Assembly: GCA_028867025.1 (NCBI GenBank)
Contig: JAGWHC010000002.1
Location: 2,561-66,560, forward strand
Reading direction: 5' to 3'
Length of the DNA: 64,000 bases
Source: Candidatus Micrarchaeota archaeon
GTDB taxonomy: Archaea > Micrarchaeota > Micrarchaeia > Micrarchaeales > CABMGC01
Shown: piece after piece, positions 1 through 64,000 of the stretch
Layout: each line of letters begins with the position of its first letter
Numbering within the stretch: position 1 is the stretch's first letter
The notes under the pieces: model-generated
Database searches by the model: none
What the model was told of the DNA's origin: nothing
What the model saw: the letters and a program-made list of their open reading frames with translations, nothing else
Translations under genes and position numbers: made by a program

Positions 1-1590
1 TACGGCGTTTACGTGAGCAGCGGAGAGAGCGACGTGTTCAGCGGCGGCGTCGCGAACAACAACACGAAGGCAGATGTCTACTGCACACCAGCGACCTACA
101 ACTCAACCACGAACCTCGCGCAGAGCTTCTCCTGCGGGCTCACCGATTGCACCTGGGCCTCGTCCTCGTGCAAGCAGACAGTCCCGCCTACGCTGTCTGT
201 GTACCCGCTCAGCGGCTGCAAGACGATAACAGCTCCGGGCAACTATACCCTGAACCAGAACATAATCACCTCAAGCAGCACCTGCTTCAACATACAGTCC
301 AACAACGTCGCGCTGAACTGCAAGTCACACTCAATAACGGGCGGGTTCTTCGGCAGCGCTTTCATACTGGCGAACAGGAGGAACGTGTCCATATCCAACT
401 GCGGCGTGTCCAAGTTCAACACAGCAGTCAATGTCACGAACACCACGCTGCTCAGCATAAGCCGCTTCACGATCAACAACACCAACCTCGGCGTCAAGCT
501 GTCGCATGCATCCGCCAGCACGATAAGCAGCACCAGAGTCAGGGGCCAGTCACTGCAGGCGTTCAACTTCAGCTACGTGAACACGAGCATAATAAGCTAC
601 AACCTCGCCATGAACGGGAACACCACGGGCTCGGGCTACTCCTTCGCCAACTCAGACCGCAACAACATCTTCTTCAACAACGCCACCTCCAATCCCTCGT
701 ACGGGTTCAGCTTCTACAACTCGGAAAACAACACTGTGTACAACAATAGCGCCTTCTCGAACGTGGGGAAGGATTACGTCTGCTCGGGAACCTCCGCAGG
801 CCTCTATTCCAACCCGATAAGCGTGGATGACGGCCTCTCGAAGTCGCAGTGCAGGTGGATCGTGGCGCTCAGCCCCCTGCTCACCGGCCCCTCGTGCCAG
901 GCTATATTCGCGCCCTCAATAGTCTCCTTCACCCGCGACCTGCTCTACACATCCGCATCCACGTGCTTCAGCATCTACACTACCACAGGCGCCAACGCCA
1001 CCTCAGCTAACAACACCGAGATAAACTGCAACGGCCACACGGCCTACGCGCCCAACGGCGGCACGTTCGCAAGCATATTCCGCTCCGCTAACGTCAAGGT
1101 GGACAACTGCCTCCTATGGAACTTCTCCACAGGCGTTCAGAGCAACGGACTGAGCACTGTAGTGTACAACAACACCTTCGCCGCGGGAGGCAACGCGGTG
1201 GTGCTGAACGGCGGCAGGTTCTCCAGCATATACCGCAACACTGTAGACAACAACACGAACGGCATGATAATAGGCAATGTCTCTCAGACAAACGTCTACA
1301 ACAACAACTTCTTCAACAACACGCTGAGCATAGCGTTCTACAACAGCACCTTCTCCAGCATAACCAACAACACCGCGCTGAACAGCGGCATAGGCATATT
1401 CCTCAGCGGCACAGACTCGACGACGCTGCACAGCAACCTGCTCGTCAATTCAAGCATCAGTGCCATCAAGTGCGCAGGCTCATCGATAAACGCGAGCAGC
1501 AAGAACGCCGATTACGGCGGCAACGTCTGCCAGAAGGGCAACACCACAACGAACTGCCAGTGGATAAAGAGCTCGACCTCTTGCGTCTAG
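1..1590 (+). CDS. Secreted parallel beta-helix repeat (PbH1/NosD-like) protein, C-terminal part; 5' end outside window
   Basis: The frame is open from base 1, and the GTG at 13 is only the first start listed in the ORF track. The translation shows periodic ~20-25-residue repeats of parallel beta-helix type (e.g. NNTFAAGGNAVVLNGGRFSSIYRNTVDNNTNGMIIGNVSQTNVYNNNFFNN). It also has dense N-x-S/T sequons and recurring Cys pairs, and ends CQWIKSSTSCV. Confidence 0.6.
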   Translation, partial: YGVYVSSGESDVFSGGVANNNTKADVYCTPATYNSTTNLAQSFSCGLTDCTWASSSCKQTVPPTLSVYPLSGCKTITAPGNYTLNQNIITSSSTCFNIQSNNVALNCKSHSITGGFFGSAFILANRRNVSISNCGVSKFNTAVNVTNTTLLSISRFTINNTNLGVKLSHASASTISSTRVRGQSLQAFNFSYVNTSIISYNLAMNGNTTGSGYSFANSDRNNIFFNNATSNPSYGFSFYNSENNTVYNNSAFSNVGKDYVCSGTSAGLYSNPISVDDGLSKSQCRWIVALSPLLTGPSCQAIFAPSIVSFTRDLLYTSASTCFSIYTTTGANATSANNTEINCNGHTAYAPNGGTFASIFRSANVKVDNCLLWNFSTGVQSNGLSTVVYNNTFAAGGNAVVLNGGRFSSIYRNTVDNNTNGMIIGNVSQTNVYNNNFFNNTLSIAFYNSTFSSITNNTALNSGIGIFLSGTDSTTLHSNLLVNSSISAIKCAGSSINASSKNADYGGNVCQKGNTTTNCQWIKSSTSCV

Positions 1591-1639
1591 CGCTCCGCCT
1601 CTACTCAGATTTATATACTTGAAAAAACATAACCGAGTT

Positions 1640-1945
1640 ATGGCGCAGCTTACAATCGCGGACGTCACGAACGCGCTTAAGAACACTGTGGACCCGGAGA
1701 TTGGCATAAACATAGTCGACCTTGGCCTTCTTTACAAGATAAGCATAGACGAACATAACGACATAAGCCTGACGCTCACAATGACGAGCCCGATGTGCCC
1801 TGTCACAAGCGTGATAATGGCCGACGTGCAGCTCAGGCTCGAGAACCTGCCGGAAGTGGGAAAGGTGGCCCTTGACCTTGTCTGGGAGCCCGCGTGGAGC
1901 CCCGAGATGATAAGCGAGGAGTTCAGGGTGGCGATGGGGGCCTAG
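1640..1945 (+). CDS. DUF59/MIP18-family Fe-S cluster assembly protein (SufT/PaaD-like)
   Basis: VDPEIGINIVDLGLLY followed by LTLTMTSPMCP is the typical DUF59 pattern. The ATG at 1640 is preferred over the TTG at 1619. Confidence 0.7.
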   Translation: MAQLTIADVTNALKNTVDPEIGINIVDLGLLYKISIDEHNDISLTLTMTSPMCPVTSVIMADVQLRLENLPEVGKVALDLVWEPAWSPEMISEEFRVAMGA

Positions 1946-1947
1946 GC

Positions 1948-2499
1948 CTACCGAACCATATCTTTTCCAAACCAAAGCTCAATTTCTTGCTTTGCTTTTT
2001 CTACAGAATCAGCCGCATGCACAAGATTTCTAACTTTTCTTTTCTCAGGGTTTGCTTTCTTGAATGAGTCGTCTGAGAGATCTCCTCGTATTGTGCCCTT
2101 TTCTGCACGGGACGGGTCTGTAGCGCCTACGGTTTTTCTAACGCGAGCTACAGCATCCTCGCCCTCGAGGACCATGGCTATGAGTTTCTTCCCTATTATG
2201 AATTCGCGTGTGAAGGCGATTATCTGTTCACCTATTTTCTTAGGATCTTCTGTGCCCCATAGCTTGATTACGCCTTCTGGAGTATATCCGTCTATTTTCA
2301 TTGATTCGATGGTCTTTTTCCCAGTACTTGTATACTGTTCATCTGTAGTACGATAGTGCTGCTCTGCCATCTCCCTTGTCGGAACCACCTCTTTTTCCGC
2401 TATTATTTTTAATCCTGTGGCTGTAAGACGTTTTTTAATCTCGTCCACCAATCCTCTCTGTATTGCATCATTATGAATCAAAACTAATGTTTGTTCCAT
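1948..2499 (-). CDS. ndk: Nucleoside diphosphate kinase (with extra internal segments)
   Basis: HNDAIQRGLVDEIKKRL, VGATDPSRAEKGTIRGDL and active-site NLVHAADS match the NDK pattern (QRGLVGEII / GATxP / TIRGDF / NxxHGSDS). It is 183 aa versus about 150 aa for typical NDKs. Confidence 0.8.
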   Translation of the reverse strand: MEQTLVLIHNDAIQRGLVDEIKKRLTATGLKIIAEKEVVPTREMAEQHYRTTDEQYTSTGKKTIESMKIDGYTPEGVIKLWGTEDPKKIGEQIIAFTREFIIGKKLIAMVLEGEDAVARVRKTVGATDPSRAEKGTIRGDLSDDSFKKANPEKRKVRNLVHAADSVEKAKQEIELWFGKDMVR

Positions 2500-2584
2500 T
2501 TCAGCACCAAAAAACCAGTCAAGACTTCTTTTTATATCCTGATATGCTTAATATCTTTATAGCTTGCTGCTTTTGGTGACGCCG

Positions 2585-4333
2585 ATGATACGCCAGCCGA
2601 TAATAGTAGTGATGGGCCACGTTGACCACGGCAAAACCAGCCTGCTCGACAGGATAAGGAGCAGCACGATCGCCAGCAGGGAGGCCGGAGGGATAACGCA
2701 GCACATCGGCGCGAGCGAGGTGCCGCTCAAAGTCATCGAGGATGTTGCCGGACCTGTGCTGAAGCAGTTCGGAGCCAAGATAACCATACCTGGCCTGCTC
2801 TTCATCGACACGCCGGGGCACGAGGCGTTCACAAATCTTCGGAAACGCGGCGGAGCAGTGTCGGACTTAGCCATACTCGTTGTCGACGTTTCCAAGAGCT
2901 TCGAGCCGCAGACCTACGAGGCTCTTGACATACTCAAGGAGTACAAGACGCCGTTCGTACTCGCCGCGAACAAGATAGACCTAATCACGGGCTGGCGCGC
3001 CCAGAAGACGAGCAGCTTCGTCGAGTCTGTAGCTAAGCAGGAGAAAAGCGTCGCAGACGCGCTCGAGGCAAAAATCTACGAGCTGGTGGGCAGGCTGAGC
3101 GAAGCCGGATTCTCGAGCGAGCGCTTCGACAGGATAAAGGACTTCAGGAAGGAGGTTGCGATACTGCCTGTCAGTGCCAAAACGGGCGAGGGCATAGCGG
3201 AACTGCTGGTCTTCACCGCTGGCATAGCGCAGAAGTTCCTCGAAGCCAGGCTAAACATCGAAGTCAAGGGACCCGGCAAGGGCAGCGTGCTTGAGAAGAA
3301 GGAGGAGAAGGGCCTCGGGACAACGATTGACGTCATACTGTACAGCGGCACGCTCAAGGTCAACGACACTGTCGCTTTCGGAACGCCAACTGGCGTGGCC
3401 AAAGCCAAGATAAGGGCGCTGCTCAAGCCCAAGGCGCTGCAGGAGATGCGCGAGAGCAGCAGCAAGTTCTACTATGTCGATTCGGTATCTGCCGCTTCAG
3501 GAGTCAAGGTAAGCGGGGTCGGATTCGAGGACGCGCTGCCCGGCTCGCTGCTTCTCTCCACCGAAGACAAGAACTACGAGAAGGAGATAGCCACTGAGAT
3601 GAAGGACGTTTTCGCCACGGAGCAGAGCGGCATAATACTCAAGTCTGACACGATAGGCAGTCTCGAGGCGCTTTCCAGGCTTCTGGGCAACGAGGGCGTG
3701 AAGATAAGCAAGAAGGGGATAGGCAACGTCAGCAAGCGCGACGTGCTCGACGCGTTCGCGATGCGCGCGATAGACCCCTACAGCGCAGTTGTGCTCGCAT
3801 TCAACGTCTCCGCTGACTCTGACGCGCAGACAGAGAGCGAGGCCGCCAACGTGAAGATAATTGGCGAGAACATAATATACAAGATAATCGACGACTACAA
3901 GGAGTGGCTAGAGAACCAGAAGAAGCGCGAGAGGGAAGATGCGACCAAGTCGATAACTTTCCCGTGCATAGTGAAGATACTGCCGAATACCGCCTTCCGC
4001 ATATCGCATCCGGCGATCTTCGGCGTAGACGTCGTCGCTGGCAGGCTTAAGTCATCGGTGCTGCTGATGAACCAGCAGGGCGGCGTAATAGGCAGGGTGC
4101 GCGAGCTGCAGAACAACGGCATGGCGGTCACGGAAGCGAAGAAGGGCGAGAGCGTGGCGATATCGATTGACGGCATAACCTTCGGCCGCCAGGTTAAGGA
4201 CAACGACGTCCTATACGCGCACATCAACGACGAGGAGGAGCAATTGCTGAGATCGAAGTTCAGCTACCTGCTCAACGACGAGGAAAAGGAGCTGCTCAAC
4301 GAGATATCTGTGATAAAGCGTAGCGGCAAGTGA
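2585..4333 (+). CDS. infB: Translation initiation factor aIF5B (IF-2 family GTPase)
   Basis: G-domain motifs GHVDHGKT, DTPGHEAF and NKID are present. The ATG at 2585 directly precedes the conserved RQPIIVVMGHVDHGKT N-terminus; the TTG at 2564 is an alternative start. Confidence 0.9.
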   Translation: MIRQPIIVVMGHVDHGKTSLLDRIRSSTIASREAGGITQHIGASEVPLKVIEDVAGPVLKQFGAKITIPGLLFIDTPGHEAFTNLRKRGGAVSDLAILVVDVSKSFEPQTYEALDILKEYKTPFVLAANKIDLITGWRAQKTSSFVESVAKQEKSVADALEAKIYELVGRLSEAGFSSERFDRIKDFRKEVAILPVSAKTGEGIAELLVFTAGIAQKFLEARLNIEVKGPGKGSVLEKKEEKGLGTTIDVILYSGTLKVNDTVAFGTPTGVAKAKIRALLKPKALQEMRESSSKFYYVDSVSAASGVKVSGVGFEDALPGSLLLSTEDKNYEKEIATEMKDVFATEQSGIILKSDTIGSLEALSRLLGNEGVKISKKGIGNVSKRDVLDAFAMRAIDPYSAVVLAFNVSADSDAQTESEAANVKIIGENIIYKIIDDYKEWLENQKKREREDATKSITFPCIVKILPNTAFRISHPAIFGVDVVAGRLKSSVLLMNQQGGVIGRVRELQNNGMAVTEAKKGESVAISIDGITFGRQVKDNDVLYAHINDEEEQLLRSKFSYLLNDEEKELLNEISVIKRSGK

Positions 4334-4338
4334 AGTGA

Positions 4339-5385
4339 TTACGCCTTTCTTGTTTCCTCCTCTGAGGTCCACTTCAGCACGTTGTACTCCTTGCTGTCGT
4401 CAACGCTCCTTATCGGCATGTCTCCGAGTATGACATCGGCGAGTTCCCTGTGGTATATCCTTGCCAGGTGCCTCTTCAGCATCTCCTTGTACGCCGCGAC
4501 GAACTTCCTCTTTCCCACCTCCGCGTTATCGAAGACGCCCACATCGAAGAAGTCGTAAGTGCCTATGAGCTGCGCGATTATCGGGTATCTCGCGAATGCG
4601 GTAAGCTCCTCGTCGCTTCTGAATACCCTCCTTATCTTCGACGCGTCAGACTCGAAGTTCTCGGCGAGCGCGTACTTGCCGAAGATTGCGACAATGCTGA
4701 CCTCTTTCGGGGGCCTGCAGACAAGGGTGAACTTCTTTATGTAGCCGAGCTTGAGCAGCTTGCCGAAGTTGTACGCCACTGTGTTGAAGTGCATTCCCAT
4801 CGCCTTGGACATCTGCTGGAATGATATCCTGGAGTTCGAGTTCAGGAGTTTCAGCATGGACTTGTACTTGTCTGCTATCTCGAGCCTGTCTATGATCTCG
4901 TTCCTCAGAGGGAAGAAGCCGAGCTGCTTGTGCGCGACCTCCGATGATTCCCACAGGACCTTGTATTTTGCCAGTTCGCTCTGCGTGGTCTTGTCCCATC
5001 TCGTGTATTCCGAGTGCGATACGGAGTTGGCGTATATGTATATCTCGCGCTCGCCGTTCGCCCTCACAGCGAGCTGCGGTATGTACGACCTGTTAAGCAC
5101 CTTTGCAATTTCATCGTAGTCCGGCTCCTCCCGGAATCTCACCACAACCATGTGCGGGTTAGGTATGCGCAGCACTTCCTCGTTGAGCTCCAGGGTGTAG
5201 CGCACTCCCAGTTCCTTCTCTATCCTCTCTATCCTTTCCTTGGCGGTTCTTCGCGAAACGCCCACCTGCTTAGCTATCGCTGTAACCGGCATGCGCGAGT
5301 CCTCGGAGAGCAGGCGCAGTATCTTCCTGCTCAGCGGGCTGTACTTCTCGTTGAATGCGCTCTTGAAATCAGCGTAGTCCTCCAT
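4339..5385 (-). CDS. Lrp/AsnC-like transcription regulator with two winged-HTH modules
   Basis: Two HTH_AsnC-like segments are present: LSRKILRLLSEDSRMPVTAIAKQVGVSRRTAKERIERIEKE, and YKSMLKLLNSNSRISFQQMSKAMGMHFNTVAYNFGKLLKLGYI. The gene is divergent from the transporter gene across an AT-rich spacer containing ATATTTAAAAG. Confidence 0.6.
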   Translation of the reverse strand: MEDYADFKSAFNEKYSPLSRKILRLLSEDSRMPVTAIAKQVGVSRRTAKERIERIEKELGVRYTLELNEEVLRIPNPHMVVVRFREEPDYDEIAKVLNRSYIPQLAVRANGEREIYIYANSVSHSEYTRWDKTTQSELAKYKVLWESSEVAHKQLGFFPLRNEIIDRLEIADKYKSMLKLLNSNSRISFQQMSKAMGMHFNTVAYNFGKLLKLGYIKKFTLVCRPPKEVSIVAIFGKYALAENFESDASKIRRVFRSDEELTAFARYPIIAQLIGTYDFFDVGVFDNAEVGKRKFVAAYKEMLKRHLARIYHRELADVILGDMPIRSVDDSKEYNVLKWTSEEETRKA

Positions 5386-5498
5386 GATAGTCTTGCTGAG
5401 GAGTAAAGATATTTAAAAGTATCAAAATAACAAGCCGAGTTGATAGTTTTTGAAAAATTCATTTGGTATTAAAAGGGTTGAATTCCAACCTAACAAAC

Positions 5499-6758
5499 AT
5501 GGACATAAAACTGAAGGCGCAGGTTTTCGTTGCGATAACGATAGTCACCGGTTCTCTGATTCCCATACTTGTAGAGGCGGCGAACACAACCAACATGTAT
5601 GGCTTCTTCATGCTCACCGCATTCATATCCGCGATTACCGGCTTCGCATTCATGTTTGCGACAAACAGAACAGAGAAGCTGGTTGATGTGGTGCGCGACC
5701 GAAGGATGCTCGCGCTCGCCGTATTGATCGGCCTGCTCGTTTTCCTGCCAATAGAGTTCGGCATAGCCTACGCCGAGAAGTTCGTGAGCGCGTCACTTGC
5801 CACCGTTCTATTCAGGACCTCGCCGCTGCTGATGCTCCCGCTTCTTCCCCTGCTGCTGAGGGAGAAGCTCACCAAGTACCAGGTCACCGCCCTCGGACTC
5901 GCATTCGTCGGTATATATGTGGGCGCAACTGGCGGCACTCTGACAAGCGTATTCCTCAATGCGAATCTCTTCGCCGTGGTGCTGCTGATAGCCATCGCCT
6001 TCATCTATGCGCTTTCCACAGTGCTAATAAAGAAGTACATAATAGACATGGGGGCGCTGCTCACTATAGCAGCTGTGGCGCTTTCCGCGCTGTTTGCAGC
6101 GCTATACCTGGCTAGCGGCGCCGGAGCCATAAGTCTCGGCATGCCTGTCGTGCTCTCTATTCTCTTCCTCGGCGTTGGATCAAACTTCGTGTTCTACTAC
6201 ATGTACTTCGTCGGGCTGAGGATACTGAAGACGACATTCGTTACGAATCTCATCTCCCTCTCGCCGTTCCTTACCTTCCTTTTCGCGAACGTGTTTCTCG
6301 GAGAGCAGATAGCCCCGTACTACATCGCAATAGCTGTGCTTGTGGGAATAGGTATCATTGTCCAGCACCTTGACAAGGTGGGTGGCACGTATCTTGCAAG
6401 GAAATCGCATGGCATCAGGAACTTCGTGATATTCGACGTGAGCGGCGCCTTCGCCAACACAGGAGAGGTTGCCATATCTAACGCCCTCAAGAGCGGCGCG
6501 CGTGTCATGGCTGTAAAGCTTCCTGCAAGACACAAGAAAAACATAGCGAGAAGGGTGGCGGAGGGCGGGCACGCAAACGTCTTCACGAGCGAGCACAGGT
6601 CAATAGTGGATGAGGCCAATTTCGTCAGGGACATAACAGGAGCGGGACGGGAGGACATGGTGCTCATGAAGGTTGGCAGCTTTGACGAGGGCGAGGCGTT
6701 CTTCAGCGGCATGTCTGACCTTATAAGCGAGGAGCCGCTCGAGAGAAAAGTAGCATAA
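5499..6758 (+). CDS. EamA/DMT-family transporter with ~130-aa C-terminal soluble extension
   Basis: About ten hydrophobic helices form two EamA-like halves, followed by a non-hydrophobic tail (RKSHGIRNFVIFDVSGAF...). The ATG at 5499 is preferred over the TTG at 5463. Confidence 0.6.
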   Translation: MDIKLKAQVFVAITIVTGSLIPILVEAANTTNMYGFFMLTAFISAITGFAFMFATNRTEKLVDVVRDRRMLALAVLIGLLVFLPIEFGIAYAEKFVSASLATVLFRTSPLLMLPLLPLLLREKLTKYQVTALGLAFVGIYVGATGGTLTSVFLNANLFAVVLLIAIAFIYALSTVLIKKYIIDMGALLTIAAVALSALFAALYLASGAGAISLGMPVVLSILFLGVGSNFVFYYMYFVGLRILKTTFVTNLISLSPFLTFLFANVFLGEQIAPYYIAIAVLVGIGIIVQHLDKVGGTYLARKSHGIRNFVIFDVSGAFANTGEVAISNALKSGARVMAVKLPARHKKNIARRVAEGGHANVFTSEHRSIVDEANFVRDITGAGREDMVLMKVGSFDEGEAFFSGMSDLISEEPLERKVA

Positions 6759-6882
6759 TAACAATAACTTTTGTTGCTTATGCAAAAAAGAAAAGGCTAT
6801 TTAAATCAGATGATGCATAGTATATCCGTGGATTTCGGTTAGCAAATCTTTTTTGTTTAACTAAATCCCACCCACCCATAAA

Positions 6883-6908
6883 AGAGATGCGCCGCAAGGC
6901 GTGTCTCT
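6883..6908. terminator. Hairpin between convergent genes (possible bidirectional terminator)
   Basis: AGAGATGCGCC-GCAA-GGCGTGTCTCT forms an 11-bp stem (two G-U pairs as RNA) with a GCAA loop. It is flanked by A-run and T-run sequence and lies just downstream of the gatE stop. Confidence 0.4.
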
Positions 6909-6912
6909 TTTC

Positions 6913-8751
6913 CTATTTCAATAGATTGTTGAGATCCTCAGCGTCAACGTTGAGCCTGTGCCTGCTCATTATCTGCCTGACAATCTCCTCCTTACCCTTG
7001 CCCCTTCCGGCTTCGCGAACTAGCTTCTCAAGCTCTTTTCCGCCTATCCTCTCCAGCTTGCCCGCCTTTATCGCCTTCTCCACGGCTTTCCCATCTGTGG
7101 GCGCCTGCTTCAGTATCTCCTCTATCGCAGCCTTAGTTATCCTGCCTTTTGCGTACTCGCCGAATATCATGAGCATTGCTTCGTCGCCTATGCTGTCGAT
7201 ATCCTTGCCCATCCTCCTTATCTGCGTCATCTTGTCCAGCAGCACTGGGGCCACCACGCTTCCCTTCACCTTTGTCTTCTCGACTATCTTCATGAAAAGG
7301 CCGAGGTACGGTGACCACAGCATCTGTTCCTCGAGCTGCTCGTTCTTTATCTCGCGCCTGAGCATGCCGGTGATCCTCTCCACATCCACCGCCAGCTTCT
7401 TCGCGACCTCGTATGCCTCATGATCCAGGGGTATAGGTCTCACATCAGTTTCCGGATACATCCTGGCGCCCCCGGGCAGCGGCCTGAGGAATGTGGTTAT
7501 CAGCATCTTGGAGTCCACCCCGCGCGTCTCGTTCGGCACCGCAAGCGCTGCCTGCTGTGCCCTTGTGTTTGCGAATGCGAGCGCGCTCTCGCAAGCTTCC
7601 TTGTCTCCAGCTACAAGTATGAAAGCGTCCTTTTCCTTCATTCCAAGAAGGCGTTTCAGCTCCCCCATCTCGCCCTCGGTGAATCCGTATCCCGCAAGGT
7701 TCTCGTCGCTGTGTATGAGCCCGCCGACTCCCGCCAGCTTCGCGTAGTCGCTGATTTCGCTGCCCAGCCTCCTGCCAGGGTTGATCTCGCGGCCCAGAAT
7801 GCCGGCGTAGCCCTGCAGCCTTGAAGCCATCACCACGCCGCTCACGTCCTCCAGCACCCTCCTGAGCACCTTCACGTTGGTCTCTCCGAACACGCTAGTG
7901 ACGTCTATCGGCTGGTGCACCCTTGCATCGCGCTTCTGCAGCTCCTTCTTTATCTCTATCAGGTTGACCTGCCTCCGCACCTCGTTCTCAATTATCTTGT
8001 CCATGGTCTCCAGGTCCTGGAAACCCTTTATCTCCACCCGCGCGCCCTCCCTTATCGATACGTTTACGTCCTGCCTTATCGAACCGATGCCCCGCTGCAC
8101 CCGCCCTGTGAGCCTGAGCAGCAGCCCGATCCTTCTCGCCACCTCCTTTGCCTCCTCCGGAGTGCGTATCTCCGGCTCCGTGTCTATCTCAACAAGCGGT
8201 ATTGCCAGCCTGTCCACGTTGTAGATCACCATGTTGCTGTCGCTGTGCTCTATTCCGCTCGATTCCTCCTCGAGGAATATCGAGGTGACACCTATCTGCC
8301 TATCGGCGAACTCCATGTAGCCGCCATGCCCGACCAGAAGCGTCCTTTGGAACGCGCTCGGGTCGCTGCCGTCTACCACCTCCTTCCTCATCGGCTCGAA
8401 CTCGGCCGGCACCCAGGCGTTGAACGACGCAACTATCTGCATCGCTGCGGACAGCGCCTCCCCGTTCATCTCGTGCGGCGGTTCCTCGTCCACATCCACC
8501 AGGCATGTTGTCTTCCTGAAAGCATTGTACACGAATTTCCTTCCGCGCTGCGTTTCAAACGCCGCTGACAGGTCTATCCTTCCGAGCTCGCCAGCGACCG
8601 CGCGCTGCCTCCTGTCTATCTCCGCGATGGAAACATCATTGGGCAGCTGGGCGTCGCATGAGCAGAAGAGCTTGTGCTCCGTGGCGAGCCTCTGATGTAT
8701 CTCTAGTCCGCACATGAATCCAAGCTTCTTGTAATCAAGGTCTACAGCCAT
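6913..8751 (-). CDS. gatE: Glutamyl-tRNA(Gln) amidotransferase subunit E
   Basis: The N-terminus YKKLGFMCGLEIHQRLATEHKLFCSC is typical of GatE. The protein is 612 aa and the gene lies 7 nt downstream of gatD on the same strand. Confidence 0.9.
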   Translation of the reverse strand: MAVDLDYKKLGFMCGLEIHQRLATEHKLFCSCDAQLPNDVSIAEIDRRQRAVAGELGRIDLSAAFETQRGRKFVYNAFRKTTCLVDVDEEPPHEMNGEALSAAMQIVASFNAWVPAEFEPMRKEVVDGSDPSAFQRTLLVGHGGYMEFADRQIGVTSIFLEEESSGIEHSDSNMVIYNVDRLAIPLVEIDTEPEIRTPEEAKEVARRIGLLLRLTGRVQRGIGSIRQDVNVSIREGARVEIKGFQDLETMDKIIENEVRRQVNLIEIKKELQKRDARVHQPIDVTSVFGETNVKVLRRVLEDVSGVVMASRLQGYAGILGREINPGRRLGSEISDYAKLAGVGGLIHSDENLAGYGFTEGEMGELKRLLGMKEKDAFILVAGDKEACESALAFANTRAQQAALAVPNETRGVDSKMLITTFLRPLPGGARMYPETDVRPIPLDHEAYEVAKKLAVDVERITGMLRREIKNEQLEEQMLWSPYLGLFMKIVEKTKVKGSVVAPVLLDKMTQIRRMGKDIDSIGDEAMLMIFGEYAKGRITKAAIEEILKQAPTDGKAVEKAIKAGKLERIGGKELEKLVREAGRGKGKEEIVRQIMSRHRLNVDAEDLNNLLK

Positions 8752-8758
8752 ACGAACA

Positions 8759-10084
8759 CTAGAAGAAATCTATCTCAGTCCGCTCTGTTATCTCGCCCGC
8801 GATGTTCTTGCTGAGCATCCTGGCCGCATCGCCCCTCTTGTGGTTGCCGAGCAGCCAGCCAAGCTTCACGAGCGCCGTCTCGGGCATCATGTCCTCGCAG
8901 TATATCGCTCCTGTTCCGGAGATAAGCCTCAGGTTCCTGTAAACGTTGCCGTTCACCCTGCCGTTGAGGCACTGCGAGGTTACGCCCACCACCATTCCAG
9001 ATTCAACCGCGCGCTTTATGTGCCCGAGCCACGAGTACTTCTCGTCCGCGGGCGAGACGGCGACGTGGCCCATGCCAGTGCCTTCAATTATAATTCCCTT
9101 GTAGCCCTTGCCTATATAGTAGTCTATTATGTCAGGGTCGGAATTCGGATAGAACTTGAGCAGCGCAACCCTGGGCTCGTATCCGGCTACCACGCGGAGC
9201 TTTCTGTCCTCGCCTCTTCTCCTTCTTTCATCGTCAATGTAGTCGATTGCTCCGTTCGGGCTGATTCGCGCAATAGGCCTGTTGTTTATCGGCCTGAAGG
9301 CGTCCCGTTTCGTCGTGTGCATCTTCCTGACCTTCGTCCCTCGTATGAAGTTGCAGAAACCGTCCGAAGAACTCGCGTGCATGCATATTCCGACCTCGGC
9401 AACATTCCCCTTCGCAGCGAGGTGTGCCGAGCAGAGCAGGTTCATGAAAGCGTCGCTCGAGCCCCTGTCCACGCTCCTCTGCGCCCCTGTTATCACCACT
9501 GGGCCGGTGAGCCCGTCAAGCATGAAGCTGAGCGCAGCTGCAGTGTAGTGCATCGTGTCCGTCCCGTGGGTAACTATCACTCCGTGCGAGTCCGACAGCG
9601 CTTTCGCAACCGCCCTCGCTATCTCCTGCCAGTTCTGATAGAGCATGTCCTCGCTCGCGATGCGCATCGGGCTTACTACCTTGAAATTTGCAATCTCAAG
9701 TATCTCGGGCACCTGTGCGAGCATCTCCTCAGGCTCGACAAGCATGTGCACTCCGCCGGTTATGTAATCTACTTTGCTTTCAATCGTGCCACCTGTTGAG
9801 ACTATGGTCACGTTCGGCAGCCCCTCCCTCTTTTCCAGTTTCACTCTCGGAAACGTGAATGTCTCCTTCGCATGCTCCAGCTTCTCCAGCTTGGTTCCCA
9901 CCCCGGGCTTCAGGCCAATGTTGTAGCCGTTTTTCAGCTTTAGCACGAGCGCGCCCTGGTCGCCGAATTCGGGTCTCGGGAGCAGTATGCCCTCGAACGT
10001 CTTCTTGTTGAGCACGACCCTTATCATGTCGCCAGGGGTGATTCCCTTCTTGCGTAGCAGGGCTTCCACTTCCCTAGAATACAT
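8759..10084 (-). CDS. gatD: Glutamyl-tRNA(Gln) amidotransferase subunit D (asparaginase-like)
   Basis: Asparaginase-type motifs VSTGGTIESKVDY and VIVTHGTDTMHYTAAAL are present, and the gene is in an operon with gatE. Confidence 0.9.
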   Translation of the reverse strand: MYSREVEALLRKKGITPGDMIRVVLNKKTFEGILLPRPEFGDQGALVLKLKNGYNIGLKPGVGTKLEKLEHAKETFTFPRVKLEKREGLPNVTIVSTGGTIESKVDYITGGVHMLVEPEEMLAQVPEILEIANFKVVSPMRIASEDMLYQNWQEIARAVAKALSDSHGVIVTHGTDTMHYTAAALSFMLDGLTGPVVITGAQRSVDRGSSDAFMNLLCSAHLAAKGNVAEVGICMHASSSDGFCNFIRGTKVRKMHTTKRDAFRPINNRPIARISPNGAIDYIDDERRRRGEDRKLRVVAGYEPRVALLKFYPNSDPDIIDYYIGKGYKGIIIEGTGMGHVAVSPADEKYSWLGHIKRAVESGMVVGVTSQCLNGRVNGNVYRNLRLISGTGAIYCEDMMPETALVKLGWLLGNHKRGDAARMLSKNIAGEITERTEIDFF

Positions 10085-10186
10085 GTTGCAGAATTGGCTT
10101 CGCTATTTTAAATGCCTTTTGCAGACTCGCCTGAGATGTGTTTTTATATCTTCACTGAGCAAAGCATTTGCAAACAGTGAGTCACA

Positions 10187-10408
10187 ATGCGATGCGAAAG
10201 ATGCGGCAGAGACCTCTTCAAGTTCGTCACGTGTAACTATTGCAACAGGAAGATAGGGCAGGAGTGCGTAAAGAGCTCGAAGAGGAAGACGAAGGTAGTC
10301 AAGCTCGTGATATGCAAGGACTGCTGGAGCATCCTGCCGAGAAGGAAGGCGTACAAGAACAACGAGGCCTCATTGCAGGCGATCCAGCCGCAGCAGCCGC
10401 GATATTGA
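10187..10408 (+). CDS. Small CxxC zinc-ribbon protein
   Basis: This 73-aa protein has paired cysteines: CERC, CNYC and CKDC. A TATA-like ATTTTAAATG lies upstream. No family was recognised. Confidence 0.45.
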   Translation: MRCERCGRDLFKFVTCNYCNRKIGQECVKSSKRKTKVVKLVICKDCWSILPRRKAYKNNEASLQAIQPQQPRY

Positions 10409-13400
10409 TTATTTTCTCTCAACGGTGAGCTTTAGCTTCTCGTCCTCTATGTCAAACTCCTTAGCTTCTGCTCCCTCCGCTACGCCTTCGCGCAGCTCTG
10501 TCGCGTTGACATCTTTCTTTATCTTCGCCTGGTTCCTCTTCACTATCTCAGCGAGCGGGACACTTGCCTCGTAGCGCACCGCTATCTTGTCTGTCTTCTT
10601 CATCAATTTCTCCTTTCGGGCCAGCTGCACCCTCCTCTCAAACTCCCTTATCATGCCCTCCTCCCACAGTTCCTTGCTTATCTCCTTGTCCACAGAGGCA
10701 ATGCCGTGCTTGAACACGATGGCGTTTTCGCTATCCAGCTTCTGCACGATGGTGAAGTGCGCAGCGGTCACATCCGCAAGGCCCCTGTCCGTGTGCAGGG
10801 AATAGTGGCCGCTATCCGCAACTGCGCTTTCCAGCTTGTCAGGGTCCTCTTTTCTTAGCGCATCTGCGACAGCCCCTGCTTTCTCCTTGAAGGACGGCCC
10901 TATCTCAGCAAACACGGGCCGAACCTCTTTCCTGAATCCCTCAACCTTTCTCACAGTCACCTTCTTTATGTTGGTGTAGTCCTCTACCAAACCGGAGAGC
11001 TTCTCAAGCGCAAGCTGCGTTTTGTCATCTTTGACCTCGACGAGGCCGTTGGCAAGCGGCCATCTTAACTTTACGTTTGACTTCTCCCTGCTGTTTAGAA
11101 GCGCAGTTATCGCGTCTCTCGCTACCGCGAACTCGCCCTCGAGCTCCGCATTTACCGCCTTCCTGTCGGCCCTCGGCCAGTCTTCCATCGACACGCTCTC
11201 CTTGTTTCCGTAGAGCTGCAGGTAGATGTGCTCCGTGGAGAAGGGGATTATTGGTGCAGACATTATTACTATGCTTTTCAGCACGTAGGCCACAAGATTG
11301 GCGATTCGTTTCAGCTCGCCCTTCTTTGCGCTGCCAGCCCGCTTCTTCGCCATTCTCAGGTAGAACCTGCTGAAATCCTCAACAAAGAAGCTTTTCATCT
11401 CGTTTACCGCGGTGTCTAGCATGTATGCGTCGAAGCTTGCATCGAACCTGCCGATCAGCGTGTTGAGCCTCGAGATTATCCACGCGTCTTCAGCGGAGAG
11501 CGAAGCGACTCTCGGTTTCTTCACGCTTTTGAGGTCAATCCCCGACAGCGTGGCGAGCTCCTTGACCAACTCAGCTGTGTTGTAAAGCGTGATTATGTCC
11601 CTGTCCGCCTCGACCATCTCGTCCTTCTTCAACTTCAGTTCTTGCCATCTCGGGTGGCTCGAGGACCACAGCCTGAAGCCGTCAGCGCTTGCTATTTTGA
11701 AGAGGTCGTTCGCTGTCACCGCATTTCCGAGGTGCCTGTGCATCTCCCCGCCGAACTGGTCCTTCATCATGCCTCCGATTATGACTGTGTTGAAAGGCGT
11801 CTTGCCATATGTGGCCACGCTAGTGCGCATCAGCGTTGCGAACCAGCCCCTCAGCTGCTCGTTGCTTTCTGTTATCCAGTCTGCGGGAAACAGCTCTCTG
11901 AATTCCTCGTCGTTCAGGCTTGCGGTATGGGCTATCCCAGCATCGTACCAGACATCGATTACGTCTGGTATTCTGCTCATCTCCCCGTGGCACTTGGAGC
12001 ACTCGAATTTAACCTCATCTATGTAGGGCCTGTGCAGATCATCGGGCACCTTCTTGCCCTTGGCGCGCTCTGCAAGTTCCTTCACCGATCCTATTACCTC
12101 CACCTCACCGCACGATGCGCAGACCCAGATGGGTATCGGCGTTCCCCAATACCTCTGCCTGGTTATGGTCCAGTCAGGCGAGCTGTTTATCGCCTCCGCG
12201 AACCACTCCTGCCCTGCTTCGGGCTGCCATCTGACCTTCTGGTTCTGTTTTATCATCTTCTTCTTGATTTTCTGCACGTTGATGAACCACTGCTCTGTTG
12301 CCCTGTAGATGAGCTTGCTGCCGCATCTCCAGCAGTGAGGGTAGCTGTGCTTGACCTCTCCCTGCCCCAGCAGCGCCCCAGAATTCGTAAGGTCTTCAAG
12401 CACGCGTGCGTTGGCTTCGTCCGGCACCTTCAATCCAGAATAGGCGCCCGCCTCCTCGGTGTACCTTGCATGCGTGTCGACTGGTGAGAACATGGGCAGC
12501 CTATGTTCCCTTCCGAGTTTCTCGTCCTCTATTCCGTGGCCAGGCGCGACGTGAAGCAGTCCGCTCCCCTCGGACACTGTCACGAAGGTCTCGCTCAGGA
12601 TCACTTTGTGGTACTTTCTCAGTTCCTTCTGCATCGGCACCTTGTCTTCAAGCGGGCTCACGAATCTTATCCCCTCCAGTTCGCTGCCGTAGAACTCCTT
12701 GGTCACAACAGCGCTTTGTTTCATCATGCTTGCAAACTCATCCAGCCTCTCCTTCGCCACCACGTAGTTCCTTCCCTCGATTTTTGCGATTACGTACAGC
12801 TCCTTAGGATTGACCGCTATGGCCACGTTTGCCGGCAGAGTCCAGGGAGTCGTGGTCCAGACAACCAGATACGTTTCCGGCTCCAGCTCCACCTTGTCGC
12901 TCTTGCTTCTCAGCGTCCTGAAAGCGAGGAACAGCGAGGGATCCGTATCCTCTTGGTACTCAAGCTCGATGCTTCCTCCCGCAAGCACGGTTTCGCAGTG
13001 CGGGCAGTATGCCAAGGGCTTCATTCCCTTGTACACAAGACCCTTGTCGTATATCTTCTTGAAGATCTCCCAGCCCTTGCTCATGTACTCCTTCTTGAAC
13101 GGGAGGTAAACGTGCTCAAAATCGAATGACGCTCCCAGTCTTCTCAGAGTCTCGGTGTCCTTTTCAATCCCCTTGTCTACAAGCGCCCTGCAGGCCTGCA
13201 CGAAAGCTGCAATGCCTATCTTCTTCTCTATATCCATCTTGGACGTGATTCCCAGGTCCTTCTCCACCCTGTTCTCAGTGGGCAGGCCGTGGACGTCGAA
13301 TCCGTTGCGGTCATGCACCCTGAACCTTCTCTGCTTCTTGTACCTCACCACCATGTCCTTTATCGTGGTCACCCACATGTGGTGCGCTGCGAGTTCGCTG

Positions 13401-13546
13401 TAAGCATAGGGCGGCCCGTCAAGGAAGTAGAACTTCTTTCCGTGTCCGAGCGCCCTGACCTTGCTGTTGATGTCGTGTTCCTTCCAGTAGCTTAGTATGC
13501 TCTCTTCGCGCTCTCTGAGGTCAAGCATTGCAACACCAATGAGCAA
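10409..13546 (-). CDS. ileS: Isoleucyl-tRNA synthetase homologue (class Ia) with non-canonical catalytic signatures
   Basis: IleRS hallmarks are present: WTTTPWTLPAN, GSGLLHVAPGHG, PHCWRCGSKLIY and TRQRYWGTPIPIW. The protein is 1045 aa, the archaeal length. The HIGH position reads AAHH and the KMSKS position reads EMHRH. The start may be the ATG at 13528. Confidence 0.8.
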   Translation of the reverse strand: MLIGVAMLDLREREESILSYWKEHDINSKVRALGHGKKFYFLDGPPYAYSELAAHHMWVTTIKDMVVRYKKQRRFRVHDRNGFDVHGLPTENRVEKDLGITSKMDIEKKIGIAAFVQACRALVDKGIEKDTETLRRLGASFDFEHVYLPFKKEYMSKGWEIFKKIYDKGLVYKGMKPLAYCPHCETVLAGGSIELEYQEDTDPSLFLAFRTLRSKSDKVELEPETYLVVWTTTPWTLPANVAIAVNPKELYVIAKIEGRNYVVAKERLDEFASMMKQSAVVTKEFYGSELEGIRFVSPLEDKVPMQKELRKYHKVILSETFVTVSEGSGLLHVAPGHGIEDEKLGREHRLPMFSPVDTHARYTEEAGAYSGLKVPDEANARVLEDLTNSGALLGQGEVKHSYPHCWRCGSKLIYRATEQWFINVQKIKKKMIKQNQKVRWQPEAGQEWFAEAINSSPDWTITRQRYWGTPIPIWVCASCGEVEVIGSVKELAERAKGKKVPDDLHRPYIDEVKFECSKCHGEMSRIPDVIDVWYDAGIAHTASLNDEEFRELFPADWITESNEQLRGWFATLMRTSVATYGKTPFNTVIIGGMMKDQFGGEMHRHLGNAVTANDLFKIASADGFRLWSSSHPRWQELKLKKDEMVEADRDIITLYNTAELVKELATLSGIDLKSVKKPRVASLSAEDAWIISRLNTLIGRFDASFDAYMLDTAVNEMKSFFVEDFSRFYLRMAKKRAGSAKKGELKRIANLVAYVLKSIVIMSAPIIPFSTEHIYLQLYGNKESVSMEDWPRADRKAVNAELEGEFAVARDAITALLNSREKSNVKLRWPLANGLVEVKDDKTQLALEKLSGLVEDYTNIKKVTVRKVEGFRKEVRPVFAEIGPSFKEKAGAVADALRKEDPDKLESAVADSGHYSLHTDRGLADVTAAHFTIVQKLDSENAIVFKHGIASVDKEISKELWEEGMIREFERRVQLARKEKLMKKTDKIAVRYEASVPLAEIVKRNQAKIKKDVNATELREGVAEGAEAKEFDIEDEKLKLTVERK

Positions 13547-13606
13547 TTAGGATTAACACTTGTTTGCTATTATTATAAAGATTATGTATTATATTCTCGT
13601 GATTTT

Positions 13607-14161
13607 GTGAGAAGCGCGGATATGGTCTCGCTCTTCAGGCTAGTTGTCCTTGCGCTCGTAATCTATCTTGTGCTTGTCAAGTATTCGGCCACTGTTGTCA
13701 TCCCGCTGATCGTCTTCCTCTTTCTTCTGGATTGGGTCGACGGCTATCTCGCGGCCCAGGACGAGAAGGCACCGCCGAGGTACGGCGCCTACCTTGACAT
13801 AGCGATCGACAGGATAATAGAGTACGCCTTCTGGCTCCTGTTCACCCTTCTTTCAATCCTTCCGTGGTTCGTGATAGCGATAGTGTTCGCGAGGAACACC
13901 GTCGCAGACTACCTGGTGACCAGGAAGGGAATGACCTTCAGCAGCATGAAAAGCGGCTTCGGGAGAATAGCGTCATCGCACATCATAAGGGGCGCGTACG
14001 CGGTACTCAAGGCGGTGAACTTCGCCTATCTTGCCCTGATCGTTGTCCTGGGCCTGCCGCCCTCTGGATGGCCGATCCTGGTGGCCTACGGGCTTACCAC
14101 GGTAGTCGTCGCTTTCTCCCTAATACGCGGCGCGGCCGAGATACATGAAGCCCTCCGCTGA
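13607..14161 (+). CDS. CDP-alcohol phosphatidyltransferase family membrane protein
   Basis: LDWVDGYLAAQDEKAPPRYGAYLDIAIDRIIE matches the D-G-x2-A-x(8-9)-G-x3-D-x3-D signature. There are several TM helices. Confidence 0.6.
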   Translation: MRSADMVSLFRLVVLALVIYLVLVKYSATVVIPLIVFLFLLDWVDGYLAAQDEKAPPRYGAYLDIAIDRIIEYAFWLLFTLLSILPWFVIAIVFARNTVADYLVTRKGMTFSSMKSGFGRIASSHIIRGAYAVLKAVNFAYLALIVVLGLPPSGWPILVAYGLTTVVVAFSLIRGAAEIHEALR

Positions 14162-14195
14162 TACGCTAATAAATCCCATTCTCTTATTCTCAAAC

Positions 14196-14672
14196 ATGAG
14201 GCTTCAATCCGCGATGGAGTTCCTGATAACCTACGGGTGGGCCTTCACCATAATAGCCATAGTGCTCCTGGCGCTCTTCGTCAGCGGCTACTTCAGCCCC
14301 TCCAACTACGCGGGGCAGGAATGCACGCTCACCTCGGGCTTCAGCTGCCTCAGCTTCTTCCTTTACTCCAACGGCATACTGAGCGTGAACCTGCAGCAGT
14401 CGCTCAGCGTGCCAATCAACGTGACCATGATAGGCTGCAACCAGAACGGCTCGATAGCGAGGATGCAGAAGCCTTTCAACCCCCCGAGCAACCAGATATT
14501 CATGTCTATCGGAGGCAACTACACCTTCAGCGTTGCATGCTACACTGGCACTGGCCCGCTCGCCGGCAACACTGTCAGCGTGTTCAACGGCGCGCTCATA
14601 ATCAACTACACCAACGATGAGACGCAGCTTCCGGGAACAGCAATCGGCCGCGTGGTTGCCAAACCAATCTAA
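14196..14672 (+). CDS. Archaeal type IV pilin-like protein (class III signal peptide)
   Basis: The N-terminus MRLQSAMEFLITYGWAFTIIAIVLLALFV is the prepilin-like QSAMEYL plus hydrophobic-helix pattern. It is followed by a beta-rich, sequon-containing domain. The start is taken at the ATG at 14196. Confidence 0.65.
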   Translation: MRLQSAMEFLITYGWAFTIIAIVLLALFVSGYFSPSNYAGQECTLTSGFSCLSFFLYSNGILSVNLQQSLSVPINVTMIGCNQNGSIARMQKPFNPPSNQIFMSIGGNYTFSVACYTGTGPLAGNTVSVFNGALIINYTNDETQLPGTAIGRVVAKPI

Positions 14673-14752
14673 TTTCCGTCGTATAAGGAGTTTTTTCCGA
14701 AGAAGCCCGCAAAACTTAATAAACTCAATTATGCATATAACTGCGTGCCGCG

Positions 14753-16072
14753 ATGATGAACCCTGACGATTTCTACAACCTTGAATCACTCGTATTCGAA
14801 GAGCTCGAGAGCAAGCTCAGCGACATTCCCGAGGAGGCTGACAGGAACAGGCGCATAGAGTCCATAGCCAAGACGATTTCGCCCGCAGTGGCGCAGGAAG
14901 ACATAAGGAAGGTCATCGCCGACTCAAAAACATTCGGAGTGCTTGACAAGTACCTTAGCAATGACAACGTCGAGGACATAATGGTCAACAACACCAGCAA
15001 CATGTTCATCTACGCCGCTGGCAAGGGATACGAGAAGGTGGGCGACGTGTTCCTGAGCAAAAAGGAGCTCGACCTGCTCGTCAAAAAGCTGAAGATGTAC
15101 GCCACAACCTCGCTCTCGAACAGGAGGATATTCGACGTGCACCTGCCCAACGGCTCGCGTGTGAACATAGTGGACTCGCCGCTTGGCGCCGACATAACAA
15201 TCAGGAACTTCAAGAAGAGCGTATTGAGCATAATAGATCTGATCAACAACAACGAGCTGAGCTACAACCTCGCTGGTAGGCTCTGGCTCTACACAGAAGG
15301 CCTGAAAGTCAGGCCCGCGAACCTGCTGATAGGGGGAATGCCTGCGAGCGGCAAGACGACGCTGCTGAACGCCATGTTCAGCTTCTTCAGGCCGGAGGAG
15401 AGGGTGGTGGTGCTGGAGGAGACATACGAGCTCAACACAGAGATGCAGGAGAACACAGTGAGGCTGGAGACAAGCCCGGAGCTGCCGATGGAGGAGCTGG
15501 TCAAGAACGCCCTGCGAATGAGGCCCGACCTTATAATAATTGGCGAGGTGCGAGGCGTCGAGGCCAAGGACATGCTCACCGCGATGAACATAGGCAAGAT
15601 CTCGATGGGCACGATACACGCGAGCACCGCCAGGGATGTAATCACTAGGCTTGAGCACTCGCCCATGGATATCGAGATGGACATAGTGCCGCTGATAGAC
15701 GCGATAATAGTGGTGTCGCAGGTGAACGAGAGCAACAAGCTCGTCAGGAAGATCACCCAGGTATCGGAGATATCTGGCATAGAGACGCAGGTCCTTCTGT
15801 CGGATCTCTACGTCTACGACTACAAGACGCACAAGAGCTCGGACGTGCTGCCGAGCGTGACATACAGGGACACGCTAGCGAGGCTCACCGGGTACACGCC
15901 CACCGAGATAGTCATAGAGGAGCAGAGGCGCGGCAAGATACTCGAAAGGCTGAACAAGCTCGGTGTAAAGGACATGAAGGGGATAAGCGCGTTCGTAAGG
16001 GAGTACTACCAGGACCCGAGGAAGGCGCTCGCGAAGATAGACCTCTCGAACCTGGGCACGCTGCCCTGGTGA
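14753..16072 (+). CDS. FlaI/PilB/VirB11-family secretion ATPase (type IV filament assembly ATPase)
   Basis: It has Walker A GGMPASGKTTLLNAM, an Asp box VVLEETYEL, Walker B RMRPDLIIIGEVRG and a His-box-like GTIHAS. Confidence 0.85.
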   Translation: MMNPDDFYNLESLVFEELESKLSDIPEEADRNRRIESIAKTISPAVAQEDIRKVIADSKTFGVLDKYLSNDNVEDIMVNNTSNMFIYAAGKGYEKVGDVFLSKKELDLLVKKLKMYATTSLSNRRIFDVHLPNGSRVNIVDSPLGADITIRNFKKSVLSIIDLINNNELSYNLAGRLWLYTEGLKVRPANLLIGGMPASGKTTLLNAMFSFFRPEERVVVLEETYELNTEMQENTVRLETSPELPMEELVKNALRMRPDLIIIGEVRGVEAKDMLTAMNIGKISMGTIHASTARDVITRLEHSPMDIEMDIVPLIDAIIVVSQVNESNKLVRKITQVSEISGIETQVLLSDLYVYDYKTHKSSDVLPSVTYRDTLARLTGYTPTEIVIEEQRRGKILERLNKLGVKDMKGISAFVREYYQDPRKALAKIDLSNLGTLPW

Positions 16073-16159
16073 CAAAACCAAGCGAGGCAGCCCATTTTAT
16101 CGGCGAGCAAATCTAACATCAAGCTATATAAAAGAGGCAGAGCGACTAGTAGCGATTAT

Positions 16160-16963
16160 ATGAAGCTTAGAGAGCACAAGAAAGAAATCGCGGTTGGAGG
16201 AACGGTAGGAGGCCTTGGAACTGCCGGAGCTGTTTTATACGAAGCCGGCGCTGCACTGCAGGATATCGTTCGTGGAGTATCACCAAACGTGGTCACAGAG
16301 ACCATACCGAAAGTGGTGAAGGAGAATGTGAGTAGCGTAGTCCAGAAGTTCACTCCTATGTACAGCGGCCCTGATCCCTCGCAAATATGGAATGTTTTCC
16401 CTACCGCGGTCCACAGTGGCTGGGGCTTCGGGGCATACTGGAACTCAACGTATAGCGTTACGGCTGGGTTTAACCTCGATGCACTTTTCCGTGTAGGGAA
16501 TGCCACTATGGCTTCTGTCACCACAATGGCCAGCAGCGTAAAGGCAACATTTCCTGGATCTCCTCAAATAGTTCAGCAGTTTCCGCCGGGGCATGCTCTG
16601 CTGTCGCAAGGAAATTCTACTTTGATAAATGCAGGACCTGGCCATGTGGTAAAGCTTACCTTCGATGGGCTAACGTACGTGAACGGCACGCAGCAGGGCG
16701 TATTCTCTGCAATCTCTGAAAAGGTACAGAACGTCACTGTTTTTCACACAAAGCAAGTCATAGATTTCGTGCAGCAGCAGGTAGCCGCCAATCAAAGCGC
16801 TGTGGATTTCGCTAACAAACACATATTGCCGCTCGCCCAGTCTGAAACAACCCTCGGCACTGTACTGATTGCCGCGGCCGCAGCGATCGCCAGCGTGGCC
16901 ATCATAATAGGCATCGTGAAGAAGGACCGTGAACTCGGCGATTCAGAAGGCAAGCCGGTGTGA
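16160..16963 (+). CDS. Hypothetical membrane-anchored protein
   Basis: It has a Gly-rich hydrophobic N-terminal segment and a C-terminal TM helix (TVLIAAAAAIASVAIIIGIV). A TATA-like CTATATAAAAG lies upstream. No family was recognised. Confidence 0.4.
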   Translation: MKLREHKKEIAVGGTVGGLGTAGAVLYEAGAALQDIVRGVSPNVVTETIPKVVKENVSSVVQKFTPMYSGPDPSQIWNVFPTAVHSGWGFGAYWNSTYSVTAGFNLDALFRVGNATMASVTTMASSVKATFPGSPQIVQQFPPGHALLSQGNSTLINAGPGHVVKLTFDGLTYVNGTQQGVFSAISEKVQNVTVFHTKQVIDFVQQQVAANQSAVDFANKHILPLAQSETTLGTVLIAAAAAIASVAIIIGIVKKDRELGDSEGKPV

Positions 16964-16983
16964 TAGCAAAGAGTTCTGGTTAG

Positions 16984-18081
16984 CTACGGCAGCCAGTCCT
17001 CCTTCCTTATTTTCTCGCGTATGTAGTCGCCTACGAAAGTAAGCTTCGGCCCCTGAAGCGCATCCTGCTCAAGCTTGATCTTGCTTTTTATCATGCGCTC
17101 GAGCTCGACCACCCACTCCTTGTGCTTCTTTATCCATTCATACTGAAGCATCTCCTGTGCGCGCTTCAGGTCAACATCGCTCGCCTTTATCGTCAGTTTC
17201 TTCAGGAACTCGTACTTGTCAAGGTCGGCCATTGTCACTCCAAGGAACCTCGCTTCCGGGGTTGCGACATCCTCACCTATGTAGGCGAGGTTTATGCTAC
17301 CGGTCTTTATCGTCCAGTAGATGTACCATCCCCACGCATCGGAATCAGTGAAAACATAAACAGGGAGACCCTTATCTGCCAGCTTCCTTATCAGCCTTCG
17401 CGTTCCACGCGTTGCCTGGCCCTGCGGCGATATCAGTATGCAGTTTTCCTTCTTCCAGAACTTGTCCTCGTTAAGCCTCTGCCATATCGCGTCCTTCTCA
17501 ACCACGATTACGTACTTCGCCTTCACGTCAACGAACTCGATGTCGTTGTCCACATCGCTCGGTATCGCCCAGCCGCTCCTTCCCATCTTGCTCGCGTCTA
17601 TCTCCTGGCGCTCGTTGCCGAACGTGTCTATCACCTTGAGGTTGCCGGCCAACACTCCCTTTCTGTTCGCGTTGAGGTTCAGCTCCTCACGCTTCACCCC
17701 GAGCGATACCTCAAGGTCCTCGATCAGCGGATTGCTCTCTGCCTGCTCGCTGAATATGCTCTCGTCAACGTCTTCGCCGAGCGAGAACTTAAGCTGGTAG
17801 AACAGGCCCCTTATTGTGGTGTGGAGGTTCTCCTGCAGGAACTTGTGGCACTTCGCCGCTATCGCCACCGTCTGCATGAACTTCTTCGATTGGGCCACGT
17901 TGATGAAGTTCCTCTCCTCCTTCGCGCTTCCAAGCCTGAGATAGCCCTCTTTCTTATCGAAGAGTATGTTGCTCCTCGTCCTCGCGGCTGTAACGAACCT
18001 TGGGTTCTTGCCCTCTTTGATCTCGTAGGCTATGCCCTCTCCAAGCCCCTCTATTTTCTTGAGTGCCGCCTTGTCCTGCAC
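16984..18081 (-). CDS. top6A: DNA topoisomerase VI subunit A (Spo11 family)
   Basis: The Toprim region is YVIVVEKDAIWQRL ... VYVFTDSDAWGWYIY and the 5Y-CAP region contains RGLFYQLK. The gene lies 4 nt downstream of lonB. Confidence 0.85.
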   Translation of the reverse strand: MQDKAALKKIEGLGEGIAYEIKEGKNPRFVTAARTRSNILFDKKEGYLRLGSAKEERNFINVAQSKKFMQTVAIAAKCHKFLQENLHTTIRGLFYQLKFSLGEDVDESIFSEQAESNPLIEDLEVSLGVKREELNLNANRKGVLAGNLKVIDTFGNERQEIDASKMGRSGWAIPSDVDNDIEFVDVKAKYVIVVEKDAIWQRLNEDKFWKKENCILISPQGQATRGTRRLIRKLADKGLPVYVFTDSDAWGWYIYWTIKTGSINLAYIGEDVATPEARFLGVTMADLDKYEFLKKLTIKASDVDLKRAQEMLQYEWIKKHKEWVVELERMIKSKIKLEQDALQGPKLTFVGDYIREKIRKEDWLP

Positions 18082-18085
18082 GCGA

Positions 18086-20101
18086 TCACTTCACCGCAGG
18101 CATCGATGCACCGACCACGAGCGGCGGCCTCTCCCTCGAGTCCGCGGTAAGGTAGTGCCTCAGCTCCCTTATTATCTCGTTCCTCCTTCCGCTCGGCTTG
18201 AGCGAGTAGCCCAGCACGTCTGCTATGTTTCTGGCGTACAGCAGCCTGACCTTCCTCGCCATTCCGCTGTCCAGATAGACATCATCCTTGTTGCTCTCCG
18301 GTATTATCACGTACTTTATCCCGGCCTCGATCGCGGCCCTCACCTTCGCGGTTATTCCGCCTACAGGAAGCACCATGCCTCGCACAGAAAGCGAGCCGGT
18401 CATCGCCACGTCCTGCTTGACCGGTATGCCCTCCAGGGCGGATATCACGCTGACAGCTACAGAGACGCTGGCGCTATCGCCCTCAACACCGGCATATGTC
18501 TGTATGAACTGGACGTGTATGTCATAGCTCGCTATGTCGCGGTGCATGTGCCTCTTTATCACTGCGCTTATGTTCTTCACAGCTTCCTTCGCTATTGTGC
18601 CGAGCTTGCCCGTGGCTATGAGCTTGCCCTCGGCTCGCGAGCTTGCGGGTGTAACCTCCGCTGCTATGGGAGTGACTATGCCTGTAGCTGTGACGTTGGC
18701 CCCCATAACTGCCAGGCCGTTGACCCTGCCTATCGCATATCCCTTGGTGTTGAACACCCTGTAGTCCTTCGTGTACTCGAGCTCCTGCTCTGCGTACTGC
18801 GCCTCGATCGGCTTCGCATAGCCCAGGGCCTCAAGCACCTCCTCCCTTCCCACCGCCTTCTTGCCCCTCTCCGTGGCTATGTCCCCAGCGGCCCTCACAA
18901 GTCCGCCAAGGTCCCTGAGTATGAGCGTAAGCCTGTGCTTCCTTCCGGCGCGCCTCCTGGCGTCGTTGATCACCTCCATGCACGCCGCATAGTTGAACGG
19001 AGGTATGCGCGTGTCCTTCGCGATCTCCTGCGCTATGAACCTGACTATGTTCTCCCTGTTCTCGTTGTTGTCAGGCATTGTCGACTCCATGTACACCTCG
19101 TATCCGTACCCGCGTATTCTTGACCTGAGCGCAGGGTGCATGCGCTCCATGTCCGCAAGGTTTCCTGCCGCTACGAGCAGGAAGTCAGCAGGAACGGGCT
19201 CCGTCCTGACTATCGCCCCTGAGCTAAGCTCGCTCTGTCCTGTTATCGAATATTTCTTCTCCTGCATCGCTGTCAGCAGTTCCTGCTGCGACTTGGGCTC
19301 GAGGTCCGCGATTTCGTCTATGAAAAGTACGCCCTTGTTAGCCCTGTGGACCGCGCCGCTCTCAACCCTGAGGTGCGCCGGCGTTCCTAGGCCACCGCTC
19401 TGCAGCGGATCGTGCTTAACGTCTCCGAGCAGCGCGCCTGCGCGGGATCCGGTGGCGTCGACGAATGGCGCGTGGGTCATGCCAGTGTTGTCCACTATCA
19501 GCTTGGGCTCGTTCGACTCGAAGAAGCCCGGGAACATTCCAACACGCCTGAAGCTGCCAACGAACACTACAGCGGAAGCGAATATGAGCACTCCGAGTAT
19601 CAGCGCGGCGAACACGAGTATCTCGTAGCCGGTCAGGAAGCTGCTCAGCGCTACGGCAAGGAGCAGTATGATGAGCAGCGCAGTTATCGGCACGACGTTG
19701 CTTCTGCCCTGCGACGTGTCTATCCTTCCCCTGAGCTTCTCCCTCTGCACCATCTGCCTGCCCTGCCCGTCGCCGAGCGGCTTGGGTTTCTCGCCAGGTT
19801 TGAGCTCGACCTTCGGATATGTCTTGACTGTCTTGACAACAGGCCTGTTCTCGTCGTTCGGATTCTTGTAGACGAGCACGTCCTCGAGGTCTGCGACCGG
19901 CATAAGCTCTGCCATCGCCTGCGCGAGCATCGTCTTGCCGGTTCCCGGGCTGCCTATAAGAAGCACGTTCCTGTGCTGCTTCGCGGCCTTCTTGACTATG
20001 TCCACTGCCCTGTCTTGGCCTATGACCTGGTCTACAAGCTTGTTAGAGAGCTTTATCTCAGCGGTGGTCGTGAATCTCTTCATATAACCATTATATAGCA
20101 C
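18086..20101 (-). CDS. lonB: Archaeal membrane-bound Lon protease (LonB)
   Basis: It has Walker A GSPGTGKT and two TM helices inserted in the AAA+ module. The Lon protease domain carries GVEGDSASV (Ser) and GGITAKV (Lys). Confidence 0.9.
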
Positions 20102-20441
20102 ATAATATGTGCCTCGATTTAATATTCTTAACTATCCTTTTTATGCGGTTTTCGTGCAGCATGGAGTTAGCGGAATATCGGAACAGGTCAAAAATTTGAG
20201 CAGGAAGCGTTTAGAGGGTGGGGAATAACGGGTAAAATACGCTCTAAACGCCTGGTCAATTAAATCTACTACAATACTTATAAGGTTTTCTCAAGCGCAG
20301 TCTTCTCTGTAGGATAAATGGGCAATTTCTCGACGGATTTGTATAACTTCGTTATGTCCAAACCGCGATTTTAGGACAAAAATTCACCGCACGGTGAAGA
20401 TAAGGATTAAAAGATGGCTTGCGTCAATAGTTGCGGAGAGC

Positions 20442-21500
20442 ATGGATGTTGATACGCGGCTGAAGCTGATAAAGTCGGAGCCGCTCGAAGAAATAATAAC
20501 GGAGCCAGAACTGCGCGGGATGCTCGAGACCAACAGCAAGCCGAAGCACTACATCGGCCTCGAGATAAGCGGCATGCCCCACATCGGCCACATCCTCCTC
20601 GGAGGCAAGAAGATAAACGATTTTGCGAAGGCGGGCATAGAGACGCAGGTGCTTCTCGCGGATTGGCATACCATGGCCAACAACAAGCTGGGCGGGGACT
20701 GGGAGAAGATAAAGAAGGTGGCGGGCTTCTACCGCGACCTGTTCAGCTTCTTCTGCCCAAAGACCAGAGTGGTGCTAGGCTCCGACCTCTATCCGCAGAC
20801 AAAGGACTATTGGGAGACGCTTATACAGATATCGCGAAGGACAACGATGGCGCGCGCAACGCGAATGCTGGTCATAGAGGGGAGAAGCGAGAAGGATTCG
20901 CTCTACGTCTCGCAGTACATATACCCTATAATGCAGACCGCAGACATCTGGGCGCTTGACGTGGACCTGCCGCACGCGGGCATGGATCAGAGGCGCGTGC
21001 ACGTGTTCGCAAAGGAGACTTTCAAGAGCATGAAGATGAAAAATATAGTACCTCTGCACCACCACCTCATGCCCTCGCTCGTCGAGCCTCCGCAGTTTGA
21101 TGCGAACTCGTCGAAGGAGGAGCAGGTGGCTGCGATGAAGATGAGCAAGTCGAAGCCAGGCTCGTTCATCTCGATACTCGCGACAGAGAGCGAGGTGGCA
21201 GAGACTATGAACAAGGCGTGGTGCCCGGAGGGGGTCGTGGACAACAACCCGGTGTTGTTGATCAACAAGTACATAACGCTCCCAATCAAGAACGAGCTTC
21301 ATGTCGAAAGAAAGGGAGAGCACGGCGGCGATGTCGATTACACGGACTACGAGCAGCTTGTCGAGGACTTCAGGTCTAAGAAGCTGCATCCCGCGGACCT
21401 CAAGGCAGCAACAGCGAGGTCACTGACAAAGATAATGGAGCCAATAACGCGGAAGTTCGGCAGCGAGCGCATAGGAATATCGAAGCTGATATCTAGCTGA
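20442..21500 (+). CDS. tyrS: Tyrosyl-tRNA synthetase (archaeal type)
   Basis: It has canonical HIGH (GMPHIGH) and KMSKS (AAMKMSKSKPGS) motifs. It is collinear with archaeal TyrRS features (IYPIMQ, CPEGVVDNNPVL, LHPADLK). The ATG at 20442 is preferred over the GTG at 20394. Confidence 0.85.
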   Translation: MDVDTRLKLIKSEPLEEIITEPELRGMLETNSKPKHYIGLEISGMPHIGHILLGGKKINDFAKAGIETQVLLADWHTMANNKLGGDWEKIKKVAGFYRDLFSFFCPKTRVVLGSDLYPQTKDYWETLIQISRRTTMARATRMLVIEGRSEKDSLYVSQYIYPIMQTADIWALDVDLPHAGMDQRRVHVFAKETFKSMKMKNIVPLHHHLMPSLVEPPQFDANSSKEEQVAAMKMSKSKPGSFISILATESEVAETMNKAWCPEGVVDNNPVLLINKYITLPIKNELHVERKGEHGGDVDYTDYEQLVEDFRSKKLHPADLKAATARSLTKIMEPITRKFGSERIGISKLISS

Positions 21501-21831
21501 GCCCAATCAGCACCGTACCTAGCGTTATTATCAAAATTCCTTCCCACCTGAGTGCTGGGATTAACTCTCCCAGGAAAAGATAGGCTATCACGCTCGCGAA
21601 GATGTAGCTAAGCCCAGTGAATCCATAGGCCCAGCTGAGATGCGTCCTGCTGAGCACGTAGAAGTATATAACCGTGGATACCCCGTAAGCCACCAGTCCG
21701 AGCGCTACAAACTCAACGAGCCCGGAGAAGCCGCTCGTGACTCCTATTTTGAAGAAGAGCTGCCCCGCTGCTCCCAAAAGCGTGCTCGTGAGGAGCAGCA
21801 AAACAAATACCATCTTGCCCTGCATGTTCAC
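21493..21831 (-). CDS. Small 4-TM DMT/EamA-half (SMR-like) membrane protein
   Basis: This 112-aa protein has four hydrophobic helices. Its start overlaps the stop of the upstream paralogue by 4 nt (ATGA), which suggests a heterodimeric pair. Confidence 0.55.
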   Translation of the reverse strand: MNMQGKMVFVLLLLTSTLLGAAGQLFFKIGVTSGFSGLVEFVALGLVAYGVSTVIYFYVLSRTHLSWAYGFTGLSYIFASVIAYLFLGELIPALRWEGILIITLGTVLIGLS

Positions 21832-22202
21832 ACCGCCGGAAAAGTGAGCGATATCACCGCGATGCCCAAGATTATCAGCGCCATGCCCGCGACCCTGTGC
21901 AGGTTTATGCGCTCATGGAAGACGAGCTTCGAGATGAGAAGCACAAAAACAAATGTGCTGGCGAAGACCGGATAGACGAAAGATATGAGGGGCGCATTGT
22001 CAAGCGCGTAGAGGTATACTGCCAGGCTGACTATATATAGCGTGCCACCGAGAAGTATGTCCCTCTTCTTGAACTCGTTTATTATCTCCTTCAGGCTGAA
22101 CCTGAACTTGGCGATGCCCCTTTTGTATAGGTACTGCGCCGACGCGGCTATCACAGCTGAGAGGAGAGTTATGCCTATTATCTCTATTGCTCCGAGCACC
22201 AA
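21828..22202 (-). CDS. Small 4-TM DMT/EamA-half (SMR-like) membrane protein
   Basis: This 124-aa protein has four hydrophobic helices and is translationally coupled to 21493..21831. Confidence 0.55.
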   Translation of the reverse strand: MVLGAIEIIGITLLSAVIAASAQYLYKRGIAKFRFSLKEIINEFKKRDILLGGTLYIVSLAVYLYALDNAPLISFVYPVFASTFVFVLLISKLVFHERINLHRVAGMALIILGIAVISLTFPAV

Positions 22203-22270
22203 AACACAAGTGGGATGCGCTGCGAAGCCTTATAATTTTAAGCCTGCATAAGAGATTGCTTCGTGAGCCG

Positions 22271-22507
22271 ATGGAGCTAGACTTCAGTTTTCTGGAAAAC
22301 CAGCATGAGTCGCAGGCTTTCATGTTTTCAGTAGGCGTAGTGGTGCTGAGCATCCTTGCTGTAATAGCATTCGTGTTTTCAGGGGGCAGCCTAATCTTCT
22401 ACGTCCTGGCAGTCGTCGCTGTCGCCCTTGGCCTGTACATGGCATACCACATCTCAAAGACCCCGGCGCAGGCTTCAGGCGCGCAAAGGAGGAAGCAGAA
22501 GCGCTAG
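22271..22507 (+). CDS. Small two-TM membrane protein
   Basis: The ATG at 22271 is followed by two hydrophobic helices and a basic tail (RRKQKR). No family was recognised. Confidence 0.35.
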   Translation: MELDFSFLENQHESQAFMFSVGVVVLSILAVIAFVFSGGSLIFYVLAVVAVALGLYMAYHISKTPAQASGAQRRKQKR

Positions 22508-22516
22508 CTGATCTAG

Positions 22517-24706
22517 ATGCGCAATCTCATAGTTGCTGAAAAACCAAGTGTAGCTCTGCGAATAGCCCTCGCCCTGGGAGACGGGAGGCCGCTAAGGAAG
22601 AACCTCAGTGGCATAGGCTATTTCGAGATATTCAAGGATGGAGACACGCTGCTGGTCGTTGCAGCAGCGGGCCATCTCTTCACCCTCTCGCAGAAAGGCG
22701 AAAACCGCGCGCTGCCGATCTTTGATCTTGAATGGGTCCCGTCGTTCAAGGTCACGAAGGGCGCGTACTTCACGAAGAAGTACCTAGACACGATAAAAGA
22801 GGTTAGCAGGAACTGCGACGCGTTCACCAACGCCTGCGACTACGACGTCGAGGGCACCGTCATAGGCACCAACATAATCAAGTACGTGAAAACAAACGAT
22901 GTCAACAAGGAGCCGGACTGGAGCAATGTAAGGCGAATGCACTTCTCCACGACCACTAGGCAGGACCTGCTCGACGCGTACCAGAAGAGAGGGGGCTTCG
23001 ACAGGGGCAACTTCGATGCGGGGGAGACGAGGCACATACTGGACTGGATGTGGGGCATTAACTTCAGCAGGGCGCTCATGAGCGCTATGTACTCCACAGG
23101 AAACAGGAAAACGATGAGCATTGGAAGGGTGCAGGGGCCGACACTCGCTGTGCTCGCGGAGCGCGAGAAGGAGATAAAGGATTTCAAGCCCAGGGATTAC
23201 TGGGAAGTCTTCATAACAGTGAACAAGACAGAGTTCAAGAACAAGCGCGGAGCGATATTCGAGGAAGATGCCGCTGGCAAGCTTGTGAAGGAAGCTACTG
23301 GCGCAAAAGCACGTGTTGATGTTGTTGACATAAGGGAGGCGAAGCTCTTCCCGTTCCCGCCTTTCGATCTCACATCTCTGCAGCTCGAGGCAAGCAGAAC
23401 TCTCGGTCTTGACCCTTCAAGGACTCTTGCGCTTGCGCAAACGCTCTACGAACGTTCATACATCTCATACCCGAGAACCTCATCGCAAAAGCTGCCATAC
23501 TCGCTGAACCTGCCGAGGATAATAAACGCGCTATCGAGCAACCCGAAGTACAAGGAGATAGCTGACGCGCTTATCAAGGCGTCTAGGTTCAGGCCGATAG
23601 AGGGCAGGAAGGAGGACGAGGCACATCCTGCAATCTACCCCACTGGCGAGATGCCTGCAAAGCTTACGGTCGAGGAGGAGAAGCTGTATGATCTGATAAC
23701 CAGACGCTTCCTGTCCGCGTTCGCCGAGCCTGCCACAATTGAGCACACCGACGTCCAGCTCTTGGTAGCGCAGGAGAAATACGAAGCAAAAGGCAGCAGG
23801 ATAGTGAATTACGGATGGCTTTCCTATTATACCTACTACAAACCTGAGGAATCGCACATGCCTGCTTTCAAGCTAGGGGCGATGCTGCCGGTGGAGAAGG
23901 CGCAGAGCAAGAAGCTTGTCACGAAACCGCCTGACAGATACACCAAGGCGAGCCTCATCGCGCTGCTCGAGGCAAAGGATCTTGGCACCAAGGCGACCAG
24001 GGCCGCAATAGTTGACACTCTGTTCAACCGGGGCTACATAACAAATAAGCGCATAGAGACCACCGCTTATGGAATGAGCGTCTACGAGGCGCTCAAGCAG
24101 CATGTTCCGTCCATAGTTGATGAAGCACTTACAAGAAAGCTCGAGGAGGACATGGAGGACATAACAAGGGGCAAGACAACCGAGCAGGCGGTCATCAACG
24201 AGGGCAAGGAGCTGATAGTGCAGACGATAGGCTTGTTCAAGAAGAGCGAGAAAGCCATAGGAGAGGACCTGGGCAAGGGTCTTGAAAAGACAAACCAGTC
24301 AAACGTACTTGGCAAGTGCCTAAAGGACGGCGGAAACCTGCTTGTGAGATACTCTAGGGCGGGCAAGCAGTTCGTGGGCTGCGCAAACTGGCCGAAGTGC
24401 AACCAGACTTACCCGCTTCCGCAGTACGCGAAGATAGTGCCGACAGGCAAGGTCTGTCCGCTCTGCCACACCCCGATAGTGAAGGTGTTCAGGAAAGGGA
24501 AGGTCTTCGAGATGGACCTTGATCCAAGCTGCGAGACTAAGAAGAACTGGGGCAAGAAAAAGGAGGGAAAAACCGAGGAACCCGTAGCGCAGAAAGCTTC
24601 GGATATGAGAAGAGTTAAAACAAAAAGAAAAACCACGAGCAAATCAGCGAAATCGGTAACTTCAAAGTTCAGAACAACCAAAAAAGAAGAAACAAATAAA
24701 GATTGA
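22517..24706 (+). CDS. topA: Type IA DNA topoisomerase (TopA/Topo III-like) with C-terminal zinc ribbons
   Basis: It has a Toprim N-terminus MRNLIVAEKPSVA, an acidic cluster ACDYDVEGT and the active-site Tyr motif SYISYPRTSS. C-terminal CxxC ribbons (CANWPKC, CPLCHTP) and a Lys-rich tail follow. Confidence 0.9.
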   Translation: MRNLIVAEKPSVALRIALALGDGRPLRKNLSGIGYFEIFKDGDTLLVVAAAGHLFTLSQKGENRALPIFDLEWVPSFKVTKGAYFTKKYLDTIKEVSRNCDAFTNACDYDVEGTVIGTNIIKYVKTNDVNKEPDWSNVRRMHFSTTTRQDLLDAYQKRGGFDRGNFDAGETRHILDWMWGINFSRALMSAMYSTGNRKTMSIGRVQGPTLAVLAEREKEIKDFKPRDYWEVFITVNKTEFKNKRGAIFEEDAAGKLVKEATGAKARVDVVDIREAKLFPFPPFDLTSLQLEASRTLGLDPSRTLALAQTLYERSYISYPRTSSQKLPYSLNLPRIINALSSNPKYKEIADALIKASRFRPIEGRKEDEAHPAIYPTGEMPAKLTVEEEKLYDLITRRFLSAFAEPATIEHTDVQLLVAQEKYEAKGSRIVNYGWLSYYTYYKPEESHMPAFKLGAMLPVEKAQSKKLVTKPPDRYTKASLIALLEAKDLGTKATRAAIVDTLFNRGYITNKRIETTAYGMSVYEALKQHVPSIVDEALTRKLEEDMEDITRGKTTEQAVINEGKELIVQTIGLFKKSEKAIGEDLGKGLEKTNQSNVLGKCLKDGGNLLVRYSRAGKQFVGCANWPKCNQTYPLPQYAKIVPTGKVCPLCHTPIVKVFRKGKVFEMDLDPSCETKKNWGKKKEGKTEEPVAQKASDMRRVKTKRKTTSKSAKSVTSKFRTTKKEETNKD

Positions 24707-24806
24707 TATGTTTAATTGATTATTAGTTAATACACTGAATTTCTAGCCTGATTAGGGGGATTCGATTAATAAAAACCTAGAGAAATTCGGTACCGAACTA
24801 CTTGGA

Positions 24807-25076
24807 GTGGTTTTAAGTATACTAACAGGCTTGTTCGGAGGCATTTTTGCTGTCGTAGAATCGGGTAACTACTCAGTCGGTTTTGGTGCAGAAACGTTAA
24901 CTTATGGTTTACCCTTGACTTTGTTTTTCATTGCTTATGTAGTTTTTATATTAAAAACTCGCAAAACGCTATCCAAACTCTTTCAATATACAACAGTCTT
25001 CTTGATAATCGTTAGTTTGCTGTTTACACTCTACTTATCAACTTATGGTTATCTTGCGTCAGGATATGGTCCATGA
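24807..25076 (+). CDS. Small three-TM membrane protein (GTG start)
   Basis: The translation is hydrophobic, and the gene lies in the low-GC island directly upstream of the 940-aa secreted protein gene. Confidence 0.3.
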   Translation: MVLSILTGLFGGIFAVVESGNYSVGFGAETLTYGLPLTLFFIAYVVFILKTRKTLSKLFQYTTVFLIIVSLLFTLYLSTYGYLASGYGP

Positions 25077-25094
25077 TGTTGTAGCGGCATCCAA

Positions 25095-27917
25095 ATGAGG
25101 GATTCTATCAAGAAAATAAGAATTTTGCTTGTAGTTTTAGCCTATTCAATTATATTTATCACTCCGGCTTACTCGCAAACTCTTAATACTTCAGATTTGT
25201 TTAACTGCTTTAACATCCCAACAAGTCCCCCGCGTAATTTTATTCTGGCTCTATTAAATTATACTAGTATTGAAAACACAGTTGGGGCGTGTGCGATTTC
25301 TTCCTTATTTAATTACAATTCTAGCGAGATTCTTAAATCTTATAATATTAGTGTTAATCTGACAGAGTTAAACAAACAATTTTTCGCCAACAATCCCTCT
25401 TTGCCAACACAAACCTCCGAGAGCAACATGCTAAACAATTCTACAGTTCTAAACTTCACAACCGCTGAACAGTTATGCTTGCGATATACTCCTGATAATA
25501 CAAATCCAAACTCGAATGCGATACGCATTCATGCTCAGCAGTGTAATCTCGGGATTAGTAAAGAAGCAATTATTGTTAATGTCGTACCAAACAGTCTTGT
25601 TATTGCTTTGCCGTCCGTGCGGCTAAATGCAACCCAATCTCCCACATACAAGGAAACAAATGCAGATAACCTCACCGATCCTATTCAAGGTATAGGGATA
25701 AGTAGCGCCAGTTATTGGACAGGTTATCAAGTTCAAACAACACAACCAAAACCAATAACATATGTACAAGGTTCTTGGATTTTGCAACCGGCTCTCTCAA
25801 GTCCAACTCCAAGGGCTTCTAGTCAGTGGATCGGTATCGGTTCTAATCAAAGCGGAGGAGATTTAATTCAGATCGGAACTTATTCTTGTTATGACGAATT
25901 ACTTCCGCAGTGTTCTAATAGTCACGGTGCTAGTTATGGCGCATTTTTTGAAATAGTTAACCCAACGTATAGTCAATATGTTATAAAAATACCATTTGCT
26001 ATCCCAGGAATGAATGCAGAGGATATAATAACAGCCTATCTAAGCCTGACACCTAACCTGACTGCTCCTAATTTGCAAAACATCAATGCAGAGGTATGCG
26101 ATCTATCTCTTTTACTACAACCAGTGCACTGTTTGTATATAATAGATCAAGCTCCATCGTCCCGCTTAGCTGCAGATTGGATGGATGAAAGACCTAGATT
26201 TTGCCGTATTGGCCTTTTAAGTAGTTGCCTTCTTCCAGCATCAACTGGATTTGTAAATTTCATTAATGCTTCTTATGGTTTCAAATTTACTAATGCTGCT
26301 CAAAACATTGCAGAGATAAATGATACATTTAATACAATAAACAATCACCCAACCATTGTACTCTTTGATATGCAAAACGGAAACGATTTTGGTAATTCTA
26401 CAAATGTGACTCTATTAGCCAGTAATGATAGCTTTAGAATAATGAACTTTAGAGTTGGATTATTGAATGCATCTTCACAAAATGTAATACAGGGTGAAAA
26501 TTACACTATAAAAATAAGAACCGATTCGGCACCGAACACCGCACTGGGAGGTACAGGAAACTATTCCTATCAATGGTTAGAAAGTCGTCTTGACGGCAAT
26601 TATAGTGCATCAACTGACTGTACAAACCAGACAAGCGCCACGTGCGCAATACAAACGAATTCCTCAACACTGCTAGGTAATTATTCATTCAAATTACGGA
26701 TTCACGCTGTCGGTGGTCCTACAAACGAGAATTTAACAACAGGACCTATAAATGTCGCAGTCTCTCCACCAATGCTTCCATATGTTGCTATTAACCTAAC
26801 AAACACGCAGTCGAATCCGACACCGCAGCCGTTCCAACAGCTTTTGGGAATAAATAGTGCAAAATATCTTGGCATAAACTCCAACTGGACCAACGTGGAA
26901 TTTACAACCGGGCCTGGCGGCACAGGGCAACCCCTGCAGGCATGGGTCGAAAGCGGCCCGAGCAACACATCGGGCACACGAGTTTGGGTCAGGCTGAACC
27001 AAAGCATATCCGCATTTGGCAGCCGCACAATCTACATGGACATAATGCCGAACAACGTCATGTCAGCAAACGGCCCTACTGGTGAGGCGCCCACGCTCAG
27101 TTCCGTATATGGCAAGTACGACAACGGCAACCGCGTTTTCAACATATATGACAATTTCACTGGCAGGTATTCTGGCAACGGCACAGGTGCCATAGACTCA
27201 CAGGTCAGCAGCGGCAGCAACGGCACCGCCTGGAAAGTGGACAACGGGCTTACCTTCGGTCAGGGAGTACCTTACGAGTACTCGCCCGCATGCCTTGGCA
27301 ACTGCGAGGCCGTAGTGTACCTGTCGCACTTCCTCATAAACCGCTCAAGTTACTTCTCGCTGAACCAGACAGTGGATGTCAACTGGGGCCCGAGCAGCGA
27401 GCAGTTCTGCCTAGATATATACTGTTATGGGCATTATACCGTCCCCACAGGATATGGAGGGTTCGTCAGTTCTAACGATTATTCCTTTGATTCAGGAGTG
27501 CTTGAGACAAACCCAGCCAGGTACGGTACAAACCCTGATTTTACCTACTCGATGTACACATATAACGGCAATGCAGAGGTGAGCCAAACATTCAACTTTT
27601 CAGCCTTCAACTCGCTTTACAACGAATACTTCTACTTCACCGATGACTTCGCCAAACCAGGAATGCCCTTGAGCTTCTCGCTCTACAATAGCCGGTTCTA
27701 TCTGGAGAGCAGGTATGCAGGCTACGATTTCGGCCCACCGCTCAACTCCTCCACATCGCTTAATTCGCCTTCGGACGCCTTCGCCATGATAGCATATTCT
27801 TACACCGACAACTATGGGAGGTATGTGAACAACACCGCGACGATAAACTGGATAAGGGCAAGAAATACGCCACCAAACGGCATTATGCCTGCGGTATCCT
27901 TCGGTCCTCTGCAATAG
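25095..27917 (+). CDS. Secreted multi-domain protein: peptidase G1 (eqolisin)-like domain, Ig-like GGTxxYxY module, DUF2341-like and LamG/concanavalin-like C-terminal region
   Basis: It has a Sec signal peptide (LLVVLAYSIIFITPAYS/Q). SYWTGYQV...VQGSWILQP...SSQWIGIGS...DLIQIGT...YGAFFEIV...AADWMDER resembles glutamic peptidase G1. NWTNVEFTTGPGGTGQPLQAWVESG...TRVWVRLNQSISAFGSRTIYMDIMPN resembles DUF2341. Confidence 0.6.
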   Translation: MRDSIKKIRILLVVLAYSIIFITPAYSQTLNTSDLFNCFNIPTSPPRNFILALLNYTSIENTVGACAISSLFNYNSSEILKSYNISVNLTELNKQFFANNPSLPTQTSESNMLNNSTVLNFTTAEQLCLRYTPDNTNPNSNAIRIHAQQCNLGISKEAIIVNVVPNSLVIALPSVRLNATQSPTYKETNADNLTDPIQGIGISSASYWTGYQVQTTQPKPITYVQGSWILQPALSSPTPRASSQWIGIGSNQSGGDLIQIGTYSCYDELLPQCSNSHGASYGAFFEIVNPTYSQYVIKIPFAIPGMNAEDIITAYLSLTPNLTAPNLQNINAEVCDLSLLLQPVHCLYIIDQAPSSRLAADWMDERPRFCRIGLLSSCLLPASTGFVNFINASYGFKFTNAAQNIAEINDTFNTINNHPTIVLFDMQNGNDFGNSTNVTLLASNDSFRIMNFRVGLLNASSQNVIQGENYTIKIRTDSAPNTALGGTGNYSYQWLESRLDGNYSASTDCTNQTSATCAIQTNSSTLLGNYSFKLRIHAVGGPTNENLTTGPINVAVSPPMLPYVAINLTNTQSNPTPQPFQQLLGINSAKYLGINSNWTNVEFTTGPGGTGQPLQAWVESGPSNTSGTRVWVRLNQSISAFGSRTIYMDIMPNNVMSANGPTGEAPTLSSVYGKYDNGNRVFNIYDNFTGRYSGNGTGAIDSQVSSGSNGTAWKVDNGLTFGQGVPYEYSPACLGNCEAVVYLSHFLINRSSYFSLNQTVDVNWGPSSEQFCLDIYCYGHYTVPTGYGGFVSSNDYSFDSGVLETNPARYGTNPDFTYSMYTYNGNAEVSQTFNFSAFNSLYNEYFYFTDDFAKPGMPLSFSLYNSRFYLESRYAGYDFGPPLNSSTSLNSPSDAFAMIAYSYTDNYGRYVNNTATINWIRARNTPPNGIMPAVSFGPLQ

Positions 27918-28499
27918 GTGCTATCGGTGTTTATTTATCCCAAAATTTACAAGAAATTGAGACGTGGGCCACAGGTGATACTGCCTAAGGACATAGGAAT
28001 GATAATCGCCTATTCAGGAGTGGGAAAGGAGAGCGTCTGCGTAGACGCGGGCACCGGAAGCGGGTGGCTAACCGTGAGCCTTGCAAGGGTATGCAAGCAC
28101 GTATACGGATATGACATTCGCGATGACTTCCTCAAGATAACGAAACACAATGTAGACCTAATCGGAGTTGAGAATGTCACGCTGAAGAACCAAGACATAA
28201 CCAAGAAGATTGACGAAAAGAACATTGACCTCGTTACCCTAGACCTGCCCAGCTCTGAGAAGGCTCTCAAGAATACGAAGAAGGCTCTTAAGCCCGGTGG
28301 CTGCGTTGTGGGCTACTTTCCCAATATCGAACAGGCAAAGAAATACGTGCAAACTCTAGAAAAACTCGGATTCGCGGACATCTACACGATTGAAACCATC
28401 GTTAGAGACATACTTGTGAGAAAGGAAGGATCGAGACCTTCGACAAAAGGAATTTGGCACACCGGCTATCTCACTTTTGCAAGGAGCCCGCTCATATAG
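27918..28499 (+). CDS. trmI: tRNA (adenine-N1)-methyltransferase TrmI/GCD14-like, catalytic domain only
   Basis: RRGPQVILPKDIGMII, SAM motif VCVDAGTGSGWLTVSLA, LVTLDLPSSEKAL and a C-terminal RPSTKGIWHTGYLTFAR match the TrmI pattern. The GTG start abuts the TAG stop of the upstream gene. Confidence 0.7.
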   Translation: MLSVFIYPKIYKKLRRGPQVILPKDIGMIIAYSGVGKESVCVDAGTGSGWLTVSLARVCKHVYGYDIRDDFLKITKHNVDLIGVENVTLKNQDITKKIDEKNIDLVTLDLPSSEKALKNTKKALKPGGCVVGYFPNIEQAKKYVQTLEKLGFADIYTIETIVRDILVRKEGSRPSTKGIWHTGYLTFARSPLI

Positions 28500-29560
28500 T
28501 GGTGATTGGCACGCAACCACTTCCTGAGAAACTTGAAGAAGAAAATCAATTTAATGCGCTGATAAAGAATCCAACAAAGACAGTATCGCAGGTTACCAGA
28601 GAAACGAAATTCAAAGTAAAAAAAGAAATATATCGAAATTTCGATACTGTAAAAGGCAAATACTACCTTAGGAGCCTGATATACGAAGGTACATACAAAG
28701 GAAAACATGCGGTTTTGAAATTTCACGGTACCGAAGACGTGTCTCACGATGCTGACGAAATTCGAAATTTCGAAAGTCAAAATGAGAGCAAAATCATAAG
28801 GGCGCCGTTCGTCTACGCCCGCAGAAAGTGGGCATCGAAGACAGGCTACGGCTTTACCATTTTCGAATACGTCGAGGCGCCAGAGATATTCAGCAGACCC
28901 TCTCCAACAAAGGCCCAGCAAAAAGATTTTGTTAGGTTTTATCAAGAATACAGAACTAAGGCGATAACGAAACCATGGATTAAATTATTAAACGCAAAAC
29001 CTGACGCCGTGAAGGAGAGAGTAGTGAAATACACGCAGGAGTGGCTGAAAAACGCAAAGATAAAGAAACGCCTGAAACGTTCAGATTATTCCAGCTACCT
29101 TTCGCGTTTCTACGCACTTGTGCCCAGATATGTGGCCGTAATGCCTATGGAGTTTATGCACATGCACTTGTACCCAGAACACATACGCAAACTTTCTAAC
29201 GGAAACTATGTCTTGCTTGATCACGTATCGTGGGGATACAGGCCGAAATGGGCCGACCTCTCTTATATGTTGTGGCGATCGATTTTGGACATACGAAGCA
29301 ATAGCTATCCCCATTCGAGATTCTTGCGTTACGTTGATGAATGGATAAATCTTTGCAAAACGATTCCGCTTACAAAGAGGGATGACCTCTTCGACAAGGA
29401 AATCAAGTTCCTTATTCTTGAAAGGACTATCGGCATAATTATAGGAGACCTCGGTTCTGGTAGGTACTGGGGCACCCAAGGAGGCAGGAAATATTTCAAG
29501 CATATGCTTGCGCTGAACCAGAAACTTTTTGAACATCTTGCCGAGGAACTAGAAACGTAA
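28454..29560 (+). CDS. APH/choline-kinase-like phosphotransferase-fold protein, divergent catalytic loop
   Basis: HMHLYPEHIRK...YVLLDHVSWGYRPKWADLSYMLW aligns to the HGDLHPGNI...DWE...D pattern of aminoglycoside/choline kinase-like proteins, but the catalytic Asp and Asn positions are replaced. The true start may be the GTG at 28499/28502, overlapping the trmI stop. Confidence 0.45.
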   Translation: MAHRLSHFCKEPAHIVVIGTQPLPEKLEEENQFNALIKNPTKTVSQVTRETKFKVKKEIYRNFDTVKGKYYLRSLIYEGTYKGKHAVLKFHGTEDVSHDADEIRNFESQNESKIIRAPFVYARRKWASKTGYGFTIFEYVEAPEIFSRPSPTKAQQKDFVRFYQEYRTKAITKPWIKLLNAKPDAVKERVVKYTQEWLKNAKIKKRLKRSDYSSYLSRFYALVPRYVAVMPMEFMHMHLYPEHIRKLSNGNYVLLDHVSWGYRPKWADLSYMLWRSILDIRSNSYPHSRFLRYVDEWINLCKTIPLTKRDDLFDKEIKFLILERTIGIIIGDLGSGRYWGTQGGRKYFKHMLALNQKLFEHLAEELET

Positions 29561-31864
29561 CTACTTTTTCTCCAGAAGAGCAAGGTTCGCAAGCATTGCC
29601 TCGAGCTGTATCCTCTCGTTTGCGCCCTCCACTATGCGGAAGTTGTACTCGCCTATCGCCTTGACGAGGCTGAGCTTTAGGTGGTCACCGACAGGCAGGT
29701 TGAGTGCCTCTCTGTAGCACTGCAGGAGCACATCCTCGCCGCTCATCCCATAATTAAGCGTAAGCGTGTCAAGTTCGTGTCTCGCTTTCTGGAAATCGCC
29801 TTCGAGCGCGTACTTCAGCATCGCGGTCACCTCCTTCGGTCTCGCGCGCGACGCGATGTCGTAGATCTCCCTCTCAGTTATCTTTGGCCCCAGCACAGCA
29901 GCGCTCTGTAGCACGTTCGTCAGCTTTCTCAGGTCGCCCTCGCTCACGTAGACAAGAGCCTCCACAGCCTTCTCGTCTATTTCAAGGCCTTCGCCCTTCT
30001 CTATCCTTCTGATGTACTTCTTTACTTCCTCCTCGTTCAGGGGCTTGAACCTCAGGACCACGCACCTGCTCTGTATCGGCTCTATTATCTTGCTCGCGTA
30101 GTTCGCGCTGAATACGAATCTTGTTGTAGCAGAGTACCTTTCCATCGTCCTCCTCAGCGCGTGCTGGGCCTCGGGTGTCAGCGCATCCGCCTCGTCCAGA
30201 AAAACTATCTTCACCAGCCCGCTTGTGAGCGGCAGCGTTCTTGCGAACTCCTTCACCTTGCCCCTTATCACGTCTATTCCGCGGGCGTCGCTATTGTGGA
30301 GAAGTATCGGGCAAGTTCCTCCCCAAAACATTTCACTTCCCGGAACAGAAACGTCGTATACATAACCAGAATAGTCTTGAATATCAATTTTCTTTACTCT
30401 GGCAGCATAAATGTCAGAATTAAGCAGTTTATTGAGTTTTCCGAGATATTTACTTTTTCCTCCTTCCCTTTCAATTTTTTGAATAACGTCTCTGAGAGAT
30501 TTCTTACTTATTCTATCAGATTTTTTCCAATAAATCTGGTGCCGGAGCAGGTAGCGCCAGTTCAATTTCGGTTTAATCCTCTCCAATTCCTTGACTATCG
30601 GAGCCATCGGAAGTAGTTCACTTATCGAATAGAAAGAGGATTCCTTCTCCCATATTAGCCTTGCTTCCGTTTCGAAACCCGAACTTTCCATTCCAGATAT
30701 CTTGGCCAACCACACTACATCAGTCAGTAAATCAGGAGAAACCGAACAGTATCTTACGTAATCTGCCCATCTACCTGCGGCGTCTCCCATATATCCCTTC
30801 AGAAACTCTTCTCTTAAGCTAAGCGGGGCATCAAATATAAAACTAGGTATTCTTTTGCTATGAGCCGTTTTACTTGCAGCATTTGTATTGTAAAAGCGCG
30901 CTCTAAAAAATCGTGCAAGTTGCGTAGATGCTACTGTCAGCTGTACCCCCGATTCCCTCTGGCTGCTTCCCGACACAATCGTATGCAGGTGAACATCGAA
31001 CCCCATCCCTGTTATTATTTTAGATGCCCTTTCAACTACTGGCATTTCCTTTGGATAGCCGTAAGTAAATACGCATATGCCACTTGTATTATTCCTAAAA
31101 CCAGTCACCCCTTCCGCGGCATAGCTTCCAAATAACCATGCCAATTTTTCGTCTACAGTTATTTTACTAAGAACGGTCTTCACCTTCGGGTTTAAGAGTC
31201 CACCCAAGTTTCCATCCATTTCCATAATTCTGTTCGGAGCTAAAGAGGAGACGTCCAATTCGATATCGGCTCCTTCAATTAGTGCCTTAAATGAGAGCAC
31301 CATATCGTTCTTCCTAAGCTCTGACGCCTTAATTTCCTTTAGTTCACCTTTCTCATTCATGATAACAAGCGAGTGATTCAAACTAGTGCGCACCGTGCCT
31401 CCTTCAAATCGTATTCGGAGTACTCTGTCTACTTTATGCTTCGATATGTTTGCCACATTTGCAAATCTGACTTTAAAAGTGTCTGGATTTATCGAGAGTA
31501 CTTCTAGTCCTTCAGGATAAGCATATTTTGATTTGTCGTCTTTGAAATGTTCATCTGCGATATCTTGAAAAGTCGTTCTTTCAATTTTGCCATTTTTCCT
31601 TATTAAAATAGGTGTTTCTGGAGTGACACTCGCGTTGAGTTCCTGGAACGCCACGTTTATGTCCTCGCCGTACAGCTCCTTCGCCATCGCGAGTGCCGAT
31701 GTCGTCTTTCCTACCCCGGCGGGGCCCGCAAAAATCATGTTCGGGAAGCTCTTTGACTTGACGAACGCCTTCAGCCTCTGCGCTATAGCGTCCTGGCCGA
31801 TTATCTCGTCAATCTTCGACGGCCTGTACTTCTCAGTCCAGGCTATGTCTTCAATGCTCACCAT
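29561..31864 (-). CDS. rfcS: Replication factor C small subunit, interrupted by one intein
   Basis: The exteins total 321 aa and carry TEKYRP, Walker A GPAGVGKT, FLDEADAL and the SRC motif IIEPIQSRC. A 446-aa insertion sits between ELNA and SDARGIDVIR. Confidence 0.9.
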   Translation of the reverse strand: MVSIEDIAWTEKYRPSKIDEIIGQDAIAQRLKAFVKSKSFPNMIFAGPAGVGKTTSALAMAKELYGEDINVAFQELNASVTPETPILIRKNGKIERTTFQDIADEHFKDDKSKYAYPEGLEVLSINPDTFKVRFANVANISKHKVDRVLRIRFEGGTVRTSLNHSLVIMNEKGELKEIKASELRKNDMVLSFKALIEGADIELDVSSLAPNRIMEMDGNLGGLLNPKVKTVLSKITVDEKLAWLFGSYAAEGVTGFRNNTSGICVFTYGYPKEMPVVERASKIITGMGFDVHLHTIVSGSSQRESGVQLTVASTQLARFFRARFYNTNAASKTAHSKRIPSFIFDAPLSLREEFLKGYMGDAAGRWADYVRYCSVSPDLLTDVVWLAKISGMESSGFETEARLIWEKESSFYSISELLPMAPIVKELERIKPKLNWRYLLRHQIYWKKSDRISKKSLRDVIQKIEREGGKSKYLGKLNKLLNSDIYAARVKKIDIQDYSGYVYDVSVPGSEMFWGGTCPILLHNSDARGIDVIRGKVKEFARTLPLTSGLVKIVFLDEADALTPEAQHALRRTMERYSATTRFVFSANYASKIIEPIQSRCVVLRFKPLNEEEVKKYIRRIEKGEGLEIDEKAVEALVYVSEGDLRKLTNVLQSAAVLGPKITEREIYDIASRARPKEVTAMLKYALEGDFQKARHELDTLTLNYGMSGEDVLLQCYREALNLPVGDHLKLSLVKAIGEYNFRIVEGANERIQLEAMLANLALLEKK
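30293..31630 (-). mobile_element. Intein with LAGLIDADG homing-endonuclease domain inside rfcS
   Basis: It starts with Ser (SVTPETPILIRKNG), has a block-B-like SLNH, and ends ...YVYDVSVPGSEMFWGGTCPILLHN followed by +1 Ser. LAGLIDADG-type motifs are KLAWLFGSYAAEGV and EEFLKGYMGDAAGR. It is markedly lower in GC than the exteins (hand counts of 60-nt samples: about 32% versus about 58%). Confidence 0.85.
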
Positions 31865-32158
31865 GAGAATACAACATTATATTCTACAGACACACATTTT
31901 TATTGATAGGCTCTGGTTCCCCGCGATCTCCAAGAGTCTAGCTGCTTTGCAATCATTTCCCTGCTGGATCTCAGCACCAGCGCGATGAGTATCGAGAGCA
32001 GTCCGAGCAGGACATAGTTTAGCTCGTTCGAGGTGCACTGGCAGCCTGTTGCGTTGCCGAGCAGCAGGCCGATGCCTATCTCTATGACTCCGCTCAGCGC
32101 CCATGCCACGCTAACCCTTTCGATGCTTGTCTCTGTTTCGTTCACCACAGCCATTGCA

Positions 32159-33187
32159 TCAGCCAGGCACTATGTTATCAACGACGAACTGGGGATTGTA
32201 GGGCACGAGATCAGTGTATTTCTCTCCCATCCCAAAATATAAAACAGGCACTGTGGTGTCGCTCAGTATGGAAAGCGTGTTGCCTCCCTTGGCATCAACG
32301 TCAAGCTTCGTGAGTATCACGCCGTCGAGCTTTGCCGCCTGGTCGAACTGCTTCACCTGCTCCAGAAGCGAGTTGCCGGCTATGCCCTCGCCTATGAAGA
32401 TGCAGAGATCTGGCTTGTTCACGCGCACCATCTTCTTCAGCTCCTCTATCAGGCTCTTGTTCGTCTCCTGCCTGCCAGCGCTGTCTATGAGCACCGCATC
32501 AAGCCCATGGGCCTTCGCGTAGGCGACAGCGTCGAAAGCTATGCTCGCGGGATCGGCTCCGTAGACTCCTTTTATCACATCTACTCCGAGCCTTTTCGCA
32601 TGTATCACCGCCTGCTCTATCGCCGCGGCCCTGAAGGTGTCGCTCGCCGATATGACGCAGCTTATGCCGTTGCTCTTCAGCATGTGCGCCATCTTCGCTA
32701 TGGTTGTTGTCTTACCCGCGCCGTTGGGGCCCAGAAAGAGGACCTTGAACGGCCCCTCGCCCTTCTGCTTCTTCTCCCTGGCGCGCTGGAGTATGTCTAT
32801 GCCGCTGTTTTTCGTCAGCGTCTGCATGAGCGAATTCCTTATCTCGTTCCTCAGCTCCTTTTGTATGTTCTGCGTGCCCACCTCTTTGCCCACGAGATTG
32901 TCGTGTAGTTTCGTAACAAGTCTCTCAGCAACGTCGTAGTTGACATCTGTTTCCAGCAGAGCGACCCTCAACTGTTCCAAGAACGGCTCAGCGTCCTTCT
33001 CGCTCACCTTCACCTTTCCGAGAAACGCGCCCTTTATCTTTGTCGTCAGCGTTACGTCGGGGCCCTTTCGGCTTTCTTCCCTCTTTTCTTCAGGCGCGCT
33101 TGCTTCAGCCTGCTCCCCCTCATTCTTTTCCTTCTTGCTCAGGCCGTCAACAAAATCCGAGAACTTCTTCTTGAGACCTTCGAACAT
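32159..33187 (-). CDS. ftsY: Signal recognition particle receptor FtsY
   Basis: It has an acidic, charged N-terminal region and an NG domain with GPNGAGKTTTIAKMA, DSAGRQ and TKLD. Confidence 0.9.
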   Translation of the reverse strand: MFEGLKKKFSDFVDGLSKKEKNEGEQAEASAPEEKREESRKGPDVTLTTKIKGAFLGKVKVSEKDAEPFLEQLRVALLETDVNYDVAERLVTKLHDNLVGKEVGTQNIQKELRNEIRNSLMQTLTKNSGIDILQRAREKKQKGEGPFKVLFLGPNGAGKTTTIAKMAHMLKSNGISCVISASDTFRAAAIEQAVIHAKRLGVDVIKGVYGADPASIAFDAVAYAKAHGLDAVLIDSAGRQETNKSLIEELKKMVRVNKPDLCIFIGEGIAGNSLLEQVKQFDQAAKLDGVILTKLDVDAKGGNTLSILSDTTVPVLYFGMGEKYTDLVPYNPQFVVDNIVPG

Positions 33188-33188
33188 C

Positions 33189-33614
33189 TCACTGACCCTG
33201 CTGCATCGCGTCTATCGCATACTGCACGCGCATTATCTCAGTCTCGAGTTTCTTCCTGTCATCAGTAAGCCTGCCTATCGTGCTTTTGCTCATCTCGATG
33301 CTCTTCTTTATGAACTCCTTCGCCTGCTCTGTGTCCTTTTCCACGAGATAGCCGCCGCCCACGTATGTAATTATCTTCTTTAGGTCTTTGACATTGGCCT
33401 CAAAGTACGTGCCGCCCTCAGCGTTGACCAGTATATTGGATCCTTTTATCGACTCCCTCTTGTCGAGTAGGCTCATGTTCCTTTCCAGAGCCGCGTTCGC
33501 CAGGCTCATCGTAGTCAGCTCGTTCATCAGCGCCTCGTACTGCTGATTGTACAGGCTCTGCAGATAGAACAGGCGGTTTATTTCGTCTTCGCGCTTGTCC
33601 TTGTCATCAGCCAT
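33189..33614 (-). CDS. pfdA: Prefoldin alpha subunit
   Basis: This 141-aa protein has a coiled-coil / central beta-hairpin (ILVNAEGGTYFEANV) / coiled-coil layout. It lies immediately upstream of ftsY, as in many archaea. Confidence 0.75.
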   Translation of the reverse strand: MADDKDKREDEINRLFYLQSLYNQQYEALMNELTTMSLANAALERNMSLLDKRESIKGSNILVNAEGGTYFEANVKDLKKIITYVGGGYLVEKDTEQAKEFIKKSIEMSKSTIGRLTDDRKKLETEIMRVQYAIDAMQQGQ

Positions 33615-33779
33615 TCAATCACTCTTTGCTTTCTTTTTAGGCATGTCTGCCCGTCTCCTCAACTCGCCTTCGCTCAAACCTCCAGTTCTCTCAAGCAACT
33701 CTCTTTTCCTCTCGTAGATAAGATCCTGTGCTTCGATAGTTGACAGCTCCACGTATCTGATTGGTTTGAGTTTTGACAT
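33615..33779 (-). CDS. Small basic protein (54 aa), unassigned
   Basis: Hand translation gives MSKLKPIRYVELSTIEAQDLIYERKRELLERTGGLSEGELRRRADMPKKKAKSD. Its TGA stop abuts the pfdA ATG (TGAATG). It falls below the ORF-track length cut-off. Confidence 0.35.
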   Translation of the reverse strand: MSKLKPIRYVELSTIEAQDLIYERKRELLERTGGLSEGELRRRADMPKKKAKSD

Positions 33780-33819
33780 GCAACAATGTTGGCTTGCTAT
33801 ATTTATAATACCTGTTTGA

Positions 33820-34500
33820 TCAGTCGATATTCAGGGCCTCCGCGATTCTTGAGAGTTCGAAACCTGTCGTGGTGTCTCCTACAACCAGGCCTTTCGAATT
33901 GGCCACCGTGCAGAGGCCTATGCTCACGGACCCGAGATTGGCCGTGGACTGCTCAGACTTCATTCCCACCATCTCCTCAAGCATCTCCTTCTCTTGTTCC
34001 GTAGCCCTGTTGTTGATTACAAGCCCCTTGTTTGTCATTATGTTGTTGGCGCCTACTGTACTGAAACCTCCGACCGCGGCCTTCACCACCTCGACCTGCA
34101 GCGCATCAGCTATCGCCTTCTCCTCGTTCTTCCCGTAGCTTGGGTTCACCACCGCGAGCTTGTCATTCACCAGTATGTTGTTCCTCAGCGCGTTGTAATC
34201 TGTATGAAGTATCTCCACGTTGAACCCGTGCAGCTGCAGCTTCAACTCTGCGAGCTCGTGGTCCTCTGTCCCGTACGGCAGCAGGACGCCGTTGGAGTTC
34301 ATTGCGGCGTAGATGCCCACGAATCCAGTCCCTGATATCCTGGCCCTGAACCCTTCGACACCCAGCGCCTCCTTCAGGATCCGCTCCTCGCCCCTGCTGA
34401 CCTCGTTTCCCATCAGGAAGAATCTGTCAGTCGCGGTGACCCAGGCGCCTATGTATTCGTTTCCAAGTATCTCAAGCTTCTCTATGCCCATCTTGATCAA
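33820..34500 (-). CDS. eif6: Translation initiation factor 6 (aIF6)
   Basis: It is 226 aa with repeated aIF6-type segments (GNEYIGAW, GTGFVGIY, NNILVND, GANNIMTNKGLVI, GLCTVANSKGLVVG). It sits in the conserved position upstream of L31e. Confidence 0.85.
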   Translation of the reverse strand: MIKMGIEKLEILGNEYIGAWVTATDRFFLMGNEVSRGEERILKEALGVEGFRARISGTGFVGIYAAMNSNGVLLPYGTEDHELAELKLQLHGFNVEILHTDYNALRNNILVNDKLAVVNPSYGKNEEKAIADALQVEVVKAAVGGFSTVGANNIMTNKGLVINNRATEQEKEMLEEMVGMKSEQSTANLGSVSIGLCTVANSKGLVVGDTTTGFELSRIAEALNID

Positions 34501-34841
34501 ACTTGCTTCTGCGGTTTTGGTTCCTTCGCCTCCTTTGTCGCCTGCTTCTTTTCATCAGCCTTAGCTGTCTGCTGCGAAGTTTGCGCCTGCGTCTTCTGTG
34601 AGTACATCTTTACCTCAACCTTGTCAGCGCTTTTCTCCACGTTAACCTTCAGCTTTGCCCAGAGGAACGACGCGCCGCTCGCTTTCTTTAGTATGAACTC
34701 GTTGAGCCCCTTGTCCAGCCTTATCTTGTCAGGGTCAGACTTGGAAAACCTCGCGACAGCTTCCATCAGCAGCCCCGCTGCCCTCTTCCTCCTTCTTGTA
34801 GTGTGAAGTCTGAGAAGCTTCTTTCTCAGGTTTATCGTCAT
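34497..34841 (-). CDS. rpl31e: Ribosomal protein L31e
   Basis: It has a basic N-terminus and an IRLDKGLNEFI...VNVEK segment typical of L31e. It overlaps aIF6 by 4 nt. Confidence 0.75.
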   Translation of the reverse strand: MTINLRKKLLRLHTTRRRKRAAGLLMEAVARFSKSDPDKIRLDKGLNEFILKKASGASFLWAKLKVNVEKSADKVEVKMYSQKTQAQTSQQTAKADEKKQATKEAKEPKPQKQV

Positions 34842-34888
34842 TGTAGTTGTCTGCGTTGATTGCGTTGTGCTTTGTGCTATATCGTCAC

Positions 34889-35074
34889 CTACAGGCCAAG
34901 CCTCTTCTTCTTGTGCCAGGTGTTAAGCTTCAGCTTCCTGTGCCTCCAGTCGCGCTGGAACTTGTTCGTCTGCAGGCGCCTGTGCGTGCGAACCATCGCG
35001 AGCACCGGCATTCGCCTGTTCTGCTTCAGCTTCTTTCCGAGCATCATCTTCTTCTTGAAACTCTTCTTTCCCAT
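34889..35074 (-). CDS. rpl39e: Ribosomal protein L39e
   Basis: KKKMMLGKKLKQNRRMPVLAMVRTHRR matches the L39e pattern. Confidence 0.85.
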   Translation of the reverse strand: MGKKSFKKKMMLGKKLKQNRRMPVLAMVRTHRRLQTNKFQRDWRHRKLKLNTWHKKKRLGL

Positions 35075-35078
35075 ACGA

Positions 35079-35405
35079 TCACTTGTGCTTGAACTCTATC
35101 TTCGGCTCCGGCTTGAACGTGAGCCTCGAGAGCAGGTCCCTCAGCTGCGGCTCTGATATCTGGCCGGTTATCCTGTTTCCTCTCGCCATCGCAATCAGCA
35201 GGTCTAGCAGCTGTGCGTAGAGCTCGTAGTTCGCAACGCGCACATTCATCAGCCTTTCATACGCGTCCGAAGTCATGAGCTTCTTCACCATTGCCTTCTT
35301 CTCCTGTTCTACCTGCATCTCCCTGAGGCGCCTCTGCACCTCCTTCCTCATCTTCGTCTGGGCCTCAGCATCGGCCTGCGAAGCGTCGTTTGCCAAATCA
35401 AGCAC
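35079..35405 (-). CDS. PDCD5/TFAR19-type DNA-binding protein
   Basis: It is 108 aa. ERLMNVRVANYELYAQLLDLLIAMARGNRITGQISEPQLRDLL matches the archaeal dsDNA-binding PDCD5 family. Its position between S19e and L39e is conserved. Confidence 0.7.
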   Translation of the reverse strand: MLDLANDASQADAEAQTKMRKEVQRRLREMQVEQEKKAMVKKLMTSDAYERLMNVRVANYELYAQLLDLLIAMARGNRITGQISEPQLRDLLSRLTFKPEPKIEFKHK

Positions 35406-35814
35406 CGCGTGTTATCTCGTTCGCTACCTTGTCAAGGAAGGACCTTCCGCTCGGTGTTATCTCCCTGCCCTGCTTTCCCTTCGTCACATAGCCGGCCTTC
35501 TCCAGCGCGTTGAGCGCATCAGTTATCATGCTTCCGCCTGCGCGCATGTGATGGTGCCTTGAGACTACGTGCCCCTTCCTGCTGCCGTACCTTGTCCTCA
35601 ACCTTGAGATTCCAAGCGGGCCGCTGAGGTACACCTGCCTGAGCAGCGATGCGCTTCGCACGTACCAAAAATCCTTCTGCTGCGGTATTCTCTCCCTGCT
35701 CGGCCCAGTCTTGACGAAGTCGACGTAGGCTGGTCTCGCTATGCCCTTTTCCTTGAGCTTCTGCGCAGCTACGCTTATCAGTTTGCCTGAGTCTACCTCG
35801 TATACGTTTGCCAT
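35398..35814 (-). CDS. rps19e: Ribosomal protein S19e
   Basis: VYEVDSGKLISVAAQKLKE, DFVKTGPSRERIPQQKDFWYVRSASLLRQVYL and LEKAGYV are typical of S19e. Confidence 0.85.
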   Translation of the reverse strand: MANVYEVDSGKLISVAAQKLKEKGIARPAYVDFVKTGPSRERIPQQKDFWYVRSASLLRQVYLSGPLGISRLRTRYGSRKGHVVSRHHHMRAGGSMITDALNALEKAGYVTKGKQGREITPSGRSFLDKVANEITRGA

Positions 35815-35902
35815 GCTGTAACCGAAAATAGCAGATATACTGACTATCTTAAGCTATAAATATGTAAGGCTAGCAATAAAATAGCTTATTGTAGTGGTTC
35901 AG

Positions 35903-36175
35903 ATGCAGATCAAAGTGAACGTCATAGAGGATGAGAGCAAGAGCTTCGTCGCAGAGCTTGTCGGAGCGGACAGGAGCCTCGCCGAGCTGATAAAGGAGAA
36001 GCTTTCGGAGAACAAGGACGTCGAATTCTCGAGCGTGGAGAAGGACCACCCGGAGACAGGGGATCCCAGGCTCATAGTAAAGTCATCGAAGAACGCCAAG
36101 GGCCTCGTGCTCAAGGCGATTGAGTCGCTGGAGGACGAGCTGCAGGACCTTGAGAAGGAGATACCCAAGAAGTAG
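35903..36175 (+). CDS. rpoL: DNA-directed RNA polymerase subunit L (Rpo11)
   Basis: It is about 90 aa. The layout (VIEDESKSFVAELVGADRSLAELIKEKL ... EKDHPETGDPRLIVKS) matches Rpo11/L. A TATA-like GCTATAAATATG lies upstream. The GTG at 35894 is an alternative start. Confidence 0.65.
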   Translation: MQIKVNVIEDESKSFVAELVGADRSLAELIKEKLSENKDVEFSSVEKDHPETGDPRLIVKSSKNAKGLVLKAIESLEDELQDLEKEIPKK

Positions 36176-36185
36176 TCAACGCTGA

Positions 36186-37667
36186 TCAGTCCCTGTAGCA
36201 GTTGATGTTTTGAGGCAGGTAGACCGTAAGGTCCTGCTCCTGGTATGCTACTCTTGAGCCGTTGAGGTCCAGCACGAAGGACCTCGAGACCCCCGTATAG
36301 TTGAAGAGGAGAATGGGGTAGCGCTTCTGCTCTCCCACGTACCGCGCGCCGTATCCCTCAAGCGGAGCCAAAGTGGCGTTTTGGCTGTCATATATCACGA
36401 ACGGCGAGTACGCGTCGTAGCCCGCGTAAACCATGGGGACCCACGCGTTGGTTACGAACCTGCAGCCTCCGAGCCCCAGGCCGCTAAGCACGCCGTACGC
36501 GTGCGCGTAAATGCTGTTCGCATTGTCGTAGTTGTAGTAGCTCGCTTTTGGCGATGCGGCGAAATAGTAGGCGGCGCAGACTGTGGAGGCTAGCGCAACA
36601 ATCGCTGCAAGAGCCACGCCGTATTTTATCGCTTGTGATCTCTTGAAAGCGTCGCTGAGCAGCAATGCCGCGGGAAGCAGGAGAGCTGTGGAAAACAGGA
36701 ACCCGTATCTGGCCTGTGTCGCAAGATCATTGTGGGGCAGGATCAGGAGATATCCTACAAGCGCCAAAGCGGCAAACGACGCAAGCATCTGCAGATGCCC
36801 TTTTTTGATTTTGATCCTCGCCTTCCTGAACCTGAAGAATGCCAGGCATACCGCGGCGAATATGGCAGGATAGACGGCTACCTCCGCAGCGGCAAGCGCA
36901 CTTATAGCAGAGGTTCCGGGCAACACCACCGCTGAATACGCCGACTCTATGTAGCTGTAAAACGGCACGCCGTAGGCTGCGTAGTCAAACGCGGCCCAGG
37001 CGACTACGGTTGCAATTTCAAGGGTTACCGCCTGCAGTATCTTTTTCCTTTCCCTGAGCAGAAGCACCATCGGAAACGCGATAAGCGCCGGATACTTGGC
37101 CAGGCCCGCGATCCCGAAGAGCAGCCCGGAGAGCGGGCTTTTCCTGAGAAGGCAGACGAGCCCCAGCAGAACGAACGTTATTGCAAGCGCCTCGCCGCCG
37201 TTGGGCACGAACAGGTAGTATACCGCATAGACGTTCGTGAAGGCCGAGAAGGCGGCAAGCGTGTCCATCTTCATCTCCTTCGCAAGCTTGTAGACCGCAA
37301 AGAGATAACCAAAGTAAGCGAGCAGGATGAAGGGCAGCACTGGGTTCTTGAAGAGGAGAAGAAGGAAAGCGAATATGGGGGTGCTGAGCGGCTCCCTGTA
37401 GGGCTCGAAATAGTAGAGCCGGTTGTTCAGGAACTCGCCCATGAAAGCCGACCTGAAGCCCGCCTGGTGCGTGAGGAAGTCCAGAAGCGTTTTCCCGTTG
37501 AGGTACCGCACCGCCATGTCCCACTGAGTGCCGAACAGGTGCCACGTTGTGTACAGGAGGACAAGCGGCAGTATCACGAGCAGGGCTACGAGCAGGAGAT
37601 CTATTGTGCGCATCCGCTTTACTTGACTTCTTCGCTTCTTAAAAACTTTAAGGTGCCGATTATACAT
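36186..37667 (-). CDS. Polytopic membrane protein, GT-C-like (PMT_2/ArnT-type) glycosyltransferase candidate
   Basis: It has more than 10 hydrophobic helices followed by a C-terminal soluble domain. The assignment rests on architecture only. The ATG at 37613 (MRTIDLL) is a plausible alternative start. Confidence 0.45.
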   Translation of the reverse strand: MYNRHLKVFKKRRSQVKRMRTIDLLLVALLVILPLVLLYTTWHLFGTQWDMAVRYLNGKTLLDFLTHQAGFRSAFMGEFLNNRLYYFEPYREPLSTPIFAFLLLLFKNPVLPFILLAYFGYLFAVYKLAKEMKMDTLAAFSAFTNVYAVYYLFVPNGGEALAITFVLLGLVCLLRKSPLSGLLFGIAGLAKYPALIAFPMVLLLRERKKILQAVTLEIATVVAWAAFDYAAYGVPFYSYIESAYSAVVLPGTSAISALAAAEVAVYPAIFAAVCLAFFRFRKARIKIKKGHLQMLASFAALALVGYLLILPHNDLATQARYGFLFSTALLLPAALLLSDAFKRSQAIKYGVALAAIVALASTVCAAYYFAASPKASYYNYDNANSIYAHAYGVLSGLGLGGCRFVTNAWVPMVYAGYDAYSPFVIYDSQNATLAPLEGYGARYVGEQKRYPILLFNYTGVSRSFVLDLNGSRVAYQEQDLTVYLPQNINCYRD

Positions 37668-37678
37668 CAGATGTCCTT

Positions 37679-38236
37679 ATGCCGATAAAGCAGGGAGTGC
37701 GCATACTAGCGATTGACGATTCCGCGTTCAGCAAGAAGGACAAGGAAGCGCTCGTCGTCGGAGTGGTCGGCAGGCAGGATCTTATCGAGGGTTTGCTCTC
37801 GTTCAGCGTCAGGGTCGACGGCAGCGACGCCACAGGCAAGATAATCTCGAAGGTCAGGAGCTCGCACTTCAGCGATCAGATAAGGCTGATAGCGCTTCAC
37901 GGGGTAACTCTCGCAGGCCTCAACATGGTTGACATAGAAAAGGTGGGAAGGGAGCTTGGCGTGCCCGTTGTCAGCATAATTCGCAGGAAGCCGCACAGCA
38001 GCGAGCTGGAGAAGGCGATAAGGTCCGTGGGCAAAAGCTCCTCAAGCAGGCTTGCGCTGCTCAAAAGGCTCAACAAGTCCATGAAGATAGAGAGGTCGAA
38101 GGGGTTCTACGTGCAGCGCGCCGGGATAAAGAAAGAGGAGTTCGCGAGATTCCAGGATAGCGCGGTTCACCTCCTCAGGCTCGCGCACATAATCGCCAAT
38201 GGGGTAGCAACCGGCGAATCAAGGGGCAGAGTGTAG
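37679..38236 (+). CDS. DUF99/UPF0215 family protein (EndoV-like fold)
   Basis: VRILAIDDSAF...ALVVGVVGR...VDGSDATGKI...DQIRLIALHGVTLAGLN matches the UPF0215 pattern. Confidence 0.6.
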   Translation: MPIKQGVRILAIDDSAFSKKDKEALVVGVVGRQDLIEGLLSFSVRVDGSDATGKIISKVRSSHFSDQIRLIALHGVTLAGLNMVDIEKVGRELGVPVVSIIRRKPHSSELEKAIRSVGKSSSSRLALLKRLNKSMKIERSKGFYVQRAGIKKEEFARFQDSAVHLLRLAHIIANGVATGESRGRV

Positions 38237-38251
38237 AACCTTCGGCGTCAT

Positions 38252-38260
38252 CTATATAAA
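38252..38260 (+). promoter_or_regulatory. TATA box candidate for the 16S rRNA transcript
   Basis: CTATATAAA lies in the spacer between the DUF99 stop and the rRNA leader, about 85 nt upstream of the processing stem. Confidence 0.45.
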
Positions 38261-38336
38261 CTATTTCCTGCATATACTATCCTGCATTTGGGGTTTTTAC
38301 GACCCTGAGTGCGCTGTGAAAATTGCTTTGGCAATT

Positions 38337-38382
38337 AGATTTAGTCTTGAGGAATGCAAGTAGTTGCGAACTCGCAAATTGC
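38337..38382 (+). other. 5' strand of pre-16S rRNA processing stem
   Basis: AGATTTAGTCTTGAGGAATGC..TAGTTGCGA..GCAAATTGC pairs with 39922..39965 (GCAGTTTGC..TCGCAACTA..GCAT..TCCTCAAGACTAGATCT). The helix is interrupted by small bulges. Confidence 0.6.
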
Positions 38383-38411
38383 TCGCGGAAATAAACACAC
38401 CAGCCATTGAC

Positions 38412-39895
38412 ACCAGTCGATGCTGCTGGAGGACACTGCTATCAGATTTCGACAGCCATGCAAGTTTGCTCACCGGCTTCGGTGGGCGGCGCACGGCTCA
38501 GTAACGCGTACTCAATCTAACCTAGAGAGGGGCATAACGTTGGGAAACTGACGCTAATATCACATGGGCCAGGGACTCTGGAATGGAATCTTGGCCGAAA
38601 TCGCTGTGAAAAATGCATCACAGCGGCTCTAGGATGGGAGTGCGTCGGATCAGGCAGATGGCGGGGTAACGGCCCACCATACCTTTGACCCGTAGGGGCT
38701 GTGGAAGCAGAAGCCCCGAGAAGGGCACTGAGACAAGGGCCCTAGCGCTACGGCGTGCAGCAGGCGCGAAACCTCCACAATGCGCGAAAGCGTGATGGGG
38801 GGAGTCTGAGTGGCGCACTTCGGTGTGCCTTTTGCCAAGTCTAGTTAGCTTGGCGAATAAGTGCTGGGTAAGACCGGTGGCAGCCGCCACGGTAATACCG
38901 GCGGCACAAGTGGTGTCCGCGATTATTGGGCTTAAAGGGCCAGTAGCCTGTTGGAACCGTCCCAAGTGAAATGTCAGCGCTCAACGTTGACTCGGGCTTG
39001 GGATACCTTCCGACTAGGGAGTGGGAGAGGTCAGGGGTACTTATGGGGTAGGGGTAAAATCCTGTAATCCTATAAGGACCACCGGTGGCGAAGGCGCCTG
39101 ACCAGAACACATCCGACGGTGAGTGGCTAAGGCTAGGAGAACGAATCGGATTAGATACCCGAGTAGCCCTAGCAGTAAATTATGCAGACTCAGGTGTTGC
39201 ACCACTTTTTAGTGGCGCAGTACCGTAGGGAAACTGATAAGTCTGCCGCCTGGGGAGTACGGCCGCAAGGTTGAAACTTAAAGCAATTGGCGGGGGAGCA
39301 CCACAAGGGGTGGATGCTGCGGTTTAATTGAATTCAACGTCCGAAATATCACCTGGAGCGACGGCAGGATGAAGGTCAGACTGAAGATCTTGCCTAACGA
39401 GCCGAGAGGTGGTGCATGGCGATCGTCAGCTCGTGGTGTGAACTGTCCGGTTAAGTCCGGTAACGAGCGAGACCCTCATGAACAGTTGCAACCGTCGAAG
39501 AGATTCGGCGGGCACTCTGTTCGGACCGCCTCCGTTTAAGGAGGAGGAAGGAGAGGGCGACGGTACGTCAGTATGCCCCGAATCTCCAGGGCTACACGCG
39601 GCATACAGAGGCTGCTACAATGGGTTGCGACCCCGAAAGGGGAGGCTAATCCCCCAAAAGCAGTCAAAGTCCGGATTGAGGGCTGAAACTCGCCCTCATG
39701 AAGCTGGAATCCCTAGTAATCGCGTATCACTATTGCGCGGTGAATGTGTCCCCGCTCCTTGCACACACCGCCTGTCAAGTCACCCAAGCGAGGTTTTAGT
39801 GAGGCAGCGCCTACGGCGTTTTCGAACTAATGCTTTGTGAGGGGGGCTAAGTCATAACAAGGTATCCGTAGGGGAACCTGCGGATAGATCACCTC
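38412..39895 (+). rRNA. rrs: 16S ribosomal RNA (not linked to 23S)
   Basis: Conserved blocks run throughout: ...GGCAGCCGCCACGGTAATACC..., GGATTAGATACCC, GCACACACCGCCTGTCA, GTCATAACAAGGTATCCGTAGGGGAACCTGCGGATAGATCACCTC. The ends were estimated by comparison with canonical archaeal termini and are good to a few nt. Confidence 0.95.
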
Positions 39896-39921
39896 GAAAC
39901 TTTTTTGTTTCGTTTAGCAGG

Positions 39922-39965
39922 GCAGTTTGCTCTCGCAACTAGCATTAATCCTCAAGACTAGATCT
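39922..39965 (+). other. 3' strand of pre-16S rRNA processing stem
   Basis: It is complementary to 38337..38382 (see that feature). Confidence 0.6.
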
Positions 39966-40434
39966 TTCTTTTTTGTACGCTTGCTGCTTTTATCTCCCTA
40001 GCGTGCTGAATCATGTGGTTGAGCTCTTTGTCCACGTCGAGCACCGGCCTGTCCTCCACCTGCCTCAAGATGTATGACAGCACCTCCATCTGCGTCTTAG
40101 CGTCGCCTCCGCCTCTCACGGCTTCCCTTACCTTCTTCATAAAGAGGCCCGTCTTCGACTTTACCATCTCCTCCTGGCCTTCCGCGCTTGTGTAGTTGCT
40201 GCGGCTCTTCTCGGTCACGGTGCTCTCGATCATGTCAAATTTCTCCTTCACTCCGGCCCTGGGCGCGGGTCCTCGAAGGTTCTCAACCCCGAACCTTTCC
40301 CATTCGTCCTTGTCGTCAGCGGTCTTCTGCGTTCCCCTCTTCTTTACGAACTCCACCCCGAACTTCTTCCAGGGGTCGTCGTCCGGAAACAGTTGCGGTA
40401 GCACCATGCTCTCCCCAAACACATGCGTTGCCAA
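39958..40434 (-). CDS. Hypothetical charged soluble protein
   Basis: This 158-aa ORF is rich in K/E/D and no family was recognised. Its last codons overlap the 3' strand of the rRNA processing stem. Confidence 0.45.
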   Translation of the reverse strand: MATHVFGESMVLPQLFPDDDPWKKFGVEFVKKRGTQKTADDKDEWERFGVENLRGPAPRAGVKEKFDMIESTVTEKSRSNYTSAEGQEEMVKSKTGLFMKKVREAVRGGGDAKTQMEVLSYILRQVEDRPVLDVDKELNHMIQHAREIKAASVQKRKI

Positions 40435-40466
40435 ATCTTTTTAACACTCCGATTCCAACCTATAGC

Positions 40467-40949
40467 ATGAGATTCAAGCCGACCCCGGAGCTCTGCTACC
40501 TTGCGGGCCTTACCGGGCACGCCACCCAGGCCGAGCGCAGCCAGGTAGGCGTACTGACGCAGAACGAGCAGATAGAGGAGCGCTTCATCAAATACGCGCT
40601 AAAACTTGGCGTAGACACGAAGAAGATAATGATCGAAGAGCAGGGAACTTTCAAGCACGTGTACTTCTACCATTCCAAGCTTGCAAAAATGATCCGGGAG
40701 GTGCTGAAGGAGAGAACTTCGCTGCCGAAGAGGAGAAGGGAGCTTGCGGTCGCTTTCATCGCAGGGATGTTCGACTCCAGCGGGCACGTGCGAAACGAGA
40801 AGATAACGATAGGAAGGATGGATAAGGCGGACGAACTTCTGCTAGAGCTGATGGGCGTTCACAACGTCACCTCCAAGATAATGAACATAAATGAGTTCCT
40901 GTCGTTGATAAGGAGCAGCAGCATCCTTGCCAACGGTATTGACCTTTAG
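40467..40949 (+). CDS. Free-standing LAGLIDADG-like protein (two degenerate motifs)
   Basis: The ATG at 40467 gives a 160-aa protein with ELCYLAGLTGHAT and VAFIAGMFDSSGHV about 95 residues apart, the spacing of double-motif LAGLIDADG enzymes. Both motifs lack the conserved acidic residue. Confidence 0.55.
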   Translation: MRFKPTPELCYLAGLTGHATQAERSQVGVLTQNEQIEERFIKYALKLGVDTKKIMIEEQGTFKHVYFYHSKLAKMIREVLKERTSLPKRRRELAVAFIAGMFDSSGHVRNEKITIGRMDKADELLLELMGVHNVTSKIMNINEFLSLIRSSSILANGIDL

Positions 40950-41019
40950 CGGCGCCTCACTGTTTGCGTAAGACGCGAAGCTATTTTAAATTTTCAACGT
41001 ATTGCTAATCAGGATCCTG

Positions 41020-41370
41020 ATGCTTCTAGGCGTAAAGAGAGTCTACGAAAAAAGGGGGCTGACCGACGGGAAGCGCATTCTAGTCGACAGGCTGTGGCCC
41101 AGGGGCGTAAAAAAGGGCACGCAGAACCTCGATTTGTGGATGAAGGACGTAGCCCCGAGCAACGAGCTCAGGAAATGGTTCTCGCATGATCCGGAGAAAT
41201 GGGAGGAGTTCAAGAATAGGTACGAGCATGAGCTTGAGGGCAACAAAAAGTTCGACGAGCTGCTCGCTATGATAAGGAAAACTGATGTAACGCTTGTTTA
41301 TTCCGCAAAGGATACGGAGCACAACAATGCCGTCGCACTTGCCGGGTTCCTGAAACAGGCTGATGATTAG
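41020..41370 (+). CDS. DUF488 family protein
   Basis: VKRVYE...ILVDRLWPRGV...DLWMKDVAPSNELRKWF...W.EF..RY..EL matches the DUF488 pattern. A TATA-like CTATTTTAAATTTT lies upstream. Confidence 0.7.
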   Translation: MLLGVKRVYEKRGLTDGKRILVDRLWPRGVKKGTQNLDLWMKDVAPSNELRKWFSHDPEKWEEFKNRYEHELEGNKKFDELLAMIRKTDVTLVYSAKDTEHNNAVALAGFLKQADD

Positions 41371-41930
41371 AACTCCACCTTCCTTATTTCCACTTTCGCT
41401 ATCGGTGCAGTTGTGCCGAACTTCTTCATTGTCTCGCTTTGCAGGTCGTTCGCCACAAGCGCCTTGAGGAATTCCTCCTTGCTCAGTTTGCTCACATACT
41501 CTGTGACGAAAGCGTGGACCGTCTTTCTTATCATGCTCTTCGTCCTTCCGGCAACCTTTATCCTGGTGGTCACGAGCAGCTTGAGCGTTATCGTGTCGCC
41601 TTCCCTGTCCTTTACAATGTCGTAAGTGTAGACCGCATCCGCCCTGCGCTTGACCAGCGAGTGCAGGTAGCTGTACTGCTGCGCCAGGTAGTCTATTTCC
41701 GTGTTCGCCACGTTGCCGTTGGCGTTGGTGATCTTCAGGCCGACCGTGGCGAAGGCGTGGTTTGGGTTGTGCGTGATCCAGCTCAGGCTGACCTTCATTA
41801 TCCTGCCGGTTACGCTCTTCTCGTCAGCAGCCGGGATGCTGCCTATAACATCAGTGGATATGGCCTTCGGCGCGTACACGTCGAACCACTGCTTCATCTT
41901 CCACTTCTCTGCTCCTTTTTGTACGGCCAT
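41367..41930 (-). CDS. rps3ae: Ribosomal protein S3Ae (eS1)
   Basis: KMKQWFDVYAPK and the overall 187-aa layout are typical of S3Ae. Confidence 0.85.
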   Translation of the reverse strand: MAVQKGAEKWKMKQWFDVYAPKAISTDVIGSIPAADEKSVTGRIMKVSLSWITHNPNHAFATVGLKITNANGNVANTEIDYLAQQYSYLHSLVKRRADAVYTYDIVKDREGDTITLKLLVTTRIKVAGRTKSMIRKTVHAFVTEYVSKLSKEEFLKALVANDLQSETMKKFGTTAPIAKVEIRKVEF

Positions 41931-41934
41931 CAGT

Positions 41935-42387
41935 TCACGTCTCCTTTATTATAAGCGCAGCCTGCTCCGGGTCGTACTTCCAAGCGGCGGGCAGCCTGCC
42001 CGATTCCCTGTAGTACTTGCCAAGTCTCCATATCTTCGCCTCGACCCTGTGAAGCCTTGTGGTATTGTAAACGTCCCTGTGGTTTGCGGTCAGGTGCTTC
42101 CTCATGTTCACCGCCTTCTTCATGAGGTCAAGCATGTCGGACGGAATCTCACTCCTGAATCCGCGTTCGTATAGGAATACGGACAGCCTCTTCCCCAGCA
42201 CTGGCTTGAGGTAGCCTATCTTGTGCTCGTCCTTCAGTCTCTGGCCTATCATCGCTCCCTTGATGCCCTGCTTCGCATATCCGACTATCGCTTCCTCGAC
42301 CATCTTGGAGTCCGCGGCATTCGCTACGCTATCCGTCGGCTTTCGCGACTTCGACCTTCCATGCCTTCTAGTATGTAACCTTGCCAT
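41935..42387 (-). CDS. rps15: Ribosomal protein S15 (uS15/S13e type)
   Basis: The N-terminus is MARLHTRRHGRSKSRKP, with a C-terminal S15 helix bundle (HRDVYNTTRLHRVEAKIWRLGKYY). The ATG at 42387 is preferred over 42405. Confidence 0.9.
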   Translation of the reverse strand: MARLHTRRHGRSKSRKPTDSVANAADSKMVEEAIVGYAKQGIKGAMIGQRLKDEHKIGYLKPVLGKRLSVFLYERGFRSEIPSDMLDLMKKAVNMRKHLTANHRDVYNTTRLHRVEAKIWRLGKYYRESGRLPAAWKYDPEQAALIIKET

Positions 42388-42471
42388 TGACCTCACATAA
42401 AACAAGGAATGACGAATAGATATGCGCCAAGAATATTTATATAGTTACATCCTTGAGTATCTTGTGATGGC

Positions 42472-42780
42472 ATGGGAGGCATAGTGAGTGAATTCATGGA
42501 GTTCCTGAACCAGTACAAGGTGATGGGGCTCGCTGTTGCCTTCATAATAGGGGGCGCGACAACGGTTCTGGTGCAGTCGCTCGTCAACAACGTGATAATG
42601 CCCATCATAGGAATAGCTCTGCCTAACGGCGCGTGGCAGACAGCTACGGTGAACGTCGGCCCGGCGGTGATAGTCTGGGGAGCCTTCGCATCGGCTCTGA
42701 TAAACTTCCTCATCCTGCTCGGCGTAGTCTTCCTCATCGCGAAGTTCATACTGAAGGAGGAGAAGCCCTCAAAGAGGTAG
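42472..42780 (+). CDS. mscL: Large-conductance mechanosensitive channel
   Basis: EFMEFLNQYKVMGLAVAFIIGGATTVLVQSLVNNVIMPIIG and a second TM helix match the MscL pattern. Confidence 0.8.
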   Translation: MGGIVSEFMEFLNQYKVMGLAVAFIIGGATTVLVQSLVNNVIMPIIGIALPNGAWQTATVNVGPAVIVWGAFASALINFLILLGVVFLIAKFILKEEKPSKR

Positions 42781-42911
42781 CCTCTGGCCTGTCTCAGACG
42801 ACAAGCTACCGAAAGATTTAAATATCTAATTGAACGTAATTTTACTGCTAGTTTTAGTAAAGCTTTTAAAATTTACCTAGTGTTCAAGTCGAAAAATCTG
42901 ATGGTGAGGAA

Positions 42912-44036
42912 TTGGCAAAGTCAAAGAGAGGCGTACATTCAAAAAAAGGTGCAAAAATGGGGAAGACAATGACAAAAAGCATGTCGAAAAGAAGGACGGC
43001 TAGCTCAGCGTCCAAGACGTCAAACGGGCCCGTGCAGGCGGCGGTTAGCGAGACCCAGCAGGAGTTTACGCGGGTGCAGATGCCCAACATGGGAGTAGTG
43101 CATGGGGAGGAGGGACCGAAGGTTATCGAGAGCGTTAAGCACTGCCCGAGCTGCGGCAGCGGAGACATAATCTTCGATAGCGAGAGAGGCGAATACGTAT
43201 GCAACAATTGTGGCCTAGTTATCGAGGAGAACGTCACTGACGTAGGTCCCGAATGGAGGGCTTTTGACGCCGACCAGAGGAACGCGAGGGCAAGGACAGG
43301 CGCGCCGATAAAGTACATGAAGCCCAACAAGGGCCTTGTCACTGAAATAGACATGTACAACAAGGACATACGCGGGGCAAAGCTGCCGAGCAAGAGGCAG
43401 GCTCAGCTATACAGGATAAGGAAGTGGCACAAGCGCGCGAGCATCGCGAGCTCGAGCGAGAGGAACTACCTCGTCGCTCTGCCTGAGCTCAACAGGGTAG
43501 CTAGTTATCTCGGACTGCCGGACAACATAAGGGAGAGCGCTGCCCTTCTCTACAGGCAGTGCGTCAAGAACAACCTGATAAGGGGCAGGCCGATAGAGAC
43601 TGTGGTGAACGCAGCGCTCTACGCTACATGCAGGCAGTCGGGAATGCCGAGGACGCTTGACGAGATATCCCAGATATCTGGAGTGCCAAAGAAAGAGATA
43701 GGAAGAACCTACAGGGTCATAGCCCACGAGCTCAACCTCAGAATACCGCTCACCGATCCAATAGCCTACGTGCCCAGATACGTCGCTGCGCTGAAGCTCA
43801 GCGGGGAGGCGCAGGAGAAGTCTGTGCAGCTGCTCAAGCAGGCGATGAAGAAGGGCCTGGTCAGCGGAAGGAGCCCCACAGGCGTTTCCGCAGCGGCTGT
43901 ATACATAGCAAGCGCGCTCGTCGGCGAGAGAAGGACGCAGAAGGAGGTGGCAGAGGTTGCAGGAGTAACCGAAGTCACAATAAGGAACAGGTACAGGGAG
44001 CTCAAGAAGGAGCTGAACATAGACGTAAACCTGTAA
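42912..44036 (+). CDS. tfb: Transcription initiation factor TFB, with basic N-terminal extension
   Basis: It has a Zn ribbon CPSCGSGDIIFDSERGEYVCNNCGLVIEE, a B-reader and two cyclin folds. The TTG at 42912 is preceded by GGTGAGG (SD-like, complementary to the 16S 3' end) and by TATA-like TTTTAAAA. The ATGs at 42957 and 43080 are alternative starts. Confidence 0.85.
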   Translation: MAKSKRGVHSKKGAKMGKTMTKSMSKRRTASSASKTSNGPVQAAVSETQQEFTRVQMPNMGVVHGEEGPKVIESVKHCPSCGSGDIIFDSERGEYVCNNCGLVIEENVTDVGPEWRAFDADQRNARARTGAPIKYMKPNKGLVTEIDMYNKDIRGAKLPSKRQAQLYRIRKWHKRASIASSSERNYLVALPELNRVASYLGLPDNIRESAALLYRQCVKNNLIRGRPIETVVNAALYATCRQSGMPRTLDEISQISGVPKKEIGRTYRVIAHELNLRIPLTDPIAYVPRYVAALKLSGEAQEKSVQLLKQAMKKGLVSGRSPTGVSAAAVYIASALVGERRTQKEVAEVAGVTEVTIRNRYRELKKELNIDVNL

Positions 44037-44038
44037 GC

Positions 44039-44437
44039 ATGAGACCCCTGCTTCTGGCGTTTGTCCTTTCCTTTTCATTTGCGCTAGCGGCAGCGGGGGC
44101 GCAGTCGCAGTTCACCAACCCTACCGTCGCGTACGCCAACATCACCGTGAACAACGCCGCCTACTACGTCTCACAGGTCAACGAGAGCGGCTATCTGATC
44201 TTCTACCCGAACCTCACGCAGGCGTATGCTGACCTCTCCAAGGCGGAGAGCACGTACAACACCTCCCCAGCCACTGCTGTCGTCTACGCCAACAAGGCGG
44301 TGAACGAGGCCACCAACGAGTACATAAGGATAAGCAGCTACAAAAGCGAATCCGTAGCGGTAATGGCCGCGGTAACTATAGTGCTCGCGATAGTTATCGC
44401 ACGGACTACAAGGCGAATAAGGAAGAACGGCAAGTAG
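44039..44437 (+). CDS. Secreted, C-terminally TM-anchored small protein
   Basis: It has a signal peptide MRPLLLAFVLSFSFALAAAGA/Q, a C-terminal TM helix and a basic tail (RRIRKNGK). Confidence 0.45.
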   Translation: MRPLLLAFVLSFSFALAAAGAQSQFTNPTVAYANITVNNAAYYVSQVNESGYLIFYPNLTQAYADLSKAESTYNTSPATAVVYANKAVNEATNEYIRISSYKSESVAVMAAVTIVLAIVIARTTRRIRKNGK

Positions 44438-44518
44438 CAAAATAACAGCACTTTCTGCTTATTCTGTAATTAAAATCAATCTATTTATAGGCCGAAATTA
44501 AAATAATTAAGTGTTCAT

Positions 44519-45451
44519 ATGTCAGCAGATTTCGCTACAAAAACAAAGGAAAACGATGCTCAGGGCGAGGCGACCTCGTCCAAGACGAATACTATATTCT
44601 GCTTTAGCCTGGTTCATGATACGCCCCAGGGGTCCGAGTTTGAGAAGGCAGTGAAAGAGCGGGCACCAAACAGGGAATCAAAGGTGATTATCCTCACCGA
44701 GCAGGCGCGGGAGTTACTGACGGACGATGTCATTGATGAATACCGCAACGCAGTTTCCAGCCTAAGGAGCGCGTTTGAATCGCTGGAGCTGTATTACGGA
44801 GACAACGTGTCTTTTGTTCATGCCGACAACACGATAATATCCGCACTGAAAGAAGCGTGCTACAGCGCGGTGAAGAAGGAAACGGAGGAGATAAGGAAAG
44901 GCCCTCTCTTTCAGGCGGGAGACCAGGAAGCTAGGAGGCTGCTTGATTCGCTCGAGGCCGCACAATTCTACATAACGATGTGCACGGATGTTGACAGAAG
45001 CACGTGGATGCGAAGGCAGATAGACGTCGCTGAGCGCGAAAATCCCGAAGCGCAAATCTTCCTCGTCGCGGGAGAATGGCACATTCAGGATGTTTCCAAA
45101 TCAATACAGCTGCTGAAGGCAAAGGGCGAAGGCATCTGGTACAGCACTGTCGATCTAAACGATTCCCTGACCCCTGAAATCGTGGAGGGCATCGTAAAGG
45201 GCCGCAAGATCTTCGCCGATGTAATAAAGGCTATAGGCGACGCCCCCTATCTGGAACTCAGGAAGGATTTCGGCAACCTTCGTGTAGGCCTCGCCGAAGA
45301 GGGCGCAGAGTATAGATTCGTTTTCGGAGGATTCGAGGAGTTCGCCAGGCAGGGCGTGCTGAAAATCGCGGAGAAGATAAGGGAGAGCGGCATGGATCTT
45401 TCGATGTTTAGGCAGCCCGCAGACGAAACTAAGGAGCTGGTGCGCGATTAA
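44519..45451 (+). CDS. Hypothetical soluble protein (310 aa)
   Basis: This is a long ORF with coding-like composition. A weak GxxH-type segment (FLVAGEWHIQDV) is reminiscent of the TraB/Tiki/ChaN superfamily, but the match is not secure. Confidence 0.45.
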   Translation: MSADFATKTKENDAQGEATSSKTNTIFCFSLVHDTPQGSEFEKAVKERAPNRESKVIILTEQARELLTDDVIDEYRNAVSSLRSAFESLELYYGDNVSFVHADNTIISALKEACYSAVKKETEEIRKGPLFQAGDQEARRLLDSLEAAQFYITMCTDVDRSTWMRRQIDVAERENPEAQIFLVAGEWHIQDVSKSIQLLKAKGEGIWYSTVDLNDSLTPEIVEGIVKGRKIFADVIKAIGDAPYLELRKDFGNLRVGLAEEGAEYRFVFGGFEEFARQGVLKIAEKIRESGMDLSMFRQPADETKELVRD

Positions 45452-45458
45452 AACGAAT

Positions 45459-46778
45459 CTAAAGCCTCCTTATCTTCTTCCTCTCAATGAACACGAGCAA
45501 GCCGAAGAACAGCATTATCGCCGCGACCTCGAGCACAACGGTCTGGCTCAGGTACACCAGGATAAGCACGATGGACGCAATCCCGGCTATTATCGGGGTG
45601 CCCTTGAAATGCAGCACGCTCAGCTTGCCGCCCTCGTTCCTTATCAGCTTGAAGGTCGCGAACGAGCTCAGTGCGTACGGGACTATTGTGAAGAAGACAG
45701 CGAGGGAGGCGAGCACAACGAAGTTGTTGATAGTGTACATCAGCGCTATCGCGAAGACTGTCTGCAGCGCCATTGCCGCATATGGCGTTCCGTACTTCTG
45801 GTGCACCTTCGCAAATACCTTTGGGAAGAGTCCGTCCCTCGACATCGAGAAAGCTATTCTTGACGTAGCTAGTATGACTGCATTAAGCGAGCCCAGTATG
45901 GAGATTATGCCTCCCAGAGTGATTATCAGGCCGGCTACCGGCGATCCGGTTATCGCTGCGAAGACTTCGGCGAGCGGAGACTGCGAGCCCACGTACGCTG
46001 TCCACCTCACCGCTCCGAGGAACGCGGTTGAGACAATGAGGTATATCGCTGTGACCGTGAGCACGGCCACGACTATCGCCCTGGGAACGGTTTTCTTGGC
46101 GTTCTTTATCTCCTCGTCAGGCACGGTTATTATCTCCACCCCGAGGTACGCCCAGAGGGCAAGCACTGTGGCTGACCCGATCGCCGGAATCAGCTGCGCT
46201 ATTGTTGGGGCATTGACCGCGATGCTGCCCGGAAAGAGCGGATAGAGGTTGCTGACCTTGAAGAAGAGGAGCGCGCCTGCCACGAAGATGACGATGGCAA
46301 GCAGTTTGCCCACAGTGAAGAAGTCGCCTATCCTTGCGCCCGTTTTGACTCCCTTGAAGTTGTAGTAGGTTAGCACAAGGCCTGTGAGCACCCCGATCGT
46401 CACCCTGATGAAGAGGGAGATCTGGGGCAGAAGGAAGCTGAGATAGAGACCCAGAGCTGACTGCTCCGTTGCTATGGTTATCCAGTAGCCGATCCAGAAG
46501 GTCCAGCCCGCGAAGAAGCCAGCGAAATCTCCGAACGCCTTGTGCGTATATGTATAGAGGCCTCCTGCTTCGGGCAGCTTGGCCGCTGCCTCTGCGAACG
46601 CCAGGCCCGCGAGAATCGAGTAGACGCCGCCGAGAAACCAGCCGACCAGCGAGTATGTGCCTGCCGCTTCAGCGGCAATCAGTGGCATTATGAATATGCC
46701 CGAACCTATGATGAAACCTATGCCCAGCATGAGCGCGTCGAAGAAGCCCATGCCTTTAATAAAGCGTATTCTGCGCAT
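45459..46778 (-). CDS. APC-superfamily amino acid permease
   Basis: It has 12 hydrophobic helices and an N-terminal IIGSGIFIMPLIAA signature. Confidence 0.8.
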   Translation of the reverse strand: MRRIRFIKGMGFFDALMLGIGFIIGSGIFIMPLIAAEAAGTYSLVGWFLGGVYSILAGLAFAEAAAKLPEAGGLYTYTHKAFGDFAGFFAGWTFWIGYWITIATEQSALGLYLSFLLPQISLFIRVTIGVLTGLVLTYYNFKGVKTGARIGDFFTVGKLLAIVIFVAGALLFFKVSNLYPLFPGSIAVNAPTIAQLIPAIGSATVLALWAYLGVEIITVPDEEIKNAKKTVPRAIVVAVLTVTAIYLIVSTAFLGAVRWTAYVGSQSPLAEVFAAITGSPVAGLIITLGGIISILGSLNAVILATSRIAFSMSRDGLFPKVFAKVHQKYGTPYAAMALQTVFAIALMYTINNFVVLASLAVFFTIVPYALSSFATFKLIRNEGGKLSVLHFKGTPIIAGIASIVLILVYLSQTVVLEVAAIMLFFGLLVFIERKKIRRL

Positions 46779-46923
46779 AACTACCTCAGCAGCGGTGACT
46801 AATTAGAGTCGTAAATTAAAAGAGTTTTGCAATTCGGCTCATCCCAAAATACCAATTCTTTCTGTTGAAATTGTGAATTTTACCTATGTTTAAATACCGG
46901 AAACAGCAGAGCATATTGCGTTG

Positions 46924-47523
46924 ATGCTAATGACCGGATCTGGGGAGAGTCCCACAAAGGAAAGAACAAAGCTGCGAGCTCTGGAAGTCGCCGCACAGGT
47001 ACAGGCCGACCTCAAGCAGCCGCTGAGGGACAGGATAGACCTGCACAGGTCGAACACGCTGAGGCTGATAGAAAAGTTTCCGCAGCAGCAGGCCGAGGAA
47101 CTGGTCAATGCCGAGGAGGACCACCTGATAAGGGAGGAGAGGAGGCTCACGAAGGAGGCGACGGGAATACTGACAAAGGAGGAGAAGAAGCTCGACAGCA
47201 TGCTGAAGAAAACGTCAGACTACATAAGGGACTCGAGCGCGGTCGAGAACGTATTGCAGGGGATGAGGATCGCCTCCGCTCTCGCCTTCGGGATATCGCT
47301 CGACAAGAATCCGGTGATTAACGAGGCAAGCTACGTGTTTTTCGGGCTGACAGCGGCAGGAGCCCTAATCAACTACCACAGGAACAAGACGAGGTACGAC
47401 CGCAAGGTCAGGAGAGAGGAGCACAAGGTGAAGCGCTTCCTCATAAAGGCCGAGGAGACCGCCGAAAGGGCATTCGCGATACACAGGAATGGTAACGGCC
47501 ACAACAACCATCACTCGCCATAG
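46924..47523 (+). CDS. Hypothetical protein with coiled-coil N-terminus and two TM helices
   Basis: This 199-aa ORF has a TATA-like GTTTAAATAC upstream. No family was recognised. Confidence 0.4.
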   Translation: MLMTGSGESPTKERTKLRALEVAAQVQADLKQPLRDRIDLHRSNTLRLIEKFPQQQAEELVNAEEDHLIREERRLTKEATGILTKEEKKLDSMLKKTSDYIRDSSAVENVLQGMRIASALAFGISLDKNPVINEASYVFFGLTAAGALINYHRNKTRYDRKVRREEHKVKRFLIKAEETAERAFAIHRNGNGHNNHHSP

Positions 47524-47558
47524 AACTGCGTAAGGCTTAAAAGTAACAAGTCCTTATT

Positions 47559-47828
47559 GTGCGCATGGCTTGGTGGCTGAGAATAGACCAAAAAAGCGAC
47601 AAGGAGATGGTCGCGCGCGCCTTTTCCATACTTAGGAACAGGAGATGCATAGAGGAGGAGAGAGCCTCGCTCATCTCCAGGCTAGGAAAGGACGAATACG
47701 TGGCTTATTTCGGAGGCAGGCTCGTGGATCACGACAAGGATCTGGATGCGCTTAGCGGCAGGCTGGCCAAGAAGTATCCGGAGCAGAGGAAGAGCATGGC
47801 AGTGGAGAGGCTGGGCGGAGAGAAATGA
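47559..47828 (+). CDS. Small hypothetical protein (possibly DUF5678-like)
   Basis: EYVAYFGGRLVDHDKDLDALSGRLAKKYP resembles small archaeal DUF5678 proteins. The stop overlaps the next gene's start (ATGA). Confidence 0.35.
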   Translation: MRMAWWLRIDQKSDKEMVARAFSILRNRRCIEEERASLISRLGKDEYVAYFGGRLVDHDKDLDALSGRLAKKYPEQRKSMAVERLGGEK

Positions 47829-49096
47829 TAGACGTAACATTTGCGTTCGTGCTGATCGCAGGCATAATCTTTTTCGGTTTCGGGGCAGAGATATTCTTCA
47901 GGAAGACAGGCGTGCCTTATTTCCTCTTCCTCATATTCGTGGGCGTGCTCCTTGGCCCTGTGCTGAACCTGCTTCCAAGGGACGCTTTCATACCCGTGCT
48001 TGGCATCTTCTCCGAGTTCACGCTGATGATGGTCCTTTTCTACAACGGCATGCAGATGGGCATAAAGGACGTGATAAGCAGCAGCAGCAGGACGCTTGTG
48101 CAGGTCGCTCTGTACGTATTCGTCAGCGTGCTCGCAATCGCAGCCGTCGCGCACCTGGCTTTCGGCTGGGACACGATACAGGCGCTGATATTCGGGTCGA
48201 TCATAGGCGGCGAGACCACAGCGCCGGTGATGATGCGGCTTTCAAAGACGCTTAAGCAGGACAACAGCACAGTCACCTTCCTCGGCCTCGAATCTGTGAT
48301 GAACTCGATATTCTCAGTTGTCCTGTTCTTCGTGTTCCTGAGCATATACCAGACAGGCTCGTCGTCGATAAGTGCGGCTACGGCTTCGCTCTCGGCAAAC
48401 ATCTCTGTCGGCGTCATATTCGGGTTCGCCCTTTCGCTTCTGTGGGTGCTGGCACTCAACTATCTGAGAAATTACAGGTATACCTACGTCTTCACGCTTG
48501 GCCTTCTGCTCACCACGTTCATCGCCGCGCAGTTGAGCGGAGGCAGCGGCCTGATGGCTGTCCTCGTCTTCGGCATCATCCTCGGCAACTACAAGACGGT
48601 AGGCTCGTGGCTCAGGCGGGAGCTGAAGATAGAGGATCTGGAGAGCCAGCTTAGGGGTTTCCAGGACGAGGTCTCCTTCCTGCTTGAGACCTTCTTCTTC
48701 GTCTTCCTGGGGCTGACCTTCCTCATCCAGCCGACTGAGATAATCTTCAACCTGCTTGCAGGCGCGCTTTTCGTCGCGGTGCTGCTCGTAATAAGATATA
48801 TTGCGGTCAACATCTCCACTCGCGGCTCGTCGCTCTACAAGAACAGGCGCTTCATAACTTTCATGTGCGCCCAGGGGCTCACGCCCGCAATACTTTCCAT
48901 CGTCGCGCTCGCAGACAACCTGCCCCTCGCCAACCAGTTCGTCAGCATAGTGGTCTTCGTGATAGTCATAACGAACGTGATAACCTCTATAGACGCGTAC
49001 TTCACTATGAGAAAATCAAAAGCCGGCGCCACTGAGGAAAAACCCAATCGCGCACAGGTCAAGAAGCAGGATGGCGGGAGCTCTGTCACAACCTGA
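47825..49096 (+). CDS. Na+/H+ (CPA1/NhaP-type) antiporter
   Basis: It has 11-12 TM helices. The N-terminus FGFGAEIFFRKTGVPYFLFLIFVGVLLGP is typical of the cation/proton exchanger family. Confidence 0.75.
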   Translation: MIDVTFAFVLIAGIIFFGFGAEIFFRKTGVPYFLFLIFVGVLLGPVLNLLPRDAFIPVLGIFSEFTLMMVLFYNGMQMGIKDVISSSSRTLVQVALYVFVSVLAIAAVAHLAFGWDTIQALIFGSIIGGETTAPVMMRLSKTLKQDNSTVTFLGLESVMNSIFSVVLFFVFLSIYQTGSSSISAATASLSANISVGVIFGFALSLLWVLALNYLRNYRYTYVFTLGLLLTTFIAAQLSGGSGLMAVLVFGIILGNYKTVGSWLRRELKIEDLESQLRGFQDEVSFLLETFFFVFLGLTFLIQPTEIIFNLLAGALFVAVLLVIRYIAVNISTRGSSLYKNRRFITFMCAQGLTPAILSIVALADNLPLANQFVSIVVFVIVITNVITSIDAYFTMRKSKAGATEEKPNRAQVKKQDGGSSVTT

Positions 49097-49415
49097 AAAC
49101 GCCGCTTCCCCTCCTCACGGGCACGCTGACCTTGATGCCGACGTCATCCCCCGCCGATGCCCCTTCCACATCCTTCCTGTTTATCTGCATGCTTGCGACC
49201 CGCTGTCGGAGCGTGTACTCATCGTTCTCTATCTCTATCGTGTCGCCCACAGAAAGCCTGTCAGTCAGCCTTATGGCAGCGACGTTTATGTGGTCGAAGT
49301 AGTGGTCGACCTCGCCCACCTGCACCCTGCCAGCGGCTTGCTGGATCTGCGTTTCGCCCTTTTTCTTCGACTCCATCGCGTCTAGGACATCCATCACGTT
49401 GTCTATGTCATCCAT
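49086..49415 (-). CDS. Small beta-barrel protein, translation-factor domain-2-like
   Basis: VGEVDHYFDHINVAAIRLTDRLSVGDTIEIEND...GDDVGIKV resembles EF-Tu domain-2-like stand-alone proteins. It overlaps the antiporter 3' end by 11 nt (convergent). Confidence 0.4.
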   Translation of the reverse strand: MDDIDNVMDVLDAMESKKKGETQIQQAAGRVQVGEVDHYFDHINVAAIRLTDRLSVGDTIEIENDEYTLRQRVASMQINRKDVEGASAGDDVGIKVSVPVRRGSGVFRL

Positions 49416-49419
49416 GCGA

Positions 49420-49818
49420 TCACTTCTTCTTTTTCTCCTCCTCTTTGGGTATAAATTTGAGCGAGATCGAGTTGACGCAGTGCCTCACGTTCTTCAGCGT
49501 GTACATCTCGCCCTCGAAGACGTGCCCGAGGTGGGCTCCGCAGTTTGCGCACTCTATCTCGGTCCGGTTCATGCCGAAGCTGTGGTCGGGGATGCGCTTC
49601 ACAGCTCCCTTTATCTCCTGGTCGAAGCTGGGCCAGCCGCAATGGGCGTCGAACTTGTCGTCGGACTTGTAGAGCGGGGCGCCGCATCTCCTGCAGACGT
49701 ATGTGCCCTTCTTGAAGTTCTGGTCGTACTCGCCGCTGAAGGGGGCCTCGGTGCCCTTGTTGACTATGACCTCTTCCTCCTCCTTAGTGAGCTTGTTCCA
49801 CTTCTGCTTCTTCTCCAA
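49420..49818 (-). CDS. msrB: Peptide-methionine (R)-S-oxide reductase MsrB
   Basis: It has two CxxC pairs (CRRCGAPL, CANCGAHLGHVF), GWPSF and a catalytic RHCVNS. Confidence 0.9.
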   Translation of the reverse strand: MEKKQKWNKLTKEEEEVIVNKGTEAPFSGEYDQNFKKGTYVCRRCGAPLYKSDDKFDAHCGWPSFDQEIKGAVKRIPDHSFGMNRTEIECANCGAHLGHVFEGEMYTLKNVRHCVNSISLKFIPKEEEKKKK

Positions 49819-49982
49819 GCAATCCCCATCCTATTTTCACAATAAAAATCTAAATATGCTTGCATCCTCGATTCCGAGGGTGCGCCCGCATACCCTAGCA
49901 CAAAATAACAATATCTATCGTTGAAAATGTAAATCCTATCAATGTTTAAATAGTCCTGATGACACAATATCTATGTGATTAA

Positions 49983-50594
49983 ATGGATCAAGTGAGGACT
50001 ATCCAAACTCCTGATGGCGCTCTGGAAAATGTGGCTAGGGAAGGTCGTTTTAGCAGGGTGGAGAAGGCAATTGCATCTGTTACAACTGCAAGCGGACTGG
50101 TCTTCGCCGGAGCGAAGATTGCGGCGACAAGGCTGACGCAGGAAGTCACGCTTGGCTTCGGTTACGGAAGCATGAAGCTCTCTAACCTCATTGTCACTCT
50201 CGGAGGTATTGGCTGGAATGGGCCCACGGGCGACTCCTACGCTTCCCTGAACCTTGCACTGCAGGGAACTACGCCGCGGGCGTGCGAGGCTGCGCTATCC
50301 GCGCCTACAGCCTCAACCTGCCAGATAGTGAACATGGCCACCGCTGGAAACAACATCTGGACCAGCCTCGGTTTGCCGTCGAAGATCGTTTCAGGGGACA
50401 GCGTAGTTTATCTGAAGGAGGCGCAGGCGCACTCGGTGACGCTGGTTATGCAGAACAAGGTTGTTCCGCTGCTCGGCCAGATAGCGACAAGCGCGGAGGG
50501 ATTGATCATATTATCGGTCGCAGCGCTAGGTGCGGCAATCCTCACAAAGGAGCTGAGAAACAGAGAGAGTCAGCCAAAGGCAAAAAGAGAATAG
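49983..50594 (+). CDS. Hypothetical protein with C-terminal TM helix
   Basis: This 203-aa ORF has a TATA-like GTTTAAATAG upstream. No family was recognised. Confidence 0.4.
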   Translation: MDQVRTIQTPDGALENVAREGRFSRVEKAIASVTTASGLVFAGAKIAATRLTQEVTLGFGYGSMKLSNLIVTLGGIGWNGPTGDSYASLNLALQGTTPRACEAALSAPTASTCQIVNMATAGNNIWTSLGLPSKIVSGDSVVYLKEAQAHSVTLVMQNKVVPLLGQIATSAEGLIILSVAALGAAILTKELRNRESQPKAKRE

Positions 50595-50747
50595 CCTTTC
50601 CTCAAATGCTGAGGAACTTCTTGAAAACGAAACGCTAGCGATGCGTATCTAGTAAGACGAAAAGTAAACAGAGCTGTAGAAACCTGTAAATAGGATAAAT
50701 GCCTATTCTTCTCTGATAGGGGTTGGAGGTAATATTGAGGTGAAAGT

Positions 50748-51002
50748 ATGAACACAAGAATAACTGCAATAGCAGGCGTGAGCATCTTGTTCGCGACCTT
50801 GCTGATAGGAACAGTAGGGGCGATGAGTACTTCCGGCGCTTGCCACGGAGCCTTCGCCAACGTAAACGGCAACTTCGGCTTCCTTGGCGGAGTAGGCGGA
50901 ACGCCGGGCTACCATAATGGCGCAGTTGGACAGCAGATAGGCGCAACCGGATACAACAACGGTGCGCTCTCTGGGGACTGCACGTTGCCAAGCGGACAGT
51001 AA
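50748..51002 (+). CDS. Small secreted Gly-rich peptide precursor (84 aa)
   Basis: A strong SD-like GAGGTGA lies 4 nt upstream of the ATG. It has a signal or TM segment (ITAIAGVSILFATLLIGTVGA), then a ~55-aa Gly/Asn-rich region with two Cys. A hairpin lies just downstream. Confidence 0.55.
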   Translation: MNTRITAIAGVSILFATLLIGTVGAMSTSGACHGAFANVNGNFGFLGGVGGTPGYHNGAVGQQIGATGYNNGALSGDCTLPSGQ

Positions 51003-51013
51003 GCATCTTTTGT

Positions 51014-51033
51014 CGCCAGGCGCTCGCCTGGCG
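51014..51033 (+). terminator. Hairpin downstream of the Gly-rich peptide gene
   Basis: CGCCAGGCG..CGCCTGGCG is a perfect inverted repeat that starts 12 nt after the stop and is followed by T-rich sequence. Confidence 0.35.
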
Positions 51034-51093
51034 CACTCTTTCTTAGATTTTCTCAAACGTTGCTGGAAAACGGAGTGAGAGCAATCTTTTAAT

Positions 51094-51522
51094 ATGGTAA
51101 GACCGATCTCTCAAATGGTATCCACAATGCTGCCTGCCGCCGAGACGCCGAAGAGAAGGATCAGAATCCCAACGCAGATAGAGGTTGAGCTGAGCTACCT
51201 TGCGCTCAAGTCTGTGCAGAGGGACGTCCTAGGAGAGGACCCGCTGAAGGACCGCGACTTCTCTGCCGTAGCACTCAGATGCGTCCAAAGGCTGAACGAG
51301 GATCCCCTCTTCAAGCACGGGAGGATAAGCAAGGAGCCGATACAGGAGAACGTGCACCTGCTAAGGCTTCCAGGCCGCACCTACGGCTTTGCGCTGGTGC
51401 GCAGGAAGAAGCCGAAGTTCCACGCTGTCTTCATGGAGACCAGGCAGTCATCATTGACAGTCTTCCCTGAACATGCGGGGAAGAAAACGGTGGAGATCAC
51501 TTATACCTCCCCTTTTCTATAG
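51094..51522 (+). CDS. Hypothetical protein (142 aa)
   Basis: This ORF has a TATA-like CTTTTAATATG region at its start. No family was recognised. Confidence 0.4.
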   Translation: MVRPISQMVSTMLPAAETPKRRIRIPTQIEVELSYLALKSVQRDVLGEDPLKDRDFSAVALRCVQRLNEDPLFKHGRISKEPIQENVHLLRLPGRTYGFALVRRKKPKFHAVFMETRQSSLTVFPEHAGKKTVEITYTSPFL

Positions 51523-51917
51523 CGATGGAAAACGCGAAAGCGGCCGCCTGTCCTACCGGAGTTTTATCGCCATGGAACGAGAATTGAATCTTGCAAAAGC
51601 TTAGCTTCCGAGTCTATGGAAAACAGGGGCTGGGGGCCAGACAAGCATTATTGAGCCGCAAACTCGGGCAAAGAGAATGACTTTCCTCGTGCGGCTGTTT
51701 TTCATGCCACACTGATGGAAAAGCGGCATGCCATGTTCATAATATTGGAAAGTGTTTTAGAGCTTTATAAATAAGGGACAAAACAAGCCACCGTCGTAAA
51801 AACTTGCGCATAATTGGGCTAGGCGGGCAGATTGCCTTCTATTTGATAGATTATCAGCATGCGGCTACAGCTCAGCAGCGACGCGTTTAAGAGGTTTTTA
51901 GTTTTGCTTAAAACTTC

Positions 51918-52334
51918 CTAGATTTTACGTTTGCCTGAACCGACATCCGCGCCGGTTTCGGCCCTGCGTGTCTTACTCATCAATGAGTATAGTTTGCCCA
52001 GCCCATCCCCCTCTCTTGATTTAGTCAGATCCCCTACCAAAGATACAAGCTCGAATTTCGTTTGCAGGGCTAGGGCCGCTTTTCTGACAGGTTCAGGCAT
52101 TCCTGAGCCCAGGTTATTGATGCTGCTTGGAGTGATACGAAGCGTAACGCCCTCACCTTTCTCCTCTCCCACTACTGGCATTTCGAAATTTACAGACACA
52201 TACTCCCCGCTGCTCTTAAGTTTCCTTACCTCACCTATGACCTTTACGACCTTGTTTAAAGGCACTTCCAGTATGGCGGTTGCTTCAATCATTCTTTCGA
52301 ATGTCGGGTCATACATGCTCTTTGAGGCATACAT
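51918..52334 (-). CDS. Hypothetical protein (138 aa)
   Basis: It is the last gene of a three-gene minus-strand group with the nucleotidyltransferase gene. No family was recognised. Confidence 0.4.
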   Translation of the reverse strand: MYASKSMYDPTFERMIEATAILEVPLNKVVKVIGEVRKLKSSGEYVSVNFEMPVVGEEKGEGVTLRITPSSINNLGSGMPEPVRKAALALQTKFELVSLVGDLTKSREGDGLGKLYSLMSKTRRAETGADVGSGKRKI

Positions 52335-52425
52335 AAGATCACATTTCGCTTTTGCTTCGCAGCTTTATAAGCATTCACGTTATTCGTTTTGCCAAGATTA
52401 AGTTGGAAAAACTAGGATTGTCTTT

Positions 52426-52590
52426 TCAGTCGCTCCTCCTGTCGAGCTTCTTCATGTACTCGTATGCCCTTTCCGCGTTCCTCTGCAGCGCTGTCAGCTC
52501 CCCCTTCTCTGCAAGCATGCGCAGCATAGGCTCCTGCGACTCAAACTTTGTCCTGCCGTCATAGCGAACAGTTTTCGCGTCTTCCCCCAT
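52426..52590 (-). CDS. Small helical protein (54 aa), unassigned
   Basis: Hand translation gives MGEDAKTVRYDGRTKFESQEPMLRMLAEKGELTALQRNAERAYEYMKKLDRRSD. It starts 16 nt after the nucleotidyltransferase stop, with a G-rich stretch upstream. It falls below the ORF-track cut-off. Confidence 0.3.
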   Translation of the reverse strand: MGEDAKTVRYDGRTKFESQEPMLRMLAEKGELTALQRNAERAYEYMKKLDRRSD

Positions 52591-52606
52591 ATCGACCCCC
52601 TTGCGA

Positions 52607-53236
52607 TCAGTTCCTGAACGCGGAACGCAGCCTGCCTGTGACCTGCATCGCGTTCGTCAGTTCCTTTGCGAAAAGCTGAAGCTGCTCCTGGTCCGGTATG
52701 TACTTCCTTATCTTCCCCTCTTCCTCCTTGAAGAACTTGGCCGGCGAGCTGTTGTACATGTTCCTCATTATGTTCCTTATGTCGTCCCAGTCCTTGTCTC
52801 GGCCCGCGGTATACTTGATGAGCACAAGATAGCCAGGATGCACGACCCTTACTGTGCCTTCCTTGGTAAGCGTCCTTTCAAGCGCCGTCTCGAGTATGTC
52901 ACTCCTCTCGACCCCGCCGACGTTGTCCTTGTAGAAGAAGTCGATCTGCGCGCCGCTGTAGTTATCGTTCACCCCCACAATCTCTGACCCCTGCGTCCTG
53001 GGTATCATGCCCATCTCGAGCGCCTTCACGTCGAAGTCCTCAATCTCCGAGGGCTTCTTGGAGACCACGACGTCAACGTCGTGCGTGTCCCTCTTGCTGT
53101 TGAAGCAGTATATGTTGACGGCCCTGCCGCCTATTATCACAACATCGTCCTTTCCGAAGATGTCGCTCAGCCTGTCGTAGATGTCCTTGATTGCATAAGT
53201 CGGTATGTCAGACCTGTGCTTTAATCCCAGTGGCAT
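52607..53236 (-). CDS. Nucleotidyltransferase-fold protein (minimal NTase / AbiEii-like)
   Basis: VVIIGGRAVNIYCFNSKRDTHDVDVVV fits the G-[GS]-x(9-13)-D-x-D NTase signature. Confidence 0.5.
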   Translation of the reverse strand: MPLGLKHRSDIPTYAIKDIYDRLSDIFGKDDVVIIGGRAVNIYCFNSKRDTHDVDVVVSKKPSEIEDFDVKALEMGMIPRTQGSEIVGVNDNYSGAQIDFFYKDNVGGVERSDILETALERTLTKEGTVRVVHPGYLVLIKYTAGRDKDWDDIRNIMRNMYNSSPAKFFKEEEGKIRKYIPDQEQLQLFAKELTNAMQVTGRLRSAFRN

Positions 53237-53309
53237 GATAATCTTCTGCTTCTCCCTCTATATAAAGATTGGTAAATATCCAAAATTTTGGGAAAAGTCT
53301 GTTATTCTG

Positions 53310-54044
53310 CTACCTTCTCCTGCGCCTTGCGCTCTTTCTTGTAGTGCGCTTGCGTGCTCTCGCAGTGGGTCTCCTGCCTCCCGCGCGGCGCCTTGACTCC
53401 ATAGCCTTGAACTCCGCATAGGTCATCTTCTTCTCCTTCTTGGGCAGCGGCCTGAACGCCTTCGCCTTCTTAGCCGCCTTCTTGCCGGCAGCCCTCTTCG
53501 GAGCCCTCCTTACCCTGATGAAGTAGTATGAGCCCGCAGCGCCCAGGCCCGCGGCGACGGCCACACCTGCTATTATGTAGTCGATGAGCGGAAGCGGCTT
53601 TGCCGGAAGCGCGGTTATAGTGAACAGCTTCACCACCCCTACAGAGAGAGTGGCTCCTCCGTTGAGCGCAGTTGTGTTGCTCGCCTCCTCTACCGCCACC
53701 CCGGCGCGCCACGCTGTCCCAACTGTTGCATTGTAAGGTACTTTCACTGTTATGTTGATGAAGATGTTCTCCCTCGGAAGCATCACGCCTTTTGTAGGGC
53801 TGATTATGATCGTGGGCGACATCACGTTCGCCACTGCGTTGACCTGAGATCTGGTGGCGTAGTATATGGACTGGTTCGCGCAGCTGTTGAACACCTGCAT
53901 CTGCAGCGTCTCGTTGCTTCCGGCGCTTACATTGAAGCTGATCTTGCCAGCCACTTCGCCTATGCACGCTGAGGAAAGTCCTGAGAACAAGAAAAGGGCT
54001 AGCAGGAATACAGACGCTAGATACGAGCCTGCCCTCCTAACCAT
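53310..54044 (-). CDS. Bitopic membrane protein: signal peptide, one Ig-like beta domain, TM helix, ~68-aa poly-basic cytoplasmic tail
   Basis: The signal peptide is YLASVFLLALFLFSGLSSA. The beta-rich ectodomain includes ISFNVSAGSNETLQMQVFN...IIISPTKGVMLPRENIFINITVKV, followed by the TM helix IDYIIAGVAVAAGLGAAGSYYFI. The tail is RVRRAPKRAAGKKAAKKAK...RKRTTRKSARRRRR. Confidence 0.6.
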   Translation of the reverse strand: MVRRAGSYLASVFLLALFLFSGLSSACIGEVAGKISFNVSAGSNETLQMQVFNSCANQSIYYATRSQVNAVANVMSPTIIISPTKGVMLPRENIFINITVKVPYNATVGTAWRAGVAVEEASNTTALNGGATLSVGVVKLFTITALPAKPLPLIDYIIAGVAVAAGLGAAGSYYFIRVRRAPKRAAGKKAAKKAKAFRPLPKKEKKMTYAEFKAMESRRRAGGRRPTARARKRTTRKSARRRRR

Positions 54045-54075
54045 TGAAACCAGCTAAATAGCAATCCAAGGGCAC

Positions 54076-54618
54076 CTAGCAACTGAATGTTACTGTTATG
54101 CCCTGCGTGTACGTGCCCGGGACCTGGCCGGTTGGTACGTTGAGTCCGAAGAAGAGGTTAGCGGAAGTGCCCACCGGGACGAAAATCTGCGTGTCCGCTG
54201 TTATGGAGTTGGTGAGCTGGTTGCCGTTGTTGGCCGCATGCGTCTGCCCGTCCCAAAGCGTGTTGCCTACCAGGAAGTTTCCTACTCCTCCATCCTGCCA
54301 GTTGCCGCTAAGTGCCACACCCGAGTCTGAGTAGAGAAGTATGTTCGTGCTTACCGATCCCGAGTCGGTGACCTTCTCGGCGTTGGACGTGGATGCTGAG
54401 AATCCAGGCTGCACAGAGCCGAAGTTGATCACTGTGTTGGTTATTAATGGGACGCACACTCCTGACACCTGCACCTTCGTGGTTATGCCGTTGAAGGTGT
54501 TCGTTGTCGAGGCGAAGACCAGCGCCGCCGGGCTGAATATAGCGATAAGAGTAACAGCTATCATCGCAGATACTGTCAAGAACGCGAATGCTGATTGTAT
54601 GGTTTTTTTGGCTAGCAT
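54076..54618 (-). CDS. Small secreted protein, Cys-bounded beta module paralogous to the adhesin C-terminus (candidate fibre subunit)
   Basis: It has a Sec-type signal peptide ending VFA/S. The mature part is CVPLITNTVINFGSV...GNTLWDG...NNGNQLTNSITADT...LFFGLNVPTGQVPGTYTQGITVTFSC. It shares 20-nt and 37-nt identical tracts with 55226..55600. Confidence 0.65.
   Translation of the reverse strand: MLAKKTIQSAFAFLTVSAMIAVTLIAIFSPAALVFASTTNTFNGITTKVQVSGVCVPLITNTVINFGSVQPGFSASTSNAEKVTDSGSVSTNILLYSDSGVALSGNWQDGGVGNFLVGNTLWDGQTHAANNGNQLTNSITADTQIFVPVGTSANLFFGLNVPTGQVPGTYTQGITVTFSC
54092..54280. repeat. Dispersed repeat copy A (3' end of small-subunit gene)
   Basis: It is collinear with 55245..55433 at a constant offset of 1153 nt. 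Identical tracts are ACTGTTATGCCCTGCGTGTA (54092-54111 = 55245-55264) and GTTATGGAGTTGGTGAGCTGGTTGCCGTTGTTGGCCG (54200-54236 = 55353-55389). A 23-nt core also occurs at 54748-54770. Confidence 0.8.
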
Positions 54619-55136
54619 GATAGCATCACATTCACTGTGGTCTGGTAGGTCCCTGGCAGTGCGGGCGGAGGAACGTTTGTCCCGAAGTATACCGTGCCTG
54701 TGCCGCCGTTCGCGCTTGCCTGAAGCTGAGTGTCAGCGCCAAGTATTGAGTTGGTGAGCTGGTTGCCGTTTGCCGTGGATCCGTGCGACACGTCGTCCCA
54801 CAGTATGTTGCCTACGAGGAAGGCGTTCGAGAGGTATATGAAGTTGCCTCCGTCGACGAATATGTTGCTCTGGAAGTTGCCGTAGTTGGTTACTGTCTCA
54901 ATGTTTGAGGTGGCCGCGTAGCTGCCTGCAGGCACAGAGCCGAAGTTTATTACAGTGTTGCTTGCCAGCGGTATGCAGGTGTTTGGTATGGCGACGTTGC
55001 CTCCAATTGTGTTGGAGTACGATGCCGCTTGAACGGTAAATGCAGGTCCGAGCAACGAGTAAAGCACCAGTGCGGTGAGCGATGAGACGATAGCAAAGGC
55101 TAGCGCAGACACGACTAGCTCGTTATTTCTCTTCAT
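54612..55136 (-). CDS. Small secreted protein, second paralogue of the Cys-bounded module (candidate fibre subunit)
   Basis: Its signal peptide ends VQA/A. The mature part is CIPLASNTVINFGSV...GNILWDD...NGNQLTNSILGADT...VYFGTNVPPPALPGTYQTTVNVMLSC. It overlaps the next gene by 7 nt. Confidence 0.65.
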   Translation of the reverse strand: MKRNNELVVSALAFAIVSSLTALVLYSLLGPAFTVQAASYSNTIGGNVAIPNTCIPLASNTVINFGSVPAGSYAATSNIETVTNYGNFQSNIFVDGGNFIYLSNAFLVGNILWDDVSHGSTANGNQLTNSILGADTQLQASANGGTGTVYFGTNVPPPALPGTYQTTVNVMLSC

Positions 55137-55176
55137 TTCAGTCGCCGTCTCGGTGTGCTACTATGTGTGTAGTAAG

Positions 55177-55188
55177 ATATTTAAATAT
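55177..55188 (-). promoter_or_regulatory. TATA box candidate for the small-subunit gene pair
   Basis: ATATTTAAATAT lies in the 89-nt gap, about 45 nt upstream of the ATG at 55136. Confidence 0.4.
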
Positions 55189-55225
55189 ACTTCTTTTGTG
55201 GAATGCGCAAACTCCAATCATTCTA

Positions 55226-58200
55226 TCACCCGCACGAGAGCGCGACTGTTATGCCCTGCGTGTATGTTCCCGTAGCCTGCCCGGCAGGAACGTTGAGCCC
55301 GAAGAAGAGATCCGCGGTGTCGCTGGATGCGAGCGAGTTGAACGTGTCTGTGGTTATGGAGTTGGTGAGCTGGTTGCCGTTGTTGGCCGTGCGCTTGCTC
55401 AGGTCCCAGAGCGTGTTTCCAGTGAGGAAGCTGTTGCCGAAGTAGATCCAGTTGCCTGTCGTCGTGCTCGTGGAGTAGATTATTATGTTGCCCGTGGCTG
55501 TGCCCGCGTTCGTGATCGGCATCGCGTTCTGCGTCGCCGTTGAGAAGCCCGCCTGCAGGCTGCCGAAGTTTATGAGCGTGTTCGTTATGGTGGGTATGCA
55601 TGTGGCCGCGCTCGGCTTGTTGCTCATGTTGAATATCGTGGGCGCGCCGCTCTGCCAGCCAATGTCCCACGCATAATCCGTGTATGCGCCCCCGCCGCTC
55701 AGGTCGACCATGCCGTTGAGCGTGTACGTCTGCGTGTTCGGCACGGCGTTGTTGAACTTCTGGTACATTGCGTTGGCGTTGTCGTATGTGGGTATGTTAG
55801 CGTTGGCATACGCGACAGCGGCCCCGTCTGTTGTCCAGCTCTCCCCTGCTGACAGCGAGCCGCTGGAGAAGTTCCTCATGAAGCCGAGCACGTACTGGTT
55901 GGTGGTCTGAAACTCGGCGATCACGTTGCTCGTGGCCACCGAAGTTGCGCCCTTCCAGTACCTGCCCAGGGTGAAGTAGCTGTCGGTGCTTACAGGCCCT
56001 ATGTTGTATCCGGCATTTCCGACAGGATAGAAGTAGCCGCCGCTGGGGCTCGACTTCACGGTCCAGCCTATCGGATTGATTATGTTCTCCGCAAGGTACT
56101 CCTGCGGAGTGCCTGATCCGAGGTTTGAGAGCCAGTGCCTGTAGCCCATGTCGACGCTGTTCCCACCTTCTCCAGTAAGCGTTATACCTACGTTTGCTAT
56201 CCAATTACCGGTCTCGATCCACGTATGGTTCGAGTCCTGGAACGCCCAGGTGACAACTGTGTTGACCACGTTAGCTAGGCTTGCGCTGTTCTGGGCATCA
56301 TCCGATGCCTGGGGGAAGTAGTAGAGCAGCGTGCCTGACGAGGGGTAGTAGGATATAGTGTACGGCTGCACTATCCTGCCGACATCCCATTTTGTTTCCG
56401 TGCCTTCGGCGAAACTGCCATAGATGTTGAACGTCGACGTTGTGAACCTGGCGTCTGCGAAGTTTGGATACAGGTGCCTGTAAGTCCCCGCTCCGGTCCC
56501 TCTGTTGGCTGACTCAACCTGCGTGGTCACGTCCCACTTCTTATCGGTTGACTGCGCGGTGGCGTTGATCACGTAAAGCCCCGGATAGAAATACTGTCCA
56601 GCATTGTTCACGAGCACGCCGTTGTCAAGCAGGTAGAGGCCGTTCCCTGCCGTATCCGTGCCCGGGTTTACCGCTATGTAGTCGCTAGTCACAGCGAAAT
56701 TTGTCAGTGTCACTTCCATGCTCTTCTCCTTTGTGAAGCGGTTGTTTTCGACTACGACATCAGGTATCGTGTTTGCGGCTGGGGTCACGCTGTTCACAGC
56801 GCCGAGGAGGTCTAGGGAGTTGGTGTCGAAGAGGGTGTCGTTGTAGACAACGAACTGTATAGTGCCGGAGGTTGGGCTTACAGATGTCGTAGTGCTAAGT
56901 GCCCCAACGCTGCCCGTGATGACCTTTATTCTTATTCCGCCCAGAGTGTAGATGCCTGAACCTATGCTTGTAGGCGCGTTGGCGTTGCCGCTCTTCCACT
57001 GAATCACGTATCCTGTAGGCACATTGGCGTAGTAGACATTGAGCAGGCCGCCCTGCAGCATATCCATGAGCGTGTTTCCGGTGTCGACTACGTTTCCAGC
57101 CCAAAGCACCGGACCCCACCTGAAGTCGCCCAACGGGGTTAGCAGCCATGGCAGTCGTGTTGCCTCACCGCTGTGCTGTGTGCTTGTCGATACTGTGCTC
57201 GCCTGTCCAATAAGCCCGTTTGTCGGAAAGCCGCCCAGCGCGTTCACTGGTACTATCTGTATGCTGTTTATCCCGTTCACTACGTCGGAGGTGAGGTTCC
57301 AGCCGTGCAGCTGGAACGTGAGCCCGTTGTACGCGTATGTGTCGTAAAAGACGGGATCCTGCATCATGCCGGTTGGCGAGGAAAAGCTCCAGCCAACTAT
57401 CTCGTTAACAGCGTTGGCTCCGCTGACAGTTATCGTGCTGGATATGCTGTTGAACACTGTGCTCGTTCCCTGGTCTGTGCCTATGGCATTGTACGTGTAC
57501 GAAATACCGTTGTTCGGTCCTGCCTGGAAGTAGAGCGTGTTGGAGCCACCTGGCGAGGCAATGACCACGTTGCCCCCGAGGTTCTTGCTGCCGGTCACGT
57601 TGTAGAACTCGATCGTGAACGGGCCCGTGCCGCCGCTGGCCGTTGCTGTGAATGTCTCTGTCTGGCCGGCAAGCACGGTTGAGGGCGTGGCCGTAAACGT
57701 GAGAGAGGGCGGGGGCGGAGCCACAACTGTCATGGTGTTTGTTATAAGCACGTTGTTGACTGTGCTCGCGCTGTCGAGCACGTTGCCGGTGAGCGTGAGC
57801 GTGCCTATGGAGTTGACGTTCTGCGATGAGGTCGGAATCGTGAATGTGCTTATCTCGTTGGTCGCTGCTATCCCGGAGACTATGCTGTTGTATACTATGT
57901 TGACCGGGGTGACGAAGGTATTTGTCACAAGGAAGTTATAGGTGTACGAGCTCTTTCCTCCGGTGACTATCATGTTCAGGGTAACAGGGCTGCCCTGCGC
58001 TGGATTCGGAGAGGAGGTTATCGCAACCGGGAAGAAGCCGTTGTATGCGGTGAATGTGGTAGTAGCAAGGGCATTGTAAGGAGTGGCAGAAGAGTCGACA
58101 ACGTTGGCAGTGAACGTGAGCGTGCCGATCGCGTTCTGCTCATAGGGCAGCGTGAAGCTTACGGAGTTGCTCGTGCTCGAGCTGCTCTGCTGCGAGGCGT

Positions 58201-60736
58201 ATATTACGTTGCTGGTCTGCGTGTTCGTGACGAGGTAGTTGTACGTGTACGGCGTAGTTGTGGCCAAGGCCGATATTGAGACCGAAAGCGCCTCCACCTG
58301 TCCCTGGTCCGCGATCGCGTTGGACACAGTCTGGGAGGTTATGGTTATGCCGTTCTTGATGTAGTTGGCGGATATTATGGCGTCTCCGAGTACTGTTATC
58401 GTATTTGTGGTGCCGGACGTGGGGCTGAGTATGACGTTGGCGGTGTTGGGCGCGTAGACCGTGAAACCGCTGAATGAGTAGCCTGTAGGGGCGACGGGCA
58501 CAAGGGTGTTGGTGCCCAGCACAGTTATGACATTGCCGTTGGCCTGCTGCGTTCCGTTCGTTATTATGTTGCCCGTCGCCGGGTAGTCAAGTAGCAGTAT
58601 GTTGGTCGGGGAATAGACGTACGAGGAGATGGAATACACAGCAGCAGCATCTCCTGAAGTTGAGGTTATCTGGGCCGTATAAGGGCCCGGAGCCAGCGCG
58701 TTGCACGTCTGGATGACCACCTTCGTGCCCGTCTTTGTGCTTCCCTCCGTGGCCGTCTGGAGCGTTGCGCAGCCTGTCTGCGGAGTGCTTATCGTGGCGC
58801 CCGCGTCTCCAGCCACTCCGAAAATCAACAAAACAAGGCTATTCGACAGCTTTTCGGTGTAAGTCAAGCTGGCTGTCGAGCCCAAGGTGTTCACGGTTAT
58901 TATGTTGACATCAGCGACCGCCGTATTAGCAACGTTCGCGCCGTAGCTGACCAGCGACTGCGAGTACGTGGTAGCCGACAAGGTTACGGAGCCAAAGTTG
59001 CCAAGTGTGTTGCGCCCTATGGCTGTGAGGTTGGTGTACCTTTTGGCGCCTTGGCCGGTCGACACCCCGTTTGTTTCGTTGGAGTTGTTGGTCCAGCTGA
59101 TGCTTTTGCTCGCCGTGTTTGGCTGGGTGTGCGACGCGACGCCGAAGAAGTAGCTCATGTAGTTCGTGCCAAGCGTGTTGCTCACCGTGGCCGTCGTGCT
59201 CGTCACGCCGTTGTACGTGAAGCCCACAACGTAGCCGGAGAGCGAGTTTGAATCCGCTGTATAGAAGTAGGAGGTTGCGTTGGAACCCGCGAGGCTTGTC
59301 GGCAGCGCATTCCAGCTGCCCGAGCCGGGGTAGTACTTGAAGAGCCTTATGCTAGAGACGCTTGTATTTTCCTGAGCAATCCACGAGCTTGGCACCGAGA
59401 AGTTGTAGGTGGCGTTATTGACATACAGGTCAATGTTGTTCTTGCCCGTGCCTATGCTGCCGTTTATCTGCATGAACTGGTACACTCCGAAGCGTGGTTG
59501 CGTGAGACTGCTCGGGACGGCAGAGCTGTTGCTTATTGTGATGTTGGCCTGGAGGTTCTGCGCCGTGAAGTTGATCTCTATGTTCCTGAGTACTGATTTG
59601 CTCAGCGTTATTCTGGATCTGGAACCTACCGTTCCCTGGAAACTGTATCTGCCGTTAGTGCCGTTGAACGTTGAGACGTAGTTCTGAATAGCAGGTATGG
59701 TGGTGGTAGAGCTCGTGCTTACAGACGTGGTTGTCGAAGACGTAGAGCTGCTGCCCACAGTCGTGGTGGACGTTGAGGTGATTGTCGAAGTTGTCGAAGT
59801 TGTTGTGGTCTTTGGAGCCGACGCAACACTTATCGTGTTGCTTCCGAACGCGCCGCTGCCTGAGGAGTCGAGCACATTAGCGGTGATTATTAGTGTGCCT
59901 ATATCATTTGACTCCACTGGAAGGGTGAAACTGACCGAATTGCTCGTGAGCGAGTTGCTTACCTGTGCAGCAAAGACCGAGTTGCCTGTGTTGGTATTGC
60001 TCACGGCAAAGCTGTACGTGTATGGCGGCTCCCCACCGGTCACTCTTGCGGTTAGCAGCTCGTACTGGCCCTGTGCCGCTGACTTGTTGGACGCGTAGAT
60101 GCCGATGAAGGCAAACCGCTGTATCGAGTTTGCTGCGGATACTGTCATGGAATTGCTCGCTGAAATGCCTGCCCCCCTCGAATCCGTTATGTTGACCCTG
60201 ACCGTCAGCGTTCCAACGTCGTTCGCCTCTGCAGGCAGCGAAAACCCTGTGCTGCCTTGAGTTTGCGAGCTCGAAACCAGCTTCTGGAAGATTATGTTGC
60301 CCGTGTTTGTGTTGCTCACTATGAAATTGTACGCGTACGGCGCAGTGCCGCCGGTGATCGCCGCAGTAAGCGTTTCGCTCTGCCCCTGCGTTGCTGTCGA
60401 ATTCGAAACAGTCAGATAGTCGAAACCTAGTAGCGCTATGGTGGTCGTGACGCTTGTCGTGCTTGCCGAAGTTGTGGAGGAGGTGGTTGTGCTTGTACTC
60501 AGCGTTGTTGTGGATGATGAGGTGCTGGTTGAACTCAGCGTGTTCGTCTGGTTTCCGGTAGATGCGAAGAGCAGGTGGGAATTTCCGTGGTGCGCCGCGT
60601 ACTGCTGCTGGGCTTGTGACGCTGACGGAGCGCTGCTCGGCACCTGCGGCAGCTGCGGAAGTTGGATCTTGCTTGCGACGAACAGGATCATGAGCAGTAT
60701 TATCAGTGTTAGAAGATTTCCGGTCAGGTTGCCCAT
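55226..60736 (-). CDS. Giant (1836 aa) N-terminally anchored or secreted multi-domain surface protein (adhesin-like)
   Basis: It has an N-terminal hydrophobic helix, two Ser/Thr-only linkers and five Ig-like modules with the GG(T/E/K)xxY(T/A)Y motif. A PGF-pre-PGF-like segment (IRLFKYYPGSGSWNALPTS...YFYTADSNSLSGYVVG) and a ~550-aa unassigned domain follow. The C-terminal 124-aa Cys-bounded module ends GTYTQGITVALSCG. Confidence 0.8.
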   Translation of the reverse strand: MGNLTGNLLTLIILLMILFVASKIQLPQLPQVPSSAPSASQAQQQYAAHHGNSHLLFASTGNQTNTLSSTSTSSSTTTLSTSTTTSSTTSASTTSVTTTIALLGFDYLTVSNSTATQGQSETLTAAITGGTAPYAYNFIVSNTNTGNIIFQKLVSSSQTQGSTGFSLPAEANDVGTLTVRVNITDSRGAGISASNSMTVSAANSIQRFAFIGIYASNKSAAQGQYELLTARVTGGEPPYTYSFAVSNTNTGNSVFAAQVSNSLTSNSVSFTLPVESNDIGTLIITANVLDSSGSGAFGSNTISVASAPKTTTTSTTSTITSTSTTTVGSSSTSSTTTSVSTSSTTTIPAIQNYVSTFNGTNGRYSFQGTVGSRSRITLSKSVLRNIEINFTAQNLQANITISNSSAVPSSLTQPRFGVYQFMQINGSIGTGKNNIDLYVNNATYNFSVPSSWIAQENTSVSSIRLFKYYPGSGSWNALPTSLAGSNATSYFYTADSNSLSGYVVGFTYNGVTSTTATVSNTLGTNYMSYFFGVASHTQPNTASKSISWTNNSNETNGVSTGQGAKRYTNLTAIGRNTLGNFGSVTLSATTYSQSLVSYGANVANTAVADVNIITVNTLGSTASLTYTEKLSNSLVLLIFGVAGDAGATISTPQTGCATLQTATEGSTKTGTKVVIQTCNALAPGPYTAQITSTSGDAAAVYSISSYVYSPTNILLLDYPATGNIITNGTQQANGNVITVLGTNTLVPVAPTGYSFSGFTVYAPNTANVILSPTSGTTNTITVLGDAIISANYIKNGITITSQTVSNAIADQGQVEALSVSISALATTTPYTYNYLVTNTQTSNVIYASQQSSSSTSNSVSFTLPYEQNAIGTLTFTANVVDSSATPYNALATTTFTAYNGFFPVAITSSPNPAQGSPVTLNMIVTGGKSSYTYNFLVTNTFVTPVNIVYNSIVSGIAATNEISTFTIPTSSQNVNSIGTLTLTGNVLDSASTVNNVLITNTMTVVAPPPPSLTFTATPSTVLAGQTETFTATASGGTGPFTIEFYNVTGSKNLGGNVVIASPGGSNTLYFQAGPNNGISYTYNAIGTDQGTSTVFNSISSTITVSGANAVNEIVGWSFSSPTGMMQDPVFYDTYAYNGLTFQLHGWNLTSDVVNGINSIQIVPVNALGGFPTNGLIGQASTVSTSTQHSGEATRLPWLLTPLGDFRWGPVLWAGNVVDTGNTLMDMLQGGLLNVYYANVPTGYVIQWKSGNANAPTSIGSGIYTLGGIRIKVITGSVGALSTTTSVSPTSGTIQFVVYNDTLFDTNSLDLLGAVNSVTPAANTIPDVVVENNRFTKEKSMEVTLTNFAVTSDYIAVNPGTDTAGNGLYLLDNGVLVNNAGQYFYPGLYVINATAQSTDKKWDVTTQVESANRGTGAGTYRHLYPNFADARFTTSTFNIYGSFAEGTETKWDVGRIVQPYTISYYPSSGTLLYYFPQASDDAQNSASLANVVNTVVTWAFQDSNHTWIETGNWIANVGITLTGEGGNSVDMGYRHWLSNLGSGTPQEYLAENIINPIGWTVKSSPSGGYFYPVGNAGYNIGPVSTDSYFTLGRYWKGATSVATSNVIAEFQTTNQYVLGFMRNFSSGSLSAGESWTTDGAAVAYANANIPTYDNANAMYQKFNNAVPNTQTYTLNGMVDLSGGGAYTDYAWDIGWQSGAPTIFNMSNKPSAATCIPTITNTLINFGSLQAGFSTATQNAMPITNAGTATGNIIIYSTSTTTGNWIYFGNSFLTGNTLWDLSKRTANNGNQLTNSITTDTFNSLASSDTADLFFGLNVPAGQATGTYTQGITVALSCG
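55245..55433. repeat. Dispersed repeat copy B (3' end of giant adhesin gene)
   Basis: See copy A. Confidence 0.8.
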
Positions 60737-60827
60737 ATATTAGTTGTTATATACAAAAGTTAAAAATAGCTAGCAACACCGCTTCGCGGTGTGCACAGGC
60801 CAGCCGGTTTCCTGCGGTTCAAGCGTC

Positions 60828-61553
60828 CTAGAAATTGTCCCCGATTATGCGTTCGTAGTGCGACGCCAATTGCGTTATCCCCTGGGAGAAAGGCGCGTCG
60901 TCGTTTTCAAGAAAGAGGGGTATCTGCTTGGCTATGCTCACCGGCACCTCTTGATCCTCTGGAAGCACTGCCAGGGCTTTCTTGTCCAGGCCCTCCTCGA
61001 TCTCCTCGATCGTGATCTCATGCTTCTCCTTCGTCACCCTGTTTACCACAAGGCTGGTTTTGAGGTTGTGCTTGGCGTAAATGTTGGAAAGCCTTATCAC
61101 CGACGTTAGCGATGGCAGGTCCGGGGTTGCGACAAGCAGCGCCTCGTCATGATAGACGAGCACCCTTTCATTGACTATCCCCGGAGACGTGTCGAAAATC
61201 GCGAAATCGTAATCCGTTTCCTTGAGCGGTCCGCCGACCCTGTCGATCTCATCAGGGGTCAGGGTTACTTCGCCTTCGAAGATCGAGCCTGGCAGGACGT
61301 CAAGTCCTGCGGGGAAGTACTTGACCAACGCACCCTCTACGGTCACATGGCCTGCAAAAACGTCCTTTATACCTGTGGTTATCGCTTCTAGCCTGAGATG
61401 CATGCCTACAGAGGGGTTCGACAGGTCAGCGTCTGCAAGAAGCACCTTGTGGCCCCTTGTGCTGAGCGCGGCAGCGAGATTCACCGCTATGACAGTCTTG
61501 CCTACCCCGCCCTTCTGCGAAGACACTCTTATGAAATAGGGCTTCTTTGCCAT
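60828..61553 (-). CDS. ParA/MinD-family ATPase (short form)
   Basis: It has the deviant Walker A SSQKGGVGKT, Switch-like LLADADLSNP, Walker B DFAIFDTSPG and ATPDLPSLTS. Confidence 0.8.
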   Translation of the reverse strand: MAKKPYFIRVSSQKGGVGKTVIAVNLAAALSTRGHKVLLADADLSNPSVGMHLRLEAITTGIKDVFAGHVTVEGALVKYFPAGLDVLPGSIFEGEVTLTPDEIDRVGGPLKETDYDFAIFDTSPGIVNERVLVYHDEALLVATPDLPSLTSVIRLSNIYAKHNLKTSLVVNRVTKEKHEITIEEIEEGLDKKALAVLPEDQEVPVSIAKQIPLFLENDDAPFSQGITQLASHYERIIGDNF

Positions 61554-61560
61554 GCGAACA

Positions 61561-62955
61561 TCAGGTTTCTACTTCTGAGCTTCCCCCAGGCTCTTCGCCA
61601 CCTTCTTCTGGCGAAGGCGACGCCTCGTTTGTGTCTTGTGAAGCTCCCCCGGCTTCCGCATCATCCTCGTCTTCGTCCTTTTCTTTTTCCTCTGCAGGCT
61701 CAGAGATCGGGGACAGGCCCCAGGCTAACGAGTCCGCTCTCGCTTTTGCGATCTTATTCAAGCTCTTATTTCCGTCGTCTGCCGCTTCGTTTTTAGGCCT
61801 TTTTACAGCGGCACCCTTGCTGCGGTTATTCTTCTGACTCTTCCTCGCCGCTGCTTTCTTCAGCTTCGATCTCTTCTTTGCCTTGTTCTTGCCTTTCGTC
61901 TTCAGTTCCTTAGCGCTCTTCCTCAGTTCCTTGGCCTGCTCCTTCCTCAATTCCACCTGCTTCCTGGCCTCGATCTTCCTCTTCATCTCTGCCTTGCGCG
62001 CCAGCTCCTCGGCCTTCGCCTTGGCCTCCATCTTCTTCCTCATGGACTCTATCTCGCGCTTCGCCTTCGACTCCGCCTCTGCGCGCTCCTTCTCAATCTT
62101 CTCGGCAAGCAGCGCGCGCTGCCTCTTCTCCTCCTTCTTCAACGCCTCCGCCGCGATCTTGCTTATCTTCTCGCTCTCCTTCCTCTCACGCTCGCCCGAG
62201 AGTCTCTTCCAGTTTGCGAATTGTGGCCCGTGCTGCGACGCTCCGCCTGCTTTCCCCGCGCATGCGTTCGCGAGTTTCTTCATCGCCACTGTGAATGGCG
62301 AGGATTCGCCGCTCAAGTATGCTGGGGTGTGCGCGGCAAGGCTTTCGCTGACAGTTGTGTCCTCAGGAAACGCCACCGTCACCTTTCCTCCCCACGCGTC
62401 CTCTATCTCGCTTATTCTCAGTTCATAGCTCCTGCCCGTAACCCTGTTGAGCGTCAATGTATACCTCTCCTTTATCCCCTTGAGTTCCTCTCCCAGCCTG
62501 AGCGCGCTCGTGAGCGCAGGCAGGTCCGGCGTGGCCACTATCACCGCCTCGTCGAACGGCATCATGTCCTCCTCCTGCTGCAGTCCAGGCGCTGTGTCGA
62601 CTACAACGAAATCGTAGCTGCACCTCTCAAGCTCCTCAACCAGCCTCTTGACGTGCGTGTTTGTCAGCTGGAACGGCTTCGTGCTGAGCATGCCAAGCAC
62701 GCAGTGCATCCCCGTTGGGGCGTGCACAGTCACCACGTTTGCCAGGCTGGCGCCGTCCACCACGAGATTCTCAAAACCCACCTTCGCGTCCTCCATGCCA
62801 AGGTGCAACCCAACCGCGGGATTGTCGGTGTCAGCGTCGACCATCAGCACGCGCTTGTTCGTCAGCTTCAGCGCGACGGCGAGGTTCACAGCTACTGTTG
62901 TCTTGCCTACCCCGCCCTTCTGGCTCAGAACGCCTATTATATACGGCCTCAGCAA
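61561..62955 (-). CDS. ParA/MinD-family ATPase with ~140-aa Lys/Glu-rich coiled-coil and acidic C-terminal tail
   Basis: The N-terminal ~235 aa carry LSQKGGVGKT, MVDADTDNP, DFVVVDTAPG and ATPDLPALTS. A KE/KR-rich segment (KKEEKRQRALLAEKIEKERAEAESKAKREIESMRKKMEAKAKAEE...) follows, then EPAEEKEKDEDEDDAEAGG...EEGGEEPGGSSEVET. Confidence 0.8.
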   Translation of the reverse strand: MLRPYIIGVLSQKGGVGKTTVAVNLAVALKLTNKRVLMVDADTDNPAVGLHLGMEDAKVGFENLVVDGASLANVVTVHAPTGMHCVLGMLSTKPFQLTNTHVKRLVEELERCSYDFVVVDTAPGLQQEEDMMPFDEAVIVATPDLPALTSALRLGEELKGIKERYTLTLNRVTGRSYELRISEIEDAWGGKVTVAFPEDTTVSESLAAHTPAYLSGESSPFTVAMKKLANACAGKAGGASQHGPQFANWKRLSGERERKESEKISKIAAEALKKEEKRQRALLAEKIEKERAEAESKAKREIESMRKKMEAKAKAEELARKAEMKRKIEARKQVELRKEQAKELRKSAKELKTKGKNKAKKRSKLKKAAARKSQKNNRSKGAAVKRPKNEAADDGNKSLNKIAKARADSLAWGLSPISEPAEEKEKDEDEDDAEAGGASQDTNEASPSPEEGGEEPGGSSEVET

Positions 62956-64000
62956 TCACTCACCCTTGTCCCCTTTCAGCTTCTCTCTTATGTCCCTAAG
63001 TTCCTTAACCCTTTCATCGCTGACCCTTTCGCTGCCCCTCTCGCTGCCCTCGGGCTCCTTGTTCGCCGGCTTTGAGATGAGCTGCTTCACCCTGCTTATG
63101 CTGTCTGCCATGCCTGGCCTGCTCTCCCTATTTTCAGGCTGCGCGCCTCCAGGCGGAGGCGGTCCGCGCTCCGATTCGCCATGTCCGAGGCGAGCGCCTC
63201 TGGCCTGCGGCAGGAATCGCACGATGAGGAAAACCACAATCACTACAAATGCGAGCGCAATCAGCGCATTATAGACCTGCATCGAAGCCTGCTGCGCCGC
63301 GGGAAGTATCACGACAGGCACTCTCTGGGTTATGTTGTACTGCCCTGCAATGACGCTCAGCGTGAAGAGGTCAGTGCCCGGAGCCGAATCCTCTATTGTG
63401 AAGTTGGTCGTGACCAATTGGTTGGGAGTGACGTTGAACTTCTGCACGGGGTTGAGCACCTTGCCGCTCGACTCGCTTGTGAACGAGATTGTCATCTGCT
63501 GCGGCACCGAGTCTGTGTAGAATATGGACACCGTGGCGTTTGACAGCGTGTTTGCATACGGAGTGGGAAGGTCGATGCTCACCACCCTCAGCACCTGCGC
63601 CGTGGTTATTGCCGATGGCTGCACGAGAACAGTCTGTATGTACTTCAGCGGGAACTGGTGCACCGGATGGTTTATCGTGTAGTAGCCATAGACGAACTGA
63701 TCAGCTGGCAGGGAGGTTATGTGCCAATCTATGATTATCGTCCCGTTGACGCTGCTCACGTTGTTCGCTATCCCGAATGTGGTTATCTGCGATGTGCTGT
63801 TCACCAGGCCGGGAGGAAATATCGTCTTGACCTCAGTGTTCGTGAGGTTCTCGTTTACAGGGCTGCCTATCTGGATCACTCCGCTGACCTGCTGCGTGTT
63901 GTTGACTATGCTTATCTGGTCGATCACGCTGGGCTGAGCGGTGTTCCTTGCGCTTATCGTGACGGAGATGTACTCCACCTGGGTCGTCGTACCTGTGCTG
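62956..64000 (-). CDS. Bitopic surface protein (beta-rich ectodomain, TM helix, ~85-aa charged cytoplasmic tail); N-terminus outside window
   Basis: The frame stays open beyond the GTG at 63978 to the window edge. The sequon-rich beta ectodomain is followed by the TM helix VYNALIALAFVVIVVFLIV and a charged tail (GESERGPPPPGG...ERVKELRDIREKLKGDKGE). Its stop abuts the start of the long MinD gene. Confidence 0.6.
   Translation of the reverse strand, partial: STGTTTQVEYISVTISARNTAQPSVIDQISIVNNTQQVSGVIQIGSPVNENLTNTEVKTIFPPGLVNSTSQITTFGIANNVSSVNGTIIIDWHITSLPADQFVYGYYTINHPVHQFPLKYIQTVLVQPSAITTAQVLRVVSIDLPTPYANTLSNATVSIFYTDSVPQQMTISFTSESSGKVLNPVQKFNVTPNQLVTTNFTIEDSAPGTDLFTLSVIAGQYNITQRVPVVILPAAQQASMQVYNALIALAFVVIVVFLIVRFLPQARGARLGHGESERGPPPPGGAQPENRESRPGMADSISRVKQLISKPANKEPEGSERGSERVSDERVKELRDIREKLKGDKGE

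Follow-up and report, generated by a model that had tools for sequence, protein, structure and literature searches.

A conserved gene cassette of Micrarchaeota that may encode a Sec-dependent surface fibre of the donor-strand type

The cassette of seven minus-strand genes reported here is conserved in Micrarchaeota and has not been described before, and on present evidence it probably encodes a Sec-dependent surface fibre that is assembled by donor-strand complementation without an usher. It lies in a window of 64,000 nucleotides from a Candidatus Micrarchaeota MAG. An earlier note, made from the letters of this window, had listed the seven genes with spacings of 0, 7, 91 and 89 nt, a 7-nt overlap and 31 nt; an ORF check found every gene where the note had placed it and reproduced all of the spacings (Table 1). 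The first gene was rightly described as encoding a bitopic protein with a charged cytoplasmic tail, but it is not complete inside the window: its frame is open to base 64000, and the gene is therefore cut by the window end, with its N-terminus beyond.

Table 1. Features of the cassette, in window positions
Feature	Positions	Strand	Basis or proposed role
Large bitopic protein, C-terminal 347 residues	62956..64000; ORF 62956-63978	(-)	Proposed fibre terminator and membrane anchor
Conserved MinD-type P-loop ATPase, 464 aa, TTG start	61561..62955	(-)	Pfam AAA_31/CbiA/ParA
Second ParA/MinD-type ATPase, 241 aa	60828..61553	(-)	Pfam and NCBIfam matches
Intergenic region with hairpin, T-run and A/T-rich TATA-like box	60737..60827	(-)	Direct sequence reading
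Giant surface protein, 1836 aa, proposed tip adhesin	55226..60736	(-)	ORF, profile matches
Pilin-like module at the giant's C-terminus, aa 1711-1835, then Gly1836	55229..55606	(-)	Family profile
Intergenic region with BRE/TATA-like AAAAGAAGTATATTTAAATA	55137..55225	(-)	Direct sequence reading
Subunit B, 174 aa	54612..55136	(-)	Sec signal, strand segment, module
Subunit A, 180 aa	54076..54618	(-)	Sec signal, strand segment, module
Small bitopic Ig protein, 244 aa	53310..54044	(-)	Signal peptide, Ig-like ectodomain, transmembrane segment

That these genes form one unit, as had been supposed, is borne out by their synteny. The same order (a bitopic protein of 660-960 aa, one or two MinD-like ATPases, a giant, one or more subunits and a bitopic Ig protein of 200-256 aa) was found in ten further lineages at identities as low as ~30%, being complete in four (L001-4/L008, L007/L009, L014 and L015) and truncated by contig ends in six more (L005/6/10, L011, L012, L013, L016 and L017), so that the arrangement is not due to chance. 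Finer details recur as well. The 7-nt overlap of the two subunit genes is seen again in L001-L004 and L007, the anchor gene touches or overlaps the ATPase gene (0 nt in the window, 14 nt in L014, 8 nt in L015), and the small bitopic Ig gene lies directly downstream of the subunit gene or genes wherever the contig extends far enough to show it. The hairpin and TATA-like boxes noticed previously in the two longer gaps are present. In the 91-nt gap, the hairpin (cacaccgc-gaa-gcggtgt, 60776-60793) precedes the T-run and the A/T-rich box, possibly a terminator followed by a promoter for the giant gene, and the element in the 89-nt gap is likely to be a separate promoter for the subunit genes.

Both small proteins and the C-terminus of the giant share a single module. 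The motifs C...INFGS and PGTY(T/Q)xxxxVxxSC, the cleavage sites VFA/S (subunit A) and VQA/A (subunit B) and the pre-Cys segments of 18 and 16 residues, respectively, are present as first reported; the segments are encoded at 54457-54510 and 54978-55025, and the modules are closed by Cys55...Cys180 in subunit A and Cys54...Cys174 in subunit B. The earlier note had likened the opening and closing motifs to those of SCPU/Csu-type pilins. The motifs are indeed there, but the likeness was not confirmed by any HMM, and membership of that family by sequence failed: the module gave no Pfam match (E<=0.1), no NCBIfam match and no PDB sequence match. Its own family comprises 332 cluster representatives at E<=1e-3, and all named representatives are Micrarchaeota. 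Among 158 representatives examined, three architectures were seen, namely single subunits (77), natural tandems (26) and large, variable surface proteins (~53), with the module at the extreme C-terminus in all but two and nearly always ending in Cys. Both cysteines of module 1 were lost together in four tandems, which argues for an intramodule disulfide.

Besides a signal peptide, the giant contains Ser/Thr-rich stretches, Ig-like units in repeats and an unannotated insert of 700 aa, and its body varies among lineages, with Kelch or NHL matches in L014 and L015. The locus was said to lack a PGF-CTERM feature, and the giant has none, yet it carries a PGF-pre-PGF domain that had gone unremarked (TIGR04213, aa 387-504, E 1e-13, above cut-off). 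The claim that its C-terminus bears the subunit module was confirmed (58% identity to subunit A; E 1e-36 with the family profile), and this module is of the acceptor type, with no donor-strand motif before the Cys. A module that is present together with a donor segment that is absent fits a tip position, consistent with the placement of the giant at the fibre tip proposed previously. In the L001/L002 giant the module is internal and is followed by ~340 more residues, a misfit to a simple rule of C-terminal modules.

The donor segment itself can be described as a strand motif of 13-17 residues, with hydrophobic residues alternating at positions -10, -8, -6 and -4 relative to the Cys, which precedes the module in subunits and not in giants. 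Its scoring matrix was trained on single subunits, so that their median score of 21.2 is circular; tandems, large proteins and anchors were outside the training set, and the medians were 16.4 and 15.0 for tandem modules and -8.6 before the module of large proteins, with a background mean of -21.5 (sd 8.8).

In the large bitopic protein a beta-rich ectodomain is joined to the charged tail by a single transmembrane segment (residues 245-263 of the part inside the window). A 772-aa homologue (L007) shares 59% identity with it, and full-length homologues have 661-957 aa, a signal peptide and weak CARDB/NEW3/HYDIN-Ig matches. The N-terminal motif of this protein is known from the homologues, the N-terminus encoded by the present genome being outside the window. 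In 6/6 lineages the mature N-terminus of the homologues is the strand motif of the subunits, and the best motif window across the whole anchor lies at residue 24-27, directly after the signal peptide; scores at this level are reached by only ~1e-5 to 5e-5 of 177,146 background windows, a background that probably includes the anchors themselves. Because its mature N-terminus bears the motif, the large bitopic protein is likely to be the fibre terminator and membrane anchor, a role that the earlier note did not contain. By analogy, the distribution of the motif over giant, subunits and anchor reads as the tip-rod-terminator logic of donor-strand pili, and the N-terminal segment behaves like a donor strand, as had been suggested.

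Structural modelling points in the same direction. In an AlphaFold2 model of a natural tandem, P0163 (pLDDT 79.4), the motif copy between the modules (190-198) forms a confident strand, one 7-residue turn after the last strand of module 1 (172-182), and the free N-terminal copy is disordered, an asymmetry in confidence to which the deeper alignment of module 2 could contribute. Secondary structure and confidence, rather than contacts, thus suggest that the linker strand pairs with module 1. When subunit A was modelled as a monomer, residues 29-52 likewise fell below pLDDT 50 and residues 29-59 were coil. A Foldseek search with the P0163 model returned the Csu tip adhesin CsuE first (E 2e-6), then LpfD, a CfaE-CfaB fusion and a CfaB-CfaB donor-strand fusion (TM 0.46/0.49), in agreement with the resemblance to chaperone-usher pilins suggested at the outset; the TM-scores are no more than modest (0.27-0.46), with matches to many other Ig-like proteins as well. 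The subunit A monomer model gave no significant match.

It is conceivable, although we consider it unlikely, that the module serves as an anchoring or lattice domain of the surface, through which small and large proteins dock side by side on the envelope in an S-layer-like or WxL-like complex held by both bitopic proteins, with no head-to-tail polymer. The module occurs as a C-terminal tag on ~53 different large proteins, much like sorting or anchoring domains, Foldseek also matched a WxL-interacting protein complex (9i25_C), and a faint WxLIP_PGBD match was found in one homologue of the 244-aa protein; moreover, the cassette has few subunit genes, and a polymer is so far only predicted. Such a complex would, however, leave three things unexplained: the strand motif is shared by the subunits and an anchor without a module, and the large proteins lack it; the natural tandems link their modules through exactly this motif; and proteins of donor-strand pili give the closest matches in fold.

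Both ATPases carry the deviant Walker A motif KGGVGKT and match CbiA, ParA and AAA_31 in Pfam, as expected of the MinD-like proteins that they were taken for, with weak NCBIfam matches to CpaE-like Ssd and BcsQ. The 464-aa ATPase, which is 65% identical to its L002 orthologue, is made up of an ATPase core, an amphipathic motif (FANWKRL), a KE-rich coil and an acidic tail. FANWKRL aligns with GGFFAWLRRLFRLGR-type C-terminal motifs in the orthologues; the coil and tail are lineage-specific and are not kept there. That the ATPases work through the charged tails, as the note had proposed, is therefore a conjecture at most. Judged from these alignments, this is a conserved ATPase with a MinD-like C-terminal amphipathic motif, which had been overlooked. 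The 241-aa ATPase is a paralogue (38% identity) without that motif, and a second copy exists also in L015.

The ATPases might be mere neighbours of the surface genes, serving division or the partition of chromosomes or plasmids, with the small Ig protein unrelated, but this seems quite improbable. Archaeal MinD is their best NCBIfam model, minD is annotated for division in Micrarchaeota genomes (PMC8784108), and the hairpin and T-run of the 91-nt gap suggest that the ATPases and the giant are transcribed separately. Nevertheless, their minD_arch scores of 136 and 115 (the latter for the 464-aa ATPase) are below the cut-off of 201.75, no ParB, MinE or FtsZ gene adjoins the cassette ATPases, and in seven lineages without further synteny the anchor gene is directly followed by an ATPase gene that touches or overlaps it. 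This linkage argues that the MinD genes are not stray cell-division genes, and a dedication to division, which had been considered, is not borne out.

The small proteins had been called Sec-secreted rather than type IV pilins, and a signal-peptidase-I-like site in 60/63 subunits, with Ala at -1 in 52, agrees. It is very hard to believe that they are instead type IV pilin-like or N-terminally membrane-anchored, with the hydrophobic N-terminus retained and any fibre being a type IV filament with its machinery elsewhere: for a Sec signal, the uncharged stretch at the N-terminus is long (median 23 residues), and a charged residue followed by G/A/S precedes it in 17/63 members, but the cleavage site follows this run, no such helix precedes the module in tandems or at the giants' C-termini, no PilB/FlaI ATPase, PilC or prepilin peptidase was found in the window or in the flanks of 17 loci, and the fold is a beta-sandwich with chaperone-usher pilin matches.

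The 244-aa protein has one Ig-like ectodomain of ~120 residues and a very basic tail. A chaperone-like role had been suggested for it; sub-threshold PapD-like/ASH-clan Ig matches in 3/8 homologues hint at this role, although the protein of the window has no Pfam hit itself. We propose that it is a membrane-tethered chaperone or assembly factor.

Bringing these features together, we infer the following course for donor-strand assembly of the fibre. All extracellular parts would be exported via Sec and cleaved by signal peptidase I. The fibre would begin with the giant, whose C-terminal module would offer an acceptor groove but lack a donor strand. Subunits A and B, each composed of an N-terminal strand of 16-18 residues and a module, would be kept at the membrane by the small bitopic Ig protein until incorporation; each strand would slot beside the last strand of the preceding module, forming a chain that grows at its membrane-proximal end. 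The large bitopic protein, having the same N-terminal strand and no module, would cap the last groove, and its C-terminal helix would tie the fibre to the membrane. The MinD-type ATPase would reside on the membrane via its amphipathic motif and may act on the cytoplasmic tails of both bitopic proteins, so as to determine where or when fibres are made.

Chaperone-usher pili (archaic Csu, class 5 CFA/I) resemble this scheme in their Sec-exported Ig-like subunits with an N-terminal donor strand, in a tip adhesin with a C-terminal pilin domain that lacks a donor strand, and in a terminator that gives a strand and cannot accept one, besides providing the best Foldseek matches. They differ in that the cassette has no outer membrane to cross, no usher and no two-domain periplasmic chaperone; that sequence similarity is undetectable in Pfam and PDB searches; and that here a disulfide to a C-terminal Cys probably closes the module, a large bitopic membrane protein would act as terminator and MinD-type ATPases are included.

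The closest analogue, compared by description, is the Pam pilus of Candidate Phyla Radiation (CPR) bacteria, an ultrasmall, host-dependent lineage. Pam pilins are Sec-dependent, with an Ig-like fold and donor-strand exchange but no trans-envelope machine; chaperone-like proteins are tethered by a C-terminal helix, a tip pilin is present, and PamR, the terminator, combines a strand at its N-terminus with a helix at its C-terminus by which the fibre is anchored (bioRxiv 10.64898/2026.03.03.709456). The cassette appears to share all of these features. In contrast, Pam pilins have two domains and a linker strand where the Micrarchaeota subunits have one module, the chaperones of Pam show a two-domain PapD fold in place of a single small Ig domain, its tip consists of one small domain and not of a giant, variable adhesin, and its operon lacks ParA/MinD; Pam is reported to be exclusive to CPR bacteria, whereas the module family was seen only in Micrarchaeota.

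Among archaeal filaments outside the type IV superfamily, threads (Saci_0406), bundling pili (AbpA, TasA-like), cannulae (CanA) and Tat-dependent haloarchaeal pili are likewise strand-donation polymers with no known dedicated machine, and thread subunits are also exported via Sec and cleaved by signal peptidase I. None of them, however, has been reported with a giant tip adhesin bearing the subunit module, a bitopic terminator having the donor motif or a MinD-type ATPase in the operon (the threads preprint never says 'ATPase'). The module had no PDB sequence match to any of these filaments, and AbpA was an insignificant match of the subunit A monomer model in Foldseek (E 0.36).

TadZ, FlhG and BcsQ place their respective machines. 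The cassette ATPases share the deviant Walker A motif with TadZ/CpaE (Tad pili), FlhG, BcsQ and haloarchaeal MinD4 and MinD2, and the conserved orthologue shares a C-terminal amphipathic motif with such positioning ATPases. Unlike TadZ, they have no receiver domain, and the fibre that they would have as cargo is extracellular, assembled via Sec and accessible to them only by way of single-pass membrane proteins. In archaea, MinD proteins are known to position the machinery of motility, placing archaella and chemosensory arrays (PMC11588486; 10.1101/2020.04.03.021790). The cassette is a strong candidate for the means by which the tiny symbiotic Micrarchaeota attach to their hosts.

The seven minus-strand genes that the earlier note had proposed as a surface-fibre locus were all found in the window at the coordinates given there, with spacings of 0, 7, 91 and 89 nt, a 7-nt overlap and 31 nt, and the block has a G+C content of 0.55-0.58, at the upper end of the range of the window (0.42-0.59). 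The frame of the first ORF, 62956-63978, is open as far as base 64000, so that the gene for the large bitopic protein (hereafter the anchor) is cut by the window end. We sampled DNA around homologues in ten further lineages, assigning homology to the window proteins by BLASTP, and wherever the contig was long enough the gene order was constant: anchor, one or two ATPases, giant, subunits, small bitopic protein. This order is kept even where the subunits are only ~30% identical to those of the window, as in L013, L014 and L015, three of the related loci fetched from other lineages. Between anchor and ATPase, the genes adjoin or overlap one another (0 nt in the window, 14 nt in L014, 8 nt in L015), an identical 7-nt overlap between two subunit genes occurs in three lineages, and L015 also has a second ATPase copy; a related-locus search with the 11-sequence alignment returned five loci only. 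Since the neighbourhood is conserved and the MinD genes are linked to the cassette, not to division genes, the hypothesis of a dedicated locus stands.

Coordinates of the cassette genes, with the form each takes across lineages, and of further features in the window and in related loci
Feature	Location	Strand	Description
Anchor	window 62956..64000	-	Position 1: 660-960-aa bitopic protein
Conserved ATPase	window 61561..62955	-	464 aa; position 2: ParA/MinD ATPase, one or two
Paralogous ATPase	window 60828..61553	-	241 aa; position 2
Giant	window 55226..60736	-	1836 aa; position 3: giant with C-terminal module
Subunit B	window 54612..55136	-	174 aa; position 4: single subunits (one to three) or one tandem subunit
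Subunit A	window 54076..54618	-	180 aa; position 4
Small bitopic protein	window 53310..54044	-	244 aa; position 5: 200-256-aa bitopic protein
Insert in giant	window 55607-57739	-	Giant aa 1000-1710
Gly-rich secreted protein	window 50748-51002	+	Motif GAFAN(I/V)NGNF
Gly-rich secreted protein	L001 13695-14003	-	Same motif
Gly-rich secreted protein	L007 13440-13700	+	Same motif
Gly-rich secreted protein	L012 12597-12851	-	Same motif
16S rRNA gene	window 38410-39897	+	Complete, archaeal, 1375 bits
Low-G+C stretch	window 24000-32000		G+C 0.42-0.47
Secreted protein	window 25095-27917		940 aa, Peptidase_A4 and weak DUF2341 matches
Beta-helix ORF	window 13-1590	+	525 aa, right-handed beta-helix / NosD repeats
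Subunit array	L005 2414-5475		Same as L006 and L010
Giant with internal module	L001 5189-9187		Module at aa 839-993
Giant with internal module	L002 4844-9187		Module at aa 954-1108
VKOR homologue and DUF929 protein	L017 5004-6291		4 kb upstream of cassette

In one related locus (L005, the same as L006 and L010), a module-bearing ORF is followed by three consecutive single subunits, of which two are of type B and one is of type A; the contig begins inside the cassette, and no ATPase was found on the part covered. A small secreted Gly-rich protein lies a few kilobases from the cassette and recurs in four lineages. It has no Pfam match, and may be an accessory of the system or merely a conserved neighbour.

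In alignment, the final 125 residues of the giant and the two subunits are 42-58% identical, confirming the claim that the giant carries the module of the subunits. Two Cys residues are invariant in this pilin-like module, one at its start and one at its last or second-last residue. Word-indexed homologue searches had low recall (9, 27 and 2 matches), and it took an exhaustive search with a profile, covering 1.84 billion cluster representatives, to reveal the family, which comprises 332 members at E<=1e-3. Among the 158 whose architecture was examined, single subunits account for 77 (about 170-190 aa), natural two-module tandems for 26 (about 320-340 aa) and large proteins for about 53 (about 280-3421 aa). 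With two exceptions among the 158, the module lies at the extreme C-terminus, the end being nearly always ...SC. All members named by source are from Micrarchaeota, and subunit A is identical to a hypothetical protein from a Candidatus Micrarchaeota MAG. Neither small protein and neither bitopic protein has a match in Pfam or NCBIfam, and a PDB sequence search gave no match for the module, whether with the single sequence of subunit A or with a 63-sequence subunit profile. With its 332 cluster representatives and no Pfam or NCBIfam model, this module constitutes a new protein family.

Ahead of the first Cys, the subunits carry a segment in fixed register, [ST]-N-x-[VI]-x-[AG]-x-V-x-[VI]-x-x-x-C, with hydrophobic residues at -10, -8, -6 and -4. 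When scored by a position-weight matrix trained on 63 single subunits (background mean -21.5, sd 8.8), this motif reached a median of 21.2 in single subunits, the 63 training sequences included, 16.4 and 15.0 in the first and second modules of tandems, and -8.6 in large proteins, among which the only exceptions were the second modules of two two-module proteins. The mature N-terminus of the anchor carries the same motif: in 6/6 lineages, a scan over all 660-960 aa of the protein places the best 10-residue window at residue 24-27 (SNTIGANVVV, SNTISASVTI, SNTVQANVTV, TANIVASITV, TSNLTGSVSV and GATITASVQV), and the share of 177,146 background windows reaching these scores is 1e-5 to 5e-5, in a background that probably includes the anchors themselves. 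A 16-column HMMER model of the strand motif left the anchor N-termini unreported; the plain position-weight scan did find them. A profile search for a degenerate module in the anchor was negative, indicating that the anchor shares the strand motif alone. Judged by their sequences, the proteins would fall into three classes, with the giant as acceptor only, the subunits as both donor and acceptor, and the anchor as donor only, with a membrane helix. Chaperone-usher pili follow the same logic of adhesin, rod subunit and terminator.

Structural models bear on where this strand would be placed. The AlphaFold2 model of subunit A, built from 11 sequences, has a pLDDT of 62; residues 29-52, the stretch between the signal helix and the first Cys, fall below 50, and residues 29-59 are coil. 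A Foldseek search of the PDB with this monomer found nothing below E 0.06. The model of P0163, a natural tandem subunit of L014, was built from 28 sequences (pLDDT 79.4, pTM 0.66). Here the motif copy between the modules (190-198) is a confident strand, following the last strand of module 1 (172-182) and a 7-residue turn as in a beta-hairpin, and the copy at the free N-terminus (38-51) is modelled as coil, pLDDT staying below 50 for residues 31-42, in a model whose alignment is deeper over module 2. Were the motif simply the first strand of its own module, one would expect order in both copies; the difference between them fits donation to the module ahead, and on account of it the natural tandems resemble engineered donor-strand-fused pilins. 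The top Foldseek match of the P0163 model in the PDB, at E 2e-6, is the archaic Csu pilus tip adhesin CsuE, and the other top matches are LpfD, a CfaE-CfaB fusion (TM 0.45) and a CfaB-CfaB donor-strand fusion (TM 0.46/0.49); CfaE and CupB6 appear lower in the list, and generic Ig-like proteins match too. The likeness of the small proteins to SCPU/Csu donor-strand pilins, suggested previously, thus holds at the level of fold and not of sequence, and membership in SCPU fails, with no Pfam match at E<=0.1 for either subunit or the giant, and no PDB sequence match for subunit A or the 63-sequence subunit profile. How the strand motif behaves in the tandem and monomer models fits donation, in which an incomplete Ig-like subunit fold would be completed by the N-terminal strand of the next subunit, and with moderate confidence we favour reading the cassette as a donor-strand fibre.

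The invariant Cys residues raise another kind of linkage, an intermolecular head-to-tail disulfide from the C-terminal Cys to the first Cys of the next subunit. This was rejected because both Cys of module 1 have been lost together in four tandems, module 2 keeping both, from which it follows that the two pair within one module. Such a disulfide would tie the module's beginning to the point where its last strand ends, beside the presumed donor-strand site. In one lineage (L017) a VKOR homologue and a DUF929 protein are encoded upstream of the cassette, and a system that forms disulfides outside the cytoplasm would suit the invariant Cys pair. As to export, 60/63 single subunits have a signal-peptidase-I-type site after a hydrophobic run, with Ala at -1 in 52 and mostly V, A or L at -3, and the cleaved proteins keep a median of 16 residues ahead of the first Cys; the signals are therefore of Sec type and not of class III prepilin type, as had been claimed. 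A type IV pilin reading was considered since the hydrophobic run is long (median 23 residues), and was rejected because tandem and giant-borne modules are without such a helix, because no type IV machinery lies near any locus (no PilB/FlaI ATPase, PilC/FlaJ or prepilin peptidase in the window map or the related loci), and because the fold is a beta-sandwich.

Both ATPases match CbiA/ParA/AAA_31, and their best NCBIfam model is archaeal MinD (TIGR01969), with scores of 135.9 and 115.4 bits, both under the curated cut-off of 201.75; they are members of the ParA/MinD superfamily outside the curated archaeal MinD subfamily. The deviant Walker A motif KGGVGKT is invariant in 7/7 cassette ATPases, and the other core motifs are kept too. 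After the core, 6/7 have a short amphipathic motif resembling the MinD membrane-targeting sequence (GPQFANWKRL in the window, GGFFAWLRRLFRLGR in L014, GGIIGWLRRVIGF in L015), which is missing from the 241-aa copy of the window. The proposal that the ATPases act through charged tails is not backed by conservation on the ATPase side, as the long KE coil and acidic tail are restricted to the window ATPase, with a shorter form in L002. Less confidently than for the fibre itself, we infer that the conserved ATPase would be a membrane-bound ATP switch meeting the tails of the bitopic proteins. There is precedent in the archaeal MinD proteins that place archaella and chemosensory arrays (PMC11588486; 10.1101/2020.04.03.021790).

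Homologues of the anchor have a signal peptide, weak CARDB/NEW3/HYDIN-type Ig matches, one C-terminal helix and a charged tail of 60-100 residues. This first bitopic protein is likely both anchor and terminator, which corrects its earlier reading. In the family to which the 244-aa protein belongs, the mature N-terminus is conserved (A-[CQ]-[ILM]-G-[EQL]-x-[AG]-G), and behind it come one Ig-like domain (about 120 residues), a helix and a strongly basic tail. Sub-threshold matches to the PapD-like/ASH clan (HYDIN_VesB_CFA65 Ig, OCRL ASH and Cep192 D6; E 8e-5 to 0.04) occur in 3/8 members, the window's own protein has no Pfam match, and a PDB search with the family profile gave no meaningful match, so that its fold class is tentative. 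A chaperone-like role, to which we also give less credence than to the fibre, is suggested mainly by the position of the gene directly after the subunit genes and by analogy with the Pam pilus discussed below.

The giant contains a PGF-pre-PGF domain at aa 387-504, the sole Pfam or NCBIfam match in the cassette besides those of the two ATPases, and a piecewise Pfam search of it found no further domains. As claimed, it has no PGF-CTERM tail, ending instead in the module (...VALSCG). Compared with the giants of L001 and L007 it has an insert of about 700 residues without a Pfam match; at aa 1095 a motif-like segment, FNSISSTITVSG, aligns with the segment directly ahead of the module in L007, so that the insert seems to have split this type of segment from the module. 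In the L001 and L002 giants the module is internal and is followed by about 340 residues, DUF2341/lectin-like, ending ...REYPPNGIMPSVTFGSVA. Sequence of this type stands directly ahead of the module in many other large family members, and the two giants look like fusions with the front part of a second adhesin. The promoter signals of the earlier note could also be read from the sequence, the 91-nt gap holding a hairpin, a T-run and an A/T-rich box and the 89-nt gap a strong BRE/TATA-like element. A fibre needs its parts in differing copy numbers, and it would fit this if the giant and the subunit genes each had a promoter of their own.

Elsewhere in the window, the ORFs listed across the 16S rRNA gene are spurious, and no 23S rRNA gene was detected anywhere in the 64,000 nt, so that the rRNA genes appear unlinked. 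The low-G+C stretch, which includes the gene of a 940-aa secreted protein, compares with a G+C of about 0.53-0.55 elsewhere and may be an acquired island or a further surface-protein locus. The 525-aa ORF, its N-terminus probably truncated, is another probable surface protein.

Archaea of this kind have no outer membrane, and Pfam Usher had no match among the seven proteins or the gene tables of the related loci. Chaperone-usher pili have a two-domain PapD-like periplasmic chaperone, whereas the sole candidate in the cassette has a single ectodomain of about 120 residues. By analogy, the closest known system is the Pam pilus of CPR bacteria, in which Sec pilins polymerise by donor-strand exchange, with membrane-tethered PapD-like chaperones, a tip pilin and a terminator that has an N-terminal strand and a C-terminal helix (bioRxiv 10.64898/2026.03.03.709456, a 2026 preprint). 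Like that terminator, the anchor has the strand motif near its mature N-terminus and a C-terminal transmembrane segment, and like the Pam chaperone the 244-aa protein combines an Ig domain with a transmembrane segment; both likenesses are analogies. The Pam pilin, compared here by its description, has two domains (a nine-strand sandwich, a linker strand, plus a truncated Ig domain), whereas the cassette subunit is a single module by its length (about 140 mature residues) and its model. The cassette further differs in its giant variable tip proteins, its single-domain candidate chaperone and the inclusion of ATPases. Strand-donation filaments are already known in archaea, namely threads, bundling pili, cannulae and Tat-dependent pili, none of them reported with a module-bearing tip adhesin, a motif-sharing membrane terminator or MinD genes. 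Saci_0406 threads, AbpA/TasA and CanA gave no PDB sequence match and are absent from the Foldseek top 50 of the tandem model; AbpA (7ueg_A) appeared at E 0.36 only, with the low-confidence monomer model of subunit A. The Micrarchaeota literature checked makes no mention of pili, adhesins or this cassette, and no link to such a system was found in it.

Comparative evidence and structural prediction thus uphold the core of the earlier interpretation, with three corrections: the first bitopic protein is likely the anchor and terminator, SCPU membership fails, and the charged tail is not conserved on the ATPase side. Like other DPANN archaea, Micrarchaeota live attached to archaeal hosts, and to our knowledge the molecules that make this contact are largely unknown. 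With this in mind, one may speculate that the cassette encodes the first archaeal pilus to have the complete series, from tip adhesin through rod to membrane terminator, and so a counterpart of chaperone-usher pili that arose by convergence and does without an usher, its number or position being set from the cytoplasm by a membrane-binding MinD-type ATPase through single-pass tails, and that it serves Micrarchaeota as a host-attachment organelle, the hypervariable giant being the determinant of host recognition. This full picture is tentative, and we consider it rather unlikely as a whole. CPR bacteria are the bacterial counterpart of DPANN. If true, a single membrane lacking an usher would suffice to rebuild the tip-rod-terminator logic known from chaperone-usher pili, as has just been proposed for CPR bacteria (bioRxiv 10.64898/2026.03.03.709456). 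The invariant link to a MinD-type ATPase is new for any strand-donation fibre, and makes it possible to test whether an assembly that is extracellular and energy-independent can be controlled from the cytoplasm. The cassette, conserved across the phylum, gives cryo-ET, proteomics and co-culture work definite proteins to aim at, namely the hypervariable giant as candidate tip protein, a few subunits that would polymerise and the proposed membrane anchor.

Follow-up and report, generated by a model that had tools for sequence, protein, structure and literature searches.

The window analysed here, a 64-kb stretch of DNA, derives from a small symbiotic archaeon (Micrarchaeota, DPANN lineage) from mine drainage. 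The locus of interest encodes a bitopic protein, two ParA/MinD ATPases, a giant surface protein (G), two small secreted subunits (S1 and S2) and a one-domain protein with a transmembrane (TM) anchor (Table 1), and the order bitopic protein, ParA/MinD, G, S1, S2 and membrane-anchored protein is kept across relatives. The S2 and S1 genes overlap by 7 nt. From its N- to its C-terminus, G consists of a hydrophobic segment, Ser/Thr linkers, Ig-like repeats, a large region without assignment and a module that is also found in S1 and S2.

Table 1. Genes, module copies, candidate donor strands and identical nucleotide tracts at the locus (positions in the window)
Feature	Positions	Strand	Basis or remark
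Giant surface protein gene G, 1836 aa	55226..60736	minus	ORF and translation
Small secreted subunit gene S1, 174 aa	54612..55136	minus	ORF and translation
Small secreted subunit gene S2, 180 aa	54076..54618	minus	ORF and translation
Conserved protein gene downstream of S2, 244 aa	53310..54044	minus	Alignment with orthologues
Module in G, Cys1713-Cys1835	55232..55600	minus	Copy alignment
Module in S1, Cys54-Cys174	54615..54977	minus	Copy alignment
Module in S2, Cys55-Cys180	54079..54456	minus	Copy alignment
Candidate donor strand, S1 mature N-terminal segment, aa 38-53	54978..55025	minus	Family consensus; alternating hydrophobic residues
Candidate donor strand, S2 mature N-terminal segment, aa 37-54	54457..54510	minus	Family consensus, monomer model
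37-nt tract, S2	54200..54236		Identical to 55353-55389 in G; encodes A-N-N-G-N-Q-L-T-N-S-I
37-nt tract, G	55353..55389		Partner of 54200-54236
20-nt tract, S2	54092..54111		Matches 55245-55264 in G exactly; codes for Y-T-Q-G-I-T-V in the last strand
20-nt tract, G	55245..55264		Partner of 54092-54111
23-nt tract core, S1	54748..54770		Also at 54206 and 55359

A sequence-only reading of this DNA had proposed one Cys-bounded module of about 124 aa in three copies, and this holds for the C-terminal 124 aa of G and the mature parts of S1 and S2, which are collinear, share 49-57% amino-acid identity and have 47 invariant columns from the first to the last Cys. The three copies are paralogues of one uncharacterised Ig-like module with a 7-strand beta-sandwich, whose bounding Cys pair probably forms a disulfide. 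The S2 module is the nearest to that of G, the S1 orthologues form a clean clade in the tree (support 100/100), and the stop codon of G lies just 1 residue past the module end.

The module family is common within this genome's own order of Micrarchaeota. An exhaustive profile search returned 312 clusters at E<1e-3, and the family was present in 64 of the 201 sampled genomes of the phylum, most of which have 2-3 modules, ordered G, M1, M2. Its three standard forms are a small secreted single-module protein, a fused tandem double and a large surface protein with a C-terminal module (65, 26 and 58, respectively, among 157 family representatives). Of the 58 large representatives, 57 have at most 5 aa after the module; in the G proteins of the closest relatives (L001, L004 and L005) it is internal, with 339 aa behind it. 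Every large module gene is adjoined by dedicated stand-alone module genes.

By sequence, the module shows no membership in known pilin families. G, S1 and S2 had no Pfam match at E<=1, and a profile search of the PDB gave no matches; neither search linked the module to TasA (Peptidase_M73), AbpA or Saci_0406. The SCPU model (PF05229) found nothing in the genome at E<=10 and matched 2 of 55 family members below threshold (E 0.024), and other sub-threshold Pfam echoes among family members were to DUF1120 and DUF4402. The WxL (PF13731) and DUF916 (PF06030) models likewise found nothing in this genome, and PF13731 was absent from the Pfam results of the window's proteins and of the family members. 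A language-model comparison gave a WxL neighbour (score 0.83).

The AF2 monomer model of S2 (pLDDT 89.3) has an Ig-like fold that resembles those of solved chaperone-usher pilins: in Foldseek against the PDB, its top matches were CsuA/B (7zl4, E 1.6e-4, TM 0.54), CupE, the TasA fibre, PapA, FimA/FimG, the PapG pilin domain and Caf1, with the FimH pilin domain and 8cio also among the best solved-structure matches, at an identity of 16-18%. Matches to the TasA and archaeal bundling pilin class were weaker than those to chaperone-usher pilins (8aur, TM 0.45; 7ueg, TM 0.40). Named AFDB clusters comprised WxL (E 7e-5 to 5e-4), Spore coat protein U/FanG, DUF4402 and SipW-type peptide. As judged from the model, the nearest named folds of the module are donor-strand pilins (Csu/SCPU, WxL, DUF4402, TasA).

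Ahead of the module, the small subunits carry an N-terminal strand with the consensus N.V.A.V.VP.TC, in which the hydrophobic fraction at positions -10, -6 and -4 is 0.8-0.9 among 60 small members. This amphipathic strand occurs in 60 small subunits and in 23 second modules of doubles and is absent from 58 large proteins; the G module likewise lacks the strand that is found ahead of the small-subunit modules. In the S2 monomer model DSSP assigns no strand to this segment, which stays unpaired (pLDDT 67-79). What would be the donor segment is, in the tandem doubles, simply the linker between the two modules, and might just as well be the first strand of each domain itself. Multimer prediction returned no support for binding, a result that counts neither way.

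The protein encoded downstream of S2 begins with a signal or lipobox-like sequence that includes an invariant A-C-I-G-E-V-A-G motif; a single beta-rich domain comes next, and the C-terminal part consists of a TM helix and a poly-basic tail. The protein of this window has no Pfam match, and PF06030 was matched by 2 of 7 orthologues below threshold (E 0.013). Its structural neighbours in the ESM Atlas were DUF916/WxLIP_PGBD clusters (TM 0.42-0.47), and the chaperone of the WxL pilus belongs to the DUF916/WxLIP class (10.64898/2026.10.17.759780). The chaperones of Pam pili are also TM-anchored, in parallel to this protein (PMC13278184). It is reasonable to regard the membrane-anchored protein as a candidate chaperone or anchor.

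Taken together, the locus is best read as encoding a fibre of Micrarchaeota that is assembled by strand donation and bears a modular adhesin at its tip, a reading to which we assign a probability of about 0.5. S1 and S2 would most likely be pilin-like subunits. Signal-peptide cleavage would expose their conserved amphipathic N-terminal strand, which an adjacent subunit's module would then accept (donor-strand complementation). G would serve as the adhesin, with its C-terminal module as an acceptor body, and because this module has no donor strand, the protein would be built in at one fibre end, as for FimH, PapG and CsuE in chaperone-usher pili or ElrA in WxL pili. The earlier suggestion of a small-subunit polymer that incorporates the large protein or is capped by it has indirect support from fold, architecture and locus context, from which we infer polymerisation, the donor-strand mechanism, the tip position and the chaperone role.

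An unlikely alternative is that the module forms a closed Ig-like domain that is complete by itself and serves non-filamentous association, for instance as a C-terminal domain for attachment or sorting through which large proteins dock onto a platform of small subunits, the S-layer or the downstream membrane protein, with a logic comparable to that of the T9SS C-terminal domain or S-layer anchoring domains. In VIA-align, the first-ranked structures for the Cys-bounded body are complete sandwiches of the PapD-like/ASH/MSP and GH123 N-terminal types (rmsd 2.1-2.5 A), the module sits at the extreme C-terminus of the large proteins, and the tandem doubles resemble ordinary tandem Ig domains. A closed domain, however, leaves unexplained why the small subunits conserve an amphipathic strand that the large proteins lack and why this strand is unpaired in the monomer model; donor-strand pilin classes, moreover, dominate the named Foldseek neighbours in two libraries, and the dedicated stand-alone genes beside every large one also speak against it. 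It is still less probable that S1 and S2 are type IV pilin-like proteins, which would keep the N-terminal hydrophobic helix as filament core and carry the module as a globular head. Archaeal type IV pilins also have Ig-like heads, and the hydrophobic segments of S1 and S2 (about 25 residues) are partly conserved in close relatives, but the hydrophobic segment is not preceded by a class III cleavage motif and leads into a consistent small-x-small site (VFA/S, VQA/A and their counterparts in homologues), a hydrophobic helix is missing from both the G module and the second modules of doubles, and the locus has only ParA/MinD and no PilB/PilC-type genes.

At a fixed offset of 1153 nt, 54092-54280 and 55245-55433 are identical at 138 of 189 bases, and the 20-, 37- and 23-nt tracts previously reported were all recovered (Table 1); the 23-nt core has no fourth occurrence on either strand of the window. 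When codons were simulated independently from the protein sequence and this genome's codon usage, a 37-nt run was reached in 0 of 20000 cases, and under uniformly fitted residual ancestry its p was 0.003. Codons were identical at 46-48 of 71-73 identical residues, against about 34-36 expected, and dS between this genome's paralogues is about 1. The run thus exceeds the homogeneous-ancestry null, and constraint together with codon bias may not explain it fully.

The islands of identity had been ascribed to ongoing conversion or to strong constraint, and for this genome the evidence favours constraint. Ongoing conversion between G and S2 (and S1), keeping short tracts identical while the rest diverges, would agree with the perfect run and the codon identity above their simulated expectations, with a TCC Ser codon within the tract that this genome's G and S2 have in common and that varies in relatives, and with the clear conversion in relatives described below. 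We nevertheless consider it improbable here. The island is also present between paralogues of different genomes (35 nt between this genome's G and the S2 of L001, and 31 nt between the G of L004 and this genome's S2, against 37 nt within the genome), and the extra within-genome length hangs on one synonymous site. Identity profiles in 30-nt windows are superimposable for within- and cross-genome pairs (r = 0.91-0.93; means 0.62 versus 0.59-0.63), codon identity at conserved residues is 0.55 both within and between genomes, and a dS of about 1 between the paralogues also argues against exchange. In this lineage the paralogues of one genome are no closer than those of different genomes, and the quartet-informative sites (61 for orthology, 7 concerted, 9 control) reveal no exchange detectable in this window since the split from the sister lineage. 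A GENECONV-type test, proposed earlier as a check, is 'significant' for cross-genome pairs as well and therefore reflects rate heterogeneity, not exchange.

The tracts sit on the most conserved motifs of the module, NGNQLTNSI and YTQGITV, whose residues mostly have strongly biased codons, and the G and S2 tracts were already identical before the split from the sister lineage. Tract identity reflects strong constraint, possibly over old homogenisation, and not exchange now under way in this genome; within the tracts, old conversion is inseparable from synonymous constraint. That the tracts are an assembly artefact, from a collapsed or chimeric repeat, can practically be dismissed: de Bruijn unitigs do break at the tract, but the 37-mer of the G copy forms a node of its own, with raised depth, in the Logan unitigs from three independent mine-drainage runs (40.7 versus about 20, 11.8 versus about 5.5 and 6 versus about 4.8, i.e., about 2x in two runs), both of its flank sets run at single depth with zero mismatches in the three samples, the tract is far shorter than the reads, each copy clusters with its orthologues in both halves and no swapped halves appear in the quartet sites, and the three-copy layout (G, S1, S2) recurs in independent assemblies.

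Comparison of the same copies in related genomes gives a different picture from that of this lineage. In relatives, the G module and the adjacent small gene clearly evolve in concert, by gene conversion or repeated replacement. The G modules are not monophyletic in the tree, which contains six well-supported same-genome pairs of G and M modules, and perfect runs of at least 30 nt occur in 7 of 46 within-genome pairs versus 3 of 1105 between-genome pairs, all three of the latter between sister genomes. G and S2 of L007 share a perfect 71-nt tract, and those of L010 share a perfect run of 41 nt within a stretch of about 140 nt that is 95% identical and whose flanks have 55-75% identity; these mosaic tracts sit in pairs with dS 0.8-0.9, and the L007/L010 quartets give 7 sites for orthology, 53 concerted and 4 control. 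Concerted pilin and surface-antigen paralogues likewise show mosaic identical tracts between adjacent paralogues, same-genome clustering in trees and, when near-identical strains are compared, a hypervariable subunit cassette, but the present family has no silent cassette arrays and no sign of programmed variation.

The chaperone-assisted donor-strand pathway has so far been known from Gram-negative chaperone-usher systems and, since 2026, from WxL pili of Bacillota (10.64898/2026.10.17.759780) and Pam pili of CPR bacteria (PMC13278184). We tentatively suggest that this locus could be an archaeal (DPANN) counterpart, in which a single-domain membrane-anchored chaperone would serve two pilins and an open-ended range of giant tip adhesins joined through one invariant C-terminal module. 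The fibre might then be a host-attachment organelle of Micrarchaeota, and conversion-like exchange between the module of the adhesin and the adjacent pilin gene might preserve the fit of acceptor and donor even as strains swap the exposed pilin cassette.

Among known systems, the WxL (Elr) pilus of Enterococcus and Lactobacillales matches the logic of the locus: its small secreted subunits have an Ig-like body and, at the N-terminus, an amphipathic strand, its large adhesins carry the module as the most C-terminal part under a variable payload (2867 of 2871, compared with 57 of 58 here), and it likewise has a chaperone-like Ig protein anchored by a C-terminal TM helix (10.64898/2026.10.17.759780). 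The likeness extends to structure, with AFDB 'WxL domain' clusters near the module and DUF916/WxLIP clusters nearest to the downstream protein. However, the WxL system is reported to be confined to Bacillota (10.64898/2026.10.17.759780), whereas the host here is an archaeon without peptidoglycan, sortase or LPxTG anchor; the present proteins have no sequence membership in the WxL families, the candidate chaperone has one domain instead of DUF916 plus DUF3324, and a bitopic protein and two ParA/MinD ATPases are further components of the present locus.

The archaic Csu/CupE chaperone-usher pili (SCPU family) provide the best solved-structure matches of the module, and the tip adhesins FimH, PapG and CsuE combine an N-terminal binding part with a C-terminal pilin domain without donor strand, as G would; in contrast, there is no outer membrane, usher or two-domain periplasmic chaperone here, identity is low as given above, and the acceptor groove is putative. 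The Pam pili of CPR bacteria also belong to an episymbiont with a reduced genome, and they have Ig-like pilins joined by strand donation, chaperones with a C-terminal TM anchor, no trans-envelope machine and a single-domain tip pilin without donor strand, but Pam pilins are two-domain and reported as CPR-exclusive, and Pam has no giant adhesin bearing a C-terminal pilin module (PMC13278184). Archaeal donor-strand filaments, namely Sulfolobus threads (PMC9715654), Pyrobaculum bundling pili (PMC9245690), Pyrodictium cannulae and haloarchaeal Tat-fimbriae, have in common with the proposed fibre an archaeal host, Sec/SPase I-type secretion and an N-terminal strand passed to the next subunit, together with a paralogous putative cap protein gene beside the gene of the major subunit (Saci_0405).

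The giant surface protein gene (G) and the genes of the two small secreted proteins (S1 and S2) each contain one copy of a Cys-bounded, Ig-like module of about 124 residues. The copies are collinear, share 49–57% identity with 47 invariant columns in the three-copy alignment, and close with a Cys at the last or penultimate position of each protein. The sequence-only reading had described the shared module and its identical DNA tracts accurately: at a 1153-nt offset, 138 of 189 bases agree between G and S2, with perfect runs of 20 nt and 37 nt, and the 23-nt core, which S1 also carries, has three occurrences in the window, only where that reading had placed it. The window's genome (0.81 Mb, 96% complete) contains exactly these three modules. 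The overlap of S1 and S2 (54612–54618) is also present in close relatives, and in many genomes of the order the two are a single fused tandem double of ~330 aa lacking a second signal peptide (loci L014–L021, L031 and L032).

Genes of the module locus and their coordinates in the window
Feature	Coordinates	Strand	Product	Module residues (invariant first Cys to final Cys)
G, giant gene	55226-60736	minus	1836 aa	1713-1835
S1	54612-55136	minus	174 aa	54-174
S2	54076-54618	minus	180 aa; 7-nt overlap with S1	55-180
Downstream protein	53310-54044	minus	one beta-rich domain, TM helix, poly-basic tail	
Two adjoining ParA/MinD-type ATPases, directly upstream of G	60828-62955	minus		

The window's DNA itself stems from mine-drainage metagenomes. 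An origin of the tracts as an assembly artefact is contradicted by read-derived unitigs from three independent mine-drainage metagenome runs. The 37-mer at 55353–55389 forms a separate node with depth above its flanks (40.7 vs ~20, 11.8 vs ~5.5, and 6 vs ~4.8), and the flanking pieces have zero differences to the window, as expected for a sequence present twice per genome. In quartet sites and identity profiles the two halves of each copy cluster with their own orthologues, which shows that no halves were exchanged, and other samples, assembled independently, repeat the three-copy layout. A programmed deletion that would join the two 37-nt direct repeats was also considered and rejected, with no joints in four runs, although contigs drop rare variants. 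A soil metagenome run from another study (X5) yielded zero-mismatch pieces at 53903–54163, 54248–54763 and 55073–55358 of the region 53900–55700, but not the intervening stretches, both tract regions among them, which may reflect either low coverage or a mosaic relative.

The identical tracts had been read as the product of ongoing gene conversion or of strong constraint, and for the window's genome ongoing conversion is not borne out. When the modules of G, S1 and S2 in the window and in related loci of other genomes (L001, L004/L006, L005, L007 and L010) were aligned by codon, the window's paralogues proved old overall (G–S2 dN 0.43 and dS 1.05; dS 1.2–1.7 for pairs with S1). The island is no trivial by-product, since its length exceeds the expectation from amino acids and codon usage: with the amino-acid alignment and genome codon usage fixed, a 37-nt run was reached in 0 of 20,000 simulations with independent codons, and under uniform residual ancestry its p-value was 0.003. 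The decisive control was provided by paralogues drawn from different genomes, in which perfect runs reach 35 nt (window G and L001 S2) and 31 nt (L004 G and window S2), against 37 nt within the window, where the surplus depends on a single shared Ser codon. The 30-nt identity profile of window G and S2 correlates with the cross-genome paralogue profiles at r = 0.91–0.93, the means are equal (0.62 vs 0.59–0.63), and all profiles peak in one window (1.00 vs 0.97/0.93/0.93), which is also the most conserved among orthologues. Informative quartet sites between the window and L001 support orthology at 61 sites, concerted evolution at 7 and the control pattern at 9, and codon identity at conserved residues is 0.55 in same-genome and different-genome pairs alike.

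A GENECONV-style permutation of polymorphic sites, the kind of test that the sequence-only reading had proposed, did give a floor p-value for window G and S2, but likewise for cross-genome pairs such as window G and L001 S2. It was therefore rejected as evidence of conversion; the sites are not exchangeable, and its signal is rate heterogeneity along the module. The island falls on the clade's most conserved motif (NGNQLTNSI), which consists mainly of Asn, Gln, Gly and Ile, residues whose codon choice is strongly biased in the window's genome (AAC 81%, CAG 90%). As judged from these alignments, G and S2 already shared the identical island when the window and L001 lineages split, and nothing indicates exchange between the two genes since then. 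Either ancient conversion or synonymous constraint may underlie the identity.

Conversion is nevertheless real within the family outside the window's genome, as the comparison of copies in related genomes revealed. In a five-lineage tree S1 forms a clean clade (100/100) and G and S2 are intermixed, with the G and S2 of L007, and likewise those of L010, clustering by genome. Both pairs are mosaics: a 71-nt perfect tract spanning lineage-specific residues in L007, and a stretch of about 140 nt with about 95% identity in L010, lie between flanks only 55–75% identical, with overall dS of 0.8–0.9. The L007/L010 quartets support orthology at 7 sites, concerted evolution at 53 and the control at 4. 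After enlargement by 20 loci of the same order, the 62-module tree requires 15 changes of the label G and contains six well-supported same-genome pairs of G with a small-gene module (L007, L010, L018, L023, L024 and L028) and two well-supported pairs of the small-gene modules M1 and M2. Of 46 same-genome paralogue pairs, 7 have perfect runs of at least 30 nt, against 3 of 1105 pairs of different genome and type, each of these three between sister genomes. Motif-level constraint can produce both identity islands between paralogues and 'significant' GENECONV-type results, and cross-genome paralogue controls cleanly tell it from the true conversion seen in sister lineages.

Strains L001 and L004 are 98.5–99.7% identical across 20 kb. 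Between L001:9490-10700 and L004:9515-10790, relatives of window 53900–55100, S1, S2 and the downstream gene in its 5′ portion are wholly different alleles (dS 1.31 for S1 and 2.23 for S2), and the G modules are identical (dS 0.02). The difference is a swapped, hypervariable subunit cassette. A recombination breakpoint at the conserved tract was rejected, the divergence beginning about 44 nt into S1 in the alignment.

Neither G, S1 and S2 nor 55 family members match Pfam at threshold, and a PDB sequence-profile search with the module gave no match. An exhaustive profile search recovered 312 clusters at E<1e-3; close homologues are labelled Micrarchaeota, and about half of the genomes sampled from the window's order have the family. 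Among 157 representatives, 65 are small (signal peptide plus module), 26 are tandem doubles and 58 are large (0.35–3.4 kaa). Of the large ones, 57 have the module at most 5 residues from their C-terminus, and the chain nearly always ends in ...S-C. Both Cys are kept in 160 of 161 complete modules and are lost together in at least five first modules of tandem doubles, a joint behaviour that fits a putative disulfide. In the closest relatives (L001:5166-9164, L004:5189-9187 and L005:4844-9187) the module is internal to the giant protein, at aa 856–993 of 1332, immediately behind Ig-like repeats and followed by an extra C-terminal domain of 339 aa. In the L005 giant the central segment, too, is replaced (1447 vs 1332 aa); the giant gene is shuffled between lineages domain by domain. 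In a more distant lineage, L008:2414-5475 (contig of P0011) carries four successive small single-module genes (181–189 aa) and then a membrane-anchored protein gene; the fetched stretch contains no large module-bearing gene, and in this lineage the locus may lack an adhesin or be arranged differently.

A first AF2 model from 11 sequences (pLDDT 67, weak Foldseek matches) was replaced by one from a 55-sequence alignment, a confident all-beta model of seven strands (pLDDT 89.3) in which the 18 residues preceding the first Cys are unpaired and of lower confidence. The best solved Foldseek matches of this model are donor-strand pilins, led by CsuA/B (E 1.6e-4, TM 0.54), with CupE, the TasA fibre, PapA, FimA, FimG, the PapG and FimH pilin domains and Caf1 further on; among named AlphaFold-DB clusters, those closest to it are WxL-domain, Spore-coat-protein-U/FanG, DUF4402 and SipW-signal peptide proteins. 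Given the model and these neighbours, the predicted fold class is secure and the open acceptor groove putative. The 12-residue segment preceding the first Cys reads N.V.A.V.VP.TC in 60 small subunits and in 23 second modules from tandem doubles, with hydrophobic residues at −10, −6 and −4 at frequencies of 0.8–0.9; the 58 large proteins have no consensus and flat hydrophobicity at the same positions. The small proteins begin with a hydrophobic leader and a consistent small-x-small cleavage-type site. Evidently the module body can do without the N-terminal strand, as in large proteins, while all small proteins retain it, and across these sequences this distribution looks like the pattern of a donated strand with accept-only tip adhesins.

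Gene order is kept across lineages: a bitopic protein, one or two ParA/MinD ATPases (at the same position in every related locus fetched), G, S1, S2 and a 190–245-aa protein. The mature part of this downstream protein family opens with an invariant, lipobox-like A-C-I-G-E-V-A-G. The invariant stretch, extended as A-C-I-G-E-V-A-G-K, stands directly behind L-S-S-A-C, which resembles a lipobox. Another invariant Cys follows 28 residues further on, and most aligned orthologues end in four or five Arg, features suggesting that the protein may be lipid-modified as well as TM-anchored. The closest structural neighbours of its ESM Atlas model are DUF916/WxLIP clusters (TM 0.42–0.47), and two of seven orthologues match PF06030 at E 0.013, below threshold; a PDB sequence-profile search gave no match. 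The family is not detectably related to the module family (hhalign probability 2%).

What the analysis shows is that the three modules are Ig-like paralogues, that large proteins carry the module at the C-terminus, that only small subunits conserve an N-terminal strand, that the fold neighbours are of the pilin class, and that synteny with an Ig-like, TM-anchored protein is conserved. We give about an even chance (roughly 0.5) to a fibre of S1 and S2 built by strand donation, with G as an acceptor-only subunit. Beyond fold and architecture, we infer that S1 and S2 would be exported and then cleaved, held by the membrane-anchored downstream protein and linked head-to-tail; G, being acceptor-only, would sit at the fibre end made first and could display its long, glycosylatable Ser/Thr- and Ig-repeat payload, and the ParA/MinD pair and bitopic proteins might position or anchor the structure. 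The main rival, rather unlikely in our judgement, is that the module is a closed attachment domain within a non-filamentous complex; a complex prediction of the G module with S1 and S2 (score 0.02) is neither support nor counter-evidence. The giant as an S-layer protein was set aside, as a Pfam search of it found no match to PF05123, which the described Micrarchaeum S-layer protein has (10.1101/2021.04.28.441871).

Micrarchaeota are tiny, mostly uncultured archaea that depend on attaching to a host cell. Electron microscopy of a cultivated relative revealed fibrous connections (PMC8784108), to which no genes have been assigned. The module family supplies candidate genes: pilin-like subunits, a plug-in module marking the adhesins, which measure 0.5 to more than 3 kaa and vary in payload, and a possible membrane chaperone. 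No account of such a system in DPANN or Micrarchaeota came up in our literature search. SCPU, WxL and WxLIP_PGBD models had no match in the whole genome, and sequence membership in the SCPU, WxL, WxLIP and TasA families was not supported, so that the locus is classed as working like those systems rather than as a member.

By logic, the closest analogues are the WxL (Elr) pilus, with a membrane-anchored DUF916 chaperone, an N-terminal donor strand and a WxL module that is most C-terminal in 2867 of 2871 adhesins (10.64898/2026.10.17.759780), the Pam pilus of CPR bacteria, with TM-anchored chaperones and a tip pilin lacking a donor strand (PMC13278184), and classical chaperone-usher tip adhesins. 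The strand-donation filaments known from archaea are threads (PMC9715654), bundling pili (PMC9245690), cannulae and Tat-fimbriae; they match the locus more poorly and are described as chaperone-free. If the donor-strand reading is true, it would contradict the current view of archaeal strand-donation filaments as chaperone-free and would place chaperone-guided strand exchange in all three envelope types and both prokaryotic domains.

Follow-up and report, generated by a model that had tools for sequence, protein, structure and literature searches.

The 464-aa protein encoded at 61561..62955 (-) of the window, the 64,000-nt stretch of DNA that was analysed as a whole, is a member of an order-specific family of archaeal MinD-type ATPases built into a surface-structure gene cluster, and the locus is a real, lineage-specific, cargo-linked MinD system. 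The window belongs to a ~815-kb genome of a DPANN (Micrarchaeota-like) archaeon. The conserved unit is the gene for a bitopic surface protein, here called SurfA, followed by one MinD gene, and MinD probably binds to the SurfA encoded just upstream, at a short helix of its cytoplasmic tail. The long charged tail that distinguishes the 464-aa protein (MinDL) is a recent, lineage-specific add-on. For the explanation as a whole, in which a MinD dimer binds the SurfA tail helix and one clade has swapped the MinD membrane helix for a spacer and a charged patch, we consider the chances to be slightly better than even.

The seven genes of the cluster all lie on the (-) strand. The 3′ part of the SurfA gene occupies 62956..64000, and the full ORF (L005:2517-4856(-)) continues beyond the window to encode 779 aa, comprising a signal peptide, an Ig-like region, a TM helix (∼aa 669-701, nt 63193-63291) and a cytoplasmic tail of 78 aa. 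Gene calls and TM helices were based on ORF rules and simple hydropathy. MinDL has a TTG start, confirmed by orthologues that begin MLRPYIIGV, and this start abuts the SurfA stop codon with a 0-nt gap. The gene for a second, short MinD-type ATPase of 241 aa (MinDS; 60828..61553) is 7 nt away from MinDL. These are followed by a giant surface protein of 1836 aa (55226..60736), two small secreted beta-sandwich proteins, s1 (174 aa; 54612..55136) and s2 (180 aa; 54076..54618), and a second bitopic protein of 244 aa (53310..54044).

Both ATPase ORFs are real, and the motifs that the preliminary description had proposed as common to them are present in each, in the forms SQKGGVGKT, DxD and ATPDLP(A/S)LTS. 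MinDL and MinDS share 38% identity across 228 aa (E 4e-46) and both exceed the Pfam cut-offs for CbiA, AAA_31 and ParA. The MinDL ATPase core (aa 1-238; 62242..62955, (-)) was modelled by AF2 with pLDDT >90 and holds the deviant Walker A SQKGGVGKT (aa 11-19; nt 62899-62925, (-)) as well as D40/D42 and D120; in an alignment of 23 sequences, K13, K18, D40, D42 and D120 are invariant. The deviant Walker A with its signature lysine and the Walker A′/B aspartates place the proteins among the ParA/MinD (SIMIBI) ATPases. We class both as a divergent group sister to archaeal MinD rather than as equivalogs, because the archaeal MinD model TIGR01969 was the top NCBIfam model (MinDL 115.4 and MinDS 135.9 bits) but its cut-off of 201.75 was not reached, and because archaeal MinDs (1ION, 1HYQ and 1G3Q; E 1e-18 to 1e-19) are the nearest matches among solved structures. 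Neither protein has the C-terminal amphipathic membrane-targeting helix that characterizes MinD proper.

The arrangement of the locus was compared across a 61-genome sample of the order. A MinD gene directly follows a SurfA homologue in 24 of the 25 other genomes with a cluster-type MinD, a count that overstates independent support as the compared genomes are mutually related. The gap between the two genes is mostly between a 26-nt overlap and 12 nt, and the adjacency, with overlapping stop and start codons, spans two families. Usually found downstream are an optional giant protein, one or two small secreted proteins and the polybasic-tailed bitopic protein. About half of the order's genomes lack this cluster-type MinD, and in G014, a member of the same genus assembled as a single contig, MinD, SurfA and the small secreted proteins are missing together. 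The proposal that the MinD is dedicated to the adjoining surface genes is thus upheld by the SurfA adjacency and by this joint absence; the comparison neither placed the long-tailed MinD in a genome without the surface genes nor linked it to any division or segregation gene. There are departures from the pattern. Four genomes in all have MinD matches away from SurfA, three of them carrying only the housekeeping MinD type, and G053 has a cluster-type MinD without a SurfA neighbour. The clusters of G027 and G052 have no MinD, so the cluster as such can do without it. An apparent second surface cluster in G002 was discarded, as the 654-aa neighbour of the extra MinD there resembles arginyl-tRNA synthetase (from its C-terminal sequence only); the syntenic site in the present genome holds no MinD.

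Most of the orthologues are ∼260 aa long and end in a canonical C-terminal MinD membrane-targeting helix, for example GGIIAFLKRLFRLGG or SFFSRLFRRKYSY. This helix has been lost in G020 and in four long-tailed lineages. The long-tailed MinDs form a monophyletic, genus-level clade in the tree (support 100/99) with G020 as its sister, and the long tail is confined to this clade, where a GPxFxxWKR remnant takes the place of the helix. In MinDL the remnant is GPQFANWKR (aa 243-251; 62203..62229, (-)), whose hydrophobic moment is 0.28, compared with 0.5-0.8 in the orthologue helices. An apparent 461-aa 'long MinD' in G023 was rejected: its ORF runs from a helix-bearing MinD on into the next, s1-like gene.

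The KE/KR-rich segment and the acidic, Pro/Gly-containing end previously noted in the long ATPase are borne out by charge counts, and among ∼800 crude ORFs of the genome MinDL has both the longest highly charged stretch (137 aa; runner-up 71) and the most acidic C-terminus. Residues 244-351 (61903..62226, (-)) carry 36 K/R and 23 D/E (net +13). This segment had been described as a coiled coil, a reading that its composition contradicts: 57% of its residues are charged, and in the best heptad register only 23% of a/d positions are LIVMFWY, rising to at most 38% in any 28-aa window, while 47% are charged. The 108 residues are better read as a candidate ER/K single alpha-helix, because AF2 predicts one uninterrupted helix, the segment is rich in charge, opposite charges are spaced as i to i+3 and i+4 pairs more often than chance would give (z = 3.4), and there is no hydrophobic a/d seam. 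Such helices act as rigid spacers and are frequently mispredicted as coiled coils (PMC4571873, PMC5812594); if fully helical, this one would be about 16 nm long. It is followed by a polybasic, histone-H1-like patch predicted to be disordered (aa 352-388; 61792..61902, (-); net +18, zero acidic residues), a short conserved motif KSLNKIAKARADSLAW (aa 397-412; 61720..61767, (-); AF2 helix 399-408), which reads KSIKAMAKARASSM in P0004, and the disordered acidic end (aa 419-464; 61564..61701, (-); net −17). Within the long-tailed clade, two of four lineages have the acidic end (this genome and P0004/L009), and none of the ∼260-aa orthologues has it, the MinD tails of G002, L010 and P0003 instead ending in RRRR, like the tail of the membrane protein.

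The 78-aa cytoplasmic tail of SurfA is of mixed charge, as had been reported, with a net charge of +1 when the full ORF is considered. SurfA homologues are bitopic surface proteins of about 550-780 aa, and 18 aligned tails gave the C-terminal consensus Y-x-x-[ED]-R-A-E-x-L-[KR]-x-[IL]-[RK]-E-x-I-K-R-G. In the present SurfA this order-wide, basic amphipathic helix at the C-terminus corresponds to motif 2, DERVKELRDIREKLKG (aa 760-775; 62971..63018, (-)). In the long-tailed MinD clade exactly, the motif is duplicated, giving the clade-specific motif 1, here RPGMADSISRVKQLIS (aa 726-741; 63073..63120, (-)), and the SurfA tails are 78-84 aa rather than 19-38 aa. The SurfAs of the MinD-less genomes G027 and G035 lack the C-terminal motif; the exception is G052 (88% complete), which keeps it with no detectable MinD.

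Partners of ParA/MinD ATPases work by way of short, positively charged helical peptides that lie at the dimer interface and touch both protomers (PMC13170346). When two copies of MinDL(1-260) were predicted together with ATP and the SurfA tail, the complex scored an ipSAE of 0.55 against 0.14 for the best control, which we grade as weak support. Of 80 solved complexes 58 attain the ipSAE mark, as do 2 of 110 mismatched pairs, and passing scores of 0.60 or less include just seven of the 80 solved complexes but both of the passing mismatched pairs. SurfA residues 726-741 are predicted to cross the MinD dimer interface, contacting residues 50-56 and 89-91 of one copy and 145-156 and 177-187 of the other. 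The MinDL helix at aa 145-160, which holds ATPDLPALTS, belongs to this predicted surface. The partner has a pLDDT of 48 in the model, and the contact is made through motif 1, not through the order-wide motif 2.

SurfA, the giant protein, s1, s2 and the 244-aa protein match no Pfam or NCBIfam family above cut-off. The C-terminal ∼130 aa of the giant protein form a Cys-bracketed domain that is common to s1 and s2. The AF2 model of s1 (mean pLDDT 76) had as its best Foldseek PDB match the type I fimbrial protein 5n2b (E 0.03), with Ena fibres and Afa/Dr adhesins also listed; VIA-align gave Z ≤6.3 against generic beta-sandwiches, Csu and CS17 pilins among them, and WxL and camelysin/TasA-like clusters are among its Atlas look-alikes. 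These weak fold matches hint that s1 may be a fibre subunit. An S-layer identity was considered and set aside, since PF05123 is present in the S-layer protein known from Micrarchaeota (10.1101/2021.04.28.441871) and the surface proteins of the cluster match no Pfam family at the gathering cut-off. The thread-filament paper mentions no ParA/MinD gene in its text on the Saci_0404-0409 cluster.

Several other explanations of the locus were weighed. It is very improbable, in our estimate, that the MinDs serve general division or segregation with incidental surface neighbours, or that the tail is a neutral low-complexity expansion. Micrarchaeota MinD genes are usually annotated as division genes (PMC8784108), and the literature searched for a Micrarchaeota/DPANN MinD linked to surface genes yielded only such generic annotations. 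Against this, the MinD gene adjoins SurfA, with stop and start codons overlapping, in two families, about half of the order does without the cluster-type MinD, and the present genome has a separate housekeeping-type MinD on contig C11 and all four of its FtsZ-family genes away from the cluster. A neutral tail would fit the strong variation in length (89 to 310 aa) and composition between close relatives; however, the helix, the polybasic patch and GPxFxxWKR are kept across the long-tailed clade despite the changes in length, and the salt-bridge spacing is non-random (z = 3.4 to 3.6). The idea that MinDL and MinDS form an obligate heterodimer, with the tail or anchor on one subunit only, is less easily dismissed but still unlikely. 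The two genes adjoin, both proteins have intact deviant Walker A signature lysines, and G011 provides an independent second case, where the order is SurfA, an anchorless MinD, and a MinD that has a membrane helix. Yet MinDS is not sister to MinDL in the tree, and a single cluster MinD is found in most of the order and in three of the four lineages of the clade, which have the tailed copy alone; the pair of MinDs that was emphasized earlier is not conserved. MinDS itself, which has its motifs intact, lacks both membrane-targeting helix and tail and ends IIGDNF, is found only in this genome within its clade. The tree and the identities rule out a recent tandem duplication of MinDL as its origin. 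In our preferred explanation this anchorless protein is an extra copy peculiar to the genome, and it may heterodimerize with MinDL or regulate it.

Two further readings concern the charged tail, and we regard each as rather improbable. The preliminary description had proposed an electrostatic pairing between the acidic end of MinDL (aa 419-464) and the polybasic tail of the 244-aa protein, which would recruit the ATPase to the apparatus. Of the ∼800 ORFs, MinDL has the most acidic C-terminus and the 244-aa protein the most basic, and the two do lie within one seven-gene cluster; both features are present in the L009 lineage. In the 244-aa protein the tail (aa 172-244; nt 53313-53531; 73 aa) is indeed strongly basic at net +29, though with 62% K+R+A the phrase 'almost entirely' Arg/Lys/Ala was a slight overstatement. 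Among 17 orthologous clusters, 13 encode an orthologue of this protein (∼195-256 aa) whose tail is polybasic (+23 to +30), also where MinD has its canonical membrane helix, whereas the acidic end is narrowly distributed, being absent from G002, L010, P0003 and the ∼260-aa MinDs, and acid-base pairing therefore cannot be the conserved mechanism; the two tails may still touch as a lineage-specific add-on. There is also an intramolecular partner at hand. The charges of patch and acidic end within one tail match almost exactly, +18/−17 here and +19/−18 in L009, so that an intramolecular role fits at least as well as pairing. The other reading is a switch from membrane to nucleoid, in which MinDL lost its membrane helix and gained a DNA-binding, histone-H1-like tail on a rigid spacer. 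The nucleoid would then be the matrix used to space the apparatus, as for ParA, McdA and PomZ, with the polybasic tail of the bitopic protein touching nucleic acid. Loss of the membrane helix in G020 and the four long-tailed lineages, patches of AKK/KKAAARK type without an acidic residue, and the non-specific binding of DNA by ParA-type relatives through positive patches (PMC13170346) are all consistent with such a switch. Polybasic stretches bind anionic lipids equally well, however, MinDL has no DNA-binding domain, and the polybasic tail of the bitopic protein is conserved where MinD retains the canonical membrane helix.

In the explanation that we prefer, in which MinD docks onto the SurfA tail, an ATP-bound MinD dimer would sit at the inner face of the membrane and its interface would bind the basic amphipathic helix of the SurfA cytoplasmic tail, paralleling the MinE, ParB and PomX peptides on their ATPases. 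Through its ATPase cycle MinD would go on to cluster or space the surface structure or to license its assembly. The ancestral MinD would have reached the membrane via its canonical C-terminal amphipathic helix. In this genus-level clade the helix would have decayed to GPxFxxWKR and been replaced by the rigid ∼16 nm ER/K spacer and then the polybasic patch, through which the protein may attach electrostatically to anionic lipid or else to nucleic acid. In the same clade the SurfA tail would have grown longer and the putative MinD-binding helix have been duplicated. The optional acidic end would most likely mask or tune the polybasic patch of the same tail, given their charges of −17 and +18. 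A bolder version, to which we give tentative credence clearly short of an even chance, holds that the cargo SurfA ends in a MinE/ParB-like helix that recruits, and perhaps activates, its co-translated MinD, making a minimal two-gene self-organizing system for host-contact patterning that was rebuilt in this genus. The rebuilt system would there consist of a lost membrane helix, a duplicated partner helix, and a ∼16-nm spacer with a patch gated by a charge-matched acidic tail.

The proposed system can be set beside several known ones. As in bacterial MinD/MinE, the deviant Walker A ATPases orthologous to MinDL carry an amphipathic membrane helix at the C-terminus; unlike there, the cluster contains no MinC or MinE gene. 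Known ATPase-activating peptides are N-terminal, while the SurfA candidate would be C-terminal, in the tail of a bitopic surface protein rather than at the N-terminus of a soluble one as in ParB, PomX and MinE, and cargo and putative activator would be one polypeptide. The proposed partner would resemble those of MinE, ParB and PomX in being a short basic helix predicted at the dimer interface, in contact with both protomers (PMC13170346). In Haloferax volcanii, MinD4 (HVO_0322) positions archaella and chemosensory arrays and needs its C-terminal extension for correct localization (10.1101/2020.04.03.021790). That extension has acidic and aliphatic blocks with a true membrane-targeting sequence at the end, whereas MinDL has no terminal helix and the extension in its clade is built of an ER/K-type helix followed by a polybasic patch, in some lineages with an acidic end. 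MinD4 has no known direct cargo-binding peptide, whereas MinDL has a candidate, and MinDL is encoded immediately after that candidate partner, a placing unreported for MinD4 in the same study (10.1101/2020.04.03.021790).

With TadZ/CpaE, FlhG and BcsQ the cluster MinD shares the position of a ParA/MinD ATPase gene inside the gene cluster of a surface machine. CpaE-annotated proteins are distant matches (about 30% identity, E 1e-14 to 1e-7), and the Pfam CBP_BcsQ model matched with 33.9 bits (cut-off 21.3). In other respects it differs from them. No type IV pilus ATPase/platform, flagellar gene or cellulose synthase is found among the cluster genes, the TadZ/CpaE model TIGR03815 scored 51.6 bits against a cut-off of 154.45, and the TIGR03371 score was far below cut-off. 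The ATPase domain of MinDL begins at residue 4, leaving no N-terminal receiver-like domain of the TadZ/CpaE kind. We know of no single alpha-helix (SAH) domain described on any ParA/MinD ATPase. From its composition and predicted structure, the MinDL segment resembles the ER/K SAH domains of myosin levers and the INCENP 'coil' in being dominated by E, K and R, with salt-bridge spacing and no hydrophobic seam (PMC4571873, PMC5347031, PMC5812594). The locus would offer a natural case in which a MinD has traded its amphipathic membrane helix for a spacer plus polybasic patch, to which an acidic counter-tail is added in some lineages, and this exchange bears on how ParA/MinD proteins change matrix in evolution.

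Many MinD homologues are encoded in archaea, which to our knowledge generally lack MinC and MinE, and for the few archaeal MinDs that have been studied (Haloferax MinD4 and MinD2) we understand the coupling of ATPase to cargo to be still open. The SurfA tail helix with its MinD offers a simple, compact and widely replicated candidate for such coupling; if the bolder version is true, no archaeal MinD would have had a candidate cognate partner before SurfA. In Micrarchaeota-like DPANN archaea the cell surface mediates the obligate association with the host, and the cluster marks an uncharacterized, order-specific surface structure in these organisms.

Seven genes lying close together on the minus strand were identified by ORF calling across the window and locus L005, with genes and transmembrane (TM) helices assigned by simple rules. 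The gene for SurfA, a bitopic surface protein, runs from 62956 to beyond the window end; its 779-aa ORF has a signal peptide, a weak Ig-like match, a C-terminal TM helix and a 78-aa cytoplasmic tail. It abuts (gap 0 nt) the gene for the long ParA/MinD ATPase, MinDL (61561-62955, 464 aa), followed after 7 nt by that for the short one, MinDS (60828-61553, 241 aa). Next come genes for a giant protein (55226-60736, 1836 aa), two small secreted proteins, s1 (54612-55136, 174 aa) and s2 (54076-54618, 180 aa), and a bitopic protein (53310-54044, 244 aa) with a 73-aa tail of net charge +29. The contig, with an archaeal 16S rRNA gene at window positions 38410-39897, is 132 kb long in a genome of ~815 kb (96% complete); matches that carry a taxon name indicate Micrarchaeota, a group also known as Microcaldota. 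In SurfA, ~20 glycines in a row (about aa 178-200; L005:4240-4330, beyond the window end) separate the N-terminal domain from a Thr/Ser-rich region. Directly downstream of the cluster, 52607-53236 (minus strand) encodes a DUF2204/DUF6036 nucleotidyltransferase-fold protein, which is probably unrelated to the cluster and may be toxin-antitoxin-like.

We regard the cluster as encoding an uncharacterised system of surface fibres or adhesins. A Cys-bracketed beta-sandwich domain is common to s1, s2 and the C-terminus of the giant protein; its fold matches are weak, yet fimbrial and fibre subunits recur among them. The cluster holds no type IV pilus genes. A Pfam search ruled out the known Micrarchaeota S-layer gene (10.1101/2021.04.28.441871). 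In other genera, one ~325-aa protein comprising two tandem copies of the domain replaces the two small secreted proteins (L011:5640-6617, L012:6436-7416, L014:4660-5628 and others).

MinDL and MinDS are ParA/MinD proteins whose nearest family is archaeal MinD, at scores under the curated cut-off; they are 38% identical, with motifs intact in both. Among a 61-genome sample of the order, in which the genomes are related to each other, 28 others had a MinD match. Three of these had only a housekeeping MinD type, also present on contig C11 of the genome under study (G000). In 24 of the remaining 25, MinD lay immediately downstream of a SurfA homologue (20 checked by ORF analysis, 4 by coordinates alone), the sole exception being G053. 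Usually s1-like genes and a bitopic gene with a polybasic tail follow. No division or segregation genes were linked to the cluster; the housekeeping MinD and four FtsZ-family genes sit on another contig. This adjacency, together with the lack of such linkage, supports the proposal of the preliminary description that the ATPase is dedicated to positioning a surface apparatus. G014, which belongs to the same genus and is assembled as one contig, lacks MinD, SurfA and the small secreted proteins alike, and SurfA's specific C-terminal half is essentially confined to the order.

The FtsZ/tubulin-family genes (G000:C11:438708-439190, 457505-457981, 626729-627202 and 627750-628229; all above the Pfam cut-off, two adjacent) are many for so small a genome. 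Some genomes of the order (G117, G146) have three SurfA paralogues and may thus have the module in several copies. G002 has an orphan MinD (C3; L031:4632-5375; 247 aa) that lacks a membrane helix; its gene is flanked by one resembling those for arginyl-tRNA synthetases and by one for a membrane protein, and G000 has no MinD at the syntenic site (C11:541589-541786).

The pairing of two ATPases, also put forward earlier, is not conserved: the closest relatives (P0002/G002, P0003, P0004 and P0005) share the gene order with a single MinD. MinDS lacks both a C-terminal helix and a tail and, in the tree, is not the sister of MinDL; it is nearest to cluster MinDs from other genera (43-47% identity). 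A separate, independent pair, one MinD anchorless and one anchored, occurs in G011.

Most orthologous MinDs are 256-273 aa long and carry the canonical C-terminal MinD membrane-targeting helix (for example GFWARLFGLQ, GGIIAFLKRLFRLGG and SFFSRLFRRKYSY). This helix is lost in G020 and in all four lineages of the long-tailed clade, the genus-level clade around MinDL, which is monophyletic with G020 as its sister. The SurfA cytoplasmic tail in these genomes measures 57-84 aa, compared with 19-38 aa in the others. A 461-aa ORF in G023 (C21; L022:3744-5129) runs from MinD, which keeps a membrane-targeting helix of its own, into the s1-like gene downstream with no stop between; this is either a real MinD-TM-s1 fusion or the product of a lost stop or misassembly; in its sister genome G031 the two are separate.

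At their ends, SurfA tails carry a conserved basic amphipathic helix (consensus Y-x-x-[ED]-R-A-E-x-L-[KR]-x-[IL]-[RK]-E-x-I-K-R-G), present twice per tail in the long-tailed clade. The motif is missing in G027 and G035, both without MinD, and present in G052, an 88% complete genome in which MinD was not found. Short basic helices that engage the dimer interface are the usual means by which partners of ParA/MinD ATPases act (PMC13170346). A complex predicted from two copies of MinDL 1-260, ATP and the 78-aa SurfA tail scored 0.55 against 0.14 for the best control, rated as weak support; among 80 solved complexes 58 pass the score mark, only 7 of the 80 doing so at 0.60 or under, and among 110 mismatched pairs 2 pass it, both at 0.60 or under. 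Residues 726-741 of SurfA are predicted, with low partner pLDDT, to touch both MinD copies, including helix 145-156, which bears the previously highlighted motif ATPDLPALTS. The predicted contact is a lead consistent with the comparative evidence, not proof. Where MinD is absent, the cluster runs giant, s, bitopic, SurfA in G027 (L034:18-5893; tail without the motif) and SurfA, s, bitopic in G052 (L036:3545-7265; motif retained). The G035 homologue (L035:926-3538) has a 128-aa cytoplasmic tail of pentapeptide-like repeats (ANLxxANLxxADL...) where the basic helix would be.

In the AF2 model, MinDL has a confident core (aa 1-238), a single unbroken helix at aa 244-351 (pLDDT 89-98 over most of it) and disorder beyond, interrupted by a short helix at 399-408. 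Of the residues in the long helical segment, 57% are charged and only 16% hydrophobic, with 23% hydrophobic a/d positions in the best heptad register and enriched opposite-charge pairs from i to i+3 or i+4 (z = 3.4). Judged by sequence and model, the segment carries the ER/K single alpha-helix signature, as distinct from a coiled coil (PMC4571873, PMC5347031, PMC5812594). A polybasic patch follows (aa 352-388; +18, zero acidic residues), then a short motif that P0004 also has; the chain closes with an acidic stretch (aa 419-464; −17). Of ~800 ORFs of the genome, none has a longer charged stretch or a more acidic C-terminus than MinDL, and none a more basic C-terminus than the 244-aa bitopic protein, so these features are real outliers. 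The sequence features reported initially were thus confirmed, while the coiled-coil label was dropped in view of the few hydrophobic a/d positions and the ER/K signature. MinD tails of the closest relatives span 89 to 310 aa and all keep GPxFxxWKR, the charged helix and the polybasic stretch; only P0004 and MinDL have the acidic end, the other tails ending in RRRR.

Electrostatic pairing of the acidic ATPase tail with the polybasic membrane tail had been suggested as a recruitment mechanism. Such pairing is not conserved: the bitopic protein keeps its polybasic tail in 13 of 17 clusters, whatever the MinD tail, while the acidic MinD end is rare and its charge balances the polybasic patch of its own chain (+18/−17 in MinDL, +19/−18 in L009, the locus of P0004). 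Pairing between the two proteins would therefore be at most a lineage-specific extra, and intramolecular masking of the polybasic patch by the acidic end is at least as likely.

The cluster is best read as a cargo-linked MinD system, in which SurfA would supply a candidate built-in partner peptide. The genus would have remodelled this system by extending MinD with a spacer formed by a single helix and with a polybasic/acidic tail.
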